A stretch of DNA of 64,000 nucleotides from Pseudomonadota bacterium. Lineage in GTDB: Bacteria > Bdellovibrionota_C > UBA2361. Positions 1 to 64,000 of the stretch are shown piece after piece (positions within the stretch are counted from its first letter, which is position 1; the number at the start of each line of letters is the position of its first letter). The position numbers and the translations under genes are program-made. Where the stretch lies: positions 219 through 64,218 of the forward strand of contig JBJOHD010000098.1 in NCBI GenBank assembly GCA_046047875.1, written 5' to 3'. Below the pieces are notes generated by a model that was not told the origin of the DNA, made no database searches, and worked only from the letters and a program-made list of their open reading frames with translations.

Positions 1-64
1 GACGCGTTAAGGTAGATAACTCGATAGAGCCCCTTCGAGACCCACCGAGCCGTGTGATAATTCG

Positions 65-1627
65 ATGCTGTCCCGACGCCAAATATTCGGACTTCAAGAC
101 GTTATCGCCGTCTTTGCCGTTATATCTCTCACGGTCTATCAGATGGCAAACTTCGCCCTCGACCCCGGGGTGGGGTGGCATCTCGCCACCGGTGAATACA
201 TCCTCAAACACGAGTCGATACCCAGAGTCGACCCGTTCCTCGCCTCCACCACCCCCCGTCCGTGGGTGTCGGATCAATGGCTCGCCGATGTTGTTCTCTT
301 TATCGCGTACGCCGTCGGCTCCTGGCCGTTCGTCTACGGACTGCTCGCGGCGCTCTACCTCGCCGCATTCTATGCGATCCTCTATCCGTGTACCGTTCGC
401 CTCACCGGAGCACCGATCCTCGCTGCGACCCTCACCTTAATAGCATTTAAGCTCGGACAGCTTCACTTCATCCTGCGACCGGTCGTCTTCGGTTTTCTCT
501 GTTTCACTATCTTAATCGTCCTCGTGTGGCGCCACGACCTACCACCGCCGGGCCGCCGCGTTCAACGCCCCCTCCGGGGCCTCTTCGAAGCTGCGCTCTT
601 CGGCCTCTTCGTTGTATGGGCGAACCTTCATCCCTCGTGGGCCCTCGGACTCTGTGTTCTCGCGCTCCGTCCGCTCGCGGCGGTGCTCGACCGGGTCACG
701 AAGCGCACCTCTGGACCTGGCAACCGCACGATCGGGGGCGGTTTGCGGCAATTCGGATGCGCACTCGCGGGAACATGGGTAAACCCGAACGGCTTCGAAC
801 TCCATCGCTCTGTCGTGGCGCTCGGAAGCGATCCCTTCTTCATGCGCTTTCATGAAGAGTGGCTCCCCCCCGACCCCACAACCGGGATCGGTCTTGCCCT
901 CTTGATTCTCTGCCTCCTCGGCGCAGGCAGCTTCATCACCGAGCGCTCCCCCCGTTCGTTCGGCTCATTCGAGCTGCTCATCTGCGGGCTCTTCGCCGTC
1001 CTCGCCTTTCAGTCGATACGCATCGCCCCGTTCTTCGGCATCGCTGCGGTCGTTCCGTTCACCCGTTCTTTTGCAAACCATACCCTCATCGCGCCGAATA
1101 GCCGGGGTACTCTCGGGGCGCTCGGCAACGCCTGGGGCAGCCTTTCGGTCGCCGAGCTCAGCGGAGCCCGGGGGCTCGTGACCGTTTTTGCCCTTTGCAC
1201 CGCTCTGATCGTAGATCCCCTCGCCCGTGGCAGCGTCCTTGGATTCGCCGGCCCATTCGGCCCCTCGACCCGCCGCTTCCCCTACGAGGCGGTCAAATTT
1301 CTCGCCGACAAGGCGACCCCTCAGAAACCGATCACCCTGGTCGCCCCACCCGAATGGGGGGGGTTCATCACCTGGTTCGGTCGCGAGCTTGTTCGTCCGA
1401 TTATCGACGATCGCAATACGCTGCTCGGCGCCGATTTCTACCGCTCATTCGATGCCGCATTCAAACCGGACGGGCCCCTGTCAGCGTTTCTCGCTGTTCA
1501 CGGCAGCTCCACCGTCCTCGTTCCCCACAGAGCTCCTTTAAACGAGGCGCTTCGACGTACCCCCCAGTTCCAGGTGGTCTTTGAGGATAGGGTGGGTGTC
1601 GTATACGAATATTCGCCGTATCCTTGA
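65..1627 (+). CDS. Polytopic integral membrane protein of unknown function (possibly GT-C-like glycosyltransferase)
   Basis: 520 aa ORF with many hydrophobic segments and Pro/Arg-rich loops; no soluble-enzyme motifs. The start is uncertain near the window edge. Confidence 0.45.
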   Translation: MLSRRQIFGLQDVIAVFAVISLTVYQMANFALDPGVGWHLATGEYILKHESIPRVDPFLASTTPRPWVSDQWLADVVLFIAYAVGSWPFVYGLLAALYLAAFYAILYPCTVRLTGAPILAATLTLIAFKLGQLHFILRPVVFGFLCFTILIVLVWRHDLPPPGRRVQRPLRGLFEAALFGLFVVWANLHPSWALGLCVLALRPLAAVLDRVTKRTSGPGNRTIGGGLRQFGCALAGTWVNPNGFELHRSVVALGSDPFFMRFHEEWLPPDPTTGIGLALLILCLLGAGSFITERSPRSFGSFELLICGLFAVLAFQSIRIAPFFGIAAVVPFTRSFANHTLIAPNSRGTLGALGNAWGSLSVAELSGARGLVTVFALCTALIVDPLARGSVLGFAGPFGPSTRRFPYEAVKFLADKATPQKPITLVAPPEWGGFITWFGRELVRPIIDDRNTLLGADFYRSFDAAFKPDGPLSAFLAVHGSSTVLVPHRAPLNEALRRTPQFQVVFEDRVGVVYEYSPYP

Positions 1628-2982
1628 GCGTTGGAAGCGGGTTGCGTTATAGTGCGAGAGATCCTGAAGGAGTGCGTGTGGCATCGACATCGAGAGGAAA
1701 ATTAAGACTCATTGCGGCGCTCAGTCTGAGTGGAATCGGGCTATCCCTCTACTCGCTTTACCACCATATCGTTCTCGAGTATGGCGTTCAGACAGCTCCC
1801 TCGTTTTGCAACATCAACGCGACGTTTAACTGCGATGCGGTGAATGCGAGCCGCTGGTCAACTCTTTTGGGGATCCCGATCGCGAGTTACGGCCTTGCTT
1901 TCTACCTCTGCTTTTTTCTCTTCGCGATTTTCGGACCGGCGCGACTCTCCGCCGCAATCCTCCGGGGAGCCGCCACGGCGTTGAGCCTCGCTGCCGTACT
2001 ATTCTCGCTGTACCTCTTCTACGTATCGAAGCTACTCATCGGCACGATCTGTCTTATCTGTGTCGCACTCTACGTCATCAACATACTCCTCCTCGTTGTA
2101 AGCTACCTCCACGGTCGCCCCACATCGCTCCTCGCCCAAGCGTTGGAAGGAGGATGGGCGCTTCTCAACTGGCCGCTCCTCGCCTTCGGTCTCGGCAGAT
2201 GGAGTTCGAGCCAGCATAAGAATCAGGCGTGCGGGTGGTTGGGGCTCACCGCTATGGGGGCTCTATTCGCCCTTTTCGCGCCCCAACAGCTCATCGTTGC
2301 TAATCTTCGGGTGCCGCCGCTAGTGCCTCACGATGCAGCGGCGCTCGCTCGAGATCTGGTCGAACGGTGGAAGAACTCGACGCCGATCACGATTACAGAG
2401 AATCGCTCCCCCGGAGCCAAACACGACTTCTCCAAAGGCCCAGAGGATGCCCCGATTACCCTCGTTGAATTCTCCGACTTCGAATGCCCCGCCTGCCGCC
2501 GTTTTTACGGAGAGATTAAGGAGATACTTTCGGTGTACGGATCGAACGTGAGGGTTGTGCACCGCAACTTTCCGATCGATCAAACGTGCAACGTGCATAT
2601 TCCTCAAGTAGCCCATGTCAACGCCTGTCTTGGGGCGCTTTTTACCCGATGCGCCGGAGAACAGGGCAAGTTCTGGGAAGCGGTCGACTATGTGTTTACC
2701 TTGCCGTCGATCGATGCAGGCGAGCCCCCTGAGAAGGTCTCGGCCGACATCTCAGCGGGGGGTTCTGCATTAAATCTTGATACCGCCGCGATCGAAGAGT
2801 GCATGAATGCTGACCGTCAGCGCGCGCGCATAATCGAAGACATCGACGAGGCCATCGACCTCGGTCTCGCCGCAACCCCGGCGGTATGGATCAACGGTCG
2901 TGCGGTGCCCCAACCGACAAAAGCGTCGATAACTCCGATCCTCGATCATCTCCTCGCCGAGCGGAGCGCCTCTAACCCGTGA
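1624..2982 (+). CDS. VKOR (vitamin K epoxide reductase-like) fused to a periplasmic DsbA/thioredoxin-like domain
   Basis: The N-terminal multi-TM region carries a CLIC (CxxC) in a TM helix and a loop Cys pair (FCNINATFNC), typical of bacterial VKOR. The C-terminal domain has a thioredoxin CPAC motif (FSDFECPACRRFY). Confidence 0.7.
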   Translation: MSVGSGLRYSARDPEGVRVASTSRGKLRLIAALSLSGIGLSLYSLYHHIVLEYGVQTAPSFCNINATFNCDAVNASRWSTLLGIPIASYGLAFYLCFFLFAIFGPARLSAAILRGAATALSLAAVLFSLYLFYVSKLLIGTICLICVALYVINILLLVVSYLHGRPTSLLAQALEGGWALLNWPLLAFGLGRWSSSQHKNQACGWLGLTAMGALFALFAPQQLIVANLRVPPLVPHDAAALARDLVERWKNSTPITITENRSPGAKHDFSKGPEDAPITLVEFSDFECPACRRFYGEIKEILSVYGSNVRVVHRNFPIDQTCNVHIPQVAHVNACLGALFTRCAGEQGKFWEAVDYVFTLPSIDAGEPPEKVSADISAGGSALNLDTAAIEECMNADRQRARIIEDIDEAIDLGLAATPAVWINGRAVPQPTKASITPILDHLLAERSASNP

Positions 2983-3788
2983 AAAAGCTCCCGATCTTGG
3001 TAGGGGTCGTTAACGTAACCCCCGATAGCTTCTCTGACGGAGGGGAATATCTTTCCACCAGCGCAGGGTGCCGACACGCCGAAAATCTCATCGACCAAGG
3101 CGCCGATATCATCGAGATCGGGGGTGATTCAACCCGACCCGGCTCAGTTTGCTGCGGGCCCGAGGAGGAATGGCGCCGGATTGAGCCGATCGTAAGGGAG
3201 CTCGCCCCCCGCCTTCGTTTGTCGATCGACACGCATCACGCCGTGGTTGCGGAGAGAGCGCTCGATTGCGGCGCGGCCCTGATTAACGATGTCACAGCAG
3301 GAAGCGACCCCACAATGTTCGCGGTGGCAGCGCGCTATGAAGCTCCGATAGTTTGCATGTTCTCGCGGTGCTCCCCCCCACACCACTTTGGGGATAATCC
3401 TCCGAGAGATATCATTGCGTTCATCAATAATTATCTCGATGAGTGTTCAGAGCGCGCTCGTGCAGCCGGAATAAAGCCTCAGAACATCATCCGCGATACG
3501 GGCCTCGGCGCATTCGTTGATTCCGATCCAGAGAGATCGTGGACGATCATCGAACGCTACGACGAGGTTACTGCGGGCGGGGGAGGGCTGATGTTCGGAA
3601 GCTCGCGTAAGGGGTTCCTAAAACGTCCCGATGAAACCTCCCCCCACGACCGCGACCTCGCCTCAGCGCTCACCGGGATAGCTGCAACGAATCATCGGCA
3701 TAACAAGCCGGGACCGCTTTACATCCGTACCCACAACGTGGCGCTGCAACGGGAGCTGCTGCTGAATCTGACTGCCCTGTTGGATTAA
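2979..3788 (+). CDS. folP: Dihydropteroate synthase
   Basis: The N-terminus ILVGVVNVTPDSFSDGG is the canonical DHPS pterin-binding signature; 269 aa. Confidence 0.85.
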   Translation: MKKLPILVGVVNVTPDSFSDGGEYLSTSAGCRHAENLIDQGADIIEIGGDSTRPGSVCCGPEEEWRRIEPIVRELAPRLRLSIDTHHAVVAERALDCGAALINDVTAGSDPTMFAVAARYEAPIVCMFSRCSPPHHFGDNPPRDIIAFINNYLDECSERARAAGIKPQNIIRDTGLGAFVDSDPERSWTIIERYDEVTAGGGGLMFGSSRKGFLKRPDETSPHDRDLASALTGIAATNHRHNKPGPLYIRTHNVALQRELLLNLTALLD

Positions 3789-3904
3789 ACTCCAATAAAG
3801 TCATGCTATTACCCCAGACTTCGGCGATGTCTGCCGATTGAAAACACACCCCAAGTAGCTTATTCTCTCGCCACCCCTTGAGGCTTCTTTAAAGGTGATC
3901 CGCC

Positions 3905-5671
3905 ATGACATGCCAAAATAAAAACGTGCTTAACTGGATCGATGGCGTTGCTAAACGGCTTCAGCCCGACCGGATCGTCTGGATAAATGGCTCCGAGGAG
4001 GAAGGCCGAGAGATCTCGGATCGTCTCGTCTCCGACGGCACCTTCATCCCACTCAACGATAAAAAATATCCGAACTGTTTTCTCGCCCGCTCGAACCCAA
4101 ACGACGTGGCGCGGGTTGAGGATCGCACCTTTATCTGCTCACGCTCGAAAGACGACGCGGGACCAACTAATAACTGGCGCTCCCCGGCGGAGATGTATGC
4201 GACCCTCAACGAGCTCATGGAGGGGTGCATGAAGGGACGCACGATGTACGTCGTACCGTACCTTATGGGACCGGACGGCTCCCCGTTTGCTCGGATGGGA
4301 TTTGAGCTTACCGACTCGCTCTACGTGGTTGCGAATATGCGTATTATGGCTCGGGTAGGCGATGTTGCGCTGAAGAACCTCGCCGATCATTCCAATGCGT
4401 TCGTGCGCGGAGTTCACTCGATCGGTTCGCTCGATCCGGAGAAGCGATATATCTGCCATTTCCCCCAGGACAACACGATTATCAGCTTTAACTCGAACTA
4501 CGGCGGGAATGCACTCCAAGGGAAGAAATGCTTTGCGCTCCGGATCGCCTCAACGATCGCCCGCCAAGAGGGTTGGATGGCGGAGCACATGCTCATCCTC
4601 GGCATCACCAATCCCCAAGGAGAGAAGCACTACGTGTGCGGCGCATTCCCCTCCGCGTGCGGCAAAACGAACCTGGCGATGCTTATCCCTCCGAAGAGCT
4701 ATCTCGATGCAGGCTGGAAGGTGGAAACTATCGGCGACGACATCGCGTGGCTCAACTTCGGCTCGGACGGACGGCTCTATGCGATTAACCCGGAGGCTGG
4801 ATTCTTCGGTGTTGCTCCCGGCACATCAGCAAAAACAAACCCGAATGCGCTCGGGACGGTTCAAGCGAATACCATATTCACAAACGTCGCCCTCAACAAC
4901 GACGATATGACCCCGTGGTGGGAGGGGCTCAGTGAGCCGCCCGCAAACGTGACCGACTGGCTCGGCAAGCCGTGGACCCCAGCCTCGGGGCAAAAAGCAG
5001 CTCACGCAAACTCCCGCTTCACCGCCCCTGCGCGCCAATGCCCGAGCATCGCAGCTGAGTGGGAAGCACCCCAGGGTGTGCCGATATCCGCGATTATCTT
5101 TGGTGGTCGACGCTCAAAAGCTGCTCCGCTCGTCTACGAAGCGTACAACTGGCAGCACGGCACCTTTATCGGCGCCACGATGGCCTCGAATACGACTGCC
5201 GCAGCCGCTGGTAAAGTCGGCGAGCTCCGTCGGGACCCGATGGCGATGCTGCCCTTCATCGGCTACCACGCGGCCGATTATTTCCGCCACTGGCTTGCGA
5301 TGGGGATGCGCGGCGGATCGAAGATGCCCCGCGTCTATCACGTGAACTGGTTTCGGACGAACGATCAAGGCGAGTTCTTGTGGCCCGGCTTCGGTGACAA
5401 TATGCGGGTACTCGAATGGATCCACCGCCGATCGGGCAGCACCGTTGAGGCGATCGACACCCCACTCGGGCGTCAACCGCGCCCGGAGGATCTGAACCTC
5501 GCTGGGCTCAACATCGCCCCGGCAGCTCTTAAAGAGCTGATGTCGGTAAAACGCGAGGAGTGGCTCGACGATCTCGACTCCCAGTATCAGTTCTTAAGCT
5601 CGATGGGACCAAAGCTTCCAGCGGAGATCTGGGCGGAGCACGAGTACTTAAAGAAGCGGCTCTCTCAGTAA
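3905..5671 (+). CDS. pckG: Phosphoenolpyruvate carboxykinase (GTP)
   Basis: 588 aa with a kinase-1a P-loop FPSACGKTNLAML and overall GTP-PEPCK architecture. Confidence 0.9.
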   Translation: MTCQNKNVLNWIDGVAKRLQPDRIVWINGSEEEGREISDRLVSDGTFIPLNDKKYPNCFLARSNPNDVARVEDRTFICSRSKDDAGPTNNWRSPAEMYATLNELMEGCMKGRTMYVVPYLMGPDGSPFARMGFELTDSLYVVANMRIMARVGDVALKNLADHSNAFVRGVHSIGSLDPEKRYICHFPQDNTIISFNSNYGGNALQGKKCFALRIASTIARQEGWMAEHMLILGITNPQGEKHYVCGAFPSACGKTNLAMLIPPKSYLDAGWKVETIGDDIAWLNFGSDGRLYAINPEAGFFGVAPGTSAKTNPNALGTVQANTIFTNVALNNDDMTPWWEGLSEPPANVTDWLGKPWTPASGQKAAHANSRFTAPARQCPSIAAEWEAPQGVPISAIIFGGRRSKAAPLVYEAYNWQHGTFIGATMASNTTAAAAGKVGELRRDPMAMLPFIGYHAADYFRHWLAMGMRGGSKMPRVYHVNWFRTNDQGEFLWPGFGDNMRVLEWIHRRSGSTVEAIDTPLGRQPRPEDLNLAGLNIAPAALKELMSVKREEWLDDLDSQYQFLSSMGPKLPAEIWAEHEYLKKRLSQ

Positions 5672-5680
5672 GCGGGAGCG

Positions 5681-6769
5681 ATGACTCATCCCTCGGTTTT
5701 CGCCCATATCGTGACGTTTAACAACGCCGCCACGATCGGGCGATGTCTCGATGGTCTCTTCGCGCAATCCGGCTTCACCCCCGGCGAGAACCTCACGGTG
5801 CTCATTACCGACAACGCTTCGACTGATGGCACCGTCGACCGCATTCGAGCTCAATCTAATCTCCGGCTCACCCTCGACACCCTCTCCGAAAACACCGGAT
5901 TTTGTGCTGGACACAATCGGGGGGTGGCTCGATTTCTTGAGAGCGAGATGAAGTATCTCCTGATTCTTAATCCCGATCTTCGGCTCGAAGCGAGCGCGCT
6001 CGCTGAGCTCGTAGGAGCTCTTGAGGGGGACGCGAATGCAGGGATCGCCTGCCCCAAACTCTTGCGCGCCGATGAGCGGCTCGACCCTGTTCAGCCCCGC
6101 AGGCTCGACGGAGCGGGGATGCACCTTACCACCGCGCTCCGCCACTTCGACCGGGGCTCCGACGAGCTCGATACCGGCCAGTACGACCGCCCCGCGTATG
6201 TATTCGGCGGCTCAGGGGCGTGCCTGCTCCTACGGCGCGACGCGGTGAAGGCTCTCCTCGTTGACTCAGCGCCCGCCGACGAAACGCTCCACGGGATCTA
6301 CCCGTTTCTTCGTGCGCCAGGACGGGCTCCCCTCTTCGACGAGGCGTTTTTTGCCTACCGAGAGGACGCAGACCTCGCCTGGCGCGGGCAGACCCTCGGG
6401 ATACAGTGCCGCTATGTGCCCTTAGCCGCCGGCTATCACAAGCGGGTGGTAACTCCGGATCGGCGGGGAACGCTGCCAGCGCTCCTCAATCGCTTGAGCG
6501 TGCGCAATCGGTTTCTCTTGCAGGCGAATAACTTTGTCCCCACCGCTTCCCTCGCCGCATCTCTGAATGGAGCGGTCGTACGCAACCTCCTCGTCTTACT
6601 CGCGCTCCCCCTTCGCGAACGCGCTTCGATTCCCGGCGTCATCGAGGCGCTCCGCCTCTTTGGCCGCGCGCTCTATCGACGACGTATCATCTTCGAACGC
6701 GCGCGCGAGCCCGCCAAACGGGTAGCGCGGTGGTTTACTGTGTCGGAGGAACCGTGTCTTTTCAGTTAA
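5681..6769 (+). CDS. Family 2 glycosyltransferase
   Basis: The N-terminus HIVTFNNAATIGRCL...LTVLITDNASTDGT is a GT2 DxD-type fold signature. Confidence 0.7.
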   Translation: MTHPSVFAHIVTFNNAATIGRCLDGLFAQSGFTPGENLTVLITDNASTDGTVDRIRAQSNLRLTLDTLSENTGFCAGHNRGVARFLESEMKYLLILNPDLRLEASALAELVGALEGDANAGIACPKLLRADERLDPVQPRRLDGAGMHLTTALRHFDRGSDELDTGQYDRPAYVFGGSGACLLLRRDAVKALLVDSAPADETLHGIYPFLRAPGRAPLFDEAFFAYREDADLAWRGQTLGIQCRYVPLAAGYHKRVVTPDRRGTLPALLNRLSVRNRFLLQANNFVPTASLAASLNGAVVRNLLVLLALPLRERASIPGVIEALRLFGRALYRRRIIFERAREPAKRVARWFTVSEEPCLFS

Positions 6770-7572
6770 CCGGAAAAACCGCTCTCATTACCGGAGGCTC
6801 TGCAGGGATCGGAGCGGAGTTTGCTCGCCAGCTTCATGCTCGGGGGTGCCGCGTGTGGCTCGTGGCACGCCGCGCAGAGAATCTCCGCGCACTGTCTGAC
6901 GAGTTGAACCGAGTTCGCCCCGAGTCAGCTGTATGGGATGCTGTGGACCTCGCGAAGCATTCCGGAGAACTCGATCGCCTCCGTGCGCTCATTCCGACGC
7001 GCACCGTCGATATTCTTATCAATAACGCCGGCAGGGGAACCTTCGGGTCATTTGAGGAGATCGACGGAGCCGCTGAAGAGGAGATGATCCTCACGAACGT
7101 ACTCGCTTCTACTCTCATCGCACGCGCAGTCATCCCTCAGATGAAGGCTCGAAGAAGCGGTGCTATCGTCTCGGTCTCGTCGGTGGCAGGATTTCAGCCC
7201 CTCCCCTATATGGCGAGCTACTCCGGTACCAAAGCTTTTAACGTTGTTCAGGCGTTGGCGCTTCGCCACGAGCTCAAGCCCTTCGGTATCCAGGTCGTGA
7301 CCCTCTGCCCCGGCCCCACCCAGACAGAGTTCGCCGGTGTCGCCCGGATCGAGGGACACATCACCGGCTCAAAGCGCGATCCGGTCGAGTTTGTGGTCGC
7401 CGAAGCTCTCCGCGCCCTCGAACGCAATCGTGCCTTCGTTGTACCGGGACTCCGCTCCGCGCTCATGAGTCTGGGGAGCAGGCTCTTGCCCAAAGATTTT
7501 ACCACCTGGGTGTGTGAGAAGATGCTCCGGGGGGCGCTGCCCAAGGAATCGGGTCCCTCGAGACCGGTCTAG
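6730..7572 (+). CDS. Short-chain dehydrogenase/reductase (SDR)
   Basis: TGKTALITGGSAGIG Rossmann motif; NNAG; a YxxxK active site (YSGTK). The start may be the internal GTG at ~6754. Confidence 0.75.
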   Translation: MVYCVGGTVSFQLTGKTALITGGSAGIGAEFARQLHARGCRVWLVARRAENLRALSDELNRVRPESAVWDAVDLAKHSGELDRLRALIPTRTVDILINNAGRGTFGSFEEIDGAAEEEMILTNVLASTLIARAVIPQMKARRSGAIVSVSSVAGFQPLPYMASYSGTKAFNVVQALALRHELKPFGIQVVTLCPGPTQTEFAGVARIEGHITGSKRDPVEFVVAEALRALERNRAFVVPGLRSALMSLGSRLLPKDFTTWVCEKMLRGALPKESGPSRPV

Positions 7573-7598
7573 CCACCCCGATTCAGACATACCCCCGG

Positions 7599-8192
7599 TT
7601 ATTCGGGAATGGGGCACCAGAGCATAAAGCCTAACGGTTCGTAAACTACGGTCAACAGCGTTGTACGCCTTAGATCCTCAGTAGACTCACCGGCGTCGCC
7701 AACGGTTCGTATCGTAACTCCGAATCCGACACCATCAAGCGGGAACGGTGTATTGAAGAACGGATCCCGGATGGCGTAATAGGTATTCCAGCTGTCGATC
7801 GACCCGTATGAATCTCCCGCGAGCGAAGTCCCCGTATGTATAGTTCTCCACTTAGAGTCCTCCGAAACAGAGATATTGAGTGACTCGTCGATGTCGTTAG
7901 GATCGAAAGGCTCGCTTGGCTCATCCAACTTGCTTGACCCGCCTCCGCCGTACCCACCGAGCCCAAAACAAAGAGCAAACATCGAAATGCTCCCCGGCTC
8001 CGGCCGATTGAGGTCCTCCACGAGCTTGTTAAACCGCTCTTTATCACCTTCAGACAGGTCAAGATACGCCGGTCGCTCACCCCCAGCAGAGGAGACCCCT
8101 ACCGCCTGGGCCACACCTTCCCCCGGGGAAAGTATATGAAACAACGCCGCGAGAAAGGTAAGAAACACCGAGCTCTTGAGCTGCATAGTCAT
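7599..8192 (-). CDS. Secreted hypothetical protein
   Basis: N-terminal signal peptide (MTMQLKSSVFLTFLAALFHILSP) and a Gly-rich stretch; no recognisable domain. Confidence 0.4.
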   Translation of the reverse strand: MTMQLKSSVFLTFLAALFHILSPGEGVAQAVGVSSAGGERPAYLDLSEGDKERFNKLVEDLNRPEPGSISMFALCFGLGGYGGGGSSKLDEPSEPFDPNDIDESLNISVSEDSKWRTIHTGTSLAGDSYGSIDSWNTYYAIRDPFFNTPFPLDGVGFGVTIRTVGDAGESTEDLRRTTLLTVVYEPLGFMLWCPIPE

Positions 8193-8315
8193 AGAAGCCC
8201 TTCAAAAAACCACCCCAATAACCGAGGTATCTAATGTTATGGGTCTCTACCGAGGCAGCTCTCTCAAGGGGAACACTCGGCTGCCTCGAAAGAGAGAAGC
8301 GAGGCTGCCAAAATC

Positions 8316-8831
8316 TCACAAAGCCGCGAGAAGGTCCCGAACGCTGCGCTGTAAAACGGGGTGCCTCAGATCAGGGGCGATATCGGCGAGTGGGCGCAGG
8401 ACGAAATCCCGCTTGTGCATCTCCGGATGAGGTACCGTGAGTCCCGGCGCCTCAACGATTCGCTCTCCGATAAGGACTATATCGAGATCGATCACACGGG
8501 GGCCCCACCGAACGGTACGGCTCCGATCGCGCCCCAGCTCCCGCTCGATCGCGAGGAGCTCGGTGAGGACCTCGACCGGCGGTCGAGCGGAACGAAACGA
8601 GAATGCGGCGTTAAGAAACTCCGGCTGTGATGTCTCCTGAAGCTCCGGTGGATTGAGGGGAGCGGTGTGGTAGAGCTTTGAAACCCGCTCGACTACCCCC
8701 AGCCGTCTTTCCACTTCCTCAAGCGCACGGCGAAAGGTCGTCTCTTTGTCCCCGAGATTCGCCCCGAAGGCGATATAATATACCTCGTTTATCTCCATCG
8801 CGTGGGCGACCGTACCACACCCCGATTCCAT
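8316..8831 (-). CDS. folK: 2-amino-4-hydroxy-6-hydroxymethyldihydropteridine pyrophosphokinase (HPPK)
   Basis: INEVYYIAFGANLGD ... RWGPRVIDLDIVLIG are typical HPPK motifs; 171 aa. Confidence 0.8.
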   Translation of the reverse strand: MESGCGTVAHAMEINEVYYIAFGANLGDKETTFRRALEEVERRLGVVERVSKLYHTAPLNPPELQETSQPEFLNAAFSFRSARPPVEVLTELLAIERELGRDRSRTVRWGPRVIDLDIVLIGERIVEAPGLTVPHPEMHKRDFVLRPLADIAPDLRHPVLQRSVRDLLAAL

Positions 8832-8880
8832 TTGAAATTACCGCGCCTGTGGGTCATAAAAGGAGGGAGAGGATTGCACC

Positions 8881-9558
8881 ATGAAAGAGATCGTTGCGAA
8901 GGCGCTCGCGGAGCGGGTTAAAAACGGCGAGGTTATCGGGGTCGGTACCGGCTCTACGGTTGACGCGGCTCTTGTCGAGATAGGCCGCCGCGTCGCCGCC
9001 GAAAAAATGAATCTAAAGGTCGTTCCGACATCGCTGCAATCAGCGTGGAGGTGCCAAGAGATCGGTCTCGATGTGCTCTATCCTGGATTTCGCGGCGAAC
9101 TTGCGTGGGGATTCGACGGTGCGGATGAGGTGAACGACGACCTCTGGCTCATCAAAGGCAAGGGAGGAGCGCTCCTTCAAGAGAAGATTCTCGCCGCCCG
9201 CTGCAAAGAATTTCTCGTTATCGTCGACGAATCGAAGCTCGTGAAAAACCTCGGTGCAGCGTGCGCGGTTCCCCTCGAGGTCATCCCGGAGGCGATAGCG
9301 GTCGTTGAAAGGAAGTTAAAAGATCTCTCTCCCCGCGATATCGTTATCCGGGAGGGTTCGGGGAAAAAAGGTCCGGTGATTACCGAGGCGGGTAATATCA
9401 TCGTCGATGTGCTCCTTCCCTCGATCGAGCGTTCAACCGAGAACAGACTCAAATCGATTGTAGGCGTCGTGGAGACCGGACTTTTTATCGACTATGCGAG
9501 CGAGGTAATCGTGGGATCCTCGGGCGGCACCCGCACCCTCCAAAAGATCCGTAACTAG
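8881..9558 (+). CDS. rpiA: Ribose-5-phosphate isomerase A
   Basis: GVGTGSTV phosphate-binding motif; 225 aa; LIKGKGGALLQEKI region. Confidence 0.8.
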   Translation: MKEIVAKALAERVKNGEVIGVGTGSTVDAALVEIGRRVAAEKMNLKVVPTSLQSAWRCQEIGLDVLYPGFRGELAWGFDGADEVNDDLWLIKGKGGALLQEKILAARCKEFLVIVDESKLVKNLGAACAVPLEVIPEAIAVVERKLKDLSPRDIVIREGSGKKGPVITEAGNIIVDVLLPSIERSTENRLKSIVGVVETGLFIDYASEVIVGSSGGTRTLQKIRN

Positions 9559-10391
9559 CTTCCCGGCAAAAAGCCCTTGAGCTTTCCCCACAACCCTCGG
9601 GGCGCGGGGGCTTCTCGGGCGAAAAAAGGCTCCGCTCGGCTAAATAAGGTGAGCGCAAAGTTATTGGTCTCCTTGCCGCCTACCAGAACCCGAGCGGAAT
9701 CACCCCCGATAAGACCCCGGGCAGCTTCCGCCTCGATCTCTCCCTTTATTCGATCAAGCACCCGACGCTCGCTCGAAAAACATTCGACCCCGATCAAGAC
9801 GATGGGAGCACGGCTCTCTCCCCCGTCCTCTCGTAAGATAAAGAGCCGCGCGATCTCTTTCTCGTTCTCGGCGACGTTCGAGAGTCCCCGTTGGAGCTCC
9901 CCGTACTCGCCCTCTTTCGGCGCACGAATCTGCACAGTGGGCGCGGCGTTCTCTGCGTTGAACTCCTCGATTAACTCATCGATGACCCCAGTTCCCCCTT
10001 TGAGAAGACCGAGCTCCCATGGAGATATCTCTTTTTCGACCTCGGCTCCCGGATTCAGACATACCCACCATTCGTCGGGCAAAATCTTCAAAAGCTCCGG
10101 AAAGCCGATCGTGCGATGGCGAAGCGACACCCCGCACCACGCCTCAATAAGTTCGCTCCGAGTAAAGACCGGAACGATCACCCGACCTGGAGCCTTAATT
10201 CCGAGCACGTTTAAAAGATCGTTCGGATAGACCGGACTATCGCTTAACACCCGATCTTGATGGCGCTCCGGAACAAAGAATTTTGACTCAAGCAGACGCT
10301 CGAAAAAAAGTCGAGCCGCACGACCATCCCCTTCAAGGGCGTCGAACATAGCACGCTCGAGTTCGGTGAGAACGGGGGTCGCGGCGGTCAT
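9555..10391 (-). CDS. Hypothetical protein (SseB-like?)
   Basis: 278 aa with no clear catalytic motif; weak resemblance to the SseB family. The call is tentative. Confidence 0.4.
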   Translation of the reverse strand: MTAATPVLTELERAMFDALEGDGRAARLFFERLLESKFFVPERHQDRVLSDSPVYPNDLLNVLGIKAPGRVIVPVFTRSELIEAWCGVSLRHRTIGFPELLKILPDEWWVCLNPGAEVEKEISPWELGLLKGGTGVIDELIEEFNAENAAPTVQIRAPKEGEYGELQRGLSNVAENEKEIARLFILREDGGESRAPIVLIGVECFSSERRVLDRIKGEIEAEAARGLIGGDSARVLVGGKETNNFALTLFSRAEPFFAREAPAPRGLWGKLKGFLPGS

Positions 10392-11048
10392 TTACTTGCT
10401 GACATCGGCGATAATAGCCGGGGTGATATCCGCTGTCTTGCTGCCGAAAAGAACGGGGCCCCGAGCCTGCTCGCTCTTATCGAGAACCAGGTCGATCTGG
10501 TTAGCCTCGGCGTACTTCTTAATCGCGGCCAGCGCTCGTTCGGTGAGGTCCTTGTTAACCTTCAAGAACTCCCGCTTCATATCTTCTTCCGCGTCTTTGA
10601 CGAAACGGGCGAAGGCTCGGGCATCGTCGCGAAAAGCCTCAGCCTCACGCGAATCCTCGGCGACCTTCGCCGCCTTTAATTTCTCCTCGGTGGCTTTGAG
10701 CGAGTTACGCTTGGTCTCGATCTCTTTCTTTGCCTTCAGCGACATATCATCGAGCTTCTTACGCATCTCTTTGGAGCCTTTCGACTCGTTCAGCACCCGG
10801 CCGACATCAACGGTCGCAACCTTGAATTCAGCGTGAGCGGTCGCACACGAAAAAGCCACGACACACGCGGCCAGAGCTCCAGCCACACCTGCGATTCGAC
10901 GAGCCATACACCTACCACTTGAAATAAGCCGAACCGTCCCCGTGCAGACTGCACCTGAACGGCCTACCGCTTGACCGAGGTACGTTAGACTATCCGAAAT
11001 AGGGAGGCAATCGGCTGCGCCGTCTGCGATCGAGCCGCGCAGAATCAA
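10392..11048 (-). CDS. OmpH/Skp-like periplasmic chaperone
   Basis: Signal peptide followed by a long Lys/Glu/Ala-rich coiled-coil, ~200 aa, characteristic of Skp/OmpH. Confidence 0.6.
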   Translation of the reverse strand: MILRGSIADGAADCLPISDSLTYLGQAVGRSGAVCTGTVRLISSGRCMARRIAGVAGALAACVVAFSCATAHAEFKVATVDVGRVLNESKGSKEMRKKLDDMSLKAKKEIETKRNSLKATEEKLKAAKVAEDSREAEAFRDDARAFARFVKDAEEDMKREFLKVNKDLTERALAAIKKYAEANQIDLVLDKSEQARGPVLFGSKTADITPAIIADVSK

Positions 11049-11086
11049 GATGTTAGAGGCTTAGGGACCTCAACTCGTAGTCTGAC

Positions 11087-12775
11087 CTAGACCGATACCT
11101 CGATCGGGATACCCCCTGGTATCGACGGGAGCCGCTGATTGAGCACGTCCACCACCGAGCGGAAGATCCGTCGGGCTTCGAACGAGAGCGTGGCTGAATT
11201 CCCGCAATCGGCGTAGAGCGCCACCGGCGTATCGTGATCGGCATCGATCGGAGAAAGCGCGAACGCTTTACTCCCAAACGGAGAGACAGGACTCTCCTTG
11301 TTTCCGAACGACTGCACCTTTGAGAAGCACTGCGCCAGAGGAGATAACGGATCGTCGAGACTCAGCTTTTGGCCGTTTCCGATATTCGGGCCACGTGCCG
11401 CCACCACCACCGCTGATTTCCGGTCCTTAGAAACAACGATAAGCGCCGACTTCTCGAACGGCCCTTTGTCCACGAGCGATTGCAAAAGCTGCGAGAGCAG
11501 CTCCTCGCTTCGGGTCGCTTGTTCGAATTGCCCGGTTATGGCCGAGACGATCGTCGTCCCGTTCGTGGTATGGATTACCGGCGGCTCTACGAAAACAACC
11601 TCGGTTGATCGTGCAACCTCCTTTCGATGGGCCTTCGCATCGCTCAAACCGAACTGGTCGATCTGATTCCGGGCATCCTCCAACACCTTAACGGTATCGG
11701 CGATACCGCTCCGCACATTTGAAACAACCGGAGAAGGTTCACCGGAAACTTGCAAAGCCGGGATAGTTTGCACCACGGTGTTCGAAGACGAATCTGACCG
11801 AACGAGGGCACCGATCTCAGAGTTTAATTCGACTTGACCTCGCTCGTCCGACGCGGGCGGTATGCTCGATGGGCGCCCACCCTCTTTCCGCATGTCCTCA
11901 ATCACCTTCGCCGAAAACAGATACTCCGAGGCCCGTTCATAGATCTTCAGGTACTGAGCCTCAGCGATCTGAAGCATCCGCGTGGGGCTCTTGGGCGGTA
12001 ACTGTTTCCCAGGGGCTAGTTTCTCCCACCGCTTCGAATCAAAAGCGTCGCACATCTCGACCGCGGCTTGGCACAGCGGACGTAGAATCGCCCGCTCAGG
12101 AACCCGCGACGCCGCCTCGCGATCGATCGCGAACAGAATCGCCTCCGGCACACCGTTGCGACGAAGATACATGACCCCCATCTTCTCACAGTCGAACTTA
12201 CACTCCTGGACAAGTCGATAATTCATCGTGGAGCGGGAATTCCCCTCGGCGAGTGCGAGGTATTTTCGCTTGAGATACGCCACCGCCAATATCTCCCCCA
12301 TCGGGGCAAAAAGAGCAGCGGTCTGGGCATCCTCGGTGAGATTTCGCGCCAACGCCTCCGCAAGAATACTCGATAGTATTGAGATACGCTTCGCCCGCTG
12401 CCGATGCTCTTCGACAAAGGCGACAACTCTTGGATCTTCAAAATCTTGCCGCTCCCCGATCTTATTCAGGGTATCGAGTACAACATCGGAGCCAAGTCTA
12501 ATAATGGCGCTCTTCGCCGAGGTTATCGGAGAGCGGCCCCCGGAGAAGAACATCGCGTTGGCTATCCGCAGCAGCTCCATGACGAGCACCGGATCTTGGG
12601 CAGCGCAGATCGCGAGATCCTCCACCCTGATATTTTTATTGCCAACGAGGCGACGCGCCTCAGCCCACACCGCTCGATCGGGGGGTAATTGCAGAGAAAG
12701 CGCCGCTCCCGAGGAACGGGTGGAGTCTCCACCGGCGGAGCCCTTTTCGTCCTCTATGAACTTGTCTTTCGTCAT
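11087..12775 (-). CDS. HDOD domain-containing signalling protein with a long C-terminal region of unknown function
   Basis: RVEDLAICAAQDPVLVMELLRIANAMFF matches the HDOD signature; the remaining ~350 aa has no recognisable domain. Confidence 0.5.
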   Translation of the reverse strand: MTKDKFIEDEKGSAGGDSTRSSGAALSLQLPPDRAVWAEARRLVGNKNIRVEDLAICAAQDPVLVMELLRIANAMFFSGGRSPITSAKSAIIRLGSDVVLDTLNKIGERQDFEDPRVVAFVEEHRQRAKRISILSSILAEALARNLTEDAQTAALFAPMGEILAVAYLKRKYLALAEGNSRSTMNYRLVQECKFDCEKMGVMYLRRNGVPEAILFAIDREAASRVPERAILRPLCQAAVEMCDAFDSKRWEKLAPGKQLPPKSPTRMLQIAEAQYLKIYERASEYLFSAKVIEDMRKEGGRPSSIPPASDERGQVELNSEIGALVRSDSSSNTVVQTIPALQVSGEPSPVVSNVRSGIADTVKVLEDARNQIDQFGLSDAKAHRKEVARSTEVVFVEPPVIHTTNGTTIVSAITGQFEQATRSEELLSQLLQSLVDKGPFEKSALIVVSKDRKSAVVVAARGPNIGNGQKLSLDDPLSPLAQCFSKVQSFGNKESPVSPFGSKAFALSPIDADHDTPVALYADCGNSATLSFEARRIFRSVVDVLNQRLPSIPGGIPIEVSV

Positions 12776-13159
12776 GACTTTCGGAGCGGCAAAATCTCGT
12801 AGAAGGAGATCGTCATTTTTCCGGGGGAACTTAACGGGAACTATTACTGGGAGTGCTCCGACTGAACAGAGCTATACAATTGAAAAAAATGAAGTTCTTA
12901 ATATACCGGCGTTATCAGAGGAGCGGTTTCAACGACCCAGACCTCAGACCCCTCCCAAGCGCTCCGAGAGATGACTTAAAGAGCTCGAGGGGAAGACCGC
13001 TTTAACCTGGTCGAATGGAGAAATAGGGGGCGGCTTTCGAAGCGACTCCGTCTCGCGAGCGCGGGACCTCCTCGGCCCGAAGCTCAAACCGGATATCGCC
13101 CCCTCAAAGAATCCCGAGCGGAGCTCGAGGACCTCCGACGCCGCACCACATGATCTCAC

Positions 13160-13840
13160 TTACTCGCTGCGAGAGAGGATCTCAGGGCAGTCGGCGGCGA
13201 TCGCACCGAGGTCGAATGAAAACGGAATCGGCTCACTTTTTCGCGGTGCGACCTTAATTTCTAAGACCTTGCCACCATACAGACGTTTTATAAGCCCCGG
13301 GGCGTTCGGAGGGATCACACTGTTCCGATCGGGGGCTACGCTCCAGAGCTCTTTAACGACCTCCTCTCGGTCAACGCGGCTATTTACCGCGACTTTTCCA
13401 GCTGGGAGCTTTAATCCCACGCTGACGGTAGCAGCGCGATCGACCCCACAGGCGAGTTTAATTTCGGGACGCAGCACCGCGCCGCTCTTCATCCGCACCT
13501 CGCGCCGTGACCGTAACCTCGCCTGGGTTTGCTTCGCAGATTCCTTCGATTTCGGCTTCTCTACTTCGATCGAATTCGCCGAGCCGAGCCGCGGTGCCGC
13601 AGCTCGCGGTGTGCTTTGAATAAGACGCTCAGCGAGAGCGTCGTAACACTCGAGCCGTTGGAAGTTCGAATCTCGCTCGCTGCACTCAAGCATCGCCCCT
13701 TCGAGCGAACGGGTCGTCTGGGCGGCGATATTCGGTGTTGGAAAGCCGATAATAGCAGCGGCGAGGATGAGTGCCACGCTGCCGAGGGGGCGCTGGTGAG
13801 GATTCGGTGGGGCAACGCCCTTCTTTTTAAAACTAAACAT
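13160..13840 (-). CDS. Secreted hypothetical protein
   Basis: Signal peptide (LGSVALILAAAIIGF) and a Cys pair; no domain recognised. Confidence 0.4.
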   Translation of the reverse strand: MFSFKKKGVAPPNPHQRPLGSVALILAAAIIGFPTPNIAAQTTRSLEGAMLECSERDSNFQRLECYDALAERLIQSTPRAAAPRLGSANSIEVEKPKSKESAKQTQARLRSRREVRMKSGAVLRPEIKLACGVDRAATVSVGLKLPAGKVAVNSRVDREEVVKELWSVAPDRNSVIPPNAPGLIKRLYGGKVLEIKVAPRKSEPIPFSFDLGAIAADCPEILSRSE

Positions 13841-14084
13841 CGTTCATCTCCGTGCCGATAACCTCTATTGAGCGCTGAAATGTACGCCCAAGATTTCTTG
13901 TGAGGGCAGCATGATGAGTAAAATTAAAGAGATAGCCGACACCATACGTTCGGCGGTGGAATCTCTTAAATGGCACCTTTTTGGTCGCCCAGTTCCGGTT
14001 CGAGTCCGTTCAAACGGTCGAAAACGTTAAGGAAGCATCCTTTCACCCTCTTACCCTCATGAGCGTTATGGTACCTTTTCGGGT

Positions 14085-14675
14085 ATGGCTATCAGAACTT
14101 CTGGGCTAAACGACGGGGTTCATCCCTACGGACGAAGCGCTAAAATCGTTGGAGACTACCGCACCATCGGGACCGAGCTCCTTCGCTACGAGGCGGGGAC
14201 TCGCAGCTACGGCTACCAGTCGTTTTCGGCATTTACTGGATTTCGCGAGGGGGTCTCGTTCATCGGCGTGGAGGTACTTGAAAGCTACCTCGAGGATCTC
14301 CTCGATCTCGATATCTCAGACGATGCCTTATTTATCCGATTAAAGGGATTCCGTGTTCGCTCCACCCATTGGGCGCTGGTTGGACTCATTGGGGCTGTCA
14401 CTGTTGGGCTCTACGCCGCCTCATCGGGAGCCTCCCTCCCCCTCTCACTCGGACTAACGGTGGCTCTCGCCTTTCCGTTTGCGATCGTTTGGCACTTTGC
14501 ACCCCGCGATGGACTTACCCGAAGGGTTGGTTTTGCGCAGATACTCTCCCACGAGATCGCACGGCGTCGGGGCGGGGAGGATGGGCGGCCCAAAACCCTC
14601 ACCCCTGCAGCGCTCCTCGAAAAGTTAGTGGCTCACCGCAACCCGAGCTCTGCGCGAGTTGGGTTCGATGCGTAG
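14085..14675 (+). CDS. Hypothetical membrane protein
   Basis: 196 aa with two central hydrophobic helices; no motif. Confidence 0.35.
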   Translation: MAIRTSGLNDGVHPYGRSAKIVGDYRTIGTELLRYEAGTRSYGYQSFSAFTGFREGVSFIGVEVLESYLEDLLDLDISDDALFIRLKGFRVRSTHWALVGLIGAVTVGLYAASSGASLPLSLGLTVALAFPFAIVWHFAPRDGLTRRVGFAQILSHEIARRRGGEDGRPKTLTPAALLEKLVAHRNPSSARVGFDA

Positions 14676-14686
14676 CGAATCTCAGA

Positions 14687-16102
14687 TCATCCCTTTTTCT
14701 TGCTTTTCGGCTTTTCTGGCGCGGGCGTGGGCTGCGGCCACAGCTTTCGGGGATCGAAGTTCGCTGGGAGGAGACCCTCATGGGGGGTACGACACATCAC
14801 AAATCGATTGTAGTCGATCGTATTAATCTCGTTCCGAAGATGGTCGATGACTACCTGAGCACTCGCATACGGACGTTTCACCTTACGATCCGCGGTCACA
14901 CCGAGCCCAAAGACGCCGATCACCGTTTTCCACAGATGCCCGGAGCGATCGTACACAAATTTGTACACCGGCAGCATACTCACCTTGTCGACGTACAAAA
15001 CCTGTCGGCCGTAATGGCTGTAGGGATCGCTTGAGGTAAGCTCGACTCGCCACAGCCGGCGGGGCACAAAGACCGCATCTCCCAGCACCTCGGGCCCGCC
15101 CGCGAGTGCTGGTGATACCTTAGACGGCGATCCCTCCTCACCGAGCTCACGCTGGGTTACTCCGAAGCACCCTTCACCGTGAGGGGCAAGCTGTCCGAGC
15201 TCGGTGTCGGCGAACGGAGCAAAGCCCACCGCCGAGCGATCCGCTACGGCCTCGATGAGCTCAGCTTTCCCCGACCAGACGAGGAGGTCATCGACTGCGG
15301 TCGCTCCCCGAGCGAGGACGTCGGAGCGATTCGACCCCGTCAACTGTCGCGCCTTCTGCAGCGCCGGGGAGTAAAACCACACGACATCCTCATCCCCGCC
15401 GCGGAAGCGGAACGTTAACCACGCGAGTCTCTTAAGCGGCTCGGGGGTCGTTAGGGTGAGTAGTTCACGAAATAGCTGGGAACCTCCCTCGATACCGAGG
15501 GTTGCGGGATACGCCCGCACGATCTGCCCCCGCAATATCCGAGTCGGCCGCCCCTCTTTTATCCACGTAAGATCGAAGTCGCTTTCAACGCTCCCCTGTC
15601 CCCACCACACACTTTGGGCGTTCCACACGATGCGTGCCCCGAGAAGGCTCGGATCGCTCTCTTTAAGCATCTCCGGCTCAGCACCGAAAGGATAACCACC
15701 GTTGACCCCGATATCCGCTCGAAGGGTCGTGCTCCCGCTGACAAGCGCGAGCTTATTAGCTGCGGCGTTGCGATAACTCGCCCCCTCCCACTCATCGTCG
15801 ATCCGCCAGAAATAACCGAGCTCTCTCCGAGCCGAGATCGAGAGATCGCCGTTCTTCACCGCGGAGAGCAGTTCGGGGACTACCAGGGCCTTCCAGGCGT
15901 TGAGATTCGTGGCGCTAACAACTATCGGGGATCCCTTTGAGCTCTCGGGGAGCAGCGGCACACCCTCCGGAAGCTCAACCTTGCTTCCTTCAGCTCGGGG
16001 ATCCTCCGCGCTGGCAGCTTGATAGCCGATGCCGAGGATCGCGACGATCCACGCGACGAAAAACCGCGCTCCTCGATTACCCCACCTCATAGTAGCGCTC
16101 AC
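14687..16102 (-). CDS. Secreted hypothetical protein (DUF1329/LolA-like?)
   Basis: 471 aa with an N-terminal signal peptide (FVAWIVAILGIGYQAASA); the size and composition are reminiscent of DUF1329 outer-membrane-associated proteins. Confidence 0.45.
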   Translation of the reverse strand: MSATMRWGNRGARFFVAWIVAILGIGYQAASAEDPRAEGSKVELPEGVPLLPESSKGSPIVVSATNLNAWKALVVPELLSAVKNGDLSISARRELGYFWRIDDEWEGASYRNAAANKLALVSGSTTLRADIGVNGGYPFGAEPEMLKESDPSLLGARIVWNAQSVWWGQGSVESDFDLTWIKEGRPTRILRGQIVRAYPATLGIEGGSQLFRELLTLTTPEPLKRLAWLTFRFRGGDEDVVWFYSPALQKARQLTGSNRSDVLARGATAVDDLLVWSGKAELIEAVADRSAVGFAPFADTELGQLAPHGEGCFGVTQRELGEEGSPSKVSPALAGGPEVLGDAVFVPRRLWRVELTSSDPYSHYGRQVLYVDKVSMLPVYKFVYDRSGHLWKTVIGVFGLGVTADRKVKRPYASAQVVIDHLRNEINTIDYNRFVMCRTPHEGLLPANFDPRKLWPQPTPAPEKPKSKKKG

Positions 16103-16128
16103 CTGTTGGGGGATTTAGACCGGAAGAA

Positions 16129-16716
16129 TCACTTAAACGGGTGCTTCTCAAGATCCTGCATCTTCTTCATGTGGGCCTCAAACATCGCCTCAGGACCTAC
16201 ATCTTCCAGCACACGTGAGCGCTCCATGAGCGTCTCTTTATCCTCGATAAACATCCGCGGATCGGGGGGGTAAACCTCGGGGTGTATCCCGGTATCCATC
16301 CGGATCGCATCGACCGGGCATGCCTCGACGCAGTATCCGCAGTAGATGCAGAGGAGTGTATCGATCTCATAGCGGTGGGGGAACTTTTCGACGCTTTTAT
16401 CCTCGTGCTCAGCCGCTTCGATGTAGATGCACTTCGCCGGGCACGCGGTCGCACACAGAAAGCACGAGGTGCACTTGATGTCTCCGTTTGGATTGAGCGT
16501 CAAGCGATGCCGACCACGATAGCGCGCCGGGTATGGCCGCCGCTCATTCGGGTACTGAATACTCGCAGCCGCTGCGATCTCTTTTTTAAGCCCCACCACG
16601 TGCATGATGTGGAGGGTAAGATTACGAATCAGCCGTCCAAACGTCAGGACCACACCCTTAACCACCTCGACGACATAGATCCGCTCGAGGAAGGTCATCT
16701 CTTCTCGTCGCTTCAT
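16129..16716 (-). CDS. nuoI: NADH-quinone oxidoreductase subunit I-like 2x[4Fe-4S] ferredoxin
   Basis: Two CxxCxxCxxxCP motifs (CTSCFLCATACP, CIYCGYCVEACP); 195 aa, NuoI-like length. No other nuo genes are adjacent. Confidence 0.75.
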   Translation of the reverse strand: MKRREEMTFLERIYVVEVVKGVVLTFGRLIRNLTLHIMHVVGLKKEIAAAASIQYPNERRPYPARYRGRHRLTLNPNGDIKCTSCFLCATACPAKCIYIEAAEHEDKSVEKFPHRYEIDTLLCIYCGYCVEACPVDAIRMDTGIHPEVYPPDPRMFIEDKETLMERSRVLEDVGPEAMFEAHMKKMQDLEKHPFK

Positions 16717-16766
16717 AGCTCGACCTGTGCAAACGAACTCAAAAAGTTGCGCGCCTGTGCGCGCGG

Positions 16767-17672
16767 TTAGCCGCGCGATTTTATGAACGTGGCCAACTCG
16801 TTGGCCAACCTTATCGCAAGTTTCGGGGTGGCACCACTTACCACATGGAATCCGGCGACGAACGGCGCATTTAGCTCAGCCAGATGCAAACAATGGTGCA
16901 CCGAAAAATCGGCTAAGTCACGCTCCGGGTCGGCCTTCACAAGCGACTCTATCGCCTCCGATACCCTTACCCCCGGTACTTTGGCTAACCCCGCCACCGA
17001 GCGAGCCGACTTAAGAGGCATCAACCCCATGAGGATCGGTATTCCCACCCCCTGAGCCTCCTTGAAGAACTCCACCGAACTCACCTCATCGAAGACCGGC
17101 TGGCTTAACGCATAACGGGCCCCCGCATCGAGCTTCCTTTTAAGGCGCTTCAGCTCAGCACCCCGATTGCGCGCGTTCGGATTTACCACCACCCCCGGGA
17201 AATACTCAGGGGTCCCGGTAAGGGGATTCCCAACAAGATCCCGCCCCTCATTCAAAGTCTGGATGGCCCCAAGTAGCCCTATCGAGTTAACCTCGAACAC
17301 ACCTTTCCTCTCCGGAGAGTCCCCGATGGTCACCGCATCGCCGGTCAGGGCGATAACCGAGCGAATGCCAAGCGCCCACCCACCGAGAAGGTCAGCCTGA
17401 ATGGCGATAAGGTTCCTGTCCCGACACGAAAAATTGACGAGCGGTTCAATTCCAAAACGACTTTTTAAAATAGCTGCGAACGGAACGGCGGCGAGCCTCA
17501 TCTTGGCGAGAGCGCAATCGGTTACGTTAAAGAAGTCGATCCCCCCGACCTGCCCCTCGAGCCGGGCCAAGACATCCCCAACATCTACCCCCCGGGGAGG
17601 ATTCACCTCTAGACAGAGGAGGGGCCTCGATTTACCCCCCTTCAAAACCTCCCTTAAAAGCTCGAGCGCCAT
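16767..17672 (-). CDS. metF: 5,10-methylenetetrahydrofolate reductase
   Basis: 301 aa with the LLCLEVNPPRG...FFNVTDC TIM-barrel MTHFR signature. Confidence 0.8.
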   Translation of the reverse strand: MALELLREVLKGGKSRPLLCLEVNPPRGVDVGDVLARLEGQVGGIDFFNVTDCALAKMRLAAVPFAAILKSRFGIEPLVNFSCRDRNLIAIQADLLGGWALGIRSVIALTGDAVTIGDSPERKGVFEVNSIGLLGAIQTLNEGRDLVGNPLTGTPEYFPGVVVNPNARNRGAELKRLKRKLDAGARYALSQPVFDEVSSVEFFKEAQGVGIPILMGLMPLKSARSVAGLAKVPGVRVSEAIESLVKADPERDLADFSVHHCLHLAELNAPFVAGFHVVSGATPKLAIRLANELATFIKSRG

Positions 17673-18000
17673 CCGTATCCCCGCGACCTAAAAGGGCTAA
17701 TTTACCCCTAGGAAACCCTTTAATTCTTGCAATTACCGTTAAATATTACTAGCCTAATGAAGTTTTAGGGCTTTTGGAACGTCTGCTGGGTATATTTATT
17801 TACATCCGCCGGACCGACCTACCACTTCCGGTTCCTTGTTTTTCGCAGCGTGCTTAGCAGCGTTGTCTTGCGGCAACGTTTTTGAACCGCTCAAACAGAT
17901 CGGGAGGAGCCCGTATATCCCGATATCGCGGGGGCACCCCCATCGATAAGGGGTTAAGTAGGTGGCATCGTCTCGGTAGGAACACTCGGTCCGTACCTGG

Positions 18001-18663
18001 GTGGTTCCGCCGTATGTGATGTGTCTAGTACAAACGTTCGCCGATATGACTGTAAGCATTGAAGTCTTTTACTCTTTTCAAAGCCCGTATTCCTATCTCG
18101 CCATCGAGTCGATCTACGAAATCGAGAGCAAGTACGACGTCGAGCTTTTGTGGCAGCCGTTCTCGGCGAAGGCTTCTGGGCAACAGATGACCCCGTCACC
18201 GATCGTCCCCGATAAGCTCTCCTACCTCTTTGAGGATACGAAGCGTTTCGCTGGTGAACGGAATATCCCGCTCGTGTTCCCCGAGGGGTGGCCGGAGAAC
18301 GAGTTCGACCCAGGCCGGGTTACCCGGGGTGCGGTCGTCGCCGGCGATCTCGGAATCCTCATGGAGTACAACTACAAGGTGTTCCATAAGTGGTGGGGGC
18401 TCGGCGAGAACCCGAACGATGAGAACTTCATGAACGAGCTGTGCGATGAGCTCGACATCGACCTCGGCGATTTCTTAAGCAAAGTCTCCTCCTCCGACAC
18501 CCGCGAGCGGGTAAAGGGGATCTATAAGCGGGGCCGGAAGATGGGGGTCTACGATACCCCAACCTTCGTTCTCGATAAGGAGCGGATCTTCGGGATCGAC
18601 AAGATCTCCTACCTCGCCGCTCGCCTCGACAAGATGGGCGCGATCCGGAAGAAAGAGCGGTAA
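18001..18663 (+). CDS. DsbA-like thioredoxin-fold protein, 2-hydroxychromene-2-carboxylate isomerase family
   Basis: IEVFYSFQSPYSYLA N-terminal motif (the SxxS/CxxC position) typical of the HCCA isomerase/DsbA-like family. Confidence 0.65.
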   Translation: MVPPYVMCLVQTFADMTVSIEVFYSFQSPYSYLAIESIYEIESKYDVELLWQPFSAKASGQQMTPSPIVPDKLSYLFEDTKRFAGERNIPLVFPEGWPENEFDPGRVTRGAVVAGDLGILMEYNYKVFHKWWGLGENPNDENFMNELCDELDIDLGDFLSKVSSSDTRERVKGIYKRGRKMGVYDTPTFVLDKERIFGIDKISYLAARLDKMGAIRKKER

Positions 18664-18679
18664 AGAGCCGGAATACCCC

Positions 18680-19459
18680 GTGTCGCAGGAGCGCCGCGTC
18701 TTCGTGAACGTTTCGAGCCTCTCGAAACGACCCGAGGACGGGGCGCTTCCGTTTTTGTGCCCCCTCGACGACGAGGCCTCGCACCACACCCGAGACGTTC
18801 TTCGTCTTCGGGCGGGCGACGCCGTGACCGCGATCGACACCGCCTCCCGACAACGCTACGGCGCGACGATCACCGATCTCTGGCCGGTTGTAGTGCTGCG
18901 ACTCGAGCGGGAGCTCCCGCACCCCGCCCGGGCGAGTCGGGTAAAAACCCTTATCTTCGCCCTGTGTAAGGGGGAGCGAAACGACGTCGTGTGCCAAAAG
19001 GGGTGCGAGCTTGGCGCTGACCGGATCCTCTTCTGGCAAGCGGCTCGAAGCATCGTGAGGATCGAATCCCCCCGAGATCGGGACAAGAAGCTCGAGCGGT
19101 GGAGTAAGATCGCACTCGCGGCGGCGCAGCAATCGAATCGAAGCGACGTGCCATCGGTTGGGCTCGCGCTATCTACTGAGGAGCTCCTCGCCGAACTTCG
19201 GGGAGGGAGCGCGACGGGGGACGCTCTCTTGGTCTGCTCCCTTGAAAGCGACGCACGAGAGTTTCGCCATATCTCCCCACCCTCCGGCGGGGTCCACCTC
19301 GCGATCGGACCGGAGGGTGACTTTACTCCGGCCGAATATGCAGCGCTCAAAGAGCTCGGGTTTCTCCCGGTTTCGCTCGGCCCCCGCGTCCTTCGCGCTG
19401 AAACCGCGGCTATCGCGGCGATAGCCGCGGTGAATGCGGTCTGGGGGTTCGAGAACTGA
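18680..19459 (+). CDS. rsmE: 16S rRNA (uracil1498-N3)-methyltransferase
   Basis: RsmE family C-terminal motif LAIGPEGDFTPAE; 259 aa. Confidence 0.75.
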   Translation: MSQERRVFVNVSSLSKRPEDGALPFLCPLDDEASHHTRDVLRLRAGDAVTAIDTASRQRYGATITDLWPVVVLRLERELPHPARASRVKTLIFALCKGERNDVVCQKGCELGADRILFWQAARSIVRIESPRDRDKKLERWSKIALAAAQQSNRSDVPSVGLALSTEELLAELRGGSATGDALLVCSLESDAREFRHISPPSGGVHLAIGPEGDFTPAEYAALKELGFLPVSLGPRVLRAETAAIAAIAAVNAVWGFEN

Positions 19460-19548
19460 CCCGCCAAACACTCACTGCGCGCCACAGCAGGTTTTTTGCG
19501 ACGAGCGGGACTCTGTTCTCGTATCGTTTTACTGAAACGCGGTAATTC

Positions 19549-19995
19549 TTGGAGAAAGTTCGCTATAAAAAGTCTCTCGAAGGTTCTCGCCCCCCCCTCT
19601 TTCAAAGAGAGCATCGGACCGAGGAAGACACCGCGCTGCTGGATAGCCTCTTGAGTGACGGCCCCCCGACGAGCCGACCGCCGACGCGGCGCTGCTCTCC
19701 GACATCGGTCGGATCGACGGAGACTTCACGGCAGAGGAGCGTGCGTCGGCCGAAAAGGCGCTTGGCGCACCATTTCCAAACTCACCGATCGAACCGACTC
19801 AGCTCATCCGGAACGCCGCGGAAATTCTCAACTCGTTCCGAGGAGCTGAAACCTACCTGACAAAGATAAAGGCGAAGTATTCAACAGAGGAGCGACAAAG
19901 GATCTTTGAGGCGGTGGCGGCGGTTATCAAAGCCAACGGAGCCGAGAGCGGCGACGAGTCGTACCTCGAGAAGAAACTGAAGTTAATCCCCTAGA
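19549..19995 (+). pseudogene. TerB-like (tellurite resistance TerB/DUF533-type) gene interrupted by a frameshift at a C6 homopolymer
   Basis: Frame 1 (MEKVRYKK...LLDSLLSDG) runs into the C-tract at ~19667-19672. A second frame continues ...ADAALLSDIGRIDGDFTAEERASAEKALGA...TEERQRIFEAVAAVIKANGAESGDESYLEKKLKLIP*. This frame has no start codon of its own. The DG(D/E)..EE repeat composition is TerB-like. Confidence 0.4.
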
Positions 19996-20178
19996 AGACA
20001 CCGTCAGAAATCGAACCGCCTGACCCGACAAGGCGGACTTCATCCTGATGACTCAACCTCCTCTACCCCGAACGGCGCTCATCTCGAGATATCGTTGACC
20101 TATTCAACGAGCGCAACAAGCCGTGCGGCGAGATGATACGAGCGGCTCGAATCGATTAGGGATTTAAGAGCTGCCCGA

Positions 20179-20208
20179 TTGGACTTAGCCCCCCCCGATC
20201 GCTATTAT
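20179..20208 (+). promoter_or_regulatory. Sigma70-like promoter (TTGGAC-18-TATTAT) upstream of small peptide ORF A
   Basis: -35 TTGGAC at 20179-20184 and -10 TATTAT at 20203-20208 with an 18 nt spacer, ~60 nt upstream of the ATG at 20269. Confidence 0.35.
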
Positions 20209-20268
20209 AGTGGCGGAAGAGGTCAACTCGCTTTCCCATAGGTTTTTTCAATTTCATCGGAGGTTTCT

Positions 20269-20361
20269 ATGGTATTCGTAGTTGCGGCGATCCTGGCGTT
20301 TGGGGTGGGGCTCGTATGTTTCCTCATCGTCCATCTCCTCTGGCGTGAGAGTGAGCACTAG
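20269..20361 (+). CDS. Small hydrophobic peptide (30 aa) MVFVVAAILAFGVGLVCFLIVHLLWRESEH
   Basis: GGAGG Shine-Dalgarno 7 nt upstream (cggaggtttctATG); a single TM helix then a charged tail. A paralogous cassette lies at 25238-25351. It falls below the ORF-track size cut-off. Confidence 0.35.
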   Translation: MVFVVAAILAFGVGLVCFLIVHLLWRESEH

Positions 20362-20430
20362 CCCCCCTCAACGGAAGATCTGCCCCCTCTCGATGTCCCT
20401 AAAAAGGCATACAAGCGGTTGCACCTCTTC

Positions 20431-20479
20431 CCTCAATTCATTACTGCCCCTCAATTCATTACTGCCCCTCAATTCATCG
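20431..20479. repeat. Tandem direct repeat, 18 bp unit cctcaattcattactgcc x2 plus a diverged third copy
   Basis: Two exact units at 20431-20448 and 20449-20466, then the partial unit cctcaattcatcgc. It is intergenic, upstream of the MBOAT gene. Confidence 0.7.
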
Positions 20480-20654
20480 CAGGGGCTCGCCGGAACGGGA
20501 TCGACTACCGTTCCGAGCTAAGTCAAGTCTCATTCGCCTCACTGACGCCAACGCGCTGGACAGCGGCCTGCCACGATGCTGTGCGGCACTAGGTGAGTCT
20601 TCTCCGGCTGTGGCTCCCCTCGCCTTTCCTCTGGTATAGTCCCCCTCGCGCGGT

Positions 20655-22082
20655 ATGGTATTTAGCTCGTTCATCTTTCTCTTCTACTTCCTCCCGATAG
20701 TTTTCGGAGCGTACCTCCTCTGCCCTCGACCGCTTAAAAACCTGCTGCTCATCGGGGCGAGCCTCTTTTTTTACTCGTGGGGAGAGCCTCGCTTTATCGG
20801 CACCCTCCTTCTTCTCTGTGCGATCGAGTTCGTCTTAGCGCTCCTTATCGAGCGCAGTTCCCCCCGCGGAGCACGGGCGCCCCTCACCCTCTCCCTTATC
20901 ATCAACGTCGGAGCTCTGGGGTACTTCAAGTACGCTAACTTCTTTATGGGTGAGGTGAGCCGGGTAAGCGGCTGGCTTGGCCATGCACCGATCGAGTGGC
21001 AGAAGGTCATTCTCCCCATCGGGATCTCTTTCTTCACTTTCCATAAGATCAGTTACGTTGTCGACGTCTATCGGCGGATCCGCCCCGCATCGCGAAACCC
21101 GATCGACTTTCTCCTTTATATCCTTTTCTTTCCGCAGCTCATCGCTGGGCCGATCGTGCGCTATCACGAGATCGAAGATCAGCTCCGCTCCCGCCCCTTC
21201 AGCCTCGACGATATCTATCAGGGGCTCTCGCTTTTCTGCATCGGCCTCGCCAAGAAGGTGCTTGTTGCCGACGTGGTCGGCCATACCGCCGATCAGATAT
21301 TCGCCCTCAAGGCGAACGCACTCTCCCCTGAGCTTGCGTGGCTAGGGGTAATCGCCTACACCGCGCAGATCTACTACGACTTCTCCGGGTACTCCGACAT
21401 GGCGATCGGACTTGCACGGATGTTTGGGTTCCGATTTCCGCAGAACTTCGACCGCCCGTACCTCGCGACAAGCTTCACCGATTTCTGGCGGCGGTGGCAC
21501 ATGTCGTTTGGGCGGTGGATGCGAGAGTATCTGTACTATCCGCTCGGTGGTGCGCGGGTCGGTGTCGCTCGGCAGTATTTCAACCTCTGGGTAGTCTTCC
21601 TCTTCTCTGGACTGTGGCACGGCGCTCAGTGGACCTTCGTCCTTTGGGGGGTGTGGCACGGGATCTTCATGACCCTTGAGAAACTCTTCCTCGGGGACTA
21701 TCTCAAGAAGATCCCCCACGCGTTCCAAGTTCTCACGACCCTCTTTTTTGTCATGCTCTCCCGGGTGCTCTTCCGCGCCGAAGATCTCCATCATGCAGGG
21801 TATTACTTCAACCGTCTGGTCGACGGGAGCGGGGTAACCAAAGCTCCCCCGCTCGGCTCGGTGACCTCGGGGTACGAGATCTTTATGGTGGCGGTGGCAT
21901 ATCTTCTCTGCCTCTATCCGATCATCCCGGGGGTCTCAAAAGCGCTTGAGAGGATTCGTAACCTCTCCTCCCCGTTTGTTCGTGAGAGTGTATGGGCGAC
22001 TCAAGCTATCGTCCTCCTGGCTCTCTCAGCGGCGGCGATGGCGGGCACCGATTTTTCTCCGTTTATCTACTTTCAGTTTTGA
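20655..22082 (+). CDS. MBOAT family membrane-bound O-acyltransferase (AlgI/DltB/PatA-like)
   Basis: 475 aa polytopic protein; a conserved His within the ...WRRWHMSFGRWMREYLYYPLGG block is typical of AlgI/DltB. Confidence 0.8.
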   Translation: MVFSSFIFLFYFLPIVFGAYLLCPRPLKNLLLIGASLFFYSWGEPRFIGTLLLLCAIEFVLALLIERSSPRGARAPLTLSLIINVGALGYFKYANFFMGEVSRVSGWLGHAPIEWQKVILPIGISFFTFHKISYVVDVYRRIRPASRNPIDFLLYILFFPQLIAGPIVRYHEIEDQLRSRPFSLDDIYQGLSLFCIGLAKKVLVADVVGHTADQIFALKANALSPELAWLGVIAYTAQIYYDFSGYSDMAIGLARMFGFRFPQNFDRPYLATSFTDFWRRWHMSFGRWMREYLYYPLGGARVGVARQYFNLWVVFLFSGLWHGAQWTFVLWGVWHGIFMTLEKLFLGDYLKKIPHAFQVLTTLFFVMLSRVLFRAEDLHHAGYYFNRLVDGSGVTKAPPLGSVTSGYEIFMVAVAYLLCLYPIIPGVSKALERIRNLSSPFVRESVWATQAIVLLALSAAAMAGTDFSPFIYFQF

Positions 22083-22085
22083 TCG

Positions 22086-23261
22086 ATGGAGAAGCGCACG
22101 TTTACATACCGGTCACTCAAGGTAGCTTTCCTCTCCATCGTGGGGGCTTTCCTCTTTTTCCCCCTCGGAAACGATCTGCTCAACCTCGTGCCTGAAGATC
22201 CCCCCCACGGAATGGCGGGAGCGGCCCCTCCTCGTCCCTTCTCAATCGAGGGATTCTACAAACGGACGTGGCAGCGGAGCCTCGAACCCCGCGCGAAAAG
22301 GGACTCAGGACTTTGGACACCCCTGACTTTAATCGCTAACGACCTCTACTCCCGCCTCTTCGGCCAGATCGCCGCATTTCCGAACGGCAACGTCATGCAG
22401 GGAAACGCCCGGCACCTCATCCAAGGCGCCCATCTTCCCGCGATGAATCGGCGGAAGCCCAAAAAACTAAAAGAGCTCCCAGCTCGGATCGAACGGCTTA
22501 AGGAGCTTCAAGATCGGCTCAAAGCACGTGGGAAAAATCTCATCGTGCTTGTCAGCCCGAACGTTACCGAGATCTACCCTGAGGTAGTGCCGGAGATCTA
22601 TCTAGATCCAACTCGACATACCCGCCCACATCCTTTTGAGCGATTGAAGGTGCTCCTCGACAAGCACGGCATCACCTACATCGATACGGCTGAGACCCTT
22701 CGGCAGGCGAAAGCTGCGGGAGCGCCGAAACTTTTTCCCCCTTCGGGCTCCCACTGGAACGACCTCGGTTCGTGTTTGGCGCTAAAAGCAGCTAACGAGA
22801 AGCTGAAGTCGGTCGGCGGGCCAGCGCTCCGAGGATTTACCTGCGATGATGTGCGCTTTGAATCTCCCCCCCGCGATAAGGACCGGGATCTGGTGAAGAT
22901 CGCGAACGTCCTCACGCCGGAGCGTTTTGAGGAGCCGACGCCCTACGTTAATATCAGCTACACCGAACCTCCCCCCCCAGTTCAACCGACTGCGCTCCTT
23001 GTCGGCACGAGCTATCTCTTTGCGCTCGTCGACCATCTCTATGAGTGGGATCTGGCTAAAGATTCCCGGCTCTACTTTTACTTCAAACAGTGGCGGAAGG
23101 GGGGCGAGCGAAAGTTCTACATCGTGCGCCCCGAGAGGCTCGATTGGAGCGAGCTTCTTAGTCGCGACATCATCGTGGTCAACGTCGGTATCGGAAAACC
23201 CACCGCGATAGGCTACGGCTTTATCGAAGCAGCTCTTCAGTGGCTCCGAAGTAATCCCTAA
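22086..23261 (+). CDS. AlgJ/AlgX-like (DHHW/SGNH-like) O-acetyltransferase partner protein
   Basis: Immediately downstream of and co-oriented with the MBOAT gene; N-terminal TM anchor; FPPSGSHWNDLG motif resembling the AlgJ SHW catalytic region. Confidence 0.55.
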   Translation: MEKRTFTYRSLKVAFLSIVGAFLFFPLGNDLLNLVPEDPPHGMAGAAPPRPFSIEGFYKRTWQRSLEPRAKRDSGLWTPLTLIANDLYSRLFGQIAAFPNGNVMQGNARHLIQGAHLPAMNRRKPKKLKELPARIERLKELQDRLKARGKNLIVLVSPNVTEIYPEVVPEIYLDPTRHTRPHPFERLKVLLDKHGITYIDTAETLRQAKAAGAPKLFPPSGSHWNDLGSCLALKAANEKLKSVGGPALRGFTCDDVRFESPPRDKDRDLVKIANVLTPERFEEPTPYVNISYTEPPPPVQPTALLVGTSYLFALVDHLYEWDLAKDSRLYFYFKQWRKGGERKFYIVRPERLDWSELLSRDIIVVNVGIGKPTAIGYGFIEAALQWLRSNP

Positions 23262-23395
23262 TCTTTTGGGGGCGGCGCCGCCCGATCTCTAAAAAATAAA
23301 TCTGCATACTTTCAGCCTTCTAGAGCGGGTTAATGCTCCCGGTGGAGCACCGTTTCCGTAGGTGACTCATAACATCGGCGGGGTGGTCTAACGGG

Positions 23396-24235
23396 GTGGT
23401 CTCGCGCGCCCCAGGGGGTTACATGAGGTTATCTTGGCTCCGTTCAACGCTAGCATCACTTATCATCGCTCTGAGCTCGACCGCTCACGCCGAGTTCTCA
23501 TTCCCAGGAACAAGCCCCACAGGAGACCCGCCGAGCCTCGATCCTCGGTGCGAGGTCCTATCAGTGGAGGGTCCGTCTTTTGAATATTGGGTCAGCTACT
23601 CCGGCCCCTACGTTGGACCAGGCATCCCGTTCGATTTCTTTGCCTGTCCTTTTGGTCGAACTATCCTCCATCCGATCTTTTGTCTCGATGTAACGATGAT
23701 ATGCCCCAAGGCCGAGGCCCCGCACACCGAGCGACTCTGCTTTCACGCCGGCGGCAGCCCCGACGGAAGCCTCCAGATCTTTCCGAGTGATTATAGAAAG
23801 CCGAAGAGTGATCGAGGGACATTCTCTGTGCCTGGAGCTCCGAGTGGGATAAGCGTCGAGGGTTTCCTCCACTTCTGGGAATGGTACACCGCGAGAAGCC
23901 AGGACTCATTCGGGGGACGAAACTACTGCGCGTGGGGATCTGGAGACAACGACTCCCTGAACTGCGGGAGCTATTTTCTCCTCCTCGTAGCTAAGCTCTT
24001 CGGAAAAACCCCAGCAGAGATCCGCGCAATGATTCCACAACTCGGGCCATGTACCCATTTTTCGTGGGATCTATACGAGCCGCAATTCATCGAGGATCTC
24101 ACGCCGTTGCTCCTCATGCCGAATCCGAGTGGTCCTCCTGGGCCCGTCGTCACCCCCGCCGAATGCCTGGCTATCACCGAGCTCTCAACGGCGCAGATCT
24201 TTTCGACCCTCGATAGCGGACTTAAACTGAGATAA
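23396..24235 (+). CDS. Secreted hypothetical protein
   Basis: Signal peptide (LASLIIALSSTAHA), several Cys residues, no recognisable domain; follows the MBOAT/AlgJ-like pair. Confidence 0.45.
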   Translation: MVSRAPGGYMRLSWLRSTLASLIIALSSTAHAEFSFPGTSPTGDPPSLDPRCEVLSVEGPSFEYWVSYSGPYVGPGIPFDFFACPFGRTILHPIFCLDVTMICPKAEAPHTERLCFHAGGSPDGSLQIFPSDYRKPKSDRGTFSVPGAPSGISVEGFLHFWEWYTARSQDSFGGRNYCAWGSGDNDSLNCGSYFLLLVAKLFGKTPAEIRAMIPQLGPCTHFSWDLYEPQFIEDLTPLLLMPNPSGPPGPVVTPAECLAITELSTAQIFSTLDSGLKLR

Positions 24236-24246
24236 CTCGACCGATC

Positions 24247-24960
24247 TCAGGAAGCTTTACGCCGTTTTGCGTCGAAGCGCATCTGGAGAAGCTCGATCAT
24301 GAGCGCAAACCCCATCGGGAGGTAGATATATCCCTTCGGGATCTTCGCCCCAAGCCCCTCAGCGAAGAGCGTAACGCCTATCGACACGAGGAACGCGAGC
24401 GCCAGAATCTTCAGCGAGGGTCGGGCTTGCACGAAATCGGAGATGCTCTTCGAGAAGAGGAGTACCGCAACAAACGAAACCAATACCGAGGCGTAAATCA
24501 CGAGGAGATGCTCGGTGAGGCCCACCGCAGTGATCACCGAGTCGATCGAGAACACCATATCGAGGAGGACGATCTGCACGAGCACCGCTCCAACAGTTGT
24601 GGCGGCAACTCCAGCTTCGCTATGCTCCTCAATGCCGTACTTCTCAACGACATAGTGCATCTCTTTAACCGCTTTATAGAGTAGGAAAAGTCCGCCGAGG
24701 ATCAGCACCAGCTCTTTACCGGTGAGCCCCCACACCAACGGATTTTGAAGCTTCTGAATCCACGCCGCTCCGAAGAGAAAGAGAAGTCGAAACCCGAGCG
24801 CCGCAAAGAGACCGAGCTTTCGGGCATATTCCCGCTTTTCGACCGGGAGCCGTCCCACGAGGATCGAAATTAAAAGGATATTGTCGATGCCGAGAACGAG
24901 TTCAAGGCCGATAAGGAGGAAGAATGTCGCCCAAATATTCGGATCGGAGAGTAGTTCCAC
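24247..24960 (-). CDS. TerC family integral membrane protein
   Basis: 237 aa; repeated GIDNILLISILV-type TerC motifs (LGIDNILLISILVGRLP). Confidence 0.75.
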   Translation of the reverse strand: MELLSDPNIWATFFLLIGLELVLGIDNILLISILVGRLPVEKREYARKLGLFAALGFRLLFLFGAAWIQKLQNPLVWGLTGKELVLILGGLFLLYKAVKEMHYVVEKYGIEEHSEAGVAATTVGAVLVQIVLLDMVFSIDSVITAVGLTEHLLVIYASVLVSFVAVLLFSKSISDFVQARPSLKILALAFLVSIGVTLFAEGLGAKIPKGYIYLPMGFALMIELLQMRFDAKRRKAS

Positions 24961-25143
24961 AGATGCTCGCGTGAAGGAAAAAACAGCTCGCCGAGAATAA
25001 ATCAGCTCGCTCCTCCGGGCTATACCCTCAGTCTCAACACGAGGTAGTGGGCCACTTCACACGGGTTCGAATGAAGGTCTTTGCGGTGCCGCTATCACGG
25101 TTATTGAGGGAAAATTTTAGCGGAATTATGAGGTGCCGCCAAA

Positions 25144-25172
25144 TTGGCTTGGGCCACCCGACTCGCTATCAT
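25144..25172 (+). promoter_or_regulatory. Sigma70-like promoter (TTGGCT-17-TATCAT) upstream of small peptide ORF B
   Basis: -35 at 25144-25149 and -10 at 25167-25172; same architecture (cgcTATNAT) as the promoter at 20179-20208. Confidence 0.3.
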
Positions 25173-25237
25173 CGAGGCACGCAGAGGTGTTGTTCGGACG
25201 AGAAAGGTTTCCTTAATCGTATTCTACGGAGGTTTCG

Positions 25238-25351
25238 ATGGCTTTGCTGACACCGTTCATTTTTTTGAGCTTCATTGCGCTCTTTATTCTCTGTGTTTAC
25301 CTCCTCTGGGTGGTAGACCGGTTCCCGGAGCACAAGGACTCAGACGACTAG
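25238..25351 (+). CDS. Small hydrophobic peptide (37 aa) MALLTPFIFLSFIALFILCVYLLWVVDRFPEHKDSDD
   Basis: GGAGG SD (cggaggtttcgATG), nearly identical to the leader of the peptide at 20269; one TM helix plus an acidic tail; shared LLW motif. Confidence 0.35.
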   Translation: MALLTPFIFLSFIALFILCVYLLWVVDRFPEHKDSDD

Positions 25352-25971
25352 CGCGGAGAGCCCCGAGGCGATAGCAACACAAGCTTCGGGGCTCCGCGTA
25401 GCGACACAGGTGATTCAGCTTAGATTCCTTTTTAACAAGGTATGACAACCGATCCACCTCTGCCGCTCTTCACTTTGCCGGTGTATTTTCGCGGTTAGCC
25501 CCTCTCCCAGCACCCGGCAGCCAATCCGTCCCCCCTCCCCTTCGAGCTATTTTCAGTCACGTAAGCCGAGTCGGATGTATTTAGACGGCCGTAGCCGGGT
25601 GTGAGGGGATCACTTCACGATCAAACACCGACTCGAGCGATGTTGGGGCGCACCTACCAGGGGCAGCGGACCACCCAGGGTTAGGGATCAGAGGAGATCA
25701 CACCAAGGTCTAAGACGATAACCTCACCTTGAGCCGAAGGGCGTATCGGTGATGGTCGAGCGATTAGATTCCCCGCGTAACGAGACCTTGGAGGCCCCCC
25801 CGACTATCCCACCCCCGCTCTATCACCCGTCCCTCTACTCAATCGTGCGATCTGCGGCCCCGGATTTCGACACCACTACGTGTAGGACTCGGAGGGTATC
25901 GGCATTTGACCCGCCATCATTCGAGGCATACCTTACCGAAGAAGGGTTAATTCTTAATCGAAAGGTACCGC

Positions 25972-26208
25972 ATGGCTCCTCGAAGTAAAACGAAAGACCG
26001 CGACGTTACCCGAACGGTCACCCGCAAAACTTTTATTCGACAGCTTCGTCGCCTCGCTAACCGTCTTGAACGCGGGGAACGCTTCGCCGTGACGATAGGG
26101 AAGGAGCGCATCGCTCTGCCACGTGAGGTCGAATTTAGCATCGAACACGAGCGTGAGGCGGGAGCTACGGAAGAGCTCGAATTTCAGGTGCGGTGGCGGG
26201 GAAGATAG
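25972..26208 (+). CDS. Small protein resembling the amphi-Trp domain family
   Basis: 78 aa: basic N-terminus, then ERGERFAVTIGKERIALP...EFSIEHERE...EELEFQVRW, matching the characteristic amphi-Trp pattern (ERGE, IE.E, E.E..KW). GAAAGG RBS 7 nt upstream. Confidence 0.45.
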   Translation: MAPRSKTKDRDVTRTVTRKTFIRQLRRLANRLERGERFAVTIGKERIALPREVEFSIEHEREAGATEELEFQVRWRGR

Positions 26209-26251
26209 TCGAAGCAGGCCAGAGACCCTCCCGACTCCGCCACACTCCCAG

Positions 26252-28138
26252 TCAAGGCTCAGATGCAGCGGGCGGAGGGGGCGAGAGAAGCTCGACGACC
26301 CCGCCCGTCACCCGGATTAGATGACTCGCTGCTCCATCGAAGCGTTTACTGTGCGTCGCAAAGATAACGGTGGAGCCCTGCGCACAATATCCCTTGAGAA
26401 GCTCACCCACTGTCTGCACGAAATCGTCGCTCTGATTTGAGGTAACCTCGTCGAGGAAAACGACCTGCGGGCGGGGGATAAGCGCCGCTGCAAGGAGGAG
26501 GCGATGCTGCTCCCCAGTTGAAAATCCTCGCCCCCGTTCGAGTCCGTCTCCCACCCGGGTATCAAGCCCGTGATGCCTCATCAGTTCAGCGATGAGGTCC
26601 CGAATCAGCGGGTGGCTCGCGCGAGCCTCAAGATACTCATCGTTTCCGTCGCTTCCGCGGAGGATATCCCGCACCGAACGCCCCTCAAGAAGCGCGAGCC
26701 GCGCTCCGCAGTATACGATTCGGGAACGCCATTCGGAGAAGCGCACCTCGCTGAGCGGAACTCCACCCACCGTGACCGAGCCCGCTGTGGGTGCCGCGGC
26801 AAAGGCGAGATGCTCCAAAAAAGTCGTCTTCCCTGCGCCGCTTCCGCCGTGAACAACGGCGAAGCTGCCCGCTGGAATGCTGAGATTAGGGACCGAGAGC
26901 TGAAAATCCCCCCGTTGAAAGGTCGCGCGGTCAAGGTCGAGACGGTGGGAGTCGGGGAAATCGCGGTGCCCGGACATCGGTGTCGGCTCAACGAAGCGAT
27001 AGAATCGACGCGCCTCATCCCAGACCCGCCGGAAAGCATGGTAGGTTTCCCCGTGATTTGAAAGCTCCTCCCCGAGCTCTTTTAGTTGAAGAGACATGAA
27101 TGCAAACGTGCCGATCTCGATCGCCCCGACGGAATACTGATTATAGAGCATCGCGAGCCCCCCGAACATCGCCCCGTAGTACCCGACATAGGTGCCAAGA
27201 AGTTGAAGATTCTGCCGCCGTTCGTGTTGATCGCGCTCACCATCGAGCGCCGCTTGAAGATGCGAAAGCGTCCGAGCAAGAGACCCACTGAGCCCCCCTA
27301 AAACCATGCGGCTCGCCCCATCGGTACGATAGATCTCGTTTTCAATCCGGGCACCGATCTGCCCCTCTTTGCGCTGACGCCCCTCAAGGTCGACATCCGC
27401 ACTGACCTGTTTCGCTCGAAGGATAATCCCCGGCGCAACAGCGATGGCGACAAGAGCACCGATCCGCCAATCGACCGCAAGAAGTGCTCCGGCGCTGAGG
27501 GCGATCTTCGTTCCGTACGCCGGCAGCGCTGCCGAATGCTCGATGACGTGTGCCACGCTCGCCGCCCGGTCCGATTGAAGCTCGAGATCGGAGCGCCGCT
27601 CCTCGTCGTTAAGATCACGAAGGGTCGAGCGCCCGAGCGTATCGAGGAGCCGCTCTTTCAACCGTCGTAAGTACGACCGACCAAGTGTGTCGGTCGCGGT
27701 CTTGCCGGTACTATCGAGGTGATCAGCGAAGAGATAACACCCGCAAAAGACCGCCATGAAACCGAAAGCGATCGGTTGACGCTCAAGAGTGGCCTCAAGC
27801 GCCAAAACGGTCAGTGAGTAGAGTCCGGCCCACCGGAGCGCCTCGGAGGAGCAGCTGCGAAGCCCCTCAGCGAGGAGTCTTCCACGAGTAATACCCGCCG
27901 CGGCGAGGTCCTCGACGATCGTCGTCACAAGCGAACGGCGCGGCAGAGCGTCGAGCGACGGAAGGGTACCATCGATCGAAGGCGGCACATCAGCAGCGAG
28001 CCGCTTTGGCCCCTGAATCGCGGCTAAAGGGGAGTTAATCGGTGAGGGAACGCTCCCGTCTCTCGATCGTTCTCTGTCGTCGTTCGGCGAGGGTGCAAGC
28101 ATCGCTGCTATTGTGCCGACGAGCGGGGCAAAACTCAA
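26252..28138 (-). CDS. ABC transporter, fused permease/ATP-binding protein (exporter type)
   Basis: N-terminal 6-TM domain; Walker A GGSGAGKTTFLEHL; signature-like FSTGEQ; Walker B VVFLDEVTS. Confidence 0.75.
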   Translation of the reverse strand: MSFAPLVGTIAAMLAPSPNDDRERSRDGSVPSPINSPLAAIQGPKRLAADVPPSIDGTLPSLDALPRRSLVTTIVEDLAAAGITRGRLLAEGLRSCSSEALRWAGLYSLTVLALEATLERQPIAFGFMAVFCGCYLFADHLDSTGKTATDTLGRSYLRRLKERLLDTLGRSTLRDLNDEERRSDLELQSDRAASVAHVIEHSAALPAYGTKIALSAGALLAVDWRIGALVAIAVAPGIILRAKQVSADVDLEGRQRKEGQIGARIENEIYRTDGASRMVLGGLSGSLARTLSHLQAALDGERDQHERRQNLQLLGTYVGYYGAMFGGLAMLYNQYSVGAIEIGTFAFMSLQLKELGEELSNHGETYHAFRRVWDEARRFYRFVEPTPMSGHRDFPDSHRLDLDRATFQRGDFQLSVPNLSIPAGSFAVVHGGSGAGKTTFLEHLAFAAAPTAGSVTVGGVPLSEVRFSEWRSRIVYCGARLALLEGRSVRDILRGSDGNDEYLEARASHPLIRDLIAELMRHHGLDTRVGDGLERGRGFSTGEQHRLLLAAALIPRPQVVFLDEVTSNQSDDFVQTVGELLKGYCAQGSTVIFATHSKRFDGAASHLIRVTGGVVELLSPPPPAASEP

Positions 28139-28175
28139 TTACCACACCGACCGAACAGATTGCCTCAAAACCGAG

Positions 28176-29024
28176 CTATTTCATCAAAAGGAGGCTCAGT
28201 GCCATCACGAACATACCGGCACAGAGACCGAGGAGGCTATCGTGCCCCTTCCCGTAGGCGCGGCTCGTGGGCAAAAGTTCGTCAAGACTCACATACACCA
28301 TAATCCCCGCAACTCCCCCAAAAAGATATCCCATGATGTGCGATGGAATCCCCCCGTTATCACCACCAAGGAAAAATAGTATCCCCAGATATCCGAGCAG
28401 CGCCCCGAGCGGCTCAAAAAGCCCGCTCAGAAAGGAGTAGATAAACGCCTTACGGCGATTTCCGGTCGCGAAAAATATCGGCACCGAGACGCTCATTCCC
28501 TCTGGGATATTGTGAATGGCGATCGCGATGGCGATCGCTGCACCAACTTTTGGATCCTCAAGAGCGGAGAGAAACGTGGCCAGCCCCTCCGGAAAATTGT
28601 GGATGCCGATCGCGAGCGCTGTAAAAAGACCGACTCGAAAAAGTTTGTGATGATCGCCGTACGCAGGAGGAGCTTCTCCGTCTTTGTGGAGCGCCGCTGA
28701 GGCTGACTCGGACGGCATCTCGTGGGGGTTTTCAGCGGATGGAATAAGATTATCGATAAGAGCGATGAGCAGGAGTCCTCCGAAAAATGAGGCGACACCG
28801 ATCCAGGCTGACCAATAATCCCCATACTCCGCCCGAAGCGCGGCGGTCCCCTTCGGCATAATCTCCATAAACGAGACGTAAAGCATCACCCCGGCGGAGA
28901 AGCCTGTAGAGATCGAGAGAAATCGGTAACTCGAGCGCTTCGCGGCGAATGCGATAGCACTCCCGATCCCGGTCGCGAGTCCCGCAAAAAGGGTGAGGCC
29001 GAAGGCGAGAACGACGTTGCTCAT
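28176..29024 (-). CDS. ZIP family metal (zinc) transporter, ZupT-like
   Basis: HNFPEGLA and HNIPEGM motifs in TM helices; a His-rich central loop ([28 protein letters not shown]). Confidence 0.8.
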
Positions 29025-29220
29025 AACGGCTGTATTTTAAGGGGTACACTCCCCTGCCTGTCTACCCCTGATACCGCCAGGTTATTGCGGCACCGCCTCT
29101 GACAAAACGACGACTCTCCACCTTCTCCCGAGGCCCTCTCTGTCGTTTAAAGTCCGCCGGGTGCGCAAGGCGCTTACGGGTGCCGATCCTCCGCACAAGA
29201 TTTACGGTCATCGAAAGCCC

Positions 29221-29281
29221 CTAGTCCCTCGACAAATAAGTTTTTTCACTCCGGCGGAGTGAAAAACTAACTCACCACTAG
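29221..29281 (+). repeat. MITE-like structured repeat, copy 1 (internally truncated)
   Basis: ctagtccctcgacaaataagttttttcactccggcggagtgaaaaactaact then joins directly to ccactag; it shares the 5' half and the last 7 nt with copies 2 and 3. Confidence 0.7.
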
Positions 29282-29548
29282 CAGCTCTCCGTGGGTTCTC
29301 CCACTTCTTCGGATGTGGCGATATCAGACCCAACGCTCCGCTCGGTTGATGCTTCGCCCCCCTGCTCACACCCTCGATCGATTCGCCTGCTTTCAAGCAC
29401 TTAAAAGACCGTGCGTCTGCACCTCGAATCGCTTGCTCTGCGGCGGCGCCCGCAAACACCCCACTCAACGCCGACCGAAAAGTTGGGGGTCTCAGGTGGA
29501 GGAATATGCTAGCCTAGCGGGGGCAATTATTTTGGCTGTAGATCAATC

Positions 29549-29962
29549 ATGATGCTTGTTACCCGCGAGATCCACTTCAACGCTGCTCATCGGCTCCACA
29601 ATCCGGCGAAATCCGAAGAGTGGAACCGTCAGATGTACGGGCTCTGCAATTCTCCAAACTGGCACGGACATAACTATCGGCTCGAGGTGACCGTACGGGG
29701 CGATATCGACCCAGAGACCGGATACGTAATCGATCTCGGAGTTTTAAAGAGGATTTTAGAGGAGGAGATCGCTGTCGAATGCGATCACAAGAACCTCAAC
29801 CTTGATGTCCCGTTTCTCAGCGGTGTCATCCCGTCGACCGAGAATCTCGCTCTCATCTTTTGGGGGCGTCTCGAAGGGAAGCTCCCCCGCGGCAAACTAT
29901 TTTCCGTGAAGCTCTTTGAGACCGAGCGGAACTGGGTCGAATATCGGGGCCCGAACACATAA
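29549..29962 (+). CDS. queD: 6-carboxy-5,6,7,8-tetrahydropterin synthase / 6-pyruvoyl-tetrahydropterin synthase family
   Basis: 137 aa; Cx5HGH motif (CNSPNWHGHNY); N-terminal EIHFNAAHRL. Confidence 0.8.
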   Translation: MMLVTREIHFNAAHRLHNPAKSEEWNRQMYGLCNSPNWHGHNYRLEVTVRGDIDPETGYVIDLGVLKRILEEEIAVECDHKNLNLDVPFLSGVIPSTENLALIFWGRLEGKLPRGKLFSVKLFETERNWVEYRGPNT

Positions 29963-30070
29963 GAAAGATGCAAACGTGCCCCAGTGGGCCGGGGATACAC
30001 GCGTCAAACAACCTTGAATACGCGAAGGCTCCGCCGTTGTAGAAACCGGAGGATTCAGCGAAAATACACC

Positions 30071-30194
30071 GAGGACTAGTCCTTCAACAAATAAGTTTTT
30101 TCACTCCTGCGGAGTGAAAAACTAACTGAGGACTAGTGGTGAGCATAAATTCTAGTACCTTGCAGGTGAATGAATTTAATGGTCGAACCACTAG
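30071..30194 (+). repeat. MITE-like structured repeat, copy 2 (full length, ~124 bp)
   Basis: Imperfect terminal inverted repeats (ACTAGTCCTTCAAC ... GGTCGAACCACTAG); an internal perfect 11 bp hairpin TTTTTCACTCC-tgc-GGAGTGAAAAA; a second inverted pair ATAAATTC...GAATTTAAT. Confidence 0.8.
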
Positions 30195-30210
30195 AGAGCG
30201 CAAAGTTTAT

Positions 30211-31221
30211 ATGCCGCAAAAGAAAAAATCAGCTACCACGAAAAAAGCCCGAGATCCGGAGCTCTACCTCCACCATCACAACGGAGGAAAGAAGCCGAAG
30301 CTCGACCGCTCGTTCGACGCTGAGTTTCGTCCATCGAAAAAATATTACGCGTCGCTTCCCGACATGATGCTCGCTGAGCACGCGATTCAAGGGGCGAACG
30401 TCCCGATTCATCAAGTTGGTGTCTCAAATTTCAAACTCCCGCTCTCTTTTGCGCGCCGACACGGCCGGGCGTGGCTTCTTGAGGCGGCGGTCACCGGTTC
30501 GGTTTCGCTCCAGGCGAATATCAAAGGGATCAATATGTCCCGTATCGTTCGGAGTTTTTACGATCATCGCGCGGAGACGTTTTCCCTCGATACTCTCACA
30601 GCTATACTCGAGACGTACCGAAAGAAGGTTGGGAGCCTCGATGCCCGCCTCAAAGTGCAGTTTTCGTATCCGATTCTGCAAACGAGTCTCCGGAGCAATC
30701 TGAAGGGATATCAGTTCTACCGTTCGATCTACGAAGCGACGATCGATCGGAGGAACCGGGTGCGCCGTTTCATTACCTTTGACTTCGTCTATTCGTCGGC
30801 GTGTCCGTGCTCAGCCGAGCTCACCGAGCATGCGCGGGATACCCGGGGCCGCTACGGCATCCCCCACTCCCAACGGAGCAAGGCGCGCATTCGTCTCGAG
30901 ATCGCTCCAGGAAAAAAATTATGGATAGAAGACCTACAGGAGCTGTGTCTCGAGGCGCTTAAAACCGAGACACAGGTCATGGTCAAGCGCGAGGATGAGC
31001 AGGCTTTTGCAGAGATGAACGGCGCTTACATAAAGTTCGTAGAGGATGCGAGTCGGCTCCTCTTCGGTGTCCTCAACCGCGATAAGCGGATTCGTGATTT
31101 CGAGATAGCATGCTCCCATCTTGAATCGCTTCACTCCCACGATGCGGTAGCGGCGATCTGCAAGGGTATCCCCGGGGGCTTCACCGCCGACTTCACCGAC
31201 TTTAACGGGCTCGTCTGCTAG
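30211..31221 (+). CDS. folE2: GTP cyclohydrolase FolE2/MptA (GTP cyclohydrolase IB)
   Basis: [30 protein letters not shown] fits the FolE2 N-terminal region; a Cys-containing SSACPCSAE motif. The ATG at 30211 is preferred because the longer ORF start (30136) lies inside repeat copy 2. Confidence 0.6.
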
Positions 31222-31230
31222 GGGAAAACG

Positions 31231-31938
31231 ATGCGAAGTAAAGTTGCGCTCGTAACGGGAGCAGGCCGGGGGATCGGGAGAGCTGTGGCGCTCGCCCTCG
31301 CAGAAGACGGGTATCGGGTAGCGCTCGTCGCCCGGTCGGGTACCGAGCTCGAGCAGGTGGCGCGAGAGATCTCGCCAGCGCTTGAGACATCACGGGTGCG
31401 CCTTTTCCCCGGCGACGTATCGGAGGCGGCGCTCGCGCCGAGGATAGTGGACGAACTCGTCGCCGCATGGGGGGGAGTGGACATCCTCTTTAACAACGCA
31501 GGGGTCAATCCGAAAGGGAGCTTAGAGCTCTCAGTAAACGATTTTGAACAGATGCTCGCGGTAAACGTGACGGGAGCTTTCTCGTTCGCAAAAGCGGTCG
31601 TTCCGATCTTTAAACAGCAAAGCCGCGGTTATCTCTTCAATATCTCCTCGGTGTGCGGTAAACACGGATTCCCCGGTGTCGGGGGGTATACCGCCTCTAA
31701 ATTCGCGGTCCTAGGGCTCTCTGAATGTCTTTACCGCGAGCTTCTTCCTCTGGGAATCTCAGTCACCGCGATCTGTCCGAATTGGGTCGATACCGCGATG
31801 GCGCACCATTCGCCGGTAGCGCCCGGAGATCGCATCCAAACCGACGACCTGGTTAAAACGGTGCGGTACCTCTTGAGTCTCGGAAAGGGTGCCACGGTGC
31901 GGGAGATCGTCGTGGACTGCCGGTACGACCCGCTGTAA
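31231..31938 (+). CDS. SDR family oxidoreductase (possible pteridine/sepiapterin-type reductase)
   Basis: VALVTGAGRGIG; NNAG; S...YxxxK (YTASK). It sits immediately downstream of folE2 and queD/PTPS. Confidence 0.7.
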   Translation: MRSKVALVTGAGRGIGRAVALALAEDGYRVALVARSGTELEQVAREISPALETSRVRLFPGDVSEAALAPRIVDELVAAWGGVDILFNNAGVNPKGSLELSVNDFEQMLAVNVTGAFSFAKAVVPIFKQQSRGYLFNISSVCGKHGFPGVGGYTASKFAVLGLSECLYRELLPLGISVTAICPNWVDTAMAHHSPVAPGDRIQTDDLVKTVRYLLSLGKGATVREIVVDCRYDPL

Positions 31939-32073
31939 TAGAGTTCGCTTCGGGGCTCGAACGCGGGCTCGTGCCAGAGAAAAAACCGGCAACGAAGCCT
32001 TTTGTTCACTGACCGCCATCACTGCGAAAACCGCCGTGTGAGATAAACTAAGCCCCGTGCCGTTTTACGGAGG

Positions 32074-33132
32074 GTGCGGTCGGTGCTTAGGGGGGCGTTT
32101 TACCTTCTTCTTGCGGGAGTCCTCTTTCTCTGTGGCTGTACGCCGCGCTCGACTAAAGTACAAGTGGGCGATCCCCCTTCGCGAGCTGAGCTTGAATCGC
32201 TCGCTGCGCCGATCGCCCTCTACCCCGACCCCTTGCTCCAACGGGTCCTCACCGCTGCCACATTCCCCGATCAGATCCTCGATGCAGCGCTCTTTATCGA
32301 GCGGGGGGGTGAACCGAGCGAGATCGCTCGAAAGCCGTGGGAGCGATCGGTGAAGTACGTGGCAAACTATCCGACCATCCTCACCTCACTCGCCGACGAT
32401 ATCGACCGCACCGTTCGACTCGGAGCGGCGTTTACCGAAAGCCCTGACGAGCTCCGAGATTGTATTCAGACCCTCCGTCGGCGCGCGGTCGAGCACGGAA
32501 ACCTTAAAAGCTCGGCGTATCAGACCGTTCTTGCGAGCGGACCTACCGATGGCGGCGCGACAATTCTGATCGAACCGACCGACCCCGCGGTGCTTTACGT
32601 TCCAAGAAACACAACAACGCTCATCTACGAGCGACCTATCGCGGATCCGGCTGCGCTCTTCCTGCCCCTCGCCACGTTCGGGCTCGGTGTTGCGCTCGCT
32701 GCCACACTCGATCAAGACGACTTTTACTATTACGGCGGCCCGTTTTACGGCCCCGGATTTTGGTACGGTGGGCCGATCTATCGCCGCTGGTACACCTATC
32801 GCCACGATCGCTGGAGACACGATTACGATTACGGAAGAGGTCACTACAGAGATTGGGGGAAGCACCGCCACGAGCTTCACCAAAAGCACTCCGACTGGAG
32901 GCACCATCGGGCCGCTGGTGGAGGCTACCATCGAAGCCAGGGGCCACCCCCCGATAGCCGCGCCTCGTTTCGCCCCGCACCCCACCGCTCCGATCGCTCG
33001 ACCGGGGCCCCCTCTCACCGTGGCGGCGATCGAGGGGCACGCGGCAGCTCACCCCATCGGGGTGGTCACGCCCACACCGGGAGCTCGAGCGGGCGGGGAT
33101 TCGGGGGGCATCGGGGTGGAGGAAGACACTAG
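32074..33132 (+). CDS. DUF3300-like lipoprotein with a His/Arg/Gly/Tyr-rich C-terminal tail
   Basis: Lipobox LFLCGC; LESLAAPIALYPDPLLQRVLTAATFPDQIL matches the DUF3300 N-terminal motif. The C-terminal ~130 aa is low-complexity (HRGG, YRHDRWRHDYDYGRGHY). Confidence 0.55.
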   Translation: MRSVLRGAFYLLLAGVLFLCGCTPRSTKVQVGDPPSRAELESLAAPIALYPDPLLQRVLTAATFPDQILDAALFIERGGEPSEIARKPWERSVKYVANYPTILTSLADDIDRTVRLGAAFTESPDELRDCIQTLRRRAVEHGNLKSSAYQTVLASGPTDGGATILIEPTDPAVLYVPRNTTTLIYERPIADPAALFLPLATFGLGVALAATLDQDDFYYYGGPFYGPGFWYGGPIYRRWYTYRHDRWRHDYDYGRGHYRDWGKHRHELHQKHSDWRHHRAAGGGYHRSQGPPPDSRASFRPAPHRSDRSTGAPSHRGGDRGARGSSPHRGGHAHTGSSSGRGFGGHRGGGRH

Positions 33133-33248
33133 TCCTTCGACAAACGAGTTTTTTCACTCCCGCGGAGTGAAAAACTAACTCAGGACTAGTGGTGAGCATA
33201 AATTCTATTACCTTGCAGGTGAAAGAATTTAATGGTCGAACCACTAGT
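33125..33248 (+). repeat. MITE-like structured repeat, copy 3 (full length)
   Basis: Near-identical to copy 2, with hairpin loop cgc; it ends ...GGTCGAACCACTAGT. Confidence 0.8.
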
Positions 33249-33380
33249 TAGCGTCTCGAGCCCGCCCCAGGAAGCGCCGGGGTGGCGCTTCTATCGGATC
33301 GAAATCAAGGATTCCAACGCCCACCAGCATCAGGTCCTCCGATGCGAGCGGGCCCCATCTTAATGAGGAGACGAACACGG

Positions 33381-33872
33381 TTAGGCTCCGCGGCGCACAG
33401 CGAACATCACTTTGATTCCAAGGAGGAAGCTCCACCAAAAAACGCTCTGCGCACCGGTCCAGAGCCATCCCCACCACCGATGCACAAGCGAATCGAGTTG
33501 GAGCGTGACGGTGGTTGTGCCGTTTTTCTCCTCGAGCCAGAACTGGAGCCGGGTCGGGCGAATCATCCTCAGAGTAATGATAGAACTACCGTAGAGGTAA
33601 TCCATCGAGCGGTACTCCGGTGCCCGCACCTCAGTGATAATCGAGGGGAGGTTCATGAACGGTCCGTGGTGGTTCGTGTATACACCGGGGGTAAAATCAG
33701 CGGGGCCCCCTTCCGTTACCGGGAGGAACTCGACCCGCCACGGGGGAAGGTTCCCTTTTGTAAACGTGTCGGGATTACAGAGCCACCCCCACACCTTCTC
33801 GCGAGGAGCGCTCACGGTGACTGAACGCTTTACGACGTGGGGGGAAAAGCCTGGGGGGATCGGTTGGTTCAT
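33381..33872 (-). CDS. SRPBCC (START/Bet v1-like) superfamily protein
   Basis: RSVTVSAPREKVWGWLCNPDTF resembles the N-terminal motif of polyketide cyclase/SRPBCC proteins; 163 aa. Confidence 0.45.
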   Translation of the reverse strand: MNQPIPPGFSPHVVKRSVTVSAPREKVWGWLCNPDTFTKGNLPPWRVEFLPVTEGGPADFTPGVYTNHHGPFMNLPSIITEVRAPEYRSMDYLYGSSIITLRMIRPTRLQFWLEEKNGTTTVTLQLDSLVHRWWGWLWTGAQSVFWWSFLLGIKVMFAVRRGA

Positions 33873-34015
33873 AGAGTTTTAAACTAACAAACAGGCGATC
33901 GCCCCGGAAGGCTTCGCCCCTTCCCTTGTAATCACCGTTGGTTATGTGATAACACAATCACCTGCATCCGGCGCTTTTTAATAACCCATTGGAAAGATTG
34001 CTGGTTTACGCAGAT

Positions 34016-34088
34016 GCCCAGGTAGCTCAGTCGGTAGAGCAGTAGACTGAAAATCTACGTGTCGGTGGTTCGATTCCGCCCCTGGGCA
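34016..34088 (+). tRNA. tRNA-Phe (anticodon GAA)
   Basis: GCCCAGGTAGCTCAGTCGGTAGAGCAGTAGACTGAAAATCTAC...GGTTCGATTCCGCCCCTGGGCA: a 7 bp acceptor stem, D-loop AGCTCAGTCGGTAGAGC, anticodon loop CTGAAAA, and a T-loop GGTTCGATTCC. Confidence 0.9.
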
Positions 34089-34170
34089 CATATCTTTCCC
34101 CCCCAAAAAAATCTCCCCCCCCCCAAGTTTTTCCCCCCAAATCTCCCCCCCCCAAGAACTTCCCTATCCT
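34089..34170. repeat. Homopolymeric poly-C/poly-A tract region with an 18 bp direct repeat immediately 3' of tRNA-Phe
   Basis: cccccccaaaaaaatctcccccccccaag...ccccccaaatctcccccccccaag: C7, A7, C9, C6 and C9 runs; aaatctcccccccccaag occurs twice. Confidence 0.7.
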
Positions 34171-34253
34171 TTTTCGCTGGTTGGATTGGGAGTCGTACCG
34201 CCAAGTCTCTGAGACTGTGCGGTGAAACCTCGTTATTTGATAGCGCTCGGGAT

Positions 34254-35273
34254 ATGCTCTCCCCGATGGCGCAGACCGACCCTGTAAAGCTCGTTCAAGA
34301 ACTCGCCGCACTCCCCGAGTGCGCCCCCGCGGTGATGGTCGTGTGCCCCGACGGGGTACGCCGGGAGCGGGTGGTCGAAACGCTCTTAAAACCGTTCACG
34401 AACACACGCGATCCCCTCGCGGTAAAAAGGCTTCGCGGGGAAGATCTCTCCCCCCGTGCTCTCGAGGAGCTGAAAAACGATCTCCTCTCGGTTTCCCTGT
34501 TTTCACCGAAACGGTTCTTCGTTATCCGCGATATCGAGAGAGCGACCGCCGCCGCCGCCAAAGAGCTCGCCGCGATTATCGAGACGATCCCTCCAGGCTC
34601 GCACGTCGTTCTCACCGCAGCCGAGCTCAAGACTACGAATCCGCTCCACAAAGTTTTTTCCAAAGCGAAACGACTCGTTGAATTCCCCCCTCTCGAGGGG
34701 CTCGATCTTAAGCGGTGGGTGCAAAAAGAGTTAAAAGCAGCGGGGCTCACCGAGATCGGCAGCGGCGTCGTTGAAACGATCATCGACGTGGGAGGGGACT
34801 CCGCCGAAACGATCAGTACCGTCATCGAGCGAACGGCGCTCTACCTCGACGGAGGGAAGATCGAGGTAAAAGATGTACGGTCCCTCTTTACCGCCGCCCC
34901 CGACCCGAACGAGTTTGCGCTTATCGATGCTATCGCGGCTAAAAACCCCGCGGGGGTCGAGGTACTGCTCCACGAACTCTTCGAGGAGGGGAAGAATCCG
35001 TTCCTACTCCTCTCGCTCCTCGGCCGAACGTACTCCAATTTTCTGGTGATAAAGCGGCTCCTCGATTCGGGGCGCTCGCCTGCGGATGTACGCCAGCTCA
35101 TGGGGATGACCCAATGGGTCTTCGACAAGCAGCTTCAAGGACTCCGCCGCTACTCGACCCCGCAGCTCGCGAAAGCGCTCGGCGCCATCGTGCGCGCGGA
35201 CTCGAAGCTGAAAAACAGATCGCTCGGCACCGATGAGGTAATCGGTAGTCTGTGTGCTGAACTGCGTCCGTAA
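34254..35273 (+). CDS. holA: DNA polymerase III subunit delta
   Basis: ~340 aa from the ATG at 34254 (the longer ORF start at 34059 overlaps the tRNA and the poly-C tract); length and composition fit HolA. The call is tentative. Confidence 0.55.
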   Translation: MLSPMAQTDPVKLVQELAALPECAPAVMVVCPDGVRRERVVETLLKPFTNTRDPLAVKRLRGEDLSPRALEELKNDLLSVSLFSPKRFFVIRDIERATAAAAKELAAIIETIPPGSHVVLTAAELKTTNPLHKVFSKAKRLVEFPPLEGLDLKRWVQKELKAAGLTEIGSGVVETIIDVGGDSAETISTVIERTALYLDGGKIEVKDVRSLFTAAPDPNEFALIDAIAAKNPAGVEVLLHELFEEGKNPFLLLSLLGRTYSNFLVIKRLLDSGRSPADVRQLMGMTQWVFDKQLQGLRRYSTPQLAKALGAIVRADSKLKNRSLGTDEVIGSLCAELRP

Positions 35274-35795
35274 CACTGACGCTCGCTTCTCTCGAGACTT
35301 TCAAATCGACTTCGCCGACAAGACGCGCGGTGTATTGCTTAATGCATAAGCGACCCCGCCGCTCTCAAACGGACCAGAGAGGTCCGGTTCCCCCGTAAGT
35401 CGAGCGCCCCCGAAGGGATAACCCGCCCGGTAAGAGCAGAAAGAGGGTCGCTGAGGATCGGAGGGCTTACCGACCCCAACGACGGACGATATCCCCCGCA
35501 CGGCTTTCGTACATGAACTATGGCGGCGCTCTCCAAACGAAACTGAGCGCAGGGCTTCACCGGTACGACCTCCCCCCTCTTCACACCGGGCCATAAGGTT
35601 GCGGCACCCCGCAGATTCCGAGCCCAGCTTTGGAGAGGACCCGTTAAATCACAATCGGTTCAGTACCTTAGGACTTCCCCTCCGCGCCCTAACGTGAAAT
35701 AGTTTTCCCCGCGGCGCGGCGTTTAAAACCGATGAAAAAACCAGCCGGTTTAGCCGATATAACCCCCGAACGTATAGCGTAGCTTTCACTTCTCG

Positions 35796-36830
35796 ATGGC
35801 CTCGACCAGATATCTTCTTCTCTCGCTCGCCCTTGCATTCTGCGCTATCGATGCGGCCGGTGAGATGCCGACACCCCCTATCTTTACCCCAACCGGAACG
35901 GTCGATGATTCCGCTAAGCCGGTGAACCTCACCCCACTTCCGAGCTCCGCATTCCGGGGGTGGGACTACCTCGTACAAAAACTCCGCGCAGATGGGGTGA
36001 ATGAAGAGACCCTTCGGTCGATCTACGCCGACCCCCGGATGCCGTTTTTCGGTCAGGTCCGTTTCGGACTGAAACCCCGCGAGTCGAAACAGATGTACGC
36101 GCCCCTTCTAAAACCGGAGAAACTCGAGCTCGGGCGTGAGTTCTTAAAGCTCCACGAAGAGAGCTTCGCCGCCGCTGAGAAAGAGCTTAAAGTGCACCGC
36201 ACCGTCATCGCGGCGATACTCCTCGTCGAGACCCATTACGGGAAAAACACCGGACGGGAGCTCGTTATCAATCGGCTCTCTCGAGTCGCTTCGGTTCGTG
36301 AACCCACCAATCTAATCCTGAATCACCGCCGTCATCTTAAAGATGATCCCTCGATAACCTTCGCTCAGGTGGATGCCCGAGCGGAGTACCTTGAGCGCAC
36401 GTTTTACCCGGAGGTGAAGGCGCTGCTCCAGATCATCGACGAGCAAAAGCTCGATCCGTTCGAACTCAAAGGATCCTCGGCAGGGGCGTTCGGTCTGCCC
36501 CAGTTCCTCCCCACATCGTTTCAGCGGTTCGGCTACGACGGCAACAAAGATGGCGCGATCTCGCTCTTTGACCCAACCGACGCCATCTGGTCTACAGCTA
36601 ACTTTCTCGCTCAAAGCGGCTGGAAGGACTCGGATACCCACGAGAACCACCGCGAGGTAATCTGGAAATATAACAAGAGCGACCCATATATCGACACGGT
36701 TCTCGCCATAGCGAAGTCGCTTCGCCGCCCCCCGCCGAAGAAACGGGGAAAGCCTGCGCCACCCCCCCGGGCTGCAGCCCCCGGGGCTGAACTCGCCTCT
36801 TTAAACCCCTCCCCATCTAATCCGCTTTAA
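35796..36830 (+). CDS. Lytic murein transglycosylase (MltB-like)
   Basis: Signal peptide; ...AAILLVETHYGKNTG... and ...AGAFGLPQFLPTSF... are characteristic of the MltB family. Confidence 0.7.
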   Translation: MASTRYLLLSLALAFCAIDAAGEMPTPPIFTPTGTVDDSAKPVNLTPLPSSAFRGWDYLVQKLRADGVNEETLRSIYADPRMPFFGQVRFGLKPRESKQMYAPLLKPEKLELGREFLKLHEESFAAAEKELKVHRTVIAAILLVETHYGKNTGRELVINRLSRVASVREPTNLILNHRRHLKDDPSITFAQVDARAEYLERTFYPEVKALLQIIDEQKLDPFELKGSSAGAFGLPQFLPTSFQRFGYDGNKDGAISLFDPTDAIWSTANFLAQSGWKDSDTHENHREVIWKYNKSDPYIDTVLAIAKSLRRPPPKKRGKPAPPPRAAAPGAELASLNPSPSNPL

Positions 36831-36860
36831 CATATCGATCTGGAGTGGTACGGTACCCCC

Positions 36861-37235
36861 ATGAACGCCGCCAAGAAGAAGATACTCGTAGTTGAGGACG
36901 ATAACGACAGCCGAAACGCGCTGTGCGCGATGCTCGATGCGCTCGGATTTAGCTACATCGGCTTCGCCTCCGGCAAAGAGGCTCTCGAAAAGATTAAAGG
37001 CCAGAAGATCGACTTGGCGCTCCTCGATATCATGATGCCGGAGATGAACGGGTACGAGGTCTTAAAAGCACTCAAGGCGATCCCGGAATTCAAAGAGATC
37101 CCGATCATCATGGTGACCGCGAAAGATCAAGACAACGAGATCCTCGAGGGGTACCAGAGCGGCGCCGACTACTACATAACGAAACCGTTTACCGCGAAGC
37201 AGCTCGACTACGGTATTCGTATCTTTCTTGCGTAA
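36861..37235 (+). CDS. Single-domain response regulator (CheY-like receiver)
   Basis: KILVVEDDNDSRNAL...LDIMMPEMNGYEVLKAL...TAKD: a REC domain with the phospho-Asp; 124 aa. Confidence 0.75.
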   Translation: MNAAKKKILVVEDDNDSRNALCAMLDALGFSYIGFASGKEALEKIKGQKIDLALLDIMMPEMNGYEVLKALKAIPEFKEIPIIMVTAKDQDNEILEGYQSGADYYITKPFTAKQLDYGIRIFLA

Positions 37236-37935
37236 AAACCCGCGGAGCACCTTCATGCGGATCGATCCCGCTCATTATAACTTTCCAAATCCCACCGGAT
37301 TCATCGTCCTTGAGGGGGTGAACGGGGCGGGAAAAACAACGCTCCAGCAAAAGATCGGAACGTTCGTTGCCGAAAGGGGGATTGAGGTCGTTACCACCAG
37401 GGAGCCGGGCGCTCCAGCGGTGGGGAACGAGATCCGCACGATCCTCCTTACCCCGCGCGGAGAGAAGCTCGCGCCGACCACCGAGCTGCTGCTCTTCGCC
37501 GCGGACCGCGCCGAGCATGTCGCCAAGCTTATACGCCCTGCGATCGCGCGGGGAGCTGCGGTGATCTCAGACCGCTATTACTATTCAACGATCGCCTTTC
37601 AAGGGTACGGTCGGGGACTGAACCGCGCCACCATCGACACGCTCAACACCGTGGCGATAGCGGGGACGAAGCCGGACCTCACCATCCTTCTCGATCTCGA
37701 CGCCGCCACAGGCCTTACTCGCACCCGTGGGCGGGGAGCCGCGGGAGAGCCGGACGCCCTTGAACACGAGGCGATAGATTTTCACAACCGGATCCGGAAC
37801 GGATTTTTAGAGCTCGCGGACAACCTTCCCGAGCCGTTTGTCGTTCTCGATGCTCGGAGATCCCCCGACGAGATATTTCAAGCGGTTGTCCCCGCGCTTG
37901 AGCGGTGGCTCTACAACTGGAAGGGGCGCGCCTAG
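37228..37935 (+). CDS. tmk: Thymidylate kinase
   Basis: P-loop VLEGVNGAGKTT; DRY motif (ISDRYYYS). Confidence 0.85.
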   Translation: MRKNPRSTFMRIDPAHYNFPNPTGFIVLEGVNGAGKTTLQQKIGTFVAERGIEVVTTREPGAPAVGNEIRTILLTPRGEKLAPTTELLLFAADRAEHVAKLIRPAIARGAAVISDRYYYSTIAFQGYGRGLNRATIDTLNTVAIAGTKPDLTILLDLDAATGLTRTRGRGAAGEPDALEHEAIDFHNRIRNGFLELADNLPEPFVVLDARRSPDEIFQAVVPALERWLYNWKGRA

Positions 37936-38008
37936 CTCCCGCTTTGCCGCGCAAATATTGACTCACCCCCCGCTCTCCCTGAAGATAATCGAAAAACACC
38001 TTGTGCGT

Positions 38009-38554
38009 ATGGGACCACACAGAAGATCAGAGGATCGACTTCTTGAGGGGCGGGAGCTTCCCGCGGAACTCGCTGAAAGATTTAAGGCGTGGGGTATCTC
38101 CCGGCAGGAGAGCGACTCGTTTCGTGATCGACTGTGGGGGACCTGCCCGACCGGCGCTGAACTTACCGCGCTCGCTGAAGCGAAAAATCCGTGGGCCGAA
38201 CTCGCATACTTAGAGGATCGCCCCCATCCCCCCCGACATCTGCAGGCCCGTCCATTTAAATCCTCTACCCCCAGCGAGGATGAACCGCTCACCCGATCGG
38301 CCCCCACCCAGGACGGAAAGCCCGAGGGAGATAGGCTCCTCCAGGAATCAAAGCTCCCCCCACCCCCCACCGAGAACCCCTCTGCGCTCGCTATCCGTGC
38401 GATGGGCGACCGAGACCTCCTCTCGTTCTATGAGGATTTTCGAAAGGCGTATCATCTCGATAGCCCGTTCGCGAACCCCACGCTCACGCTCGACAGCTCT
38501 AAACTTGAGATCTACGAGGCCTTAACGAACGAGGTTAAAATACGCCGGGGATAG
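38009..38554 (+). CDS. Hypothetical Pro-rich protein between tmk and holB
   Basis: ORF in frame from an internal Met; low-complexity and disordered; no motif. Coding status is uncertain. Confidence 0.3.
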   Translation: MGPHRRSEDRLLEGRELPAELAERFKAWGISRQESDSFRDRLWGTCPTGAELTALAEAKNPWAELAYLEDRPHPPRHLQARPFKSSTPSEDEPLTRSAPTQDGKPEGDRLLQESKLPPPPTENPSALAIRAMGDRDLLSFYEDFRKAYHLDSPFANPTLTLDSSKLEIYEALTNEVKIRRG

Positions 38555-38632
38555 GACGCCGTGAGCCCTTAACGATTCGATCCTCCTTATCGCTCCCATT
38601 TCGAGCGTTTTCGGTATAAGATCGCTGTTCTT

Positions 38633-39622
38633 ATGACGAACCTCGTCGGGCATACATCACAGCTCGCCTCGCTCCGCCGGCTTTACGAATCGGGGCGGCT
38701 GCCCACAACCACGATGTTCGCGGGCCCCGCTGGCATCGGCAAACGTTTAGTCGCTCGAACCGTTGCCCGCTCCCTCCTCTGCGAAAAAAGCACCTTTGGG
38801 GGATGCAGCTCCTGCCATAGCTGCCGCCTCGTGGAAAGCTCGAATCACCCCGACATTAAAATCGTCGAATGCGCCGACACCGACACATCGAACGTGGGAG
38901 CGATTCGGGAGCTCCTCTACTCGCTTAACCTCAAATCGTTCTCCGGCGCAAAACGGGTAGTGCTTTTTAACGACGCTGAGACGATGTCGGTTCAAACAGC
39001 GAATACCCTCTTAAAGCAATTCGAGGAGCCCCGACCCGATACCTATTTTATCTTGATCTCGGCGAACCCGGCGGAGCTTCCCCCCACCCTCCTCTCGAGG
39101 TGTCAGGTGTGGTTCTTCGACCGACTCACCGACGACGCGGTGACGAGCTACATCGAACGTCATCCGGAGATCGCCGACACCGACGGTGAGCGGCTCAATA
39201 CCGCTGAGCTCGTTGCCCTCGCCGACGGCTCGCTCTCTAATATCGAACTTTTACGGGATCACCTCCCCCTCTGGCGTGAGATGCGAGACAAGCTCAGCCG
39301 GATCAGGAGCGGGGACACCTATCTCGCTCACGAGCTGTCCCAGACGCTCGGCAAGAAGAAGGAGAACCTCCCCCCAGCGCTCCTCTTAATGCGTATCTTC
39401 GCCCGGCAGGAGCTTCACCGCGCTGCACACGACCAGGATCGCGCTGCGTGGGCGACCTTTCTCACCAATATCCTCTCCGCTGACACCGCGATCAATGATC
39501 GGAATTTAAGCCCCACGTATGTGCTTCATTTCGCTCTGCTCCACCTCGCGGGGCGACCTGAGCTCGGTTCGTTTACGACCCTTACAAACGGTGGTACCCT
39601 CCTCTCCTCGGTCGTCGTTTAA
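38633..39622 (+). CDS. holB: DNA polymerase III subunit delta' (AAA+ clamp-loader)
   Basis: Follows tmk as in many bacteria; P-loop-like FAGPAGIGKRL; a Zn-module CxxC (CSSCHSC). Confidence 0.7.
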   Translation: MTNLVGHTSQLASLRRLYESGRLPTTTMFAGPAGIGKRLVARTVARSLLCEKSTFGGCSSCHSCRLVESSNHPDIKIVECADTDTSNVGAIRELLYSLNLKSFSGAKRVVLFNDAETMSVQTANTLLKQFEEPRPDTYFILISANPAELPPTLLSRCQVWFFDRLTDDAVTSYIERHPEIADTDGERLNTAELVALADGSLSNIELLRDHLPLWREMRDKLSRIRSGDTYLAHELSQTLGKKKENLPPALLLMRIFARQELHRAAHDQDRAAWATFLTNILSADTAINDRNLSPTYVLHFALLHLAGRPELGSFTTLTNGGTLLSSVVV

Positions 39623-39631
39623 GCTAAAATC

Positions 39632-40069
39632 TTGAGTTTACCTATGGAAGAGACGAAACCCTTCAGCGAGCCCACTCCGGTTATCCCCGCCGTATCCCCA
39701 ACCCCACCGGACCAACCCGCCCCAGCCGCACCGGTTGAGGAGCTTATCTCGATCGATGATTTCATGAAGGTGAAGCTCCGGGTCGCCCGGATCGAGAGCG
39801 CCGAGGCGGTGCCGAAATCCTCCAAGATGTTAAAGCTCCAGCTCGACCTTGGCCCTCTCGGCAAACGTCAGATCCTCTCGGGCATTGCGAAATTCTACAC
39901 CCCTGAGTCCCTTATTGGGAAACACATCGTTGTCGTTGCCAACCTCAAGCCGGCGAAGCTCATGGGTCTTGAGAGCGAGGGCATGTTGTTAGCGGCCTCG
40001 AGCGACGACGGCAGCCAGCTCGTTGTCCTTGAGCCCGGAACCGTTCCGCCCGGCTCGGTGGTGAGATAA
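39632..40069 (+). CDS. Standalone tRNA-binding protein (CsaA/Trbp111-like, MetG C-terminal-domain homolog)
   Basis: 145 aa; IDDFMKVKLRVARIESAEAVPKSSKMLKLQLDLG is the OB-fold tRNA-binding (EMAP-type) domain signature. Confidence 0.7.
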   Translation: MSLPMEETKPFSEPTPVIPAVSPTPPDQPAPAAPVEELISIDDFMKVKLRVARIESAEAVPKSSKMLKLQLDLGPLGKRQILSGIAKFYTPESLIGKHIVVVANLKPAKLMGLESEGMLLAASSDDGSQLVVLEPGTVPPGSVVR

Positions 40070-40078
40070 GCGCTCGCC

Positions 40079-40939
40079 GTGGAGCTCTTCGACACCCACA
40101 TCCACCTCGATAGCGCGGTGTTCGATGCCGACCGCGCTGAGATCCTGGCGCGCGCTCAAGCCGCCGGGGTCACCCGGTTCGTCTCGATCGGTGCGGGGGC
40201 GGGGCCTGCGGCTCCAGTAGCGGGCGATACCGGCGCTCCAAGCGGCGCCGACATGAATCCCCTTCGCACCCCGCTCGCCTCCGCACCCCAAGCGTTAAAG
40301 CTCGCAGAAACCTATCCCTTTATCTGGGCCTCGGTCGGAGTTCATCCCCACGACTCTACCATCGAGTCGGAGGGGCGGTTCTCCCAACACCTCGCTGAGC
40401 TTCGCACCCTTGCTACCCATCCCCGTGCGGTGGCGATAGGTGAAACTGGGCTCGACTACTTCTACGATTTTAGCCCCAAAGAGCACCAAGCCCGGTGGTT
40501 TAAGGCTCAGATAGCGCTCGCGTGCGAGGTAAAAAAGCCGCTGGTCATTCATTCCCGCAACGCTGGAGAGGAGTGCCTCGAGATCCTCACCACATGCGGC
40601 GCACGGGAGGTGGGCGGTGTGTTTCACTGCTACTCCGAATCCGCCGAATTCGCCGCCCGACTCCGCGGGATAAATTTTATGATCTCGATTCCCGGGATCG
40701 TTACCTTTAAAAAGTCCCAGAACATCCGCGATGCGGTCGCGGGAACTCCGCTTGACCAGATCATGCTTGAGACCGACGCACCGTACCTCGCTCCCGAGCC
40801 GTTTCGGGGGAAGCGATGCGAGTCGAGCTATATGGTGAAGACCGCGGAGATGGTGGCAGAGGTAAAAGGCGTCTCGGTTGAGGAGGTCGCTCAGATCACG
40901 ACCGCGAACGCGCTCCGCTTTTTTAAAGTTAAGGGGTAG
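40079..40939 (+). CDS. tatD: TatD family metal-dependent hydrolase (DNase)
   Basis: N-terminal FDTHIHLD; internal GETGLDY; 286 aa. Confidence 0.8.
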   Translation: MELFDTHIHLDSAVFDADRAEILARAQAAGVTRFVSIGAGAGPAAPVAGDTGAPSGADMNPLRTPLASAPQALKLAETYPFIWASVGVHPHDSTIESEGRFSQHLAELRTLATHPRAVAIGETGLDYFYDFSPKEHQARWFKAQIALACEVKKPLVIHSRNAGEECLEILTTCGAREVGGVFHCYSESAEFAARLRGINFMISIPGIVTFKKSQNIRDAVAGTPLDQIMLETDAPYLAPEPFRGKRCESSYMVKTAEMVAEVKGVSVEEVAQITTANALRFFKVKG

Positions 40940-40941
40940 CG

Positions 40942-41778
40942 ATGCTCGCATTCGGACGGTTTAAGGTTGCGCTCGTCGACTTCGGTACTTTTCGGCTCGA
41001 CGGCGGATCGATGTTCGGCTCGGTGCCGAAGAATCTATGGACGAAGAAGATCCCCGCCGATAACGAAAACTGCATCCCGCTCGCCCTTCGTTCGCTTAAG
41101 ATCGAGGTCGATGACCGCGTTTTCTTGGTTGATGTCGGTATCGGGGAGAAGTGGAACGAGAAGCAACGGGCGATCTTTGGGATAAAAAACGCGCCGGTGG
41201 AGTCGCTCGGTTTTAATCCTCAAAGCATCACCGATATCGTACTTACCCACCTTCACTTCGATCATGCGGGGGGAATCTCTCGCTACAAAGCGGGATCACC
41301 TGAAGAGGTTGAGCTCACCTACCCCCAAGCGACGGTGCATGTCCAGCGGGCTAACCTCGAAAACGCTCAGAGCCCGAACCCTAAGGAGCGGGCGAGCTAC
41401 CTCAAGGAAAACTACGCGATCCTCACCACCGGGAAACTTAATCTCCTCGAGGGCGAGACCGAGATAATCCCAGGATTCGTGGTTCGTACGTTTAACGGAC
41501 ACACTCGAGGCCAGCAGACGGTAGAGCTTATAAACGGCGATACCTCGCTCGTATTCCCGACCGACCTTATCCCCACCTCACACCACCTGCCGGTTCCGTT
41601 TCATATGGGGTACGACATCTGCGCTGAGACGATTCTTAGGGAAAAGGAGAGGTTTCTTACCCGCTGCGTCGAGCGAAACTCGATCGTCGTCTTTCAACAC
41701 GATCCGGTTGTGGCGGCGGGCCGGGTGGTTCGTGATGAGCGGGGGCAGTTCACTCTCGGCGAGCGGGTCGACATCTAA
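40942..41778 (+). CDS. MBL-fold metallo-hydrolase
   Basis: THLHFDHAGG (HxHxDH motif). Confidence 0.7.
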   Translation: MLAFGRFKVALVDFGTFRLDGGSMFGSVPKNLWTKKIPADNENCIPLALRSLKIEVDDRVFLVDVGIGEKWNEKQRAIFGIKNAPVESLGFNPQSITDIVLTHLHFDHAGGISRYKAGSPEEVELTYPQATVHVQRANLENAQSPNPKERASYLKENYAILTTGKLNLLEGETEIIPGFVVRTFNGHTRGQQTVELINGDTSLVFPTDLIPTSHHLPVPFHMGYDICAETILREKERFLTRCVERNSIVVFQHDPVVAAGRVVRDERGQFTLGERVDI

Positions 41779-41822
41779 CGCTCCCCGATGCACCGCTCGC
41801 CGGAGGCTTCAGATCGGTGTCC

Positions 41823-42260
41823 TCATCGGGTGTCACTCTCGGGAGAACCCTCCCCCCGCATATGGAGAAGAACCGAGAGCATCCCGAGCACCCCCAAAAC
41901 CACCACCGGCCAGATCGCACGGGTGGTATAGGTCACCACAAATCCGAGCAGCACACCGACCTCGGTGATGACGTTCCGAAAGAGCGCGGCACGGAAATAA
42001 CCGGGAATCCGCCGCGCTATCCCCGGCGCAAGGAGGATACAGAGCCCCCCCAGTCCGACGAACAAGAATTCCCCGTTTGGGGGAAGGGGTGGAGCGGAGG
42101 AGGCACCGGGGGTTCGCGCCTGAAGCACCCCGAACCCGATAAGGATGATAAAGGTGATCAAAAATGCGAAGTCCAGAAAGAGGACGACGCTCTTTGAGTT
42201 GGCTGAATTTTCGCCGGACATGAAGCAGATCCTCCCCGAACCCCAATCTATCAAACACAA
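41823..42260 (-). CDS. Hypothetical small membrane protein
   Basis: 145 aa with three or four hydrophobic helices. An alternative frame (41833-42273) also exists, so the reading frame is uncertain. Confidence 0.3.
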   Translation of the reverse strand: MCLIDWGSGRICFMSGENSANSKSVVLFLDFAFLITFIILIGFGVLQARTPGASSAPPLPPNGEFLFVGLGGLCILLAPGIARRIPGYFRAALFRNVITEVGVLLGFVVTYTTRAIWPVVVLGVLGMLSVLLHMRGEGSPESDTR

Positions 42261-42345
42261 TCTTTAAAGGCACCGGAGAAACCGCCTTGAAATCGGGAGT
42301 AATACGGGGAACAATCGGCTTCTCCCTTTAATATACGAGCACACA

Positions 42346-43317
42346 ATGGTCGTCTTCCTCTGGATCGGTTTTATAGCGTTCGTGCTCTTCATGCTCGCCC
42401 TCGATCTCGGGGCATTCCATAAAGGCCCCCGGGTCATCTCCGCCCGTGAGGCGCTCCGCTGGACCGGAGTATGCGTCGTCCTAGCGCTCCTTTTTAATCT
42501 TCTTCTGTGGTGGATGTACTCGGAGCAGCTCTTCGGCCTCGGCACCGATCCGAACTACCCCCTAACCGGAAAGGAAGCAGCGCTCCAGTTTTTTACCGGC
42601 TGGCTCATCGAGCAGAGCTTGAGCCTCGACAACGTCTTCGTCATCGCCCTTATCTTTTCGTACTTTAAAATCCCGCTCCAGTTCCAACACCGCGTCCTCT
42701 TCTGGGGCATTCTGGGTGCCCTCATTATGCGGGGGATTATGATCGCCCTCGGGGTAGCGCTTATCCGGCACGTCTCGTGGATTCACTACGTCTTCGGCGC
42801 GCTCCTCATCTACGCCGCGGTTAAGATAATGCTCTCAAAGGAGGACGACTTAAACCCCGAACACAACATCCTCTTTAGGCTCGCCAAACGATTCTATCCG
42901 GTCACCCCAACTCTTCATGGGGAGAGGTTCTTCACCGAGCTCGATGGCCGCCGGGCGATGACCCCCCTGTTCCTCGTTCTCCTTATCATCGAGAGCACCG
43001 ATGTGCTCTTTGCGGTCGACTCGATACCCGCCGTATTCGCTATTACCCAAGACCCCTTCATCGTCTTTACCTCAAACATCTTCGCGATTTTAAACCTACG
43101 CTCCCTCTACTTCGCCCTCGCAGCGTTTATGGATCGGGTGCGGTACCTAAAAGCGAGCCTCGTGGCGGTCCTCTTCTTTGTCGGGATGAAGATGACCCTT
43201 ACCGGACACCTCCATATCTCCCCCGAGCTCTCACTCGTCGTTATCGGGGGGCTCCTCGGGCTCGGCGTGCTCGCCTCGGTTGCAGCGGAGCGGCGTGGGA
43301 GAAATGCCACACCCTAG
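42346..43317 (+). CDS. TerC family integral membrane protein (Alx-like)
   Basis: 323 aa; LSLDNVFVIALIF and ESTDVLFAVDSIPAVFAIT are TerC repeats. Confidence 0.75.
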   Translation: MVVFLWIGFIAFVLFMLALDLGAFHKGPRVISAREALRWTGVCVVLALLFNLLLWWMYSEQLFGLGTDPNYPLTGKEAALQFFTGWLIEQSLSLDNVFVIALIFSYFKIPLQFQHRVLFWGILGALIMRGIMIALGVALIRHVSWIHYVFGALLIYAAVKIMLSKEDDLNPEHNILFRLAKRFYPVTPTLHGERFFTELDGRRAMTPLFLVLLIIESTDVLFAVDSIPAVFAITQDPFIVFTSNIFAILNLRSLYFALAAFMDRVRYLKASLVAVLFFVGMKMTLTGHLHISPELSLVVIGGLLGLGVLASVAAERRGRNATP

Positions 43318-43416
43318 GGGTTTACGGAGGAGCTTCCTTAGCACCCCCTTCCCCTCCTCAAACCGCCCCCTTACACCCTAGCTCAGCGGGGGGTAACCCC
43401 CCTGGAATTATTGCTT

Positions 43417-43446
43417 TTGACAATTAAAACCCCCCGTTTCTATAAT
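43417..43446 (+). promoter_or_regulatory. Consensus sigma70 promoter (TTGACA-18-TATAAT) for nuoB
   Basis: Perfect -35 TTGACA (43417-43422) and perfect -10 TATAAT (43441-43446) with an 18 nt spacer, 45 nt upstream of the nuoB ATG. Confidence 0.55.
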
Positions 43447-43491
43447 TCAGGGGATGGGCGTCGTCGCCCGGTTTAGCGAAAGATATCGACC

Positions 43492-44049
43492 ATGTCACCA
43501 CGCGCAGACGAGTCACCGTTCCTCCTTACCACCCTTGAGTCCGCTATCGGCTGGGCGAGGAAATACTCCCTCTTTTCGTATCCGTTTGTGACCGCGTGCT
43601 GCGGCATGGAGTTCATGGCGGTGAGCTGCTCGCACTACGACACCGATCGTTTCGGTGCGGCGCTCCCCCGCTTCACCCCCCGGCAGTCCGACCTCCTGTT
43701 CGTGGTCGGCACGATCACTCACAAGCTCGCTCCGGTGCTCCTCCGGGTGTACGAGCAGATGGCGGAGCCGAAGTGGGTAGTGGCGTTTGGCGCGTGCGCC
43801 TCCTCGGGTGGATTCTACGATAACTACACCACCGTCGCCGGTATCGATAAGATTATCCCGGTCGACATGTATATCCCCGGCTGCCCACCACGGCCCGAGA
43901 CGGTGCTCGATGCGCTGATGCACCTCCAACGGAATATCCACCGCTCCCGGCAGCAGTTCGCCGCTGAACACGGCGGGGCACAGCCCCACCCTGAGCTCCC
44001 TGAGCTTCTGGGGGATACCATCGATACGGGTTTACATAAACCGATCTAG
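43492..44049 (+). CDS. nuoB: NADH-quinone oxidoreductase subunit B-like (NuoB/hydrogenase small-subunit fold)
   Basis: CCGMEFMA ... GACASSGG ... PGCPP: the four Cys ligands of cluster N2. It is solitary, with no neighbouring nuo genes. Confidence 0.85.
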   Translation: MSPRADESPFLLTTLESAIGWARKYSLFSYPFVTACCGMEFMAVSCSHYDTDRFGAALPRFTPRQSDLLFVVGTITHKLAPVLLRVYEQMAEPKWVVAFGACASSGGFYDNYTTVAGIDKIIPVDMYIPGCPPRPETVLDALMHLQRNIHRSRQQFAAEHGGAQPHPELPELLGDTIDTGLHKPI

Positions 44050-44343
44050 CGGTTGCTTCAAAAACCACTCATAGGTGCGCCAGGGATGACCCGGTCAACG
44101 CGAAGCCCTCGATCCATGCGGTGAATGTGGATTTTAGGGGTCCCCGGCGAGCCTTAAGCGACTCCAAAATTAGCGGGCTTTGTCGATGATTTCGGCGAGC
44201 TCAGCCGAACGGAGCCCATTTTTAAAAACACTAGCAGTGATTAGTTCGACCTAGAGAGCGCAACCTAACGCCACTTCGACTCTTCGTGGCGAAGTCGAAG
44301 TTTTCAGGACTTTTCAGGTCAAACTAGAGTAGTAAAAAAGAAA

Positions 44344-44374
44344 GGGATCGTTGACCGCTTCGATCAACGATCCC
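44344..44374. terminator. Stem-loop between convergent genes (nuoB and the secreted Cys-rich protein)
   Basis: gggatcgttga-ccgcttcga-tcaacgatccc: an 11 bp perfect stem, preceded by an A-rich run on the + strand (aaaaaagaaa); it lies between convergent gene ends. Confidence 0.45.
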
Positions 44375-44396
44375 TTCCTGTTCGAACGAAGGCCCC

Positions 44397-44915
44397 TTAA
44401 AGGACTCGGCCGTCACATAGATCGCGTACCTTCACGTTGTAGCACTTCCCGGCGTTCGGCACGTTGACACAGAGATTCGAGCTCACCTTCACAAAAGCGC
44501 CACCGTTACTCGTCGCCCGACGAATCTTCGAGGTCGAGCAATTAAATTTATAGCGGCTGAGACACTCGCCGCGGGTGACTGAACATCCAAGACGGGGAGC
44601 GCTGGTACAAATAGCCTTCCCGTTCTTGTCATAGATCTTGGCTCTGGAGTTCTTAAAGGCACGCTTCCCTTGCGTTTCGATGATCGTAGGATTTCGCTTA
44701 AAGAAAGTTATTGGGGTGCCGACGCCGCCCGTACGCTGCACCTGGTTATTCTTATACTGAACGAGAACTCCGAGACTCTTCCTATCATTGATCGACTTAA
44801 CCGTAGGGCAAACTTGTGAAAGCTGCGCCTCGGCGACACCAGCGACTCCCAACACTACAACGAGACCAAAAAAGACCTTGAAGAATCCTCTCATACTGAC
44901 ACCTATCCCTTTCAA
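44397..44915 (-). CDS. Secreted basic Cys/Lys-rich protein, compositionally atypical (low GC)
   Basis: Signal peptide FFKVFFGLVVVLGVAGVAEA; 9 Cys; Lys/Asn-rich. The gene's GC content is clearly below the window average. Confidence 0.5.
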   Translation of the reverse strand: MKGIGVSMRGFFKVFFGLVVVLGVAGVAEAQLSQVCPTVKSINDRKSLGVLVQYKNNQVQRTGGVGTPITFFKRNPTIIETQGKRAFKNSRAKIYDKNGKAICTSAPRLGCSVTRGECLSRYKFNCSTSKIRRATSNGGAFVKVSSNLCVNVPNAGKCYNVKVRDLCDGRVL

Positions 44916-45011
44916 ATATTCTCCCCCCCGGGGACCCCTTGAAAAGCACCCTGGGTCGGGGTGAAACTAAATTCTTTAGCGTAGACCCCTATACTCGCTG
45001 TTCACCTCGAT

Positions 45012-45875
45012 ATGCGCAAGAGACCAGGAATAGTTGATCTAATTCGGAATCTTCTCGGAGACTGCGGACATCAAAAAGGCCCTGCGGCGGTCGCCGTGGC
45101 GATCACGATCTTCTCCCTCCTTCTTACCGGTTGCGGCGATAGCGCGCCTCCAAAGCCACCAACCCTCTCCGAATTGTGCGAGGACTCCGCCATGCAGGCG
45201 AAAATCATTAACGGTCGTTCGTGCACCCCCTTTTCTACAACGGTTGTAAAACTCGACCTCTTCGATGACGAAGATAATCGGGTACGCTGTACCGCTATCC
45301 TCATCTCACCAACCCGCATCCTGACAGCGGCCCACTGCTTCGAGGAGTACATCGCTCGGGCGACCGTTACCGTGGGAGATCAATCCCGCGAGGTTATCGG
45401 GGTCGAGTTTCATCCCGATATACGAATGAACGGGATGCTTACAGAGAACGATGTCGCTCTTGCGACCCTCGATGGTGCAGTTCCACCACCACCGCGATCC
45501 CCCCGAATCGGGCCTGCCCCGGAAGTGGGCTCAACTTTGTACATATTTGGTTACGGTCGAACTACTCCCGGAGAGGAACGAACGATTACCGAGAGCGACC
45601 TCTTAGCAGGTACGATGACCTCCTCCGTGGTCTCTTCGATGTTTATCGAGGCAAATTACATCGGAATTGACTCGAACACCTGTCGAGGGGACTCAGGGGG
45701 CCCGGCTTACGTCTTTGATCCGGAGAGCGGGGATCTCGTGTTAGCTGGCATCCTCACCTCCGGCACGCTCCCTTCGTGCGATGTAGGCGATACCTCGGTA
45801 TTCTCAAACCTCACCGCTCCCTCCATCAGGGAGTTTCTCGCACGAGAGGCTCCTGAGATCGAGCAGATCGAGTGA
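45012..45875 (+). CDS. Trypsin-like serine protease (S1 family), lipoprotein-type signal
   Basis: TAAHC (His), GDSGGP (Ser), Asp in DVAL; an N-terminal hydrophobic region with LTGCGD lipobox. Confidence 0.75.
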   Translation: MRKRPGIVDLIRNLLGDCGHQKGPAAVAVAITIFSLLLTGCGDSAPPKPPTLSELCEDSAMQAKIINGRSCTPFSTTVVKLDLFDDEDNRVRCTAILISPTRILTAAHCFEEYIARATVTVGDQSREVIGVEFHPDIRMNGMLTENDVALATLDGAVPPPPRSPRIGPAPEVGSTLYIFGYGRTTPGEERTITESDLLAGTMTSSVVSSMFIEANYIGIDSNTCRGDSGGPAYVFDPESGDLVLAGILTSGTLPSCDVGDTSVFSNLTAPSIREFLAREAPEIEQIE

Positions 45876-45899
45876 TCTGTTGGGAGAAGCAGCTTCAGC

Positions 45900-47807
45900 T
45901 CACTCTCCTCTCCCGGCCCACTCGTCGGTACGGACTGAGGGTGGGTCACTTTTCAGGCACCCTTCACGGTGAAGGGTGCAGGCAAACTTCTCAACATCGA
46001 TCGGCTTCTGAAAAATACCGCTCACCTGAGCAACAAGGCATCTCTCGATATCACCCTCTCCCGAGACCGCATAGATAGGGACACCCCGATCCTTCGCGCG
46101 AATATACTCAACGAGCTTTCGCCCCCCACCGAGGGGCATGCCGAGATCGGTCACAACAATATCGGGCGCGGCGAAGTTAAAGATGCCGATAGCCTCGGGA
46201 ACCGAGGTGGCGATGACGGTCTCAACCGGGTAACGGGAGAGCGCCCGAGCGAGGCTCCGACACGAATCGGGATCGTCGTCGACGAGGAGGATGGTGGGGG
46301 GGTGAACACGCCGGTCACCGCAGGGTAGGCTGCCTTTCTGAATTGAAGCACACTCCACAGAGCGCTGCTCCGTGAGCGGGAAGGTAACGGTAAATAAAGT
46401 TCCTACGTGAGGGGTCGAGGAAACCTCGATCGACCCACCGTTCGCCTCAACAAGCGCTCGTGCAACGACCAGTCCGAGACCGATCCCCTCGATCGAGCGA
46501 TCACCAAAGCGCTGAAATGGGGTAAAGAGCTGCTCGACCTCAGATGCTGTCATACCGACCCCGGAATCTCTGATAGCTATCGAACACCGAGCCTCATCGC
46601 TCTCAACACGAACTCCGATTGACCCCCGCTGGGTGTACTTCACCGCATTTCCAACGAGGTTTGCGACGATTCGGCGGAGGTGTCGGCGATCGATCGAGAT
46701 ATCGACCGGGGCATCGACCTCTGCACTGAGGATCGTCACCCCTTTTTTACTCGCTGTTAGGGCGAAGCTTTGCAGCACCTCCCCTAGTACTGTCGGCACA
46801 CACACCCTCTCCCGCCGCACCGGTAAGCGGCCCTCCCTAAACCGGGTAAAATCAAGGATATCATCGACAAGCTCTCCCGCAGCCTCGCAGTTACGCGCCG
46901 CGATATCGATGAGCTCAGACGCCCCATCACCCTCGGTCTCGCTGCGTAATAAGGAGAGGACTGCGTGAACGTTGTGGAGCGGCGATCGTATATCGTGCGA
47001 GATATGTGCGAGGAACTCCGACTTCCTATCGCTTGAGCGCTCGGCGTCGTCAGCTCGAGCTGACGCTTCGCGAACCGCCTCTAGCAGCCGGAGATCCTCC
47101 TCGATCCGTCGCACGCTGTCTCGGAGCTGGCCCGCCTCGGTGTCGGTCGGAGGGTAATGGTGGGGGAATCCGAGCCAAGCTACCCCGCGGCGAGATAGAC
47201 CCCCGCGGCAAAAGCTAAATGGGTATGCGCCGATATACCTATATCCAAGCTCTGCGAACTCACCGAACACACCACGATGAAGTGATCCATCCCGTATCCC
47301 CCCGGGAGCTCCCGCCCCGGTTCTGAGATAATCTCCGTAGAGCCGCGCCGCCACCGCTCTCAATCGGGTCGAATCGCTAAGAGGTCCCTCGAGGACAACA
47401 CCGCTCGCCGGATCGTGGAGCACGATCGCTGCGCCGCTCGCTCCTGAAACGGCAGAAAGCTCCCTCAAGGACCGTCCCCATACCTCCGCCTCGGTCGTCG
47501 GACACCCTAAGCGATAGGTCGTAGGCTCCCGCTCGACCGCATCGCTCGAAGGGGTAAATCCCACCCGAAATTTAAGGTAATCTACCACGCTTACGATCGA
47601 GTCGACCCGCTCCTTAAGGGACGTTGGCCACGCCCGGAGGAGCACCCCAGGGGACTCTTCGTTGAGCGCCCGCTCCATCCGCTGAAGATAGCTACCGAAG
47701 AGGAACCTCCCCCCAAGGAGACCACCAACGACTCCAACCGCAAACGCCAGGGAAGCGTCCCCGAAGCTACTGAGTGTAAACCAGCGCTCCACCATCACTC
47801 CGAGCAT
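45900..47807 (-). CDS. Hybrid sensor histidine kinase/response regulator
   Basis: HisKA H-box (FLAHISHDIRSPL), HATPase (N-box LVGNAVKYT, G-boxes DSGVGM, GIGLGL), and a C-terminal REC (ILLVDDDPD...DLGMPLGGG). Confidence 0.8.
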   Translation of the reverse strand: MLGVMVERWFTLSSFGDASLAFAVGVVGGLLGGRFLFGSYLQRMERALNEESPGVLLRAWPTSLKERVDSIVSVVDYLKFRVGFTPSSDAVEREPTTYRLGCPTTEAEVWGRSLRELSAVSGASGAAIVLHDPASGVVLEGPLSDSTRLRAVAARLYGDYLRTGAGAPGGIRDGSLHRGVFGEFAELGYRYIGAYPFSFCRGGLSRRGVAWLGFPHHYPPTDTEAGQLRDSVRRIEEDLRLLEAVREASARADDAERSSDRKSEFLAHISHDIRSPLHNVHAVLSLLRSETEGDGASELIDIAARNCEAAGELVDDILDFTRFREGRLPVRRERVCVPTVLGEVLQSFALTASKKGVTILSAEVDAPVDISIDRRHLRRIVANLVGNAVKYTQRGSIGVRVESDEARCSIAIRDSGVGMTASEVEQLFTPFQRFGDRSIEGIGLGLVVARALVEANGGSIEVSSTPHVGTLFTVTFPLTEQRSVECASIQKGSLPCGDRRVHPPTILLVDDDPDSCRSLARALSRYPVETVIATSVPEAIGIFNFAAPDIVVTDLGMPLGGGRKLVEYIRAKDRGVPIYAVSGEGDIERCLVAQVSGIFQKPIDVEKFACTLHREGCLKSDPPSVRTDEWAGRGE

Positions 47808-49072
47808 CGGGGCTCCGATCGAGAACGCTCCTCACACAATCGCTCCACATGAGCGCAGAGTATCCGAGGGTCGGCGCCTTTCGATACGAACGCAGCAACC
47901 CCCGCTTCGATAAGCTCTATCTCCACGTCAACGTCAGAGGCTGAGGTAAGCGCTACAAGCGGTACACCCCTGCCCGCTGAGGTGGCGCGAAGACGTCGAA
48001 TGAAATCGTATCCACTCATCCCCGGCATATGCACATCACAGATGATAAGGTCGAGCTCCGCGCCATCCTGAAGCGCTTGCCACGCTTCGTCGGCCGATGA
48101 GAACGGCTGCACCGAAAAGCGGTGGCGCTCAAGAAACCGGCGTAATACATCGCGGAAAGTCGGGTCATCGTCGATGACAAAGATCGAGCCCCGCGTCGTA
48201 TCGGGAGCTCGGTGCGGGAGCGGGGAGGAACCTTGCCGAGTCGGCGAAGCTCCCCCTAAGGAGCGCCGCGCCTCGGGCCACCCAAGGATGTAACGCTCGT
48301 CCCCACTCTCGCGCTCAATCGTCACGGCGCACGGAGAGCCGTCAGGAAGAACGAGAGCGACTCGCGGCTCCCGCACTACCTCCGCAATCCCCGGCCGCAG
48401 CATTCCGTGCAGGTACCCCCGAACCTCTGCGGTGCCCCCCTCAAACGGCGCATAGCTTAGATCCTCCCCACTGAGATCGAGCAGCAATCGGGTGCTCCCG
48501 CACCCCGAGACCTCATGCACGATGATACCAAGAACCGCCTCGGTGGTCTCGCGAAGACGCCCGAGTGAATCACGCAGTGCAGCAGTCTTAATCTCAGCCA
48601 GCACCCGCTCAGATTCGTGCAGATGCCGTTTAATCTCAGACCACGGCGCTAGAGCGCGGGGGGTCGTGCCGAGTTTTTCTACTAGATGATCGACCCGGTC
48701 GATATCGGCGCACACAACGCAAACCACCGTACCCCGTTCGGTGATTACGGTCGCTCCGCTTGCATCGAGGAGAGCCGTGCTTACTCCGCTTGGAAGGCAG
48801 GTAAAATCAGCGGCGGGAATCCTCTCAAAATACGGAACACCCCGCTCTTTCGCCCACACCCGAACTATCTCGCTGGATGTCATACACCGAGCTTCGGCTA
48901 TCGCATCGATCAAAAGACGTCGATCCGGGGTGAGCCCGATGATCCGCTGCAGATCCTCGATCGATACGTAGCGACCGAGGAGCTCGCTCAGCCCTAAACT
49001 CCCCCGCTGAGATCCCCCTCGCCACGGATAAAGGCGCCTTAGCCACGTGCTGATCACGGCCACGCCGCTCAT
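47795..49072 (-). CDS. Response regulator with an N-terminal GspE-N/MshEN-like domain and a C-terminal receiver
   Basis: C-terminal REC (IFVIDDDPTFRDVL...DLIICDVHMPGMSGYDFIRRL). The N-terminal SLGLSELLGRYVSIEDLQRIIGL resembles the T2SS-E N-terminal (MshEN-type) fold. Its stop overlaps the hybrid HK start. Confidence 0.55.
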   Translation of the reverse strand: MSGVAVISTWLRRLYPWRGGSQRGSLGLSELLGRYVSIEDLQRIIGLTPDRRLLIDAIAEARCMTSSEIVRVWAKERGVPYFERIPAADFTCLPSGVSTALLDASGATVITERGTVVCVVCADIDRVDHLVEKLGTTPRALAPWSEIKRHLHESERVLAEIKTAALRDSLGRLRETTEAVLGIIVHEVSGCGSTRLLLDLSGEDLSYAPFEGGTAEVRGYLHGMLRPGIAEVVREPRVALVLPDGSPCAVTIERESGDERYILGWPEARRSLGGASPTRQGSSPLPHRAPDTTRGSIFVIDDDPTFRDVLRRFLERHRFSVQPFSSADEAWQALQDGAELDLIICDVHMPGMSGYDFIRRLRATSAGRGVPLVALTSASDVDVEIELIEAGVAAFVSKGADPRILCAHVERLCEERSRSEPRCSE

Positions 49073-49761
49073 AAAAACACCTCCGTTCGAACCGCCACAG
49101 CATGAGCGGCGGAGACGAAATGAGGCAGCCCGATCTGTGCGAGCACCTCCTTCAAAAATCCATCGTCGATCGTTTTAAATAGCCGCACCCCGAGCACAGC
49201 GGCAGATCGAAGGTACCGACCATCACCTCCAGGGGATTCCCGAGCAAGAAGCCCCTGAACCTCGTCCCTCGATCTCAGCTCTGCAAGCTCTCTGGCCATC
49301 GCGTGAATATCGATGCGCTCGAGCTCCCCGTTCGGAACTACCATTGAGATAGCGCTGCGATCGATGAAATGAATGTCGTGAAGCCGCGGCTCGCCGGTGA
49401 CCTCATCGACACCGATAATCCCGAGCGTTGCATCGATGCGGTATTCGATCGAGTTGAGGGGAGAGCCCTCTCGGTAGAGATCAACGGCCACGCTGCCGAT
49501 TAACTCTTCAAGCGCTGTATCGATCTCATCGTAGCGGACCACGACCTCGGCTTCGCCCATCGCACCCGAGCGAAGGGTGAACGGCATTACGCGCTCTTCG
49601 TTCAGCGATTTAACGACGATGCGCTCAAGCTCTGCAGAGGCTTCAAGGAATTTAACGACGGCCAACGCTGTGATGATGAATGGAATAGCAACCACCCCAA
49701 GAATAGCCATCTCCAAAAGGGCGATACCCCGGCTTCTCTGCAGCTTGCGGCGTTCTCTCAT
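49069..49761 (-). CDS. TadE/TadG-like pseudopilin/pilus assembly protein
   Basis: N-terminal RGIALLEMAILGVVAIPFIITALAVVKF matches the TadE-like motif. Confidence 0.55.
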   Translation of the reverse strand: MRERRKLQRSRGIALLEMAILGVVAIPFIITALAVVKFLEASAELERIVVKSLNEERVMPFTLRSGAMGEAEVVVRYDEIDTALEELIGSVAVDLYREGSPLNSIEYRIDATLGIIGVDEVTGEPRLHDIHFIDRSAISMVVPNGELERIDIHAMARELAELRSRDEVQGLLARESPGGDGRYLRSAAVLGVRLFKTIDDGFLKEVLAQIGLPHFVSAAHAVAVRTEVFL

Positions 49762-51920
49762 CGGGCGATACCTCCACCGCTTCGGTCGAGTAGGATCATC
49801 GGGAGAACCGAATCGAGTACACCCGCCCCCTCCGACGCGAAAATCGGAGTAATCTGAAACGCCGCCTCAGCGGTATCGACTCGATAACTCCCGAGGAGCT
49901 CGGTAAGGAGCATACGCTCGTCAGGCTCTACCGTCGTATCAAGCCCCGGAAGTATGACGAGATAGATCGCTATCCGCGCCCGACGATCGATGAGAAGCTC
50001 CCGATAGAGAGATAGAACGGCATGGAGCTTCTCCTGGACGGGGGGGCTCGGAAATCGTTCACCCTGACTCCACGGGAGGTCTCCTGAAAATATTATTCCG
50101 AGCCGCCGCGCATGCGGGGCGAAACCACCCCGTTCGCCCACATCCGGCGCTCCAAGCAAGGTGGTAAATATCCCCTCGATAACAGCACCGATCTCCCCTA
50201 TCCCGGAGGTTATCGGAGTTTGTGCTCGTACCGGACTCATCCAGACCGCTCGGCCAACCGAGGGGGACGGCTCCCCTGTGCCGCTCATCGAGCCCGCGAA
50301 GCGATTCACCGGGAATCGGTAATGGGAATACCATTCCTCTTCGAGCGCCGCGTCCGCGCAATCGGCAGCAGTAATCATCTCATCGACGTACCGCGGCTCA
50401 ACGACGCGCACCAGCTCGCTCCCCCCAAACGATCGCACAAGCTCGAACTCGACCCCGTCGCCGGGAAAGATCCCTACGCCTATCCGGCTATCGCCGAAAG
50501 CGCTGAGGTAGTTATGGGCGCGGATCGCCCCGAGCTTGAGCGCCGAGACTATCGGATTAAAACACCGTGCCGTTAGCCTCCGGGGATCCCGAGGGGGGGT
50601 ATACCGGCCACTCAGCTCATCGAAGTACCGGGCCGCACCCCACTCCCCGATATCCCCCCAATCGCTCCCCCCAGAGGAAGCTGGTGCAAGGTAGCGGCTT
50701 AGATCGAGGGCGATTACCCCATCCACCGGACGGGATCTCGCTCGGGCGTAGAGGGTATACGATACATCTCCTGCCACACCGAGAAGTCGCGGGAAGAAGA
50801 GGGTGTTTACACCACGATACATTACCTCGACTGAGTTTCCGGTGGCTTCTACTTCCGCCCCAGACGCAAGGTCGAATCGCTCAAGGTATCGAAGGGTCTG
50901 CTCTCTTGCCTCCTCGGCGCGAGGTAGGTCGCGGACCCCCAAGAGCACGGCATCATCGAGCCGCTGCTGGCGCACCGCGTTGTCGAAAGTTGCCGCTCTT
51001 AGATCCAGTGCAAGGGTTGCTAGAAGGAAGCAGACCGGGAGAATGATAAAAGCGAGGAATAGCGTCAACACGCCACGGTCATCGACGAGTGGAGGAGCCT
51101 TGCTGCTCGAGACCGCACCCTTCGTCATCGAACTCACTTGTAGGAGGGGAACGGTAATAAAGCAGATGACGAGCCCGGTGAAAGTACAAATGAGCGGTGC
51201 TGTGGCTTTAACCGGAAGCTTTGCGATCTCCTCTTCGACGCTCTCTTGAAAGAAAAGCTGGGTTGAATTTCCCAATTCACGGAGTGGCTTAATAAGCTCC
51301 CCTCCCTCGCGGTGAGCGAGCGCGAGGTGAAGAAAGGCGTGACGAATCGAAATCACCTTACTCTCGGCCGCAACCTCCCGTAGGGTATCCTCAAGACCGC
51401 CTCCCCGGTCAACCCGATCAAGAACCTGCCGAAGAAGCTCCGTAACTGAATCCTCGGTGGCTGCTCCATGAACAGCTGCAGGGGTCTCGACGACCCGCCG
51501 GATAGCTCCGAGAACATCGGCGCCCGCTTCGACCGCCATCACGATCCCCTCCATAACGAGGGGGAGATGAAAATTGCATCTCCGTTCAACGGCTTCGAGG
51601 AGACGACGCCGACGTCCCTCATTCCAAAGATAGGCGCTCCCCAAACCGACCGCGAGAAACGAGAAAAGGGGAAGCATCGACAACCCACCGATCGTTCCAT
51701 ACAGCAGAGCACCCAGTATAATAAAAACAACTCCGCCGATAACGGGTCGCTCGAACCGCCTCCCCCTGCTCGGCGCACGCGAGCTCCCCACACCCATTTC
51801 CTGCATCTCCGTGAGGTCGTCTGCAACATCGCGAGGTGAGCGCGCGGTACCGCGCACCAAATGGTAGGCGCTTCCAAGAACGAGCGCGACACACACCAGG
51901 ATCTCCGTCTGGAACGTCAT
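49758..51920 (-). CDS. TadC-like (T2SS-F family) membrane protein fused to a ~400 aa C-terminal extension (possibly degenerate vWA/TadG-like)
   Basis: The N-terminal ~300 aa has the GspF-type TM organisation expected after tadB. The C-terminal extension contains a vWA-like motif VDGVIALDLSRY. 720 aa in total. Confidence 0.5.
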   Translation of the reverse strand: MTFQTEILVCVALVLGSAYHLVRGTARSPRDVADDLTEMQEMGVGSSRAPSRGRRFERPVIGGVVFIILGALLYGTIGGLSMLPLFSFLAVGLGSAYLWNEGRRRRLLEAVERRCNFHLPLVMEGIVMAVEAGADVLGAIRRVVETPAAVHGAATEDSVTELLRQVLDRVDRGGGLEDTLREVAAESKVISIRHAFLHLALAHREGGELIKPLRELGNSTQLFFQESVEEEIAKLPVKATAPLICTFTGLVICFITVPLLQVSSMTKGAVSSSKAPPLVDDRGVLTLFLAFIILPVCFLLATLALDLRAATFDNAVRQQRLDDAVLLGVRDLPRAEEAREQTLRYLERFDLASGAEVEATGNSVEVMYRGVNTLFFPRLLGVAGDVSYTLYARARSRPVDGVIALDLSRYLAPASSGGSDWGDIGEWGAARYFDELSGRYTPPRDPRRLTARCFNPIVSALKLGAIRAHNYLSAFGDSRIGVGIFPGDGVEFELVRSFGGSELVRVVEPRYVDEMITAADCADAALEEEWYSHYRFPVNRFAGSMSGTGEPSPSVGRAVWMSPVRAQTPITSGIGEIGAVIEGIFTTLLGAPDVGERGGFAPHARRLGIIFSGDLPWSQGERFPSPPVQEKLHAVLSLYRELLIDRRARIAIYLVILPGLDTTVEPDERMLLTELLGSYRVDTAEAAFQITPIFASEGAGVLDSVLPMILLDRSGGGIAR

Positions 51921-51923
51921 CTT

Positions 51924-52712
51924 CTAAATCCGCGCACGTACGAGATAGGCCATCCATCCCAGGCCTACCACCATAAGGGCACCGCCAGCGCTCAGCGCTG
52001 CAACACCACGGGGATCTCCCAGGGCCACACCGACTCCGTGGGGATTGGATAACCACTGAAAAACACCGATACAGACCGCACACCCCGCGATTCCGATCGC
52101 GGAGAGACGCTGCATCGCGACCGCCCCCCGAATCTTTCGCCGAAACGATTGACGTTGGCGGGTTACTCGCGCGAGGCGATGCAGGCACTCGCCGAGCGAG
52201 CCACCCTCCCGGCGGGCTATGAGGTAGGCGTTTTGAAGCAGGCGAACATCGGGGTGCCCGCTCGATCTTCCGAAAAGCCGGATAGCGGCCTCTTCCTCAA
52301 CTCCTGATTCGATCGCCCGAGTAAACACCTCAAGTTCCCGGCGCAAAAGTGAACCCTCTGGGAAAAGGGTTGCGGCTGAGGTCAGCGCGACCAGCGGATC
52401 GAGCCCCGCGCGCACCGAGGAGGCGAGCGCCACCAGCAGCGTCGGATAGTCCCGCTCGAACCCTTCGATTCGTTCGAAGCGTTGCCGACTGCGGCGGAGC
52501 ACCGCTCCGACTCCACCGATCGCGCAGACACCCAGTGCGATGAGGCCCCCGAGCCATATAAAAGCGACGAGCAGCACCAGGAATAAAAGAGCCCGCACGC
52601 CCATCGGTGCGGTGGGGAGTTCGGAGTGCGAGGGGAGCTCCTCTTCGGGCTGGTCTGTTCCCCAAGCGAGGAATCGGGCCCGTCGCAGGTCCCGTGTTCG
52701 TAACCCGATCAC
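51924..52712 (-). CDS. tadB: Flp pilus assembly protein TadB-like (type II secretion system F family)
   Basis: 262 aa with an N-terminal TM pair plus a C-terminal TM, positioned directly after cpaF. Confidence 0.6.
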   Translation of the reverse strand: MIGLRTRDLRRARFLAWGTDQPEEELPSHSELPTAPMGVRALLFLVLLVAFIWLGGLIALGVCAIGGVGAVLRRSRQRFERIEGFERDYPTLLVALASSVRAGLDPLVALTSAATLFPEGSLLRRELEVFTRAIESGVEEEAAIRLFGRSSGHPDVRLLQNAYLIARREGGSLGECLHRLARVTRQRQSFRRKIRGAVAMQRLSAIGIAGCAVCIGVFQWLSNPHGVGVALGDPRGVAALSAGGALMVVGLGWMAYLVRARI

Positions 52713-54058
52713 GCAGCCTCCGATCGATCGATGCGCAAAAATGTGGGGAGGGCGCTCAGTACTACCCCATCTGTCGCCCCCTCGAGAAGCTCCCGATGGG
52801 CGCTCAGCCGGGAATGCACCCGCCAGATCGGCTCACCGTTGTCGAACTCGTATCTGAAGATCTCGCGCTGCCGAACAACACCATCCGCCACCGGTCCGAT
52901 CTCACGGATATCCTTGATACGTCGTTCGCCCGTATCACGGCAGACATCGACGAATGCTATTATCTGGACCGCGGTAACAATCTGCTCCGTTAGCACACCC
53001 CGCTGGGCCCCCCGCTGCGCCCGCGCAAGAAAGAGCTCAAGTCGAGAGATCGCTTCGAGCGCACTGCGTGCGTGGAGAGTTGAAAGCCCCGGATGGCCGG
53101 AAGCACAAACATCGACAAAAGCCTCTGCAGCTTCAGCATCTCGGATCTCTCCGAAGATGATCCGATTCATCGCCATACGCATCCCTGCGCGAATACATTC
53201 ACTTGGTGTGATACGCCCCGCCCCCTCCGCGTTTGCCTCACGGGTCGACACATACCGAACGTGAGGATGCTCGAGCCTGATCTCCGGGGTATCTTCGATA
53301 ACCAAAATCGACTCATCGACCGGAACACTCGCAGCGAGAGCTCGGGTGAGGGTCGTTTTCCCGGTTCCGACCTCCCCCACGATGAGCACGGTTCGCCCCC
53401 TCCGAACTAAAATCCGCAGGTAATCGAATACCGTTCGGGGGGCGAAGCCGCGGCGCTCAAGATCTCTGAGTTTGACCGAAGCGAATCGGTTCAGCCGAAT
53501 AGTCAGATACGGCCCCGATTCACACAGCGAGCGATGCACCGCATGAATTCGGGCAAAATCGTCGATCATCCCATCCGCGATCGGTTTTTTGGTGGAGTAG
53601 CTCGACCCTGCGCGATGAAGCAGCCGCTCAACAAAAGCCTCGTATGCCTGGGCAGACGTGAAGCGCAGATCGGTGCCGACCGTTGAGCGCCCTTGTTGGA
53701 CAGCGATCCGAGTAAAGTTGGTGACGATGATATCGGAGACACTCGGGTCATCGACAAGCGGCTGGAGTACACCAAACGGTCTCCGTTCCCGCTCGAGGTG
53801 AGCCTTGATCTCAACTAACTCAAACGGAGATAGTTCGAAGCCGAGCGCGCATGCGGCTTCTCGGATAATCCGATCAAGCTCCCGCTCCGGTAGTGCTTCG
53901 CCCCCCGCCTCATTGCTCCCCAGGGATCGGCGAACGCGCTCGAGGATATGAACGATAGTCGGTGTAGGATGCGCTCCGTAGCGGGGAGAGGACCCTGACA
54001 CAACGCAGGGGATGGTATCAACCCCGTCCTCTATCGGCACCCGGACTGGCTGCTGCAT
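52709..54058 (-). CDS. cpaF: CpaF/TadA pilus assembly ATPase (VirB11/GspE superfamily)
   Basis: Walker A VGEVGTGKTTLTRALA; Asp box; Walker B LIVIEDTPEI; His box. The start is trimmed to the Met at 54058 to avoid a 118 nt overlap with cpaB. Confidence 0.85.
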   Translation of the reverse strand: MQQPVRVPIEDGVDTIPCVVSGSSPRYGAHPTPTIVHILERVRRSLGSNEAGGEALPERELDRIIREAACALGFELSPFELVEIKAHLERERRPFGVLQPLVDDPSVSDIIVTNFTRIAVQQGRSTVGTDLRFTSAQAYEAFVERLLHRAGSSYSTKKPIADGMIDDFARIHAVHRSLCESGPYLTIRLNRFASVKLRDLERRGFAPRTVFDYLRILVRRGRTVLIVGEVGTGKTTLTRALAASVPVDESILVIEDTPEIRLEHPHVRYVSTREANAEGAGRITPSECIRAGMRMAMNRIIFGEIRDAEAAEAFVDVCASGHPGLSTLHARSALEAISRLELFLARAQRGAQRGVLTEQIVTAVQIIAFVDVCRDTGERRIKDIREIGPVADGVVRQREIFRYEFDNGEPIWRVHSRLSAHRELLEGATDGVVLSALPTFLRIDRSEAA

Positions 54059-54059
54059 C

Positions 54060-54968
54060 TTAGCCCCCTCCCCCACGAGCTCTCTCCGAGGAGGAGCCGA
54101 CCGCAAAGCCCTCGGGGATCGTTTCCGCACGAACCCATCTCCCGTTCGCGAGGGCGTAGGCTTTCTGCCCCGCGCCACCCCTACTCAGCGCATAGCCGGA
54201 GATCGACGCCCGCTCCTCAGCGATCACCGCTCCCCCTTTCAATTGCTCGGCGGTAAAGATCGGATCTCCCCAAACATCTTCATCGCTCCCGCTCCGGAGG
54301 GCGAATGCGATCCGGCCCCGAGGTATCGCCGTATTTATAGCGAGGCACTGCTCTTGAGAGACCAGCAGCGTGACGGTGCTCGGAACCAACGGGGTCCCGC
54401 CGCTATCCACCGGAGATACAGAGCGCTCTGCGGAGAGCACCCTCACCTTCTCCGCAACGACCGTCGTGCGATCTTTCTCAACCAAGAGTACATCAACTAC
54501 AGTCCCAGATCCTGCCCATCCCTCAACCGCCGCCGTCGCATCGACCTTTAGGGTCATCGCCCGCATCCCCTGTGGTATCCGCTCCGTAACCGGATTTCCC
54601 CGCGCGGTAAGGGAGATGTTCTGACGAAAGAGGGGCAGGTTCGCGGGAAGGGGGGCAACGGTTACCCCCTCAAGCACCGGTGCAATGTCGGTCAGAGCCC
54701 CCTCCGGGATCTGGTGCCGTGGATAACTCACTTTTTTAAAGCGTATCGCACTGACTCGGGTACCGCTCGCTACCGGAGCAGCCGGCACGGGGAGAAGTAC
54801 TGTATCATGGGCTGCGACGATAGCCGGCGGCCGTTCGGTAACGGTGTTGACTTTCCCACCCCGCACGATCACCGCTGCGGTAACGATAGCCGCGGCGAGA
54901 AGCGACAGACCGATGAGGTTATGTCGCCCCCGCCGAGGATGGGGACGCTCAGCAGACCGAACAGCCAT
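54060..54968 (-). CDS. cpaB: Flp pilus assembly protein CpaB (SAF domain)
   Basis: N-terminal TM anchor; a QIPEGALTDI-type SAF region; position between flp and cpaF. Confidence 0.55.
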   Translation of the reverse strand: MAVRSAERPHPRRGRHNLIGLSLLAAAIVTAAVIVRGGKVNTVTERPPAIVAAHDTVLLPVPAAPVASGTRVSAIRFKKVSYPRHQIPEGALTDIAPVLEGVTVAPLPANLPLFRQNISLTARGNPVTERIPQGMRAMTLKVDATAAVEGWAGSGTVVDVLLVEKDRTTVVAEKVRVLSAERSVSPVDSGGTPLVPSTVTLLVSQEQCLAINTAIPRGRIAFALRSGSDEDVWGDPIFTAEQLKGGAVIAEERASISGYALSRGGAGQKAYALANGRWVRAETIPEGFAVGSSSERARGGGG

Positions 54969-54979
54969 ACACCACCCCG

Positions 54980-55180
54980 CTACTGCGCCAACTCGGAGCC
55001 CCTCGCCTGCGCCCAGGAACCGAGATTCCCCAAAAAGCCTGCCATATCGTTTCCGAAACTGGTGAGCGCGGTAAAAACAATTCCCCCGATAATCGCTGCT
55101 CCCGCCACATATTCGAGGAGCGTGTACCCCCGCTCCTCCCGACGCACGATCCGCACTGCGTATGTTAGCCCTTTTTTCAT
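54980..55180 (-). CDS. flp: Flp/Fap family type IVb pilin
   Basis: 66 aa; LLEYVAGAAIIGGIVFTALT includes the Flp motif (G/XXXXEY) and a hydrophobic helix. Confidence 0.7.
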   Translation of the reverse strand: MKKGLTYAVRIVRREERGYTLLEYVAGAAIIGGIVFTALTSFGNDMAGFLGNLGSWAQARGSELAQ

Positions 55181-56587
55181 TTAACTCTCCGTTACAGTTG
55201 CTAGACGTTTATCCAAACCGGATACCAAGGAGCGGGGATCGATCCCCGTCACCCCCTCGAAAAGCGGGATCTCGAGAGGTGTTTCTCGGTGCGACGCGGG
55301 GAGATTCAGCGTATCGTCGCCGTATGGTGCCGTGGGAGACAGGAGCGGCTCTCTTCGCACCAGCCGTCGCATGCCCCGCTTTAAAAGCGCGCCGAACCCC
55401 TGGCGAGCTGCTGTCGCGGGCGGCGAGGAGGGCTCTACCTCCCCCCACACCCGATCAAGTGCCCGACGAATCTTCCGCCCGCCGCACCGATACAGGGTCT
55501 CACCCGAGCCAGGCCAGAGAGCTCCACGCTTCGAGTGCGGAACACAGACACTTACCGCTTCCTTACTGCCCAGCGCCGCCGCCCGTCCGATCTCCCCCCG
55601 CACGAATCGACCCGCGAGCCCCCCACACGGCGACTGATTCTCTACGATAACTATCCGCGACTGAGCACCGAGGTATCCGCGCACCCGTCTTGCCCATTCG
55701 ACCGAGGGGTAAAGCGCCGCAGGATCGGAGGAGGCAACGAGAATCGCGACATCAGCGGAACGATGGAATACCTCGAGAAATGCACCGCGGGCGCTTCCGA
55801 GATCAACAACAGTGACATCGAACATCTGGTCGAGGATTTCGAGGAGCGTCATAAGAGTGCGTGAACGATCTATCCCCCCAGACCCCACCGAACGTAAACC
55901 GAGACACGGCGGCATCACTTTGAAGGCACCCCCACTCTCGTCGATAGACACGCAGCACTGCTCAACGAACTCAGCAGTGAGGGGGGTCTTCTCCTCAAAA
56001 ATCGACTCAAGCATCTCATTCACAAATGGACGAGCTCGAAGAAATCGTGCCGCGTCCTGGGTCTCAATATCGAAGTCGACTAACACCACCCGCTTCGCGG
56101 CACAGCCAGCGATATCCGCAACCGCTGCCGCTATCGAGGTGACCCCCACACCCCCTTTTCCTGCCCCGACAACAACGAGCTTGCCCCGACTCCCGCTCGC
56201 GCGTTTTCGCCCGAGGAGCACGATCTTCTGCAGGAGCTGTGCGGCGCTCCACCCCGGCGGCAGAACGTCATCAACCCCTGACCGGGCGAGGTGCTCGATA
56301 AGATGGAGGCTCGGATTCGGGGAACGAAGTTGGGCGATTAATATACCGGTCGGAATAAGGCGACGGAGCTCGGCGCATTCGCCGGTGGTATCCTCAGCGA
56401 GTTCCGGACCAACGACACAGATATCGGGAGGCGTGTGAAATCTTACCTCCTGCGGGGACCGTGGAACGATACTGAATCGGGGTATAAACGCGAGATCGGT
56501 CGTTGCAGCGCCTATAGTCTGCTGAAAAGCGTCCACCAACCGATGGCGCGACTCTGCTGAATGATCGACGACGACAAGCTTCAACAT
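55181..56587 (-). CDS. cpaE: CpaE/TadZ pilus-localisation ATPase (MinD/ParA family) with an N-terminal receiver-like domain
   Basis: Deviant Walker A VVGAGKGGVGVTSIAAAVA; an N-terminal ~120 aa REC-like region; first gene of the tad operon. Confidence 0.7.
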   Translation of the reverse strand: MLKLVVVDHSAESRHRLVDAFQQTIGAATTDLAFIPRFSIVPRSPQEVRFHTPPDICVVGPELAEDTTGECAELRRLIPTGILIAQLRSPNPSLHLIEHLARSGVDDVLPPGWSAAQLLQKIVLLGRKRASGSRGKLVVVGAGKGGVGVTSIAAAVADIAGCAAKRVVLVDFDIETQDAARFLRARPFVNEMLESIFEEKTPLTAEFVEQCCVSIDESGGAFKVMPPCLGLRSVGSGGIDRSRTLMTLLEILDQMFDVTVVDLGSARGAFLEVFHRSADVAILVASSDPAALYPSVEWARRVRGYLGAQSRIVIVENQSPCGGLAGRFVRGEIGRAAALGSKEAVSVCVPHSKRGALWPGSGETLYRCGGRKIRRALDRVWGEVEPSSPPATAARQGFGALLKRGMRRLVRREPLLSPTAPYGDDTLNLPASHRETPLEIPLFEGVTGIDPRSLVSGLDKRLATVTES

Positions 56588-56996
56588 CCGCAGTCACCTC
56601 GAAGAAACGATTCGCCCCGAAGAAACCACCTGACTTAGAAACCGCACCGACCCCAGAAAGGGGGATCGAGAACCGCTGCCTCAGCGCCGACGAGCGGCGA
56701 AGGACGAAAGCTAAAAACCGCACCCGATAATCGGAACTCTCAGCGAAGCGTTTCACACCTCGCTAAAAAAATGCGGTGTTGGCCTGAGCTACGAAGGCCC
56801 AGCTCCCCTTAACGGCGGGGGACTCTAGCAGTGAGTCCAAAAGGATTGAAAGAAAAATCGACCTGCTGTTTAGACTTTTACTATTAGCGACCGATACCGT
56901 CCGATCGCTATCGTTAATACGGAAGGATCGTGCTAGACCTATAACGGAGACCCTTGAGGAGGAACGGCACGATCCTCCTCAACGATAACCAAGCGT

Positions 56997-57704
56997 ATGC
57001 ACGGCTCGATCACCTTCTCCCGCACCCTCATACCCTGGGGCTTTACCGCCCGAATCGAGCTTCTTATCCCGACGCCGCGCGGGGGGCTCGGCGATCTCTA
57101 CACCGAGATCGTGCGCGAGCTTCTTCCGCCCGGGGCGCTCATCGGCGAAACGATCACTGATCGCAAGGGACGAGCTGCGAGCGTGGTTCTCGATCAAGCA
57201 ACACCCGCAAGCGCTCTCCCCCGAGGAGAGGAGATCCTCTTCGTCGCCGGACGTACCCCGACCCCTGACGAGGAACTCCCGGAGATCACCCCTGAGAATC
57301 TGAGCGAGCCGTTTGACCTCTCAATTGTGAGCTCCTTTGAGCAATTTGTTGGCGATCACCACATCGCGCACCGCACCACGGTCGAGCGGCGGGGCGCGTT
57401 CGCAGAGATCCTCGATATCCCCGCGATCGGGCGTTTATGGCCCCTTGTGATCGACCGGCTCCGCTTCGGAATCGAGTACTTTCGGAGTCATCGAAGCGGG
57501 ATCTTCGGTTATACACCCACGGTCGAGCGTACCCTCCTCATCGATGCGGACGGGGCCGATATCCGGGTTGTCTTTGAACACGAACGGCTCACGGCACGAT
57601 CCCCCGAGCAGCTGCTTGCTGATGATGCGGTGCAGGCGCTGACCACCGTAATCGCTCGCGGGACTGGAGCGAACCTCGACGCCTTTATCCGCTCCGCTCG
57701 GTAG
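56997..57704 (+). CDS. Hypothetical protein
   Basis: 235 aa, no motif recognised. Confidence 0.4.
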   Translation: MHGSITFSRTLIPWGFTARIELLIPTPRGGLGDLYTEIVRELLPPGALIGETITDRKGRAASVVLDQATPASALPRGEEILFVAGRTPTPDEELPEITPENLSEPFDLSIVSSFEQFVGDHHIAHRTTVERRGAFAEILDIPAIGRLWPLVIDRLRFGIEYFRSHRSGIFGYTPTVERTLLIDADGADIRVVFEHERLTARSPEQLLADDAVQALTTVIARGTGANLDAFIRSAR

Positions 57705-57711
57705 ACCCGAC

Positions 57712-59139
57712 TCAGCCGCTCACCCGCTGATATACCAGCAGGTTGGTTCCGGACGGGAGCCTCCGTCGAAAAACTTTTTTGAGCTCAAACCGCCGATCTC
57801 CCATCATCACGACCTCATGATCCAACTCTTCGGAGAGCCGATCGAGCTTCACCAGATACCACTCCGCACCGCCCGCGGCAGGTTCGCTCTTGGCTAGGTA
57901 GACCAGCGGCTTCGAGAGCTTTAAGCGAGGTATGTAGTAACTCACCAGCAGCTCATTCCCGATATCGTCATCCCCCGCGATAACGACCCCCTCCTCCTCG
58001 GAGTTTTCCGCCATATATTCAAACGCCCGTCGTACCTTTCCCCGACCGATGCCGAAGGCCTCATCCAGCTGGGAGATGCTTCCGTAGCAGCACACCCCGA
58101 GGAGCCCGAGAGCCACCGCCCGGCCCACGAGCCCCGTCGAAAGAAGGCGTGTAAGCAAGCTGCCGAGCACCCCGTAGAGAAGAACCGTCGGTAGAAGAAA
58201 ATAAGCGACCGAGTTGGTACGAACGAGGGGGGAAAGATACCAAAGGTAGGGCGCGACGAAACAACCACCAAGGTACAGCATCCAGTAGCGCGCTCCCCCG
58301 ATGACCATCAGGTAGAGCTCGATGAGAACGAGGATCGCTGCTATCCCAGCTATGAGACGGGCGAGTGAAATCTGCTCGGGGGACACCACCACGTACTCTG
58401 GCCCTCCAACCGCGAGGCTCACCGCAGAGATCGCCGAGTCGAGAAACGGAGTCAGAGCACCGATACTTTCGGGGGGCACCCCGTGGTAAAAATTGAGATA
58501 AATGAGAACGCACGCCGCCACCGGTGCCAGATGACACTTCCCCACGATGTCGACCATTCGCGTGAACCGAGCGCTAAAATGCAGGGAAAGCGACCAGACG
58601 ATCATCGCTGAGAAGAGGAGAACGAAGGTCGGGTGGGAAAGAAAGGCGAGGATGCAAGCGACCCAATAGACGAGTATCCACCGCCAATCCTCCTCACGAA
58701 GATTTGCGTCGAGCGCGGTAAGCGCGATCAGAGCAAAAAAGACGAGGAATCCGAAACCGCGCGCCTCGGTACTGAATGCAATCACCGGGACCGATATTCC
58801 GAAGAGGAGTGCCGCACCAAAGGCATAGACCCCCATCTGTCGCTGGGCGAACCCCCAGAAGAGTGGGATCGCGGCGAGCGCTGCGGTAACCGCGGGGATT
58901 CGATAGAAGAGGTCGCTCTCCTGCGGGGGGATAAGGGTCAAAACAAACGAGTTGAGAAGATGATTGGTGTGGTGCCGATATATCGTGAGGAGCTGTCCGA
59001 GAGAATCGAGGCGCTGCACCGCCTCGATGGCCCACGCTTCATCGAACCAGATATCACCCCGCATGCCGGTGACGCGCAATAAGAGACCGACGAACGACAC
59101 GAAGAGAACGATAACGAGTATAGCGAGACGGTCACTCAC
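57712..59139 (-). CDS. GT-C fold membrane glycosyltransferase (ArnT/PMT-like)
   Basis: 475 aa with >10 TM helices; a DE-type motif in the first extracytoplasmic loop (GDIWFDEAWA). Confidence 0.5.
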   Translation of the reverse strand: MSDRLAILVIVLFVSFVGLLLRVTGMRGDIWFDEAWAIEAVQRLDSLGQLLTIYRHHTNHLLNSFVLTLIPPQESDLFYRIPAVTAALAAIPLFWGFAQRQMGVYAFGAALLFGISVPVIAFSTEARGFGFLVFFALIALTALDANLREEDWRWILVYWVACILAFLSHPTFVLLFSAMIVWSLSLHFSARFTRMVDIVGKCHLAPVAACVLIYLNFYHGVPPESIGALTPFLDSAISAVSLAVGGPEYVVVSPEQISLARLIAGIAAILVLIELYLMVIGGARYWMLYLGGCFVAPYLWYLSPLVRTNSVAYFLLPTVLLYGVLGSLLTRLLSTGLVGRAVALGLLGVCCYGSISQLDEAFGIGRGKVRRAFEYMAENSEEEGVVIAGDDDIGNELLVSYYIPRLKLSKPLVYLAKSEPAAGGAEWYLVKLDRLSEELDHEVVMMGDRRFELKKVFRRRLPSGTNLLVYQRVSG

Positions 59140-59190
59140 CCTGACATTGTACTTGAGGTGTACGAGCCGCAGAAGGGCTAAAGAAAAGCT

Positions 59191-59736
59191 TTAGGCCGGA
59201 AGAAGACCCTCTAACTCCGCCCGATAAAACGCCGCGATCGATTTTGCGTCGTTCAATTCCCCGCTTTTTATCGCTGCGTGCACCGCTCCCACCGACAACG
59301 GCACGACCTCGATGATTTCATCCTCGTCTTGGGGGGCGGATGCGGGAGAGAGCTCGGTCGCCACAAACAGGAACTGCTTCTCATCACAAAATCCAGGAGC
59401 GGGGTAGAGAATCCCAAGCTCTCGCATCGCACCGGCCTGGTGGCCGACCTCTTCAACGATCTCGCGTCGAGCGCACTCAAGGGGGGCTTCCCCCATCTCA
59501 AGTGTTCCGGCGGGGAACTCGAGTATCGCAGCACCGAGGGCGGGTCGAAACTGGCGAATCATTAGGAGCTCGCCGCTCGGACTTACGGGGAGAATCACGA
59601 CCGCACCGGGATGGCGCACCGCTTCAAAGAGGGTGGTGGAGCCCGGCTCAAGCTCAAGCACGCTCTTCTCCACGGTAAATTTCTTTCCGGAGTAGACCTC
59701 CGAGCGCTCAAGGACCCGTGGCTGCAATTTCATCAC
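59191..59736 (-). CDS. NUDIX hydrolase (ADP-ribose pyrophosphatase-like)
   Basis: Nudix box GTLEMGEAPLECARREIVEEVG (Gx5Ex7REUxEExGU). Confidence 0.8.
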   Translation of the reverse strand: MMKLQPRVLERSEVYSGKKFTVEKSVLELEPGSTTLFEAVRHPGAVVILPVSPSGELLMIRQFRPALGAAILEFPAGTLEMGEAPLECARREIVEEVGHQAGAMRELGILYPAPGFCDEKQFLFVATELSPASAPQDEDEIIEVVPLSVGAVHAAIKSGELNDAKSIAAFYRAELEGLLPA

Positions 59737-60806
59737 CCGTCCTGCGCGGTTTTAAAATTGTACAACCGGAGTCCAAGAACGACGGCAAGCGCCAAGGTCA
59801 ACGCCCCGAAGAGCACGTGCAAGCTGGTCAAAAACGGCTCCCGACGGCTCATCACTGCGACAATACCGAGGGTGAACTGCACAGCGACGACCGCGCTCAG
59901 AACGAGCGCCGCACGGGACACCCGCGGACCAGCCTCGCTCCACCGTCGAAGCTTGTAACCGAACGATAAAATTACGGCGGCGACAACGATACCCCACAAA
60001 CGGTGAAATAGGTGGAGTGATATCTGCACCGAATCAACCGGAGCAAATCCGAAGCCCCGGCGCACCTCGTTTATCCCGGCGATCCAGTCCGCCGCAAAAG
60101 AGGGCCACCATACCCCACCCATCGTCGGGAAATCTGGAATCGCGAGTCCCGCCCCCGCATGGCGCATCACCGCGCCGACGATAAGCTGAATATAGATCAC
60201 GGTGAGGACGAGGAGACTCCCTCGAAAATAACGGGACGATGAAACGGCGGGAGCCTCCCCTTGCCGCACAAACCACTCCTTCGATTGACTGTACGCCAAG
60301 ATGATAGTGACGATAAAAAACGTTTGCCCGAGAACTCCGTGGGCCGCGGAGATGGCGGTCGGCAGTTGATAAATCACCGTGAGTCCCCCGAGCACCCCTT
60401 GAAGGATCACCATCCCGAGCGCCGCCGCGGCGAGCCACCGCACCCATCGGCGCCCCTCAACAAACCAGATCCACGCGGCCAATATAACGGTCAACAGACC
60501 AACGAACGAGGCTAAGAGACGGTGTACATGTTCGAAAAATATCGGGCCGATCCAGAGACTCGGGGGAAAGAGAAACATATTCTCCCCGTACGAGGTCGGC
60601 CAGTCGGGGACCGAGAGCCCCGCGTCGTGGCTTGTGACCAGCGCACCCTTGTAGATGAGGAGCGCCACCCACACGGCGACGAAGAGGGTATAACGGGCCA
60701 GACCACGCCGAAACCGGATCGCCCGGCGGGGATTTGCCGTAGAGGGAGCAGCGGATATTGCGTCGTGAAGGGTGTTCATAGCGCCCAAAGTATCGAAAGA
60801 GAGCAC
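59733..60806 (-). CDS. ctaA: Heme A synthase (COX15/CtaA family)
   Basis: 357 aa, 8 TM helices, His residues in TM2/TM6-equivalent positions, typical CtaA length. Confidence 0.65.
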   Translation of the reverse strand: MLSFDTLGAMNTLHDAISAAPSTANPRRAIRFRRGLARYTLFVAVWVALLIYKGALVTSHDAGLSVPDWPTSYGENMFLFPPSLWIGPIFFEHVHRLLASFVGLLTVILAAWIWFVEGRRWVRWLAAAALGMVILQGVLGGLTVIYQLPTAISAAHGVLGQTFFIVTIILAYSQSKEWFVRQGEAPAVSSSRYFRGSLLVLTVIYIQLIVGAVMRHAGAGLAIPDFPTMGGVWWPSFAADWIAGINEVRRGFGFAPVDSVQISLHLFHRLWGIVVAAVILSFGYKLRRWSEAGPRVSRAALVLSAVVAVQFTLGIVAVMSRREPFLTSLHVLFGALTLALAVVLGLRLYNFKTAQDG

Positions 60807-60957
60807 CGGTTATGTCAACGTCCCGCCCCACGATCGGACCGACTTGACCGCCAAAAGCTCCCCGGAAAGCGGTAACTTAGCTAACTGATTCCGCGATGAG
60901 GCACGCCGTGACCCGGCAGCGGGGTCCGCGTGTTGCCTTAAACCCGCAATTCATTTA

Positions 60958-61518
60958 ATGTGCTTTCTACCCATTTCGGGGTCGGACGGGTCCCGGGCGA
61001 GCTTCCCCCCAGAAGGCGCGCTGCAGACCCGCCGATTTTTTTCTTGGGAGAGTCCGACAGTGCCATCACTCCAACACGTTATCGTTGCCGTCTATAGTTT
61101 CGCCCTCACACTCGCGGTTCAGCCGGCCCACGCGGATACCTGTGCCGAGATATGTGCTGGTCTCGAAATTCAAATCGCTCGCGCAATGCACCGCCGCTCC
61201 GGCTTTGAAGTTCGGGGGCAGCTCGCGAACCGCACCCTCACCCGCCGGTTAAATCGCGATATCGCCATCATCGAAAGGCGAATCACCGCGACCAAGCGCC
61301 TCGTCGCTCGTGCGAGTGGAACGACGTACGAGGCCCGTGCCGAACGGCGACTTGAGGATCTATTGCTGCGGCGACAAGCGATCCTCGTCACCGCACGGCG
61401 TCGGGCGAACCGGCTAGCGACCGGTCTACAGTCGGCACTCCACCGAATCGACGCACGTATCGCTGCCTTCCACCAAGACGCCGCTACGCATGGGTGTCCG
61501 GTTGAACCGTCCGCATAG
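60958..61518 (+). CDS. Hypothetical secreted helical protein
   Basis: An internal signal-like segment VIVAVYSFALTLAVQPAHA suggests a later start; Arg/Ala-rich helical. Confidence 0.35.
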   Translation: MCFLPISGSDGSRASFPPEGALQTRRFFSWESPTVPSLQHVIVAVYSFALTLAVQPAHADTCAEICAGLEIQIARAMHRRSGFEVRGQLANRTLTRRLNRDIAIIERRITATKRLVARASGTTYEARAERRLEDLLLRRQAILVTARRRANRLATGLQSALHRIDARIAAFHQDAATHGCPVEPSA

Positions 61519-61561
61519 GTGAGCGACCGTACCTACGGAAAATCTCCCGATATCGGGTAAG

Positions 61562-61679
61562 TAGTGGTTCGACCATTAAATTCTTTCACCGGCAAGGTAA
61601 TAGAATTTATGCTCACCACTAGTCCTGAGTTAGTTTTTCACTCCGCGGGGGTGAAAAAACCTATTTGTCGAAGGGCTAG
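61562..61679 (-). repeat. MITE-like structured repeat, copy 4 (inverted orientation)
   Basis: The reverse complement aligns over ~118 bp with copy 3, including the hairpin (one G-T mismatch) and the TIR-like ends; 65 nt upstream of hldD. Confidence 0.8.
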
Positions 61680-61746
61680 CCCCGCCTCTGCCGTTTCGTC
61701 GCTCGTTGTGGTATAACGCATCCGGTATCCGTCTAAGGGAGATGCC

Positions 61747-62721
61747 GTGATTATCGTAACCGGCGGAGCCGGCTTCATCGGAAGCGCGGTCATCGCTCAA
61801 TTAAACAAAGAGGGGATCCGCGATATCCTCGTCGTCGATTCGCTCGGCGGGGGGGATAAGTGGAAGAATCTTCGGAACCTCTCGTTTATCGACCTTATCC
61901 ATAAAGATCGATTCCATCAGCTCGTGCACGCAAACGAAGCTCCGGTCGCCCGCGCGGTTATCCACATGGGCGCCTGCTCGTCGACAACCGAGACGAACTG
62001 CGACTATCTCCTGACGAATAACTTTCATTACACCCGCGATCTTGCTGAGTGGGCGTTAAAACATCGCTCGCGCTTCATCTATGCGAGCAGTGCAGCCACG
62101 TACGGCGACGGTGCGCTGGGATACGACGACGATCTTCTGGTCATCCCTCAGCTCAAGCCGCTCAATATGTACGGGTATTCCAAGCAACTCTTCGATCTCT
62201 GGGCGCTCGGCGGGGGGCATTTTAAGGAGATCGTTGGGCTTAAGTTTTTCAACGTTTTTGGGCCAAACGAGTACCACAAAGGGGCGATGCGCAGCGTCGT
62301 CCACAAGGCGTTCGGCGAGATCTCCGAAACCGGAAAGATGCGCCTCTTTAAGTCGAACGAGTCACGCTTCCCCGACGGGGGGCAGATGCGCGATTTCGTG
62401 TATGTGAAGGATTGCACCGCGATTATCTCGTGGTTGCTCCACAATCCGAAGGTCAACGGCCTTTTCAATCTCGGCACTGGGATGGCACGCACCTGGAACG
62501 ACCTCGCGAAAGCGGTGTTCGCAGCGATGGGGAAGCCCGCCCAGATCGAATACATCCCGATGCCCCCGCAGCTGGCACGGCAGTATCAGAACTTTACCGA
62601 GGCGACGATGGCGCGACTTATCGCCGCGGGATGCCCAACGCAGTTCCACTCCCTCGAGAACTCGGTGCTGGACTACGTAAAAAACCATCTTCAGGGGAGA
62701 AATCCTTACATCGCCCCGTAA
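61747..62721 (+). CDS. hldD: ADP-L-glycero-D-manno-heptose-6-epimerase
   Basis: IIVTGGAGFIGS Rossmann; YGYSKQLFD (YxxxK); 324 aa. Confidence 0.8.
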   Translation: MIIVTGGAGFIGSAVIAQLNKEGIRDILVVDSLGGGDKWKNLRNLSFIDLIHKDRFHQLVHANEAPVARAVIHMGACSSTTETNCDYLLTNNFHYTRDLAEWALKHRSRFIYASSAATYGDGALGYDDDLLVIPQLKPLNMYGYSKQLFDLWALGGGHFKEIVGLKFFNVFGPNEYHKGAMRSVVHKAFGEISETGKMRLFKSNESRFPDGGQMRDFVYVKDCTAIISWLLHNPKVNGLFNLGTGMARTWNDLAKAVFAAMGKPAQIEYIPMPPQLARQYQNFTEATMARLIAAGCPTQFHSLENSVLDYVKNHLQGRNPYIAP

Positions 62722-62846
62722 AAACTCCCCTGACGGTCGGTTTTTCCGGAGGCCACCAAAGGCCAGGCTGGCCCTAACATATTGTAATCCCTATACATTC
62801 GCGCAAGTCAGCGATCTGAGGGCGCTGGGAACAGGTGGCCACGGAT

Positions 62847-62875
62847 TTGATTTAGGCGTTGAAAACATCTATAAA
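62847..62875 (+). promoter_or_regulatory. Putative sigma70 promoter (TTGATT-17-TATAAA) for rpmH
   Basis: -35 at 62847-62852 and -10 at 62870-62875, 40 nt upstream of the rpmH ATG. Confidence 0.35.
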
Positions 62876-62914
62876 ACCCCACCGACATTAAGTTAATTCG
62901 CCGAAGGCTGTACC

Positions 62915-63076
62915 ATGAAGCGCACATATCAACCGAGCAGAAAAAGCAGAAAGACCACCCACGGCTTTCGGAAGAGAATGTCCACCGCAGGAGGACGGAA
63001 GGTGTTGAACGCCCGCCGTGCTCGCGGCCGCAAGCGGATCTCGGTGACCGCGCCCCGCAAGGGTCACTATCGGTAG
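62915..63076 (+). CDS. rpmH: 50S ribosomal protein L34
   Basis: [44 protein letters not shown]: canonical L34. Below the ORF-track size cut-off; found by reading the sequence. Confidence 0.85.
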
Positions 63077-63233
63077 TTGGGGAGGCGCTGAGGCTATTCT
63101 CAGCGCCCCGCTTCCTTAAAGCGCCGCACCGCTCTGGGGATGTTTGGTAACGGCGCCGATCGAGTTTTGAGCAACTGAAGGGTTCCCGAGAAACGGATCT
63201 CTTCATGAGCCCGTTCGAGAGTCCGCCCACCGC

Positions 63234-63620
63234 ATGCGCCACGTTCTCCGACTCGCTCCCCAAAATCGAATAAAAAAGAAACGCGACTTCGCCCGTCTTC
63301 AAAGCGGGGGGGGCAAGATCTATTCAAAACACTTTCTCTTTATAATCGGACCGAGCGCTTCAGGGGAAAGCCGGCTGGGGCTTACCGTGACCCGCAAGAT
63401 CGATCCCCGCGCGGTTTACCGCAATCGATTAAAACGACGGCTCCGCGAGGTCTTTCGTCAAGCCCGTCCAGGCCTCGCGGCCCCCCTCGATATCGTCGTG
63501 GTGGCTCGCCAGAGCTCCGGCGAGCTCTCAAGCCGCGATATCGACGCTGAATTTAAAACCGCCCTCAAAGCCCATAAGCTGTGGAAAGAGCCCCCCTCAC
63601 CTTTAACCCCAACCCCCTGA
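63234..63620 (+). CDS. rnpA: Ribonuclease P protein component
   Basis: Follows rpmH; basic; KKRDFARLQSGGGKIYSKHFLF...RNRLKRRLRE is the RnpA RNR motif. Confidence 0.75.
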   Translation: MRHVLRLAPQNRIKKKRDFARLQSGGGKIYSKHFLFIIGPSASGESRLGLTVTRKIDPRAVYRNRLKRRLREVFRQARPGLAAPLDIVVVARQSSGELSSRDIDAEFKTALKAHKLWKEPPSPLTPTP

Positions 63621-63643
63621 GTGCTATAGATATCCAGATAGTC

Positions 63644-63910
63644 ATGGGTCACCGACGAGGTATCGCGTTCGTACACACGCTCCACCGCTGGTATCGGGCG
63701 ATCGTCCCGCCGATCATCGGCGAGGTATGCCGCTTCGAACCGAGCTGCAGTTTCTATGCGGTTGAGGCGATTGAGCGCTACGGGTATCTCCGGGGCAGTG
63801 CGCTCACCGTGCGGCGGCTTATGCGGTGTAATCCGTGGTGCCGCGGAGGACACGATCCGGTCCCCCCGAGAGAAGACGGGGTTGAAAACCGGAGCGTTGC
63901 GAAGAACTGA
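63644..63910 (+). CDS. yidD: Membrane protein insertion efficiency factor
   Basis: YRAIVPPIIGEVCRFEPSCSFYAVEAIERYGYLRGSALTVRRLMRCNPW: the YidD signature with the conserved Cys. The start is set at the internal Met. Confidence 0.8.
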   Translation: MGHRRGIAFVHTLHRWYRAIVPPIIGEVCRFEPSCSFYAVEAIERYGYLRGSALTVRRLMRCNPWCRGGHDPVPPREDGVENRSVAKN

Positions 63911-63934
63911 TAGGAAAGAACTAAGAGTCACGAC

Positions 63935-64000
63935 ATGGAAGATAAACGGACAGCGTTCGCGGTATTCCTCTGCATCATCATCGTGATGTTCTATTCCGAG
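63935..64000 (+). CDS. yidC: Membrane protein insertase YidC (N-terminal fragment; continues past the window)
   Basis: MEDKRTAFAVFLCIIIVMFYSE is a typical YidC N-terminal TM; the position after yidD is conserved. Confidence 0.5.
   Translation, partial: MEDKRTAFAVFLCIIIVMFYSE

Follow-up and report, generated by a model that had tools for sequence, protein, structure and literature searches.

The structured repeats around queD and folE2 are genuine and belong to a mobile element of 119 bp, non-coding and not described before, recovered here from a 64-kb stretch of DNA (the window, meaning the whole stretch that was analysed). With a probability of roughly 60%, the family is a non-autonomous DNA transposon (MITE) that depends on an IS630-like or IS5-like DDE transposase acting in trans. 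The element is an ordinary kind of genomic parasite and not a new regulatory system. A preliminary description had proposed an unrecognised, MITE-like structured family with terminal inverted repeats, lying intergenically around queD-folE2. This view is upheld: the copies occupy 22 unrelated loci in two genomes, carry constant CTAG flanks, are missing from orthologous sites in relatives, and match no curated RNA family, plasmid or phage.

Copies of the element in the window

An nhmmer profile search of the window recovered three full copies (E = 1e-43 to 8e-45) and one short copy (E = 1.5e-15), and neither this search nor a repeat search revealed any further copy in the 64 kb. The repeats lie where they had been reported, with offsets of at most ~5 nt, and score far above chance. 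Their exact boundaries were set by alignment with 18 additional copies from a related MAG, giving the following positions:

29221–29281, + strand: solo A-type unit of 61 bp, CTAG to CTAG (nhmmer; CTAG at both ends)
30076–30194, + strand: full 119-bp copy in the queD-folE2 spacer (nhmmer and alignment)
33129–33247, + strand: full 119-bp copy 3' of the DUF3300 gene (nhmmer and sequence)
61561–61679, − strand: full copy in the CtaA/epimerase spacer (nhmmer and alignment)

The window copies are 92–94% identical to one another, in agreement with the >90% given earlier, and the fourth, inverted copy that had been placed near 61562–61679 is present on the minus strand. The copy at 29221, previously called truncated, is instead a complete single unit, half the size of the element and bounded by CTAG at both ends. 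Of its 61 positions, 57 agree with the left half of the 119-bp form, and it lies in the divergent spacer between a ZIP transporter gene (28176–29024, −) and queD (29549–29962, +). The copy in the queD-folE2 spacer starts 113 nt past the queD stop codon and ends 16 nt ahead of the folE2 ATG (30211). Further downstream, the stop codon of the DUF3300 gene (32074–33132) is the TAG (33130–33132) of the left CTAG of the copy at 33129–33247. The minus-strand copy lies between CtaA (59733–60806, −) and the epimerase gene (61747–62721, +), whose start follows after 67 nt; no other copy is as mutated, one flank reading CTAC and hairpin A containing a mismatch.

Architecture of the element

Each full copy measures exactly 119 bp from CTAG to CTAG. 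The boundary is sharp on both sides in 21 of the 22 copies (4 in the window, 18 in the MAG), and 43 of the 44 flanks are CTAG. The GC content of the element is 41%, against ~58% for the genome and 55–61% for the window, and this AT-rich composition looks foreign to the host. Coding capacity is absent, the sole long ORF that overlaps a copy being an artefactual 5' extension of folE2. The parts of the element are illustrated by the copy 3' of the DUF3300 gene:

33129–33147, + strand: left terminal inverted repeat, with arm homology reaching element position 29
33150–33174, + strand: hairpin A, an 11-bp stem TTTTTCACTCC / GGAGTGAAAAA with a 3-nt loop (fold)
33186–33189, no strand assigned: central CTAG common to both inverted units, within the near-palindrome CTCAGGACTAGTGGTGAG (sequence)
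33198–33233, + strand: hairpin B, ATAAATTCT...AGAATTTAAT, with an inner ACCT/AGGT stem (fold)
33229–33247, + strand: right terminal inverted repeat TTAATGGTCGAACCACTAG (arm comparison)

The imperfect terminal inverted repeats noted at the outset are present in the window copies (CTAGTCCTTCGACAAATAA and, as reverse complement, CTAGTGGTTCGACCATTAA); they match at 16 of 19 positions, and at 24 of 29 when extended. In the consensus of the related MAG, the left arm is CTAGTCCTTCGACCAATAA, which matches the right arm at 16/19. The arms are inverted, face outward and span ~29 nt, with the consensus CTAGTssTTCGACCAwTAArTTyTTTCAC. The internal hairpin (TTTTTCACTCC-NNN-GGAGTGAAAAA) had been described as perfect throughout; this is correct for three copies, and the copy at 61.6 kb carries one T.G mismatch. 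Its loops are GGC, TGC and CGC as reported, while the supposed fourth variant, 'gcg', is CGC read from the opposite strand. The second inverted pair, ATAAATTC...GAATTTAAT, was also found.

As a dimer, the element joins two diverged hairpin units of ~61 nt in inverted orientation at a common central CTAG. The homology of its halves becomes apparent when one of them is inverted (score 21, against −10 ± 4.3 for shuffles), and each unit, 61–62 nt in length, folds back on itself. The bases just inside CTAGT vary by unit type and are complementary within the unit (CCT/AGG, GGT/ACC, GCCCC/GGGGC), and it is exactly at these bases that the outer ends of the dimer mismatch. In addition, solo units with terminal repeats of a mere 8–10 bp are also flanked by CTAG on both sides. 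Judged from the sequences, the within-unit complementarity next to CTAGT suits a required hairpin better than a site bound as double-stranded DNA.

Distribution in related genomes

Among 185,579 species-representative genomes, the core motif matched only one other genome, a Lake Mendota 'Bdellovibrionota' MAG (JBILDU01) with 18 dispersed copies, one per locus. The flanks of the 4 window and 18 MAG copies show no similarity to one another. Eight of the 16 complete MAG copies are identical to the consensus and the remainder are 1–3 bases off, a distribution indicating a recent burst; a diagnostic C14A change unites the three full window copies, which are 3–6 bases off the consensus. As a lineage-specific marker with a very recent burst, the element could be used to follow the dynamics of strains through the Lake Mendota time series. 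Furthermore, several MAG contigs break within the repeat, which explains the break points of contigs in these MAGs.

Older CTAG-flanked hairpin units, of types A, B, Y and Z, surround the element in the window's relatives. Six of the 18 MAG copies share a flanking CTAG with an older, diverged CTAG-flanked unit. The related genome L040 possesses solo units of its own along with an inverted dimer built on a common CTAG, and arrays of units in alternating orientation occur in both L010 and L040.

Insertion sites

Three syntenic sites are empty in relatives with the same gene order, namely the queD-folE2 spacer, the CtaA-epimerase spacer and the L002 site. For instance, relatives with at least 90% identical FolE2 have a queD-folE2 spacer of 59–118 bp without the element, and the relative L042 has a syntenic CtaA-epimerase spacer that likewise lacks it. 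These empty sites are not base-exact, because the relatives compared for presence and absence are only ~70–80% identical in DNA; no base-exact empty allele was recovered for any site, and a scan for the empty form of the 33129 site gave nothing. At a paralogous empty site (L009 versus L010), the alignment is gap-free only when one CTAG is kept (score 82, against 78 and 76), which fits a putative net insertion of 115 bp that leaves one CTAG; the comparison fits a single pre-existing CTAG. Because the target is always CTAG, duplication of TA, duplication of CTAG and a candidate mechanism without duplication, in which one CTAG would come from the target and one from the element, fit the copies equally well.

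The copies are extragenic, mostly just downstream of genes, and their sites are biased toward stop codons. At 7 of the 19 insertion CTAGs the TAG ends an open frame of at least 150 codons, compared with 9 of 144 other CTAG sites (p = 6e-4), and the excess persists among sites outside long frames (p = 0.006). Four of the seven genes are confirmed by Pfam. Since CTAG contains TAG, an element can insert on a C-TAG stop codon with no change to the protein, and a target of this kind lets the element sit flush against a coding region (7/19 copies). An unchanged protein, combined with the elimination of insertions that fall within genes, would account for the many surviving copies found exactly on stop codons.

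Proposed mechanism and alternative explanations

The element is shorter than ~300 bp and non-coding, ends in terminal inverted repeats, occurs as dispersed copies and is present or absent between relatives, all of them properties of MITEs. In the favoured scenario, a transposase encoded elsewhere would bind the arms, excise the element and reinsert it at 5'-CTAG-3', duplicating either the central TA (IS630/Tc1-mariner style) or all four bases (IS5-group style); either mode would regenerate CTAG on both sides. IS630 goes into 5'-CTAG-3' at the TA, which it duplicates (Tenzen and Ohtsubo, 1991, as cited in PMC2170065), and MITEPsy1 is an IS5-family MITE that duplicates CTAG (PMC3189936). Each insertion creates a new CTAG beside the resident copy, which offers later elements a landing site at the edge of older ones. 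Because the target is regenerated on both sides, elements can stack, and two stacked elements can together make a better transposon. The dimer likely originated by the landing of an element at the edge of an older one, and with two good arms it would have amplified recently in the lineage of the related MAG and earlier in the genome of the window. No transposase gene or longer element with these arms was found in the window and ~133 kb of MAG loci, and nine matches, all chance-like, came from a metagenome scan for arms lacking the MITE body. Further points against a MITE are the unit-specific complementarity next to CTAGT, the CTAG-flanked solo units with short terminal repeats, and the failure to recover a base-exact empty allele.

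The lack of a DDE parent in the window, the MAG loci and the metagenome scan also favours the main alternative, a REP/REPIN-like element, in which the ~61-nt hairpin unit would be the module and the 119-bp form an inverted doublet. An HUH tyrosine transposase (RAYT or IS200/IS605-like), encoded by a single-copy gene, would recognise the hairpins, cleave at CTAG and move the element as single-stranded DNA, with no target duplication. Such an origin would suit the inverted doublet of self-folding units with a common tetranucleotide, the accompanying solo units, the closing stems that co-vary between unit types, the extragenic positions mostly just downstream of genes, and the alternating arrays of L010 and L040; REPs, too, often form close inverted pairs downstream of genes (PMC3733652; PMC3116915). 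However, a REP is defined as a palindromic unit of 20–40 bp with an unpaired GTAG or CGTC tag at one end (PMC3733652), and although the present units do form close inverted pairs foldable into a larger structure, they are 61 nt long and have CTAG on both sides, inside the closing stem. The element is moreover AT-rich relative to its host, and its outer arms, matching at 24/29, resemble a classical terminal inverted repeat. The HUH + Y..NP motif pair occurs in no open frame of the ~197 kb scanned, which consist of fragments where a single-copy gene is easily missed. Orientation is unbiased with respect to local GC skew (11/21), and, by a weak test, the four bases preceding the hairpin foot on its 5' side lack the complementarity to CTAG that the published IS608 guide rule would require. 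We regard this alternative as possible, though doubtful. Quite unlikely is its extension, by which the 119-bp element and the older CTAG-flanked units (A, B, Y, Z) would form a third, 'CTAG-tagged' REP-like superfamily beside GTAG and CGTC, with the hairpin unit as module, the inverted doublet as replicating form, stop-codon CTAGs as preferred landing pad and, as mover, an HUH or uncharacterised enzyme in an uncultured Bdellovibrionota/Oligoflexia-like freshwater lineage.

It is very improbable that the repeats are a host-selected RNA or DNA signal (mRNA 3' stabiliser, attenuator, terminator or protein-binding site), kept near genes as useful and spread by recombination, not transposition, even though the folds predicted for them are highly stable (−40 to −49 kcal/mol, z = −3 to −7), 7/19 copies directly follow stop codons and the antisense strand gives a weak terminator-like match. 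Sharp CTAG boundaries at unrelated loci are a product of insertion, not of selection; orthologous positions are empty in relatives that keep the same operons, and with respect to the gene upstream, copies occur in either orientation (of the stop-codon insertions, five are sense and two antisense). The conserved stem with a varying loop, noted at the outset, is no evidence of a selected structure, as the copies are near-identical and show zero compensatory changes. The label 'bidirectional-terminator-like' fails as well. An intrinsic terminator has a U-run after the stem, and a bidirectional one has an A-run before and a T-run after it, whereas here both strands read T-run, stem, A-run, the opposite arrangement. 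The sense strand has no U-tail, and the terminator scan flags hairpin A on the antisense strand only, a weak match that rests on a separate, interrupted T tail. In the Rfam search, only tRNAs reached the gathering score, and a permissive search gave chance-level miRNA/snoRNA matches (E ≥ 0.96). Integron attC sites or cassette boundaries, with queD and folE2-SDR-DUF3300 as mobile cassettes, are suggested by three same-orientation copies in 4 kb with genes between them, and by a length of ~120 bp and imperfect palindromy resembling Vibrio VCR-type attC. This reading is effectively refuted by the dispersal of the copies (18 in the MAG, one per locus and not arrayed), by the queD-folE2-SDR genes in between, which form a contiguous operon conserved in many repeat-free relatives, and by ends that do not fit the RYYYAAC / GTTRRRY core sites; no integrase is found among the annotated neighbours.

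Relation to known elements

Among the systems closest to the proposed MITE, MITEPsy1 of Pseudomonas syringae (IS5 family, from ISPsy2) shares a length of ~100 nt, insertion at CTAG with the tetranucleotide on both sides, a copy number of few to tens and a lineage-restricted distribution, and its terminal inverted repeats are 18 nt long (PMC3189936). It differs in having an identified parent IS, no reported two-hairpin dimer architecture, and a looser target (YTAA too), whereas the present element has CTAG at 43/44 flanks. Its repeat GGAAGGTCTGAAAAAGCC, the sole IS5-group sequence compared, is unrelated to the arms described here. IS630/Tc1-mariner elements have the same CTAG context, and their transposases bind arms of 20–30 bp. 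RUP of Streptococcus pneumoniae, a non-coding derivative of ~107 bp, is thought to be moved in trans by IS630-Spn1. In the present case, neither an IS630-type transposase nor a long element that matches was found, nor any similarity to a record searched.

Correia/NEMIS elements of Neisseria are intergenic, ~100–150 bp long, with terminal inverted repeats, TA flanks and hairpins, and are often co-transcribed with their neighbours; they are not known to have an autonomous parent. By description, Correia elements differ in their 26-bp repeats, IHF sites, promoter elements and hundreds of copies per genome, whereas no sigma-70-like promoter was found in or beside the present copies. REPINs/BIMEs, which are RAYT-moved REP doublets, share inverted hairpin doublets with a conserved tetranucleotide, solo units, extragenic or gene-3' sites and alternating arrays (PMC3116915; PMC3733652). 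Compared with these, the unit described here is two to three times the REP length, has CTAG at both ends and is AT-rich, and no RAYT gene was found.

The queD-folE2 neighbourhood

Around queD-folE2 the copies are most probably passengers. Their transcription would put two stable hairpins into the mRNA; any effect on the expression of neighbouring genes is putative. There is no sign that they regulate the pterin/queuosine genes, knowledge of which is unchanged. The spacer copy had been said to overlap a longer candidate folE2 start. That GTG (30136) does lie inside the element and, for this very reason, the longer ORF is an artefact; the JGI start is at 30211, and the false long folE2 start is removed.

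Copies in the window and their neighbours

The repeats around queD-folE2, described preliminarily as MITE-like, are very probably some form of non-autonomous mobile element, and the best-supported model (probability about 0.6) is a MITE moved by a DDE transposase. Sequence reading, repeat detection and an nhmmer profile of the full copies were concordant on four copies in the 64-kb window, namely three full ones (E = 1e-43 to 8e-45) and a single short one (E = 1.5e-15), and neither repeat detection nor the profile found further copies there. Copy boundaries were set by aligning the copies with their flanks and then with 18 further copies from MAG JBILDU01, by which each full copy was found to be exactly 119 bp long. 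CTAG stands at both ends of every copy except the window copy at 61.6 kb, one flank of which has mutated to CTAC, and the sequence outside the flanking CTAGs is unrelated between copies.

Repeat copies and neighbouring genes in the window (protein genes from Pfam and ORF calls)
28176-29024, minus strand: ZIP transporter
29221-29281, plus strand: short copy, 61 bp, in the ZIP/queD divergent spacer
29549-29962: queD/PTPS
30076-30194, plus strand: full copy, 119 bp, in the queD-folE2 spacer, its end 16 nt upstream of the folE2 ATG
30211-31221: folE2
31231-31938: short-chain dehydrogenase (SDR)
32074-33132: DUF3300
33129-33247, plus strand: full copy, 119 bp, exactly on the DUF3300 stop codon
34016-34088: tRNA (Rfam, 71.8 bits)
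59733-60806, minus strand: CtaA
61561-61679, minus strand: full copy, 119 bp, 67 nt upstream of the epimerase gene
61747-62721: epimerase

The tRNA gene follows the 33.1-kb copy at a distance of about 770 nt, and a JGI contig from Lake Mendota, in which part of the window occurs a second time, stops just past this gene (window 34114). In addition, the 13-mer CTAGAGAGCGCAA directly to the right of the queD-folE2 copy (30191-30203) recurs at 44252-44264, immediately following a CTAG-16 nt-CTAG stretch (44232-44255). Matches of this kind are expected by chance at about 4e-4 among the CTAG sites of the window, and the recurrence could represent a footprint, a remnant or a target context common to both sites.

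Architecture and wider family

The element is built from two related halves. Its left half (1-61) is homologous along its length to the reverse complement of the right half (58-119), with a half-to-half global score of 21 versus -10 +/- 4.3 for shuffles and a central CTAG common to both. The terminal inverted repeats reported in the preliminary description are present, the outer arms being identical at 16/19 positions and at 24/29 when extended, as is its second inverted pair. Since each half is self-complementary (CTAGTCCT/AGGACTAG around hairpin A on the left, CTAGTGGT/ACCACTAG around hairpin B on the right), the predicted folds consist of two separate hairpins (-40 to -49 kcal/mol, z = -3 to -7). 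The 11-bp stem of hairpin A is perfect, as had been stated, in three window copies and carries one T.G mismatch in the 61.6-kb copy.

The short copy at 29221-29281, initially taken to be truncated, has CTAG at either end and is identical to the left half of the element at 57/61 positions. It could be a full copy with a 58-bp internal deletion, which predicts the same sequence as a solo unit; the solo-unit reading is preferred because further solo CTAG-flanked units exist. Using a profile of the element's arm, older and diverged CTAG-flanked relatives were found, which share the core (C)AATAAGTTTTTTCAC with the arm and include solo hairpins of about 50-55 nt (e.g., L040 12903-12954, CTAGTGCCCC...GGGGGCACTAG), a two-armed element of about 105 bp (Y2) and an inverted pair of units with one common CTAG, the last two also in L040. 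This locus, from a relative of the window's genome, carries no copy of the 119-bp element within 21 kb.

Old CTAG-flanked units (L040, related genome; all others, MAG JBILDU01)
L004 2477-2510
L005 3620-3645
L007 98-128
L009 7851-7899
L010 3962-4003 and 3766-3794
L011 5565-5622 and 6679-6705
L014 5851-5882
L015 7737-7763
L018 2787-2817
L040 12584-12957

The young element has a flanking CTAG in common with an old unit in 6/18 MAG loci (L007, L009, L010, L011, L014 and L018). Such stacking is expected, because each insertion regenerates CTAG on both sides, and the 119-bp dimer would most simply have originated as an inverted pair stacked at a CTAG with two good arms. That stacked units become a better transposon is a tidy idea, unsurprising to a specialist. 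Several old units (L004, L007, L014, L015 and L018) are continued by a common CCTGAGAGCCGGTCCGG motif.

Evidence of insertion

Comparisons with relatives and within the MAG point to insertion. The queD-folE2 spacer measures 248 bp in the window versus 15-118 bp, without the element, in relatives with the same queD-folE2-SDR operon, whose FolE2 is 78-91% identical in the homolog search and at least 90% identical for cluster members fetched later. Furthermore, the related locus L042 has the gene order of the window from CtaA and the epimerase onwards (68-85% DNA identity), is similar to the MnmE region of MAG locus L002 as well, and lacks the element in both spacers; between CtaA and the epimerase, homology picks up 7 nt past the element's end. 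The sequence that the element splits in MAG locus L009 is unbroken in L010, a locus of the same MAG, and a gap-free junction is obtained only when exactly one CTAG is kept (score 82 versus 78 and 76). With one CTAG left in this alignment, the net insertion is 115 bp, to be read either as TA + 113 bp or as CTAG + 111 bp. The exact empty allele of the 33129 site, sought in metagenomes as the two flanks separated by 2-6 nt, gave 0 matches.

Other features of these regions were also observed. The CtaA-epimerase spacer (60807-61746) is 940 bp long in the window versus 457 bp in L042 and holds, beside the 119-bp element, a 186-codon ORF (60958-61518) that matches nothing in Pfam. Window 62839-63075 (237 bp), located between the epimerase gene and yidC, is 85% identical to L042 7187-7423, the flanking genes being 68-74% identical, and may be the rpmH/rnpA region. 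A promoter-like stretch, CTTGAAAATAnCC...CCTATAnGATTATTCC, is conserved 5' of a phosphoribosyltransferase gene (L002 5552-5990; L042 15165-15237). Between this stretch and the gene, L002 has about 330 bp extra that include the element and a second repeat family, the latter starting about 125 nt downstream of the stretch.

Proposed mode of mobilisation

Under the DDE model, a CTAG-targeting transposase supplied in trans would mobilise the element. There are two published precedents. According to Tenzen and Ohtsubo (1991), as cited in PMC2170065, IS630 targets the TA of 5'-CTAG-3'. MITEPsy1, an IS5-family MITE of 100 nt with 18-nt repeats, duplicates CTAG or YTAA (PMC3189936). The cognate transposase was not found in the window, in about 133 kb of MAG loci or in a metagenome arm scan. 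No arms occur in the window and the MAG loci beyond the ends of MITE copies. The metagenome scan, aimed at recovering the parent IS or deletion variants, looked for arms that continue, at positions 107, 109 and 111, into bases other than those of the MITE; its 9 matches, of unrelated GC content and without a second arm, were judged to be chance.

The failure to find a DDE parent in the sequences searched also agrees with the main rival, a REPIN-like single-strand (HUH/RAYT) mechanism, as do the hairpin units, the inverted doublets, the solo units, and closing stems that vary between unit types and remain complementary. This mechanism is considered clearly less likely than the DDE model. Against it, the unit measures 61 nt versus 20-40 for REPs, and the CTAG tag stands at both ends versus GTAG or CGTC at one (PMC3733652). 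Moreover, the element is AT-rich, its outer arms match at 24 of 29 positions, and the motif pair of HUH/Y1 transposases was absent from the ORFs of the window and the MAG loci (about 5% of a genome). Orientation relative to GC skew, used as a proxy for strand-specific, single-strand insertion, was unbiased (11/21). An integron-cassette reading was rejected: the operon is conserved without the repeats, copies in the MAG are scattered, and the element's ends do not conform to attC core sites.

Insertion sites and regulation

After the copies had been removed in silico, their sites were compared with the other CTAG sites of the same DNA. The TAG closed an open frame of 150 or more codons at 7/19 element sites versus 9/144 other sites (Fisher p = 6e-4), and at 7/15 versus 9/71 when only sites outside long open frames were considered (p = 0.006). 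The DUF3300 stop TAG (33130-33132), for example, is part of the left CTAG of the 33129-33247 copy. Pfam confirms four of the seven genes concerned (DUF3300, TerB, a dockerin protein and an SLT-LysM protein), and the element lies in sense orientation in five cases and antisense in two. The three sites 'inside' long frames comprise two putative frames and one spurious folE2 extension, whose candidate start, the GTG at 30136, falls within the element and is artefactual. The pattern fits CTAG target specificity together with removal of insertions that do harm; it may also reflect a genuine preference for the 3' ends of genes. Landing on stop codons is a tidy observation, unsurprising to a specialist.

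The hairpin had been called bidirectional-terminator-like, a reading that is rejected: on both strands a T-run precedes the stem of hairpin A and an A-run follows it, and a terminator scan flags hairpin A on the antisense strand only, via a separate, interrupted T tail (ACTTATTTGT). As the sense strand is unflagged, the three sense copies at queD-folE2-DUF3300 give operon transcripts no terminator-like signal. The scan of copies found no sigma-70-like promoter, and nothing in the sequence indicates that the copies regulate the pterin genes. The Rfam comparison, also proposed preliminarily, matched the element to no family: at gathering score, the whole window and the 18 MAG loci yielded only tRNAs, and a permissive search with one element copy gave chance-level matches only. 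The 19 full copies hold 25 substitutions altogether, so that a covariation test of the hairpins is not meaningful; with none of these changes compensatory and no Rfam family, a conserved-RNA reading is not supported.

Distribution and age

One scan with the hairpin-A core (24 specified bases) over 185,579 species-representative genomes gave 18 matches, all in MAG JBILDU01, a 'Bdellovibrionota bacterium' from Lake Mendota, and none of the 18 loci overlaps the window outside the repeat. One copy, used as a blastn query, matched no plasmid or phage, and viral contigs scanned with the right arm gave 0 matches. The sequence family is previously undescribed, its kind being well known; as far as these collections show, it is confined to two related uncultured freshwater genomes.

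All 18 MAG copies are full dimers, on 14 contigs, two being cut by contig ends. Among the complete copies, 8/16 are identical to the consensus and the remainder differ by 1-3 bases, which points to a very recent burst. All three full copies of the window have the diagnostic change C14A in common, are 3-6 bases off the MAG consensus, and form an older, separate sub-lineage. Between window and JBILDU01, element copies are 95-97% identical, and the only comparable genes, those of the close relatives represented by L034, L040 and L042, show about 70-81% DNA identity to the window. If JBILDU01 is as distant as these relatives, a horizontal move or recent activity in both lineages would be indicated.

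Synteny with L042 suggests that the two host genomes are relatives. Their labels, 'Pseudomonadota bacterium' for the window's MAG and 'Bdellovibrionota bacterium' for the MITE-rich MAG, disagree. The nearest named FolE2 homologs belong to Opitutaceae/Puniceicoccaceae (64-70% identity), and those of the MAG's MnmE to Oligoflexia/Bdellovibrionales/Deltaproteobacteria MAGs (about 56-62%); the pterin operon may have had a history of its own.

Other repeats and mobile genes

In relatives (L034 14511-15464, also L035-L037), two successive ORFs, HTH_Tnp_1 and then DEDD_Tnp_IS110, lie about 3 kb downstream of queD-folE2-SDR, where the contigs stop; the pair has no relation to the element's arms. The second small repeat family, of about 50-70 nt (...GAGCTCAGCCGAACGGAGCCC...), is found 7-30 nt from the element or from a related unit in L002, L016 and L040, and its window copy is isolated. 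The MITE-bearing MAG holds further unrelated small repeats, including a hairpin family, GCATTGCCCATA...TATGGGCAATGC, and its genome appears rich in short repeats.

Other short repeats
Window 44173-44219; L002 5727-5800; L016 7270-7339; L040 12848-12899: GAGCTCAGCCGAACGGAGCCC family
L019 1603-1642; L008 3300-3345: GAGCTCAGCCGAACGGAGCCC family, weaker
L004 2402-2473; L014 5918-5955; L018 5125-5192: unrelated small repeats
L004 2014-2179 and 5558-5723: 166-nt two-copy repeat
L017 19-252 and 1391-1624: 234-nt two-copy repeat

Follow-up and report, generated by a model that had tools for sequence, protein, structure and literature searches.

A mostly conventional Tad/Flp pilus operon with a TadC-TadG-like fusion and its own kinase-regulator pair

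The region at 45900-56587 was introduced, in a preliminary description, as a Tad/Flp pilus locus of atypical composition, lacking secretin and prepilin peptidase genes and carrying a fused TadC protein and a dedicated regulatory pair. This raises the question of whether the locus specifies an unusual machine or a conventional one with some of its parts encoded apart. Analysis of the window (the whole stretch of DNA under study, 64,000 nucleotides) recovered all nine ORFs on the minus strand, at the positions and in the order first given, and domain matches upheld the Tad/Flp assignment. Successive genes overlap by 4-13 nt or are separated by 0-11 nt, as calculated from the ORF coordinates, an arrangement that fits a single operon. 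Taken as a whole, the region is probably best explained as one operon for a Tad (type IVc, Flp) pilus machine, of which it encodes the motor, the pilins and the inner-membrane parts. The operon is mostly conventional and has two conserved oddities: the TadC-TadG-like fusion, and a kinase of its own accompanied by a response regulator that is not of the DNA-binding kind. Its features are as follows.

55181..56587, minus strand: TadZ/CpaE-like ParA/MinD-type P-loop ATPase, 468 aa (weak Pfam/NCBIfam matches and orthologue alignment)
54980..55180, minus strand: Flp-type prepilin, 66 aa (class III signal motif ...ERG↓YTLLEYVAGAAIIGG)
54060..54968, minus strand: CpaB/RcpC periplasmic alignment protein, 302 aa, with N-terminal membrane anchor (TIGR03177 and PF16976)
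52709..54058, minus strand: CpaF/TadA motor ATPase, 449 aa from the ATG at 54058 (PF00437 and TIGR03819)
51924..52712, minus strand: TadB-like platform protein, 262 aa, one T2SSF domain (PF00482, 3.1e-9, residues 95-213)
51111..51920, minus strand: TadC module, residues 1-270 of the 720-aa protein (PF00482, 3.5e-6, residues 127-255)
49758..51077, minus strand: TadG-like minor-pilin-like module, residues 282-720 of the same protein (homology to the 531-aa protein of L006 and profile family)
49069..49761, minus strand: TadE-like pseudopilin candidate, 230 aa (motif ...SRG↓IALLEMA)
47795..49072, minus strand: response regulator, 425 aa (PF00072 REC, 4e-24, residues 297-409)
48623..48811, minus strand: regulator residues ~88-150, equivalent to sub-threshold MshEN matches (PF05157) in two orthologues
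45900..47807, minus strand: hybrid sensor histidine kinase, 635 aa (HisKA, HATPase_c and REC above Pfam cut-offs)

Host lineage and core components

At least five related lineages known from metagenomes keep the same gene order, and two of these carry the label Bdellovibrionota. The nine- (or ten-) gene order is identical in independent assemblies (L002-L005, the P0004 contig, L006-L008, L009 and L010), which have flanking genes in common: CtaA and NUDIX at one end, TerC and Oxidored_q6 at the opposite one. Of the GTDB species representatives with the operon, two bear the title Bdellovibrionota bacterium. The outer-membrane chaperone noticed earlier was confirmed as a Skp/OmpH homologue at 10392-11048 (3.7e-21); a LolA-like protein was also detected in the window by Pfam, and the two together indicate that the organism is diderm. 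The host is thus diderm and uncultured and belongs to a Bdellovibrionota-like lineage, within which the operon was probably passed on vertically.

CpaF, the TadB/TadC platform, TadZ, CpaB, the Flp prepilin and the TadE-like pseudopilin are encoded together, most operon proteins scoring under the curated family cut-offs. CpaF matches PF00437 (T2SSE) at 5e-33 (114.7 bits, cut-off 24.9) and TIGR03819 at 2.6e-61, yet below the equivalog cut-off of the latter. Its mechanical ORF (52709-54178) extends to a GTG at 54178; the JGI gene call on an independent contig (449 aa) and the orthologues (447-463 aa, 57-76% identity) favour the ATG at 54058 as its probable true start. CpaB, with a transmembrane segment at residues 16-40, scores above cut-off against both TIGR03177 pilus_cpaB (2e-28, 99.3 bits, cut-off 71) and PF16976 RcpC (3.2e-13, 50 bits, cut-off 28.8). 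The same is true of the two T2SSF platform proteins, TadB and TadC, against PF00482 (37.3 and 27.4 bits, respectively; cut-off 25.2). In TadB, hydrophobic segments lie upstream of the T2SSF domain, and two more lie downstream of it.

The two smaller pilin-like proteins were assigned from their motifs. The Flp prepilin has one hydrophobic segment (residues 20-43) and a signal motif kept in 6 orthologues as G↓(Y/F/I)(T/S)LLEY, which reads G↓YTLLEY in the window copy; Pfam gave no Flp_Fap match for the latter and a sub-threshold one (E = 0.0095) for the L006 orthologue only. The 230-aa protein matched neither TadE nor any other Pfam family. It does carry the pseudopilin-type motif G↓xxxxE, in agreement with its original designation as tadE-like, together with a single hydrophobic segment, which is N-terminal; G12 and E17 are invariant in 6 orthologues. 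Comparison of this protein with the N-terminus of the TadG-like family by hhalign gave E = 6.5e-4 but a probability of only 27%. Distant TadG-like genes are followed by a partner homologous to the 230-aa protein (hhalign probability 90%), the distant homologues of the two forming two-gene cassettes.

TadZ of the window matches CbiA, AAA_31 and ParA (Pfam) and CpaE_hom and KGGVGR-variant (NCBIfam) weakly, over residues 131-190 and always below cut-off; its orthologues match P-loop families better (4e-9). The REC domain initially placed at its N-terminus survives in part. Alignment points to a receiver-like region of ~130 aa; Pfam detects no REC domain in the protein, and the phospho-acceptor Asp is replaced by Gly in all six orthologues ('PDICVVGPEL'). 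Nor does such an N-terminus set the locus apart, since it belongs to the canonical TadZ/CpaE architecture (PMC13170226).

The TadC-TadG-like fusion and the missing parts

The 720-aa protein (49758-51920, minus strand) has a T2SSF domain at residues 127-255 followed by ~440 extra residues. Its TadC module shares 40% identity (6e-54) with the 288-aa TadC that stands alone in L006, and Foldseek ranks the cytoplasmic domains of OutF and EpsF first among the PDB matches of the fusion model (probability 1.0, E = 0.05-0.07). The extension, for which a vWA-like domain had been suspected, belongs instead to a TadG-like family, to which its sequence homology is strong, and was ancestrally a separate gene. 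It aligns over its full length with the stand-alone 531-aa protein of L006 (26% identity, 3e-34). A profile search with the module collected 434 cluster representatives; among the best 150, nearly all stand alone, have 450-580 aa and are matched from residue 5-20 onwards. PF13400 'Tad' was matched by 53 of 62 sampled homologues (best 1.2e-11) and PF07811 'TadE' by 23 of the 62; the window copy of the module had no Pfam match at E <= 1. The module is made up of a hydrophobic helix, an alpha/beta part that is pilin-like, and a large alpha/beta domain in which two cysteines, C453 and C521, are invariant. No VWA Pfam match occurred among the 62 homologues, and the MIDAS-like motif, D-x-S-S-Y in the family consensus, reads D-L-S-R-Y in the fusion. 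Proteins of vWA fold appeared in Foldseek only at non-significant values (E = 0.14-0.98), using a poor AlphaFold2 model of the fusion (pLDDT 54). A vWA fold is at most hinted at.

The fusion poses a problem of topology. Hydropathy analysis places a single transmembrane segment (237-266) after the T2SSF domain, which should leave the C-terminus of TadC in the periplasm. Some 12-20 residues further on lies the TadG-like helix (278-312), which would need an inside-to-outside course for the Cys-bearing domain to be periplasmic. The simple model fails to explain this arrangement.

Secretin (PF00263), Peptidase_A24 (PF01478) and TadD-like proteins were sought by a Pfam scan of the 64 kb window covering all non-overlapping ORFs of at least 80 aa, and none was found; a tblastn search of the window for a secretin with E. 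coli GspD returned nothing under E = 0.75. The earlier statement that secretin, pilotin (TadD) and prepilin peptidase are absent from the window therefore stands; the window takes up nearly all of its source contig (64,233 bp). In the relatives examined, none of the three was found within ±10 kb of the operon either. As a mark of atypical composition, this absence carries little weight, since split Tad-like loci are documented (PMC8460266, PMC12075869): in Myxococcus, the tad-like Kil loci are split and the pilin KilP is processed by an unidentified peptidase (PMC8460266, PMC12075869). Two proteins of the present operon carry prepilin-peptidase cleavage motifs (G↓xTLLEY in Flp, G↓xxxxE in the 230-aa protein), both invariant across orthologues. 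Because of these motifs, and because CpaB is present, we assume that secretin, pilotin and prepilin peptidase are probably encoded elsewhere in the genome, or might be shared with another type IV filament system. CpaB would be the secretin-facing alignment protein, in support of an outer-membrane partner encoded elsewhere.

Two other readings bear on the fusion. One treats the 720-aa protein as an artefact, two genes having been joined by a frameshift during sequencing or assembly. In unfused relatives, tadC and the TadG-like gene overlap by 4 nt in different frames, and a single indel could join them. Inspection of relatives and independent contigs speaks decisively against such an event: the fusion occurs in six cluster representatives (720-753 aa) from NCBI, JGI, ENA and Logan assemblies, forms one unbroken ORF in L002, L005 and L009, is called identically on an independent JGI contig, and shows continuous conservation over the junction in six proteins (41-52% identity). 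The artefact is thus effectively refuted, its probability being next to nil. L006 and L010 encode the two halves separately, the stop of one gene overlapping the start of the next, and most relatives, including deeper branches, are unfused. The 720-aa protein therefore arose when tadC fused to the overlapping downstream TadG-like gene, in one sub-lineage, and the fusion is old. In the other reading, the machine would have no dedicated outer-membrane channel or peptidase. Instead of extruding a pilus, it would work as a short pseudopilus tethered to the platform, either as a piston of the type II secretion kind or as a device acting in the periplasm or by contact, the TadG-like module being permanently held at its base by the fusion to TadC. 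The short linker between TadC and the helix would keep a tip subunit from leaving the platform, the fusion has been retained despite the sequence divergence just mentioned, and the absence of secretin, pilotin and peptidase beside the operon is common to all relatives examined. However, this absence was judged from a small visible part of each genome, and the prevalence of unfused relatives implies that tethering is not needed for function. Moreover, Flp and the TadE-like protein have intact peptidase motifs, and the operon has kept CpaB, which bridges to the secretin complex in Pseudomonas (PMC12307814) and Caulobacter (PMC13170226). We consider a tethered device very unlikely and favour a Tad pilus machine with its outer-membrane parts and peptidase encoded elsewhere.

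The kinase-regulator pair

The proposed hybrid histidine kinase was confirmed by HisKA (2.6e-13, residues 262-326), HATPase_c (1.7e-26, 373-479) and C-terminal REC (1.3e-15, 506-608) matches, all above the Pfam cut-offs. The protein has one N-terminal transmembrane segment (residues 18-38) followed by ~200 aa without a family match. Its gene overlaps that of the regulator, as had been noticed, and the overlap amounts to 13 nt. Of the phosphorelay suggested for the locus, the hybrid kinase and the regulator are borne out; since Pfam found no HPt domain (PF01627) in the kinase, the operon or the window, a multistep relay is not supported. Regulator and kinase are conserved inside the operon, 3' of the structural genes: in all relatives examined the pair occupies the same position, with overlapping or abutting frames, at regulator identities down to 27% and lower.

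In the regulator, an orphan N-terminal region (~265 aa) is joined by a disordered linker to a C-terminal REC whose receiver residues look intact (DDD 301-303, D346, T376, K398); full-length orthologues have 398-434 aa. Pfam and NCBIfam detected no DNA-binding or output domain in it. The N-terminal domain, modelled by AlphaFold2 at pLDDT 80-90 over residues 30-260 (76 for the protein), gave no significant match by Pfam, PDB sequence search or profile-profile comparison, and its family was found in this operon only. The likeness to MshEN claimed for this domain finds backing at sub-threshold level only. PF05157 matches two of eight orthologues below threshold at equivalent positions (P0008, residues 87-154, 15.1 bits; L005, residues 94-154, 16.9 bits; cut-off 23.1), and MshEN is the sole Pfam family to recur among the orthologue N-termini. 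Against PF05157, a genuine T2SSE-family ATPase (from Ralstonia) likewise reaches only 17 bits, and the regulator model has a beta-alpha-beta-beta-alpha-beta pattern at the equivalent region. The window regulator itself has no PF05157 match at E <= 10, and the PDB and profile-profile comparisons lend the likeness no support.

Should the regulator be an MshEN-type c-di-GMP receptor, the locus would join phosphorylation to second-messenger control, a possibility raised in the preliminary description. Besides the co-located PF05157 matches, in the model an alpha/beta subdomain comes after a segment of four helices, as in MshEN (PMC5013675), and a 'DRR' triplet in the helical part is invariant in all eight orthologues. 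However, the PF05157 matches span the alpha/beta part and not the c-di-GMP-binding helices, and the PDB sequence search gave no MshEN match. The strict motif, a tandem 24-residue RLGxx(L/V/I)(L/V/I)xxG(L/V/I)(L/V/I)xxxxLxxxLxxQ, is absent from the window regulator and its published relaxed form from 8/8 orthologues; the best partial matches (7-8 of 11 positions) are at the level of shuffled sequence. Second-messenger control thus loses the motif that would speak for it, and we hold such a receptor to be highly unlikely. A pair without functional tie to the pilus, controlling something else or acting solely on transcription via an unknown partner, strikes us as improbable. The regulator does lack a recognisable output domain, and tad-adjacent two-component systems that act on transcription exist, namely PprAB of Pseudomonas aeruginosa (PMC6821963 and PMC3510237). 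Against this, the position and coupling of the two genes are kept across the relatives at low regulator identity, and the N-terminal domain family was found nowhere but in this operon.

Comparison with known systems and proposed function

The operon shares most of its parts with the Tad/Flp systems of Aggregatibacter (tad), Caulobacter (cpa) and Pseudomonas aeruginosa (tad-rcp): a CpaF/TadA ATPase, two single-domain T2SSF platform proteins, a TadZ/CpaE-like protein with a putative atypical receiver, CpaB/RcpC, a Flp prepilin with the motif G↓xxxxEY, a TadE-like pseudopilin and a large TadG/CpaL-like minor-pilin-like protein. Unlike these systems, it has no secretin, pilotin (TadD) or prepilin peptidase gene at the locus, its TadC is covalently fused to the TadG-like protein, VWA Pfam matches are absent and the MIDAS-like motif is DxSxY rather than DxSxS, kinase and regulator lie inside the operon, and most proteins fall below curated cut-offs. 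With CpaL/TadG of Caulobacter the TadG-like module has in common a putative pilin-like hydrophobic segment at the N-terminus that lacks the Glu at +5, an alpha/beta domain of large size at the C-terminus, TadE/F-like partners encoded alongside and a modelled position on the platform before assembly; it differs in having no vWA detectable by sequence and in its fusion to a platform subunit in one sub-lineage.

The Kil system of Myxococcus xanthus, a Tad-like predation apparatus with relatives in Bdellovibrionales, is likewise a Tad-like machine of a delta-proteobacterial or Bdellovibrionota-type lineage. Its components are spread over more than one locus (as we infer here), its major pilin is processed by a peptidase encoded apart, and its TadG-/TadE-like minor pilin modules can lie apart from the core genes, as in the two-gene cassettes of the distant homologues here. 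In contrast to Kil, which has an FHA-domain-fused ATPase and FHA-rich accessory genes, Pfam and NCBIfam found no FHA domain on CpaF or any other protein of this operon. Kil cluster 1 combines ATPase, secretin and peptidase, whereas the ATPase is here grouped with platform and pilins; the regulatory proteins are of another type, and the present system gives no sign of predation.

Among regulatory systems, PprA-PprB is also a dedicated two-component pair genetically linked to tad genes in P. aeruginosa. PprB is described as inducing transcription of target genes, whereas a DNA-binding domain is missing from the present regulator; in addition, the kinase here is of the hybrid type, and both genes are predicted to be co-transcribed at the end of the structural operon. 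As for MshEN (PF05157, formerly T2SSE_N), found in MshE/PilB-type ATPases and in MshEN-REC proteins, the regulator resembles it in that the alpha/beta part is matched below threshold in two orthologues, the secondary-structure elements are predicted in a similar order, the locus is that of a type IV filament machine, and the domain is combined with REC, a known architecture (PMC5013675). It differs from MshEN in lacking a c-di-GMP-binding motif, in not being attached to an ATPase, in showing no significant match by sequence or by profile-profile comparison, and in having an extra long helix and beta-rich domain (residues 144-264) without family match.

We propose that the TadG-like and TadE-like proteins form a priming or tip complex seated on the TadB/TadC platform, and that the TadC-TadG-like fusion may record a physical contact of this complex with the platform. 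The kinase would sense a membrane or cytoplasmic cue, given that it has almost no periplasmic part, and would then phosphorylate the regulator; its own receiver might be a phosphate sink or a relay step. Since the regulator has no DNA-binding domain, it may act on the machine itself through its N-terminal domain, maybe distantly MshEN/GspE-N-like. Its likely targets, at a guess, would be the CpaF motor, TadZ or the platform, and pilus assembly or activity would be switched on and off in this way.

Gene content and conservation of the tad operon

The window spans essentially the entire MAG contig (64,233 bp; entitled "MAG: Pseudomonadota bacterium" at NCBI, locus tag RL417_). From position 45900 to 56587, the minus strand carries a head-to-tail series of nine ORFs; neighbours either overlap by 4-13 nt or stand 0-11 nt apart. 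ORF calls and family searches confirmed the gene list and coordinates of the preliminary description. The slash in the prepilin N-terminus, as in the motifs cited in the text, marks the cleavage site.

Genes of the tad operon
55181-56587, minus strand: TadZ/CpaE-like protein of the ParA/MinD type (family searches)
54980-55180, minus strand: Flp-like prepilin, 66 aa (N-terminus MKKGLTYAVRIVRREERG/YTLLEYVAGAAIIGG...)
54060-54968, minus strand: CpaB (TIGR03177, 99.3 bits against a cut-off of 71)
52709-54058, minus strand: CpaF/TadA (PF00437, 5e-33)
51924-52712, minus strand: TadB (T2SSF)
49758-51920, minus strand: 720-aa fusion protein (T2SSF at residues 127-255)
49069-49761, minus strand: 230-aa protein (ORF call)
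47795-49072, minus strand: response regulator, 425 aa (REC at residues 297-409)
45900-47807, minus strand: hybrid kinase, 635 aa (HisKA, HATPase_c, REC)

The CpaF start is most likely the ATG at 54058, since the resulting length of 449 aa agrees with the JGI call and with orthologues of 447-463 aa. A scan for promoters and terminators yielded nothing better than shuffled sequence. In the copy of the window sequence carried by an independent JGI contig (L001), the regulator is called at 5480-6412 as a 310-aa protein, short of the first 115 residues, and a spurious 103-aa ORF is called on the opposite strand; the long form (window 47795-49072, minus strand) is backed by orthologues of 398-434 aa.

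When a collection of 5.8 billion clusters was searched with the 720-aa protein, just five further cluster representatives came up, with lengths of 720-753 aa and identities of 41-52%. On their contigs all nine genes recur in unchanged order, with CtaA/NUDIX at one end of the operon and TerC/Oxidored_q6 at the other, and a scan of GTDB species representatives produced two operon loci entitled "Bdellovibrionota bacterium", both from Lake Mendota MAGs. The shared order and flanks, together with these titles, indicate that the operon has been inherited vertically within a Bdellovibrionota-like clade of uncultured bacteria; "Pseudomonadota", the label given by NCBI, is probably imprecise. The locus is a genuine Tad operon for the inner-membrane and motor parts, conventional for the most part, with two conserved, lineage-specific features: a TadC-TadG-like fusion, and an in-operon hybrid kinase accompanied by a regulator with an orphan N-terminal domain, perhaps of MshEN origin. 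The N-terminal REC ascribed to TadZ in the preliminary description goes undetected by Pfam in the window protein; a receiver-like N-terminus is present in all six orthologues, each with a glycine at the phospho-acceptor position. As the known TadZ/CpaE architecture includes an atypical receiver (PMC13170226), this N-terminus does not make the locus atypical.

Several genes around the operon deserve mention. Immediately upstream of the operon region and on the same strand, positions 57712-59139 (minus strand) encode a membrane protein of 475 aa that has some 8-10 hydrophobic segments, lacks any Pfam match and by eye looks like a GT-C/ArnT-type glycosyltransferase. It is found in the window and in two related loci (L005 and L009) and is absent from three others (L002, L003 and L006); another relative, L010, has GT2 and GT4 glycosyltransferase genes upstream of tadZ on the opposite strand. 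These glycosyltransferase-like genes may be related to glycosylation of the pilin or the envelope. Divergent from tadZ is a gene for a 235-aa soluble protein without family match (56997-57704, plus strand); L002, L003, L005 and L006 have ORFs of 238-262 aa, without Pfam match, in the same divergent position, the likeness being one of size and position. By the same measure, relatives carry ORFs of 160-164 aa where the window has a secreted, Cys-rich 172-aa ORF downstream of the kinase (44397-44915, minus strand). Peculiar to the window is a gene for a trypsin-like serine protease (45012-45875, plus strand), which is inserted between this ORF and the kinase. Elsewhere in the window are genes for a 562-aa HDOD-domain protein (11087-12775, minus strand), for a DUF3300 lipoprotein-like protein with a long low-complexity C-terminal tail rich in His, Gly, Arg and Tyr (32074-33132, plus strand), and for a stand-alone CheY-like receiver (36861-37235, plus strand) beside a lytic transglycosylase (SLT_2) and thymidylate kinase.

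Secretin and prepilin peptidase

All non-overlapping window ORFs of at least 80 aa were translated and scanned with Pfam, those outside the locus being concatenated; among them, no Secretin, Peptidase_A24 or TadD-like protein was found. With E. coli GspD as tblastn query, neither the window nor any of nine related loci gave a match below E = 0.75, and the three components are likewise absent within ±10 kb of the operon in the relatives (precomputed Pfam hits; L010 scanned separately). Thus, the absence from the window reported in the preliminary description holds, but ordinary explanations exist and a system devoid of secretin and peptidase is unproven. The presence of Skp/OmpH (10392-11048) and of a LolA-like protein (14687-16102), both identified by Pfam, indicates that the organism is diderm; these two proteins and CpaB rule out a secretin-less Tad system of the monoderm type. 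Orthologue comparison revealed invariant cleavage motifs in Flp (G/xTLLEY) and in the 230-aa protein (G/xxxxE). Since these motifs and CpaB are retained, a peptidase, and probably a secretin, must be needed; from the contig and the short flanks of relatives covered here, we infer that both are encoded elsewhere in the genome. In the Kil system of Myxococcus the Tad-like loci are split, and the major pilin is probably processed by a peptidase not yet identified, for which PilD has been suggested (PMC8460266, PMC12075869). Missing genes are therefore a weak sign of anything unusual: with split Tad-like loci and shared peptidases already known, the apparent lack is not remarkable alone.

A TadG-like module fused to TadC

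Four relatives that are more distant (L006-L008 and L010) have two separate proteins in place of the fusion, a TadC of 288-292 aa and the product of the next gene, of 531 or 475 aa; there the tadC stop codon overlaps the start of the next gene (AAAATGA). Residues 1-270 of the window protein align with a stand-alone TadC (40% identity, 6e-54), and residues 282-720 with the full length of the stand-alone 531-aa protein (26% identity, 3e-34). Conservation is continuous over the junction in all six fused proteins and an identical fusion protein is called on the independent JGI contig, which excludes a sequencing frameshift as the source and bears out the fused protein of the preliminary description.

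Exhaustive searching of 1.84 billion cluster representatives with a profile built on the extension yielded 434 proteins (E <= 1e-3). Among the best 150, almost every one is a stand-alone protein of 450-580 aa in which the match begins at residue 5-20; the only longer ones are the two fused representatives. PF13400 ("Tad", putative Flp pilus-assembly TadE/G-like) matches 53 of 62 sampled homologues, with a best value of 1.2e-11, and PF07811 (TadE) matches 23, identifying the extension as a TadG-like, minor-pilin-like module. The vWA-like character tentatively ascribed to it earlier survives as a hint only, as Pfam gave no VWA match in any of the 62. The hint consists of a beta-strand followed by D-L-S-R-Y at the position of the vWA DxSxS motif, of an alternating beta/alpha pattern in a poor AlphaFold2 model of the full 720-aa protein (6 sequences; pLDDT 54), and of several vWA-fold proteins among the non-significant Foldseek matches of that model (E = 0.14-0.98). 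A PDB profile search with the 62-sequence alignment found nothing. The leader of the extension (RG/VLTLF) is without Glu at +5, as is that of Aggregatibacter TadG, which is unprocessed. Distant members of the TadG-like family occur in two-gene cassettes away from tad core genes (L012, 1197-3760; L013, 10001-12529), where the partner of 275-278 aa is a homologue of the window's 230-aa protein (hhalign probability 90%, E = 1.6e-6). The L012 cassette adjoins motAB and fliLMNOPQR. Such cassettes resemble the minor-pilin "Tip" modules that are encoded separately in the Kil system (PMC12075869).

The topology of the fusion protein presents a paradox. Hydropathy analysis shows a single transmembrane segment (237-266) after the cytoplasmic T2SSF domain, separated by some 12-20 polar residues from the TadG-like helix (278-312). 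If TadC ends in the periplasm, as proteins of the GspF/PilC type do, the TadG-like helix cannot adopt the pilin-like N-in/C-out orientation with its Cys-bearing domain in the periplasm. Thus, the helix spacing should place the TadG-like domain in the cytoplasm, while C453 and C521, invariant throughout the family, suggest and argue for a periplasmic location. Possibly the TadG-like helix stays within the platform cone, as it would in a loaded state, without crossing the membrane; the last TadC segment could be re-entrant, or the fusion could be a precursor that undergoes cleavage. With the tip subunit tethered, filament growth would be limited as well.

The kinase-regulator pair

The kinase has one transmembrane segment (18-38), almost no periplasmic part, about 200 residues without family match and no HPt domain detectable by Pfam. 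The regulator's receiver displays the usual acidic pocket, D346, T376 and K398, and family searches found no DNA-binding or enzymatic output domain. Its N-terminal 265 residues, modelled at pLDDT 80-90, form four short helices (28-77), an alpha/beta unit (81-141), a long helix (144-190) and a beta-rich domain (195-264). Among the full-length homologues found, all belong to this operon; a protein search with the N-terminal profile retrieved two operon orthologues and nothing else.

The preliminary description had likened this domain to MshEN. PF05157 (MshEN) is the sole Pfam family matching more than one orthologue N-terminus, at equivalent positions in two proteins (87-154 and 94-154) with scores of 15.1 and 16.9 bits, below the cut-off of 23.1. 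The Pfam model is insensitive to divergent members: an undoubted ATPase of the T2SSE family, encoded on a Ralstonia megaplasmid, likewise reaches just 17 bits. The strict 24-residue c-di-GMP motif is absent from the window regulator, and the relaxed form published with the MshEN structure (PMC5013675) is absent from all eight orthologues, partial scores equalling those of shuffled sequence. Hence MshEN-like ancestry is possible and c-di-GMP binding unsupported. Other comparisons were negative: Foldseek against PDB and viral models gave receiver domains only among its top 50 matches, a PDB sequence search with an eight-sequence N-terminal profile gave nothing meaningful, and hhalign against the operon's own CpaF family returned a probability of 0.1%. 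Eight PilB/GspE-type ATPases (from E. coli and plasmids) were fetched, and two without a canonical Walker A match were dropped; probabilities against the N-terminal halves and N2 regions of the remaining six stayed below 2%, which leaves unsupported an idea formed by eye that residues 175-265 might resemble the ATPase N2 domain.

The pair is best read as a putative post-translational switch, whose target would be CpaF, TadZ or the platform. A bolder scheme, which we consider improbable, would join both features in a phosphorylation-gated Tad machine. The regulator would supply in trans a regulatory module of the kind that PilB/MshE-type ATPases have in cis at the N-terminus and CpaF lacks; by docking, in one phosphorylation state only, on the platform or on CpaF, a bifunctional motor, it would set the timing or the direction of motor action. 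A covalent bond would hold the TadG-like priming subunit on TadC where the two are fused, in one sub-lineage. If true, this would provide natural evidence for TadG-like action at the platform, and would imply that the precursor is cleaved or that the filament is tethered or short.

The current view of the contact that minor pilins and TadG/CpaL-type proteins make with the TadB/TadC platform at the start of a Tad pilus rests on cryo-tomography fitted with predicted models. As read from sequence, the TadC-TadG-like fusion, natural and conserved, supplies an independent line of evidence, from gene fusion, for contact between a TadG-like protein and the platform. The machine-linked kinase and its regulator without DNA-binding domain are a candidate post-translational switch for a single bifunctional CpaF motor.
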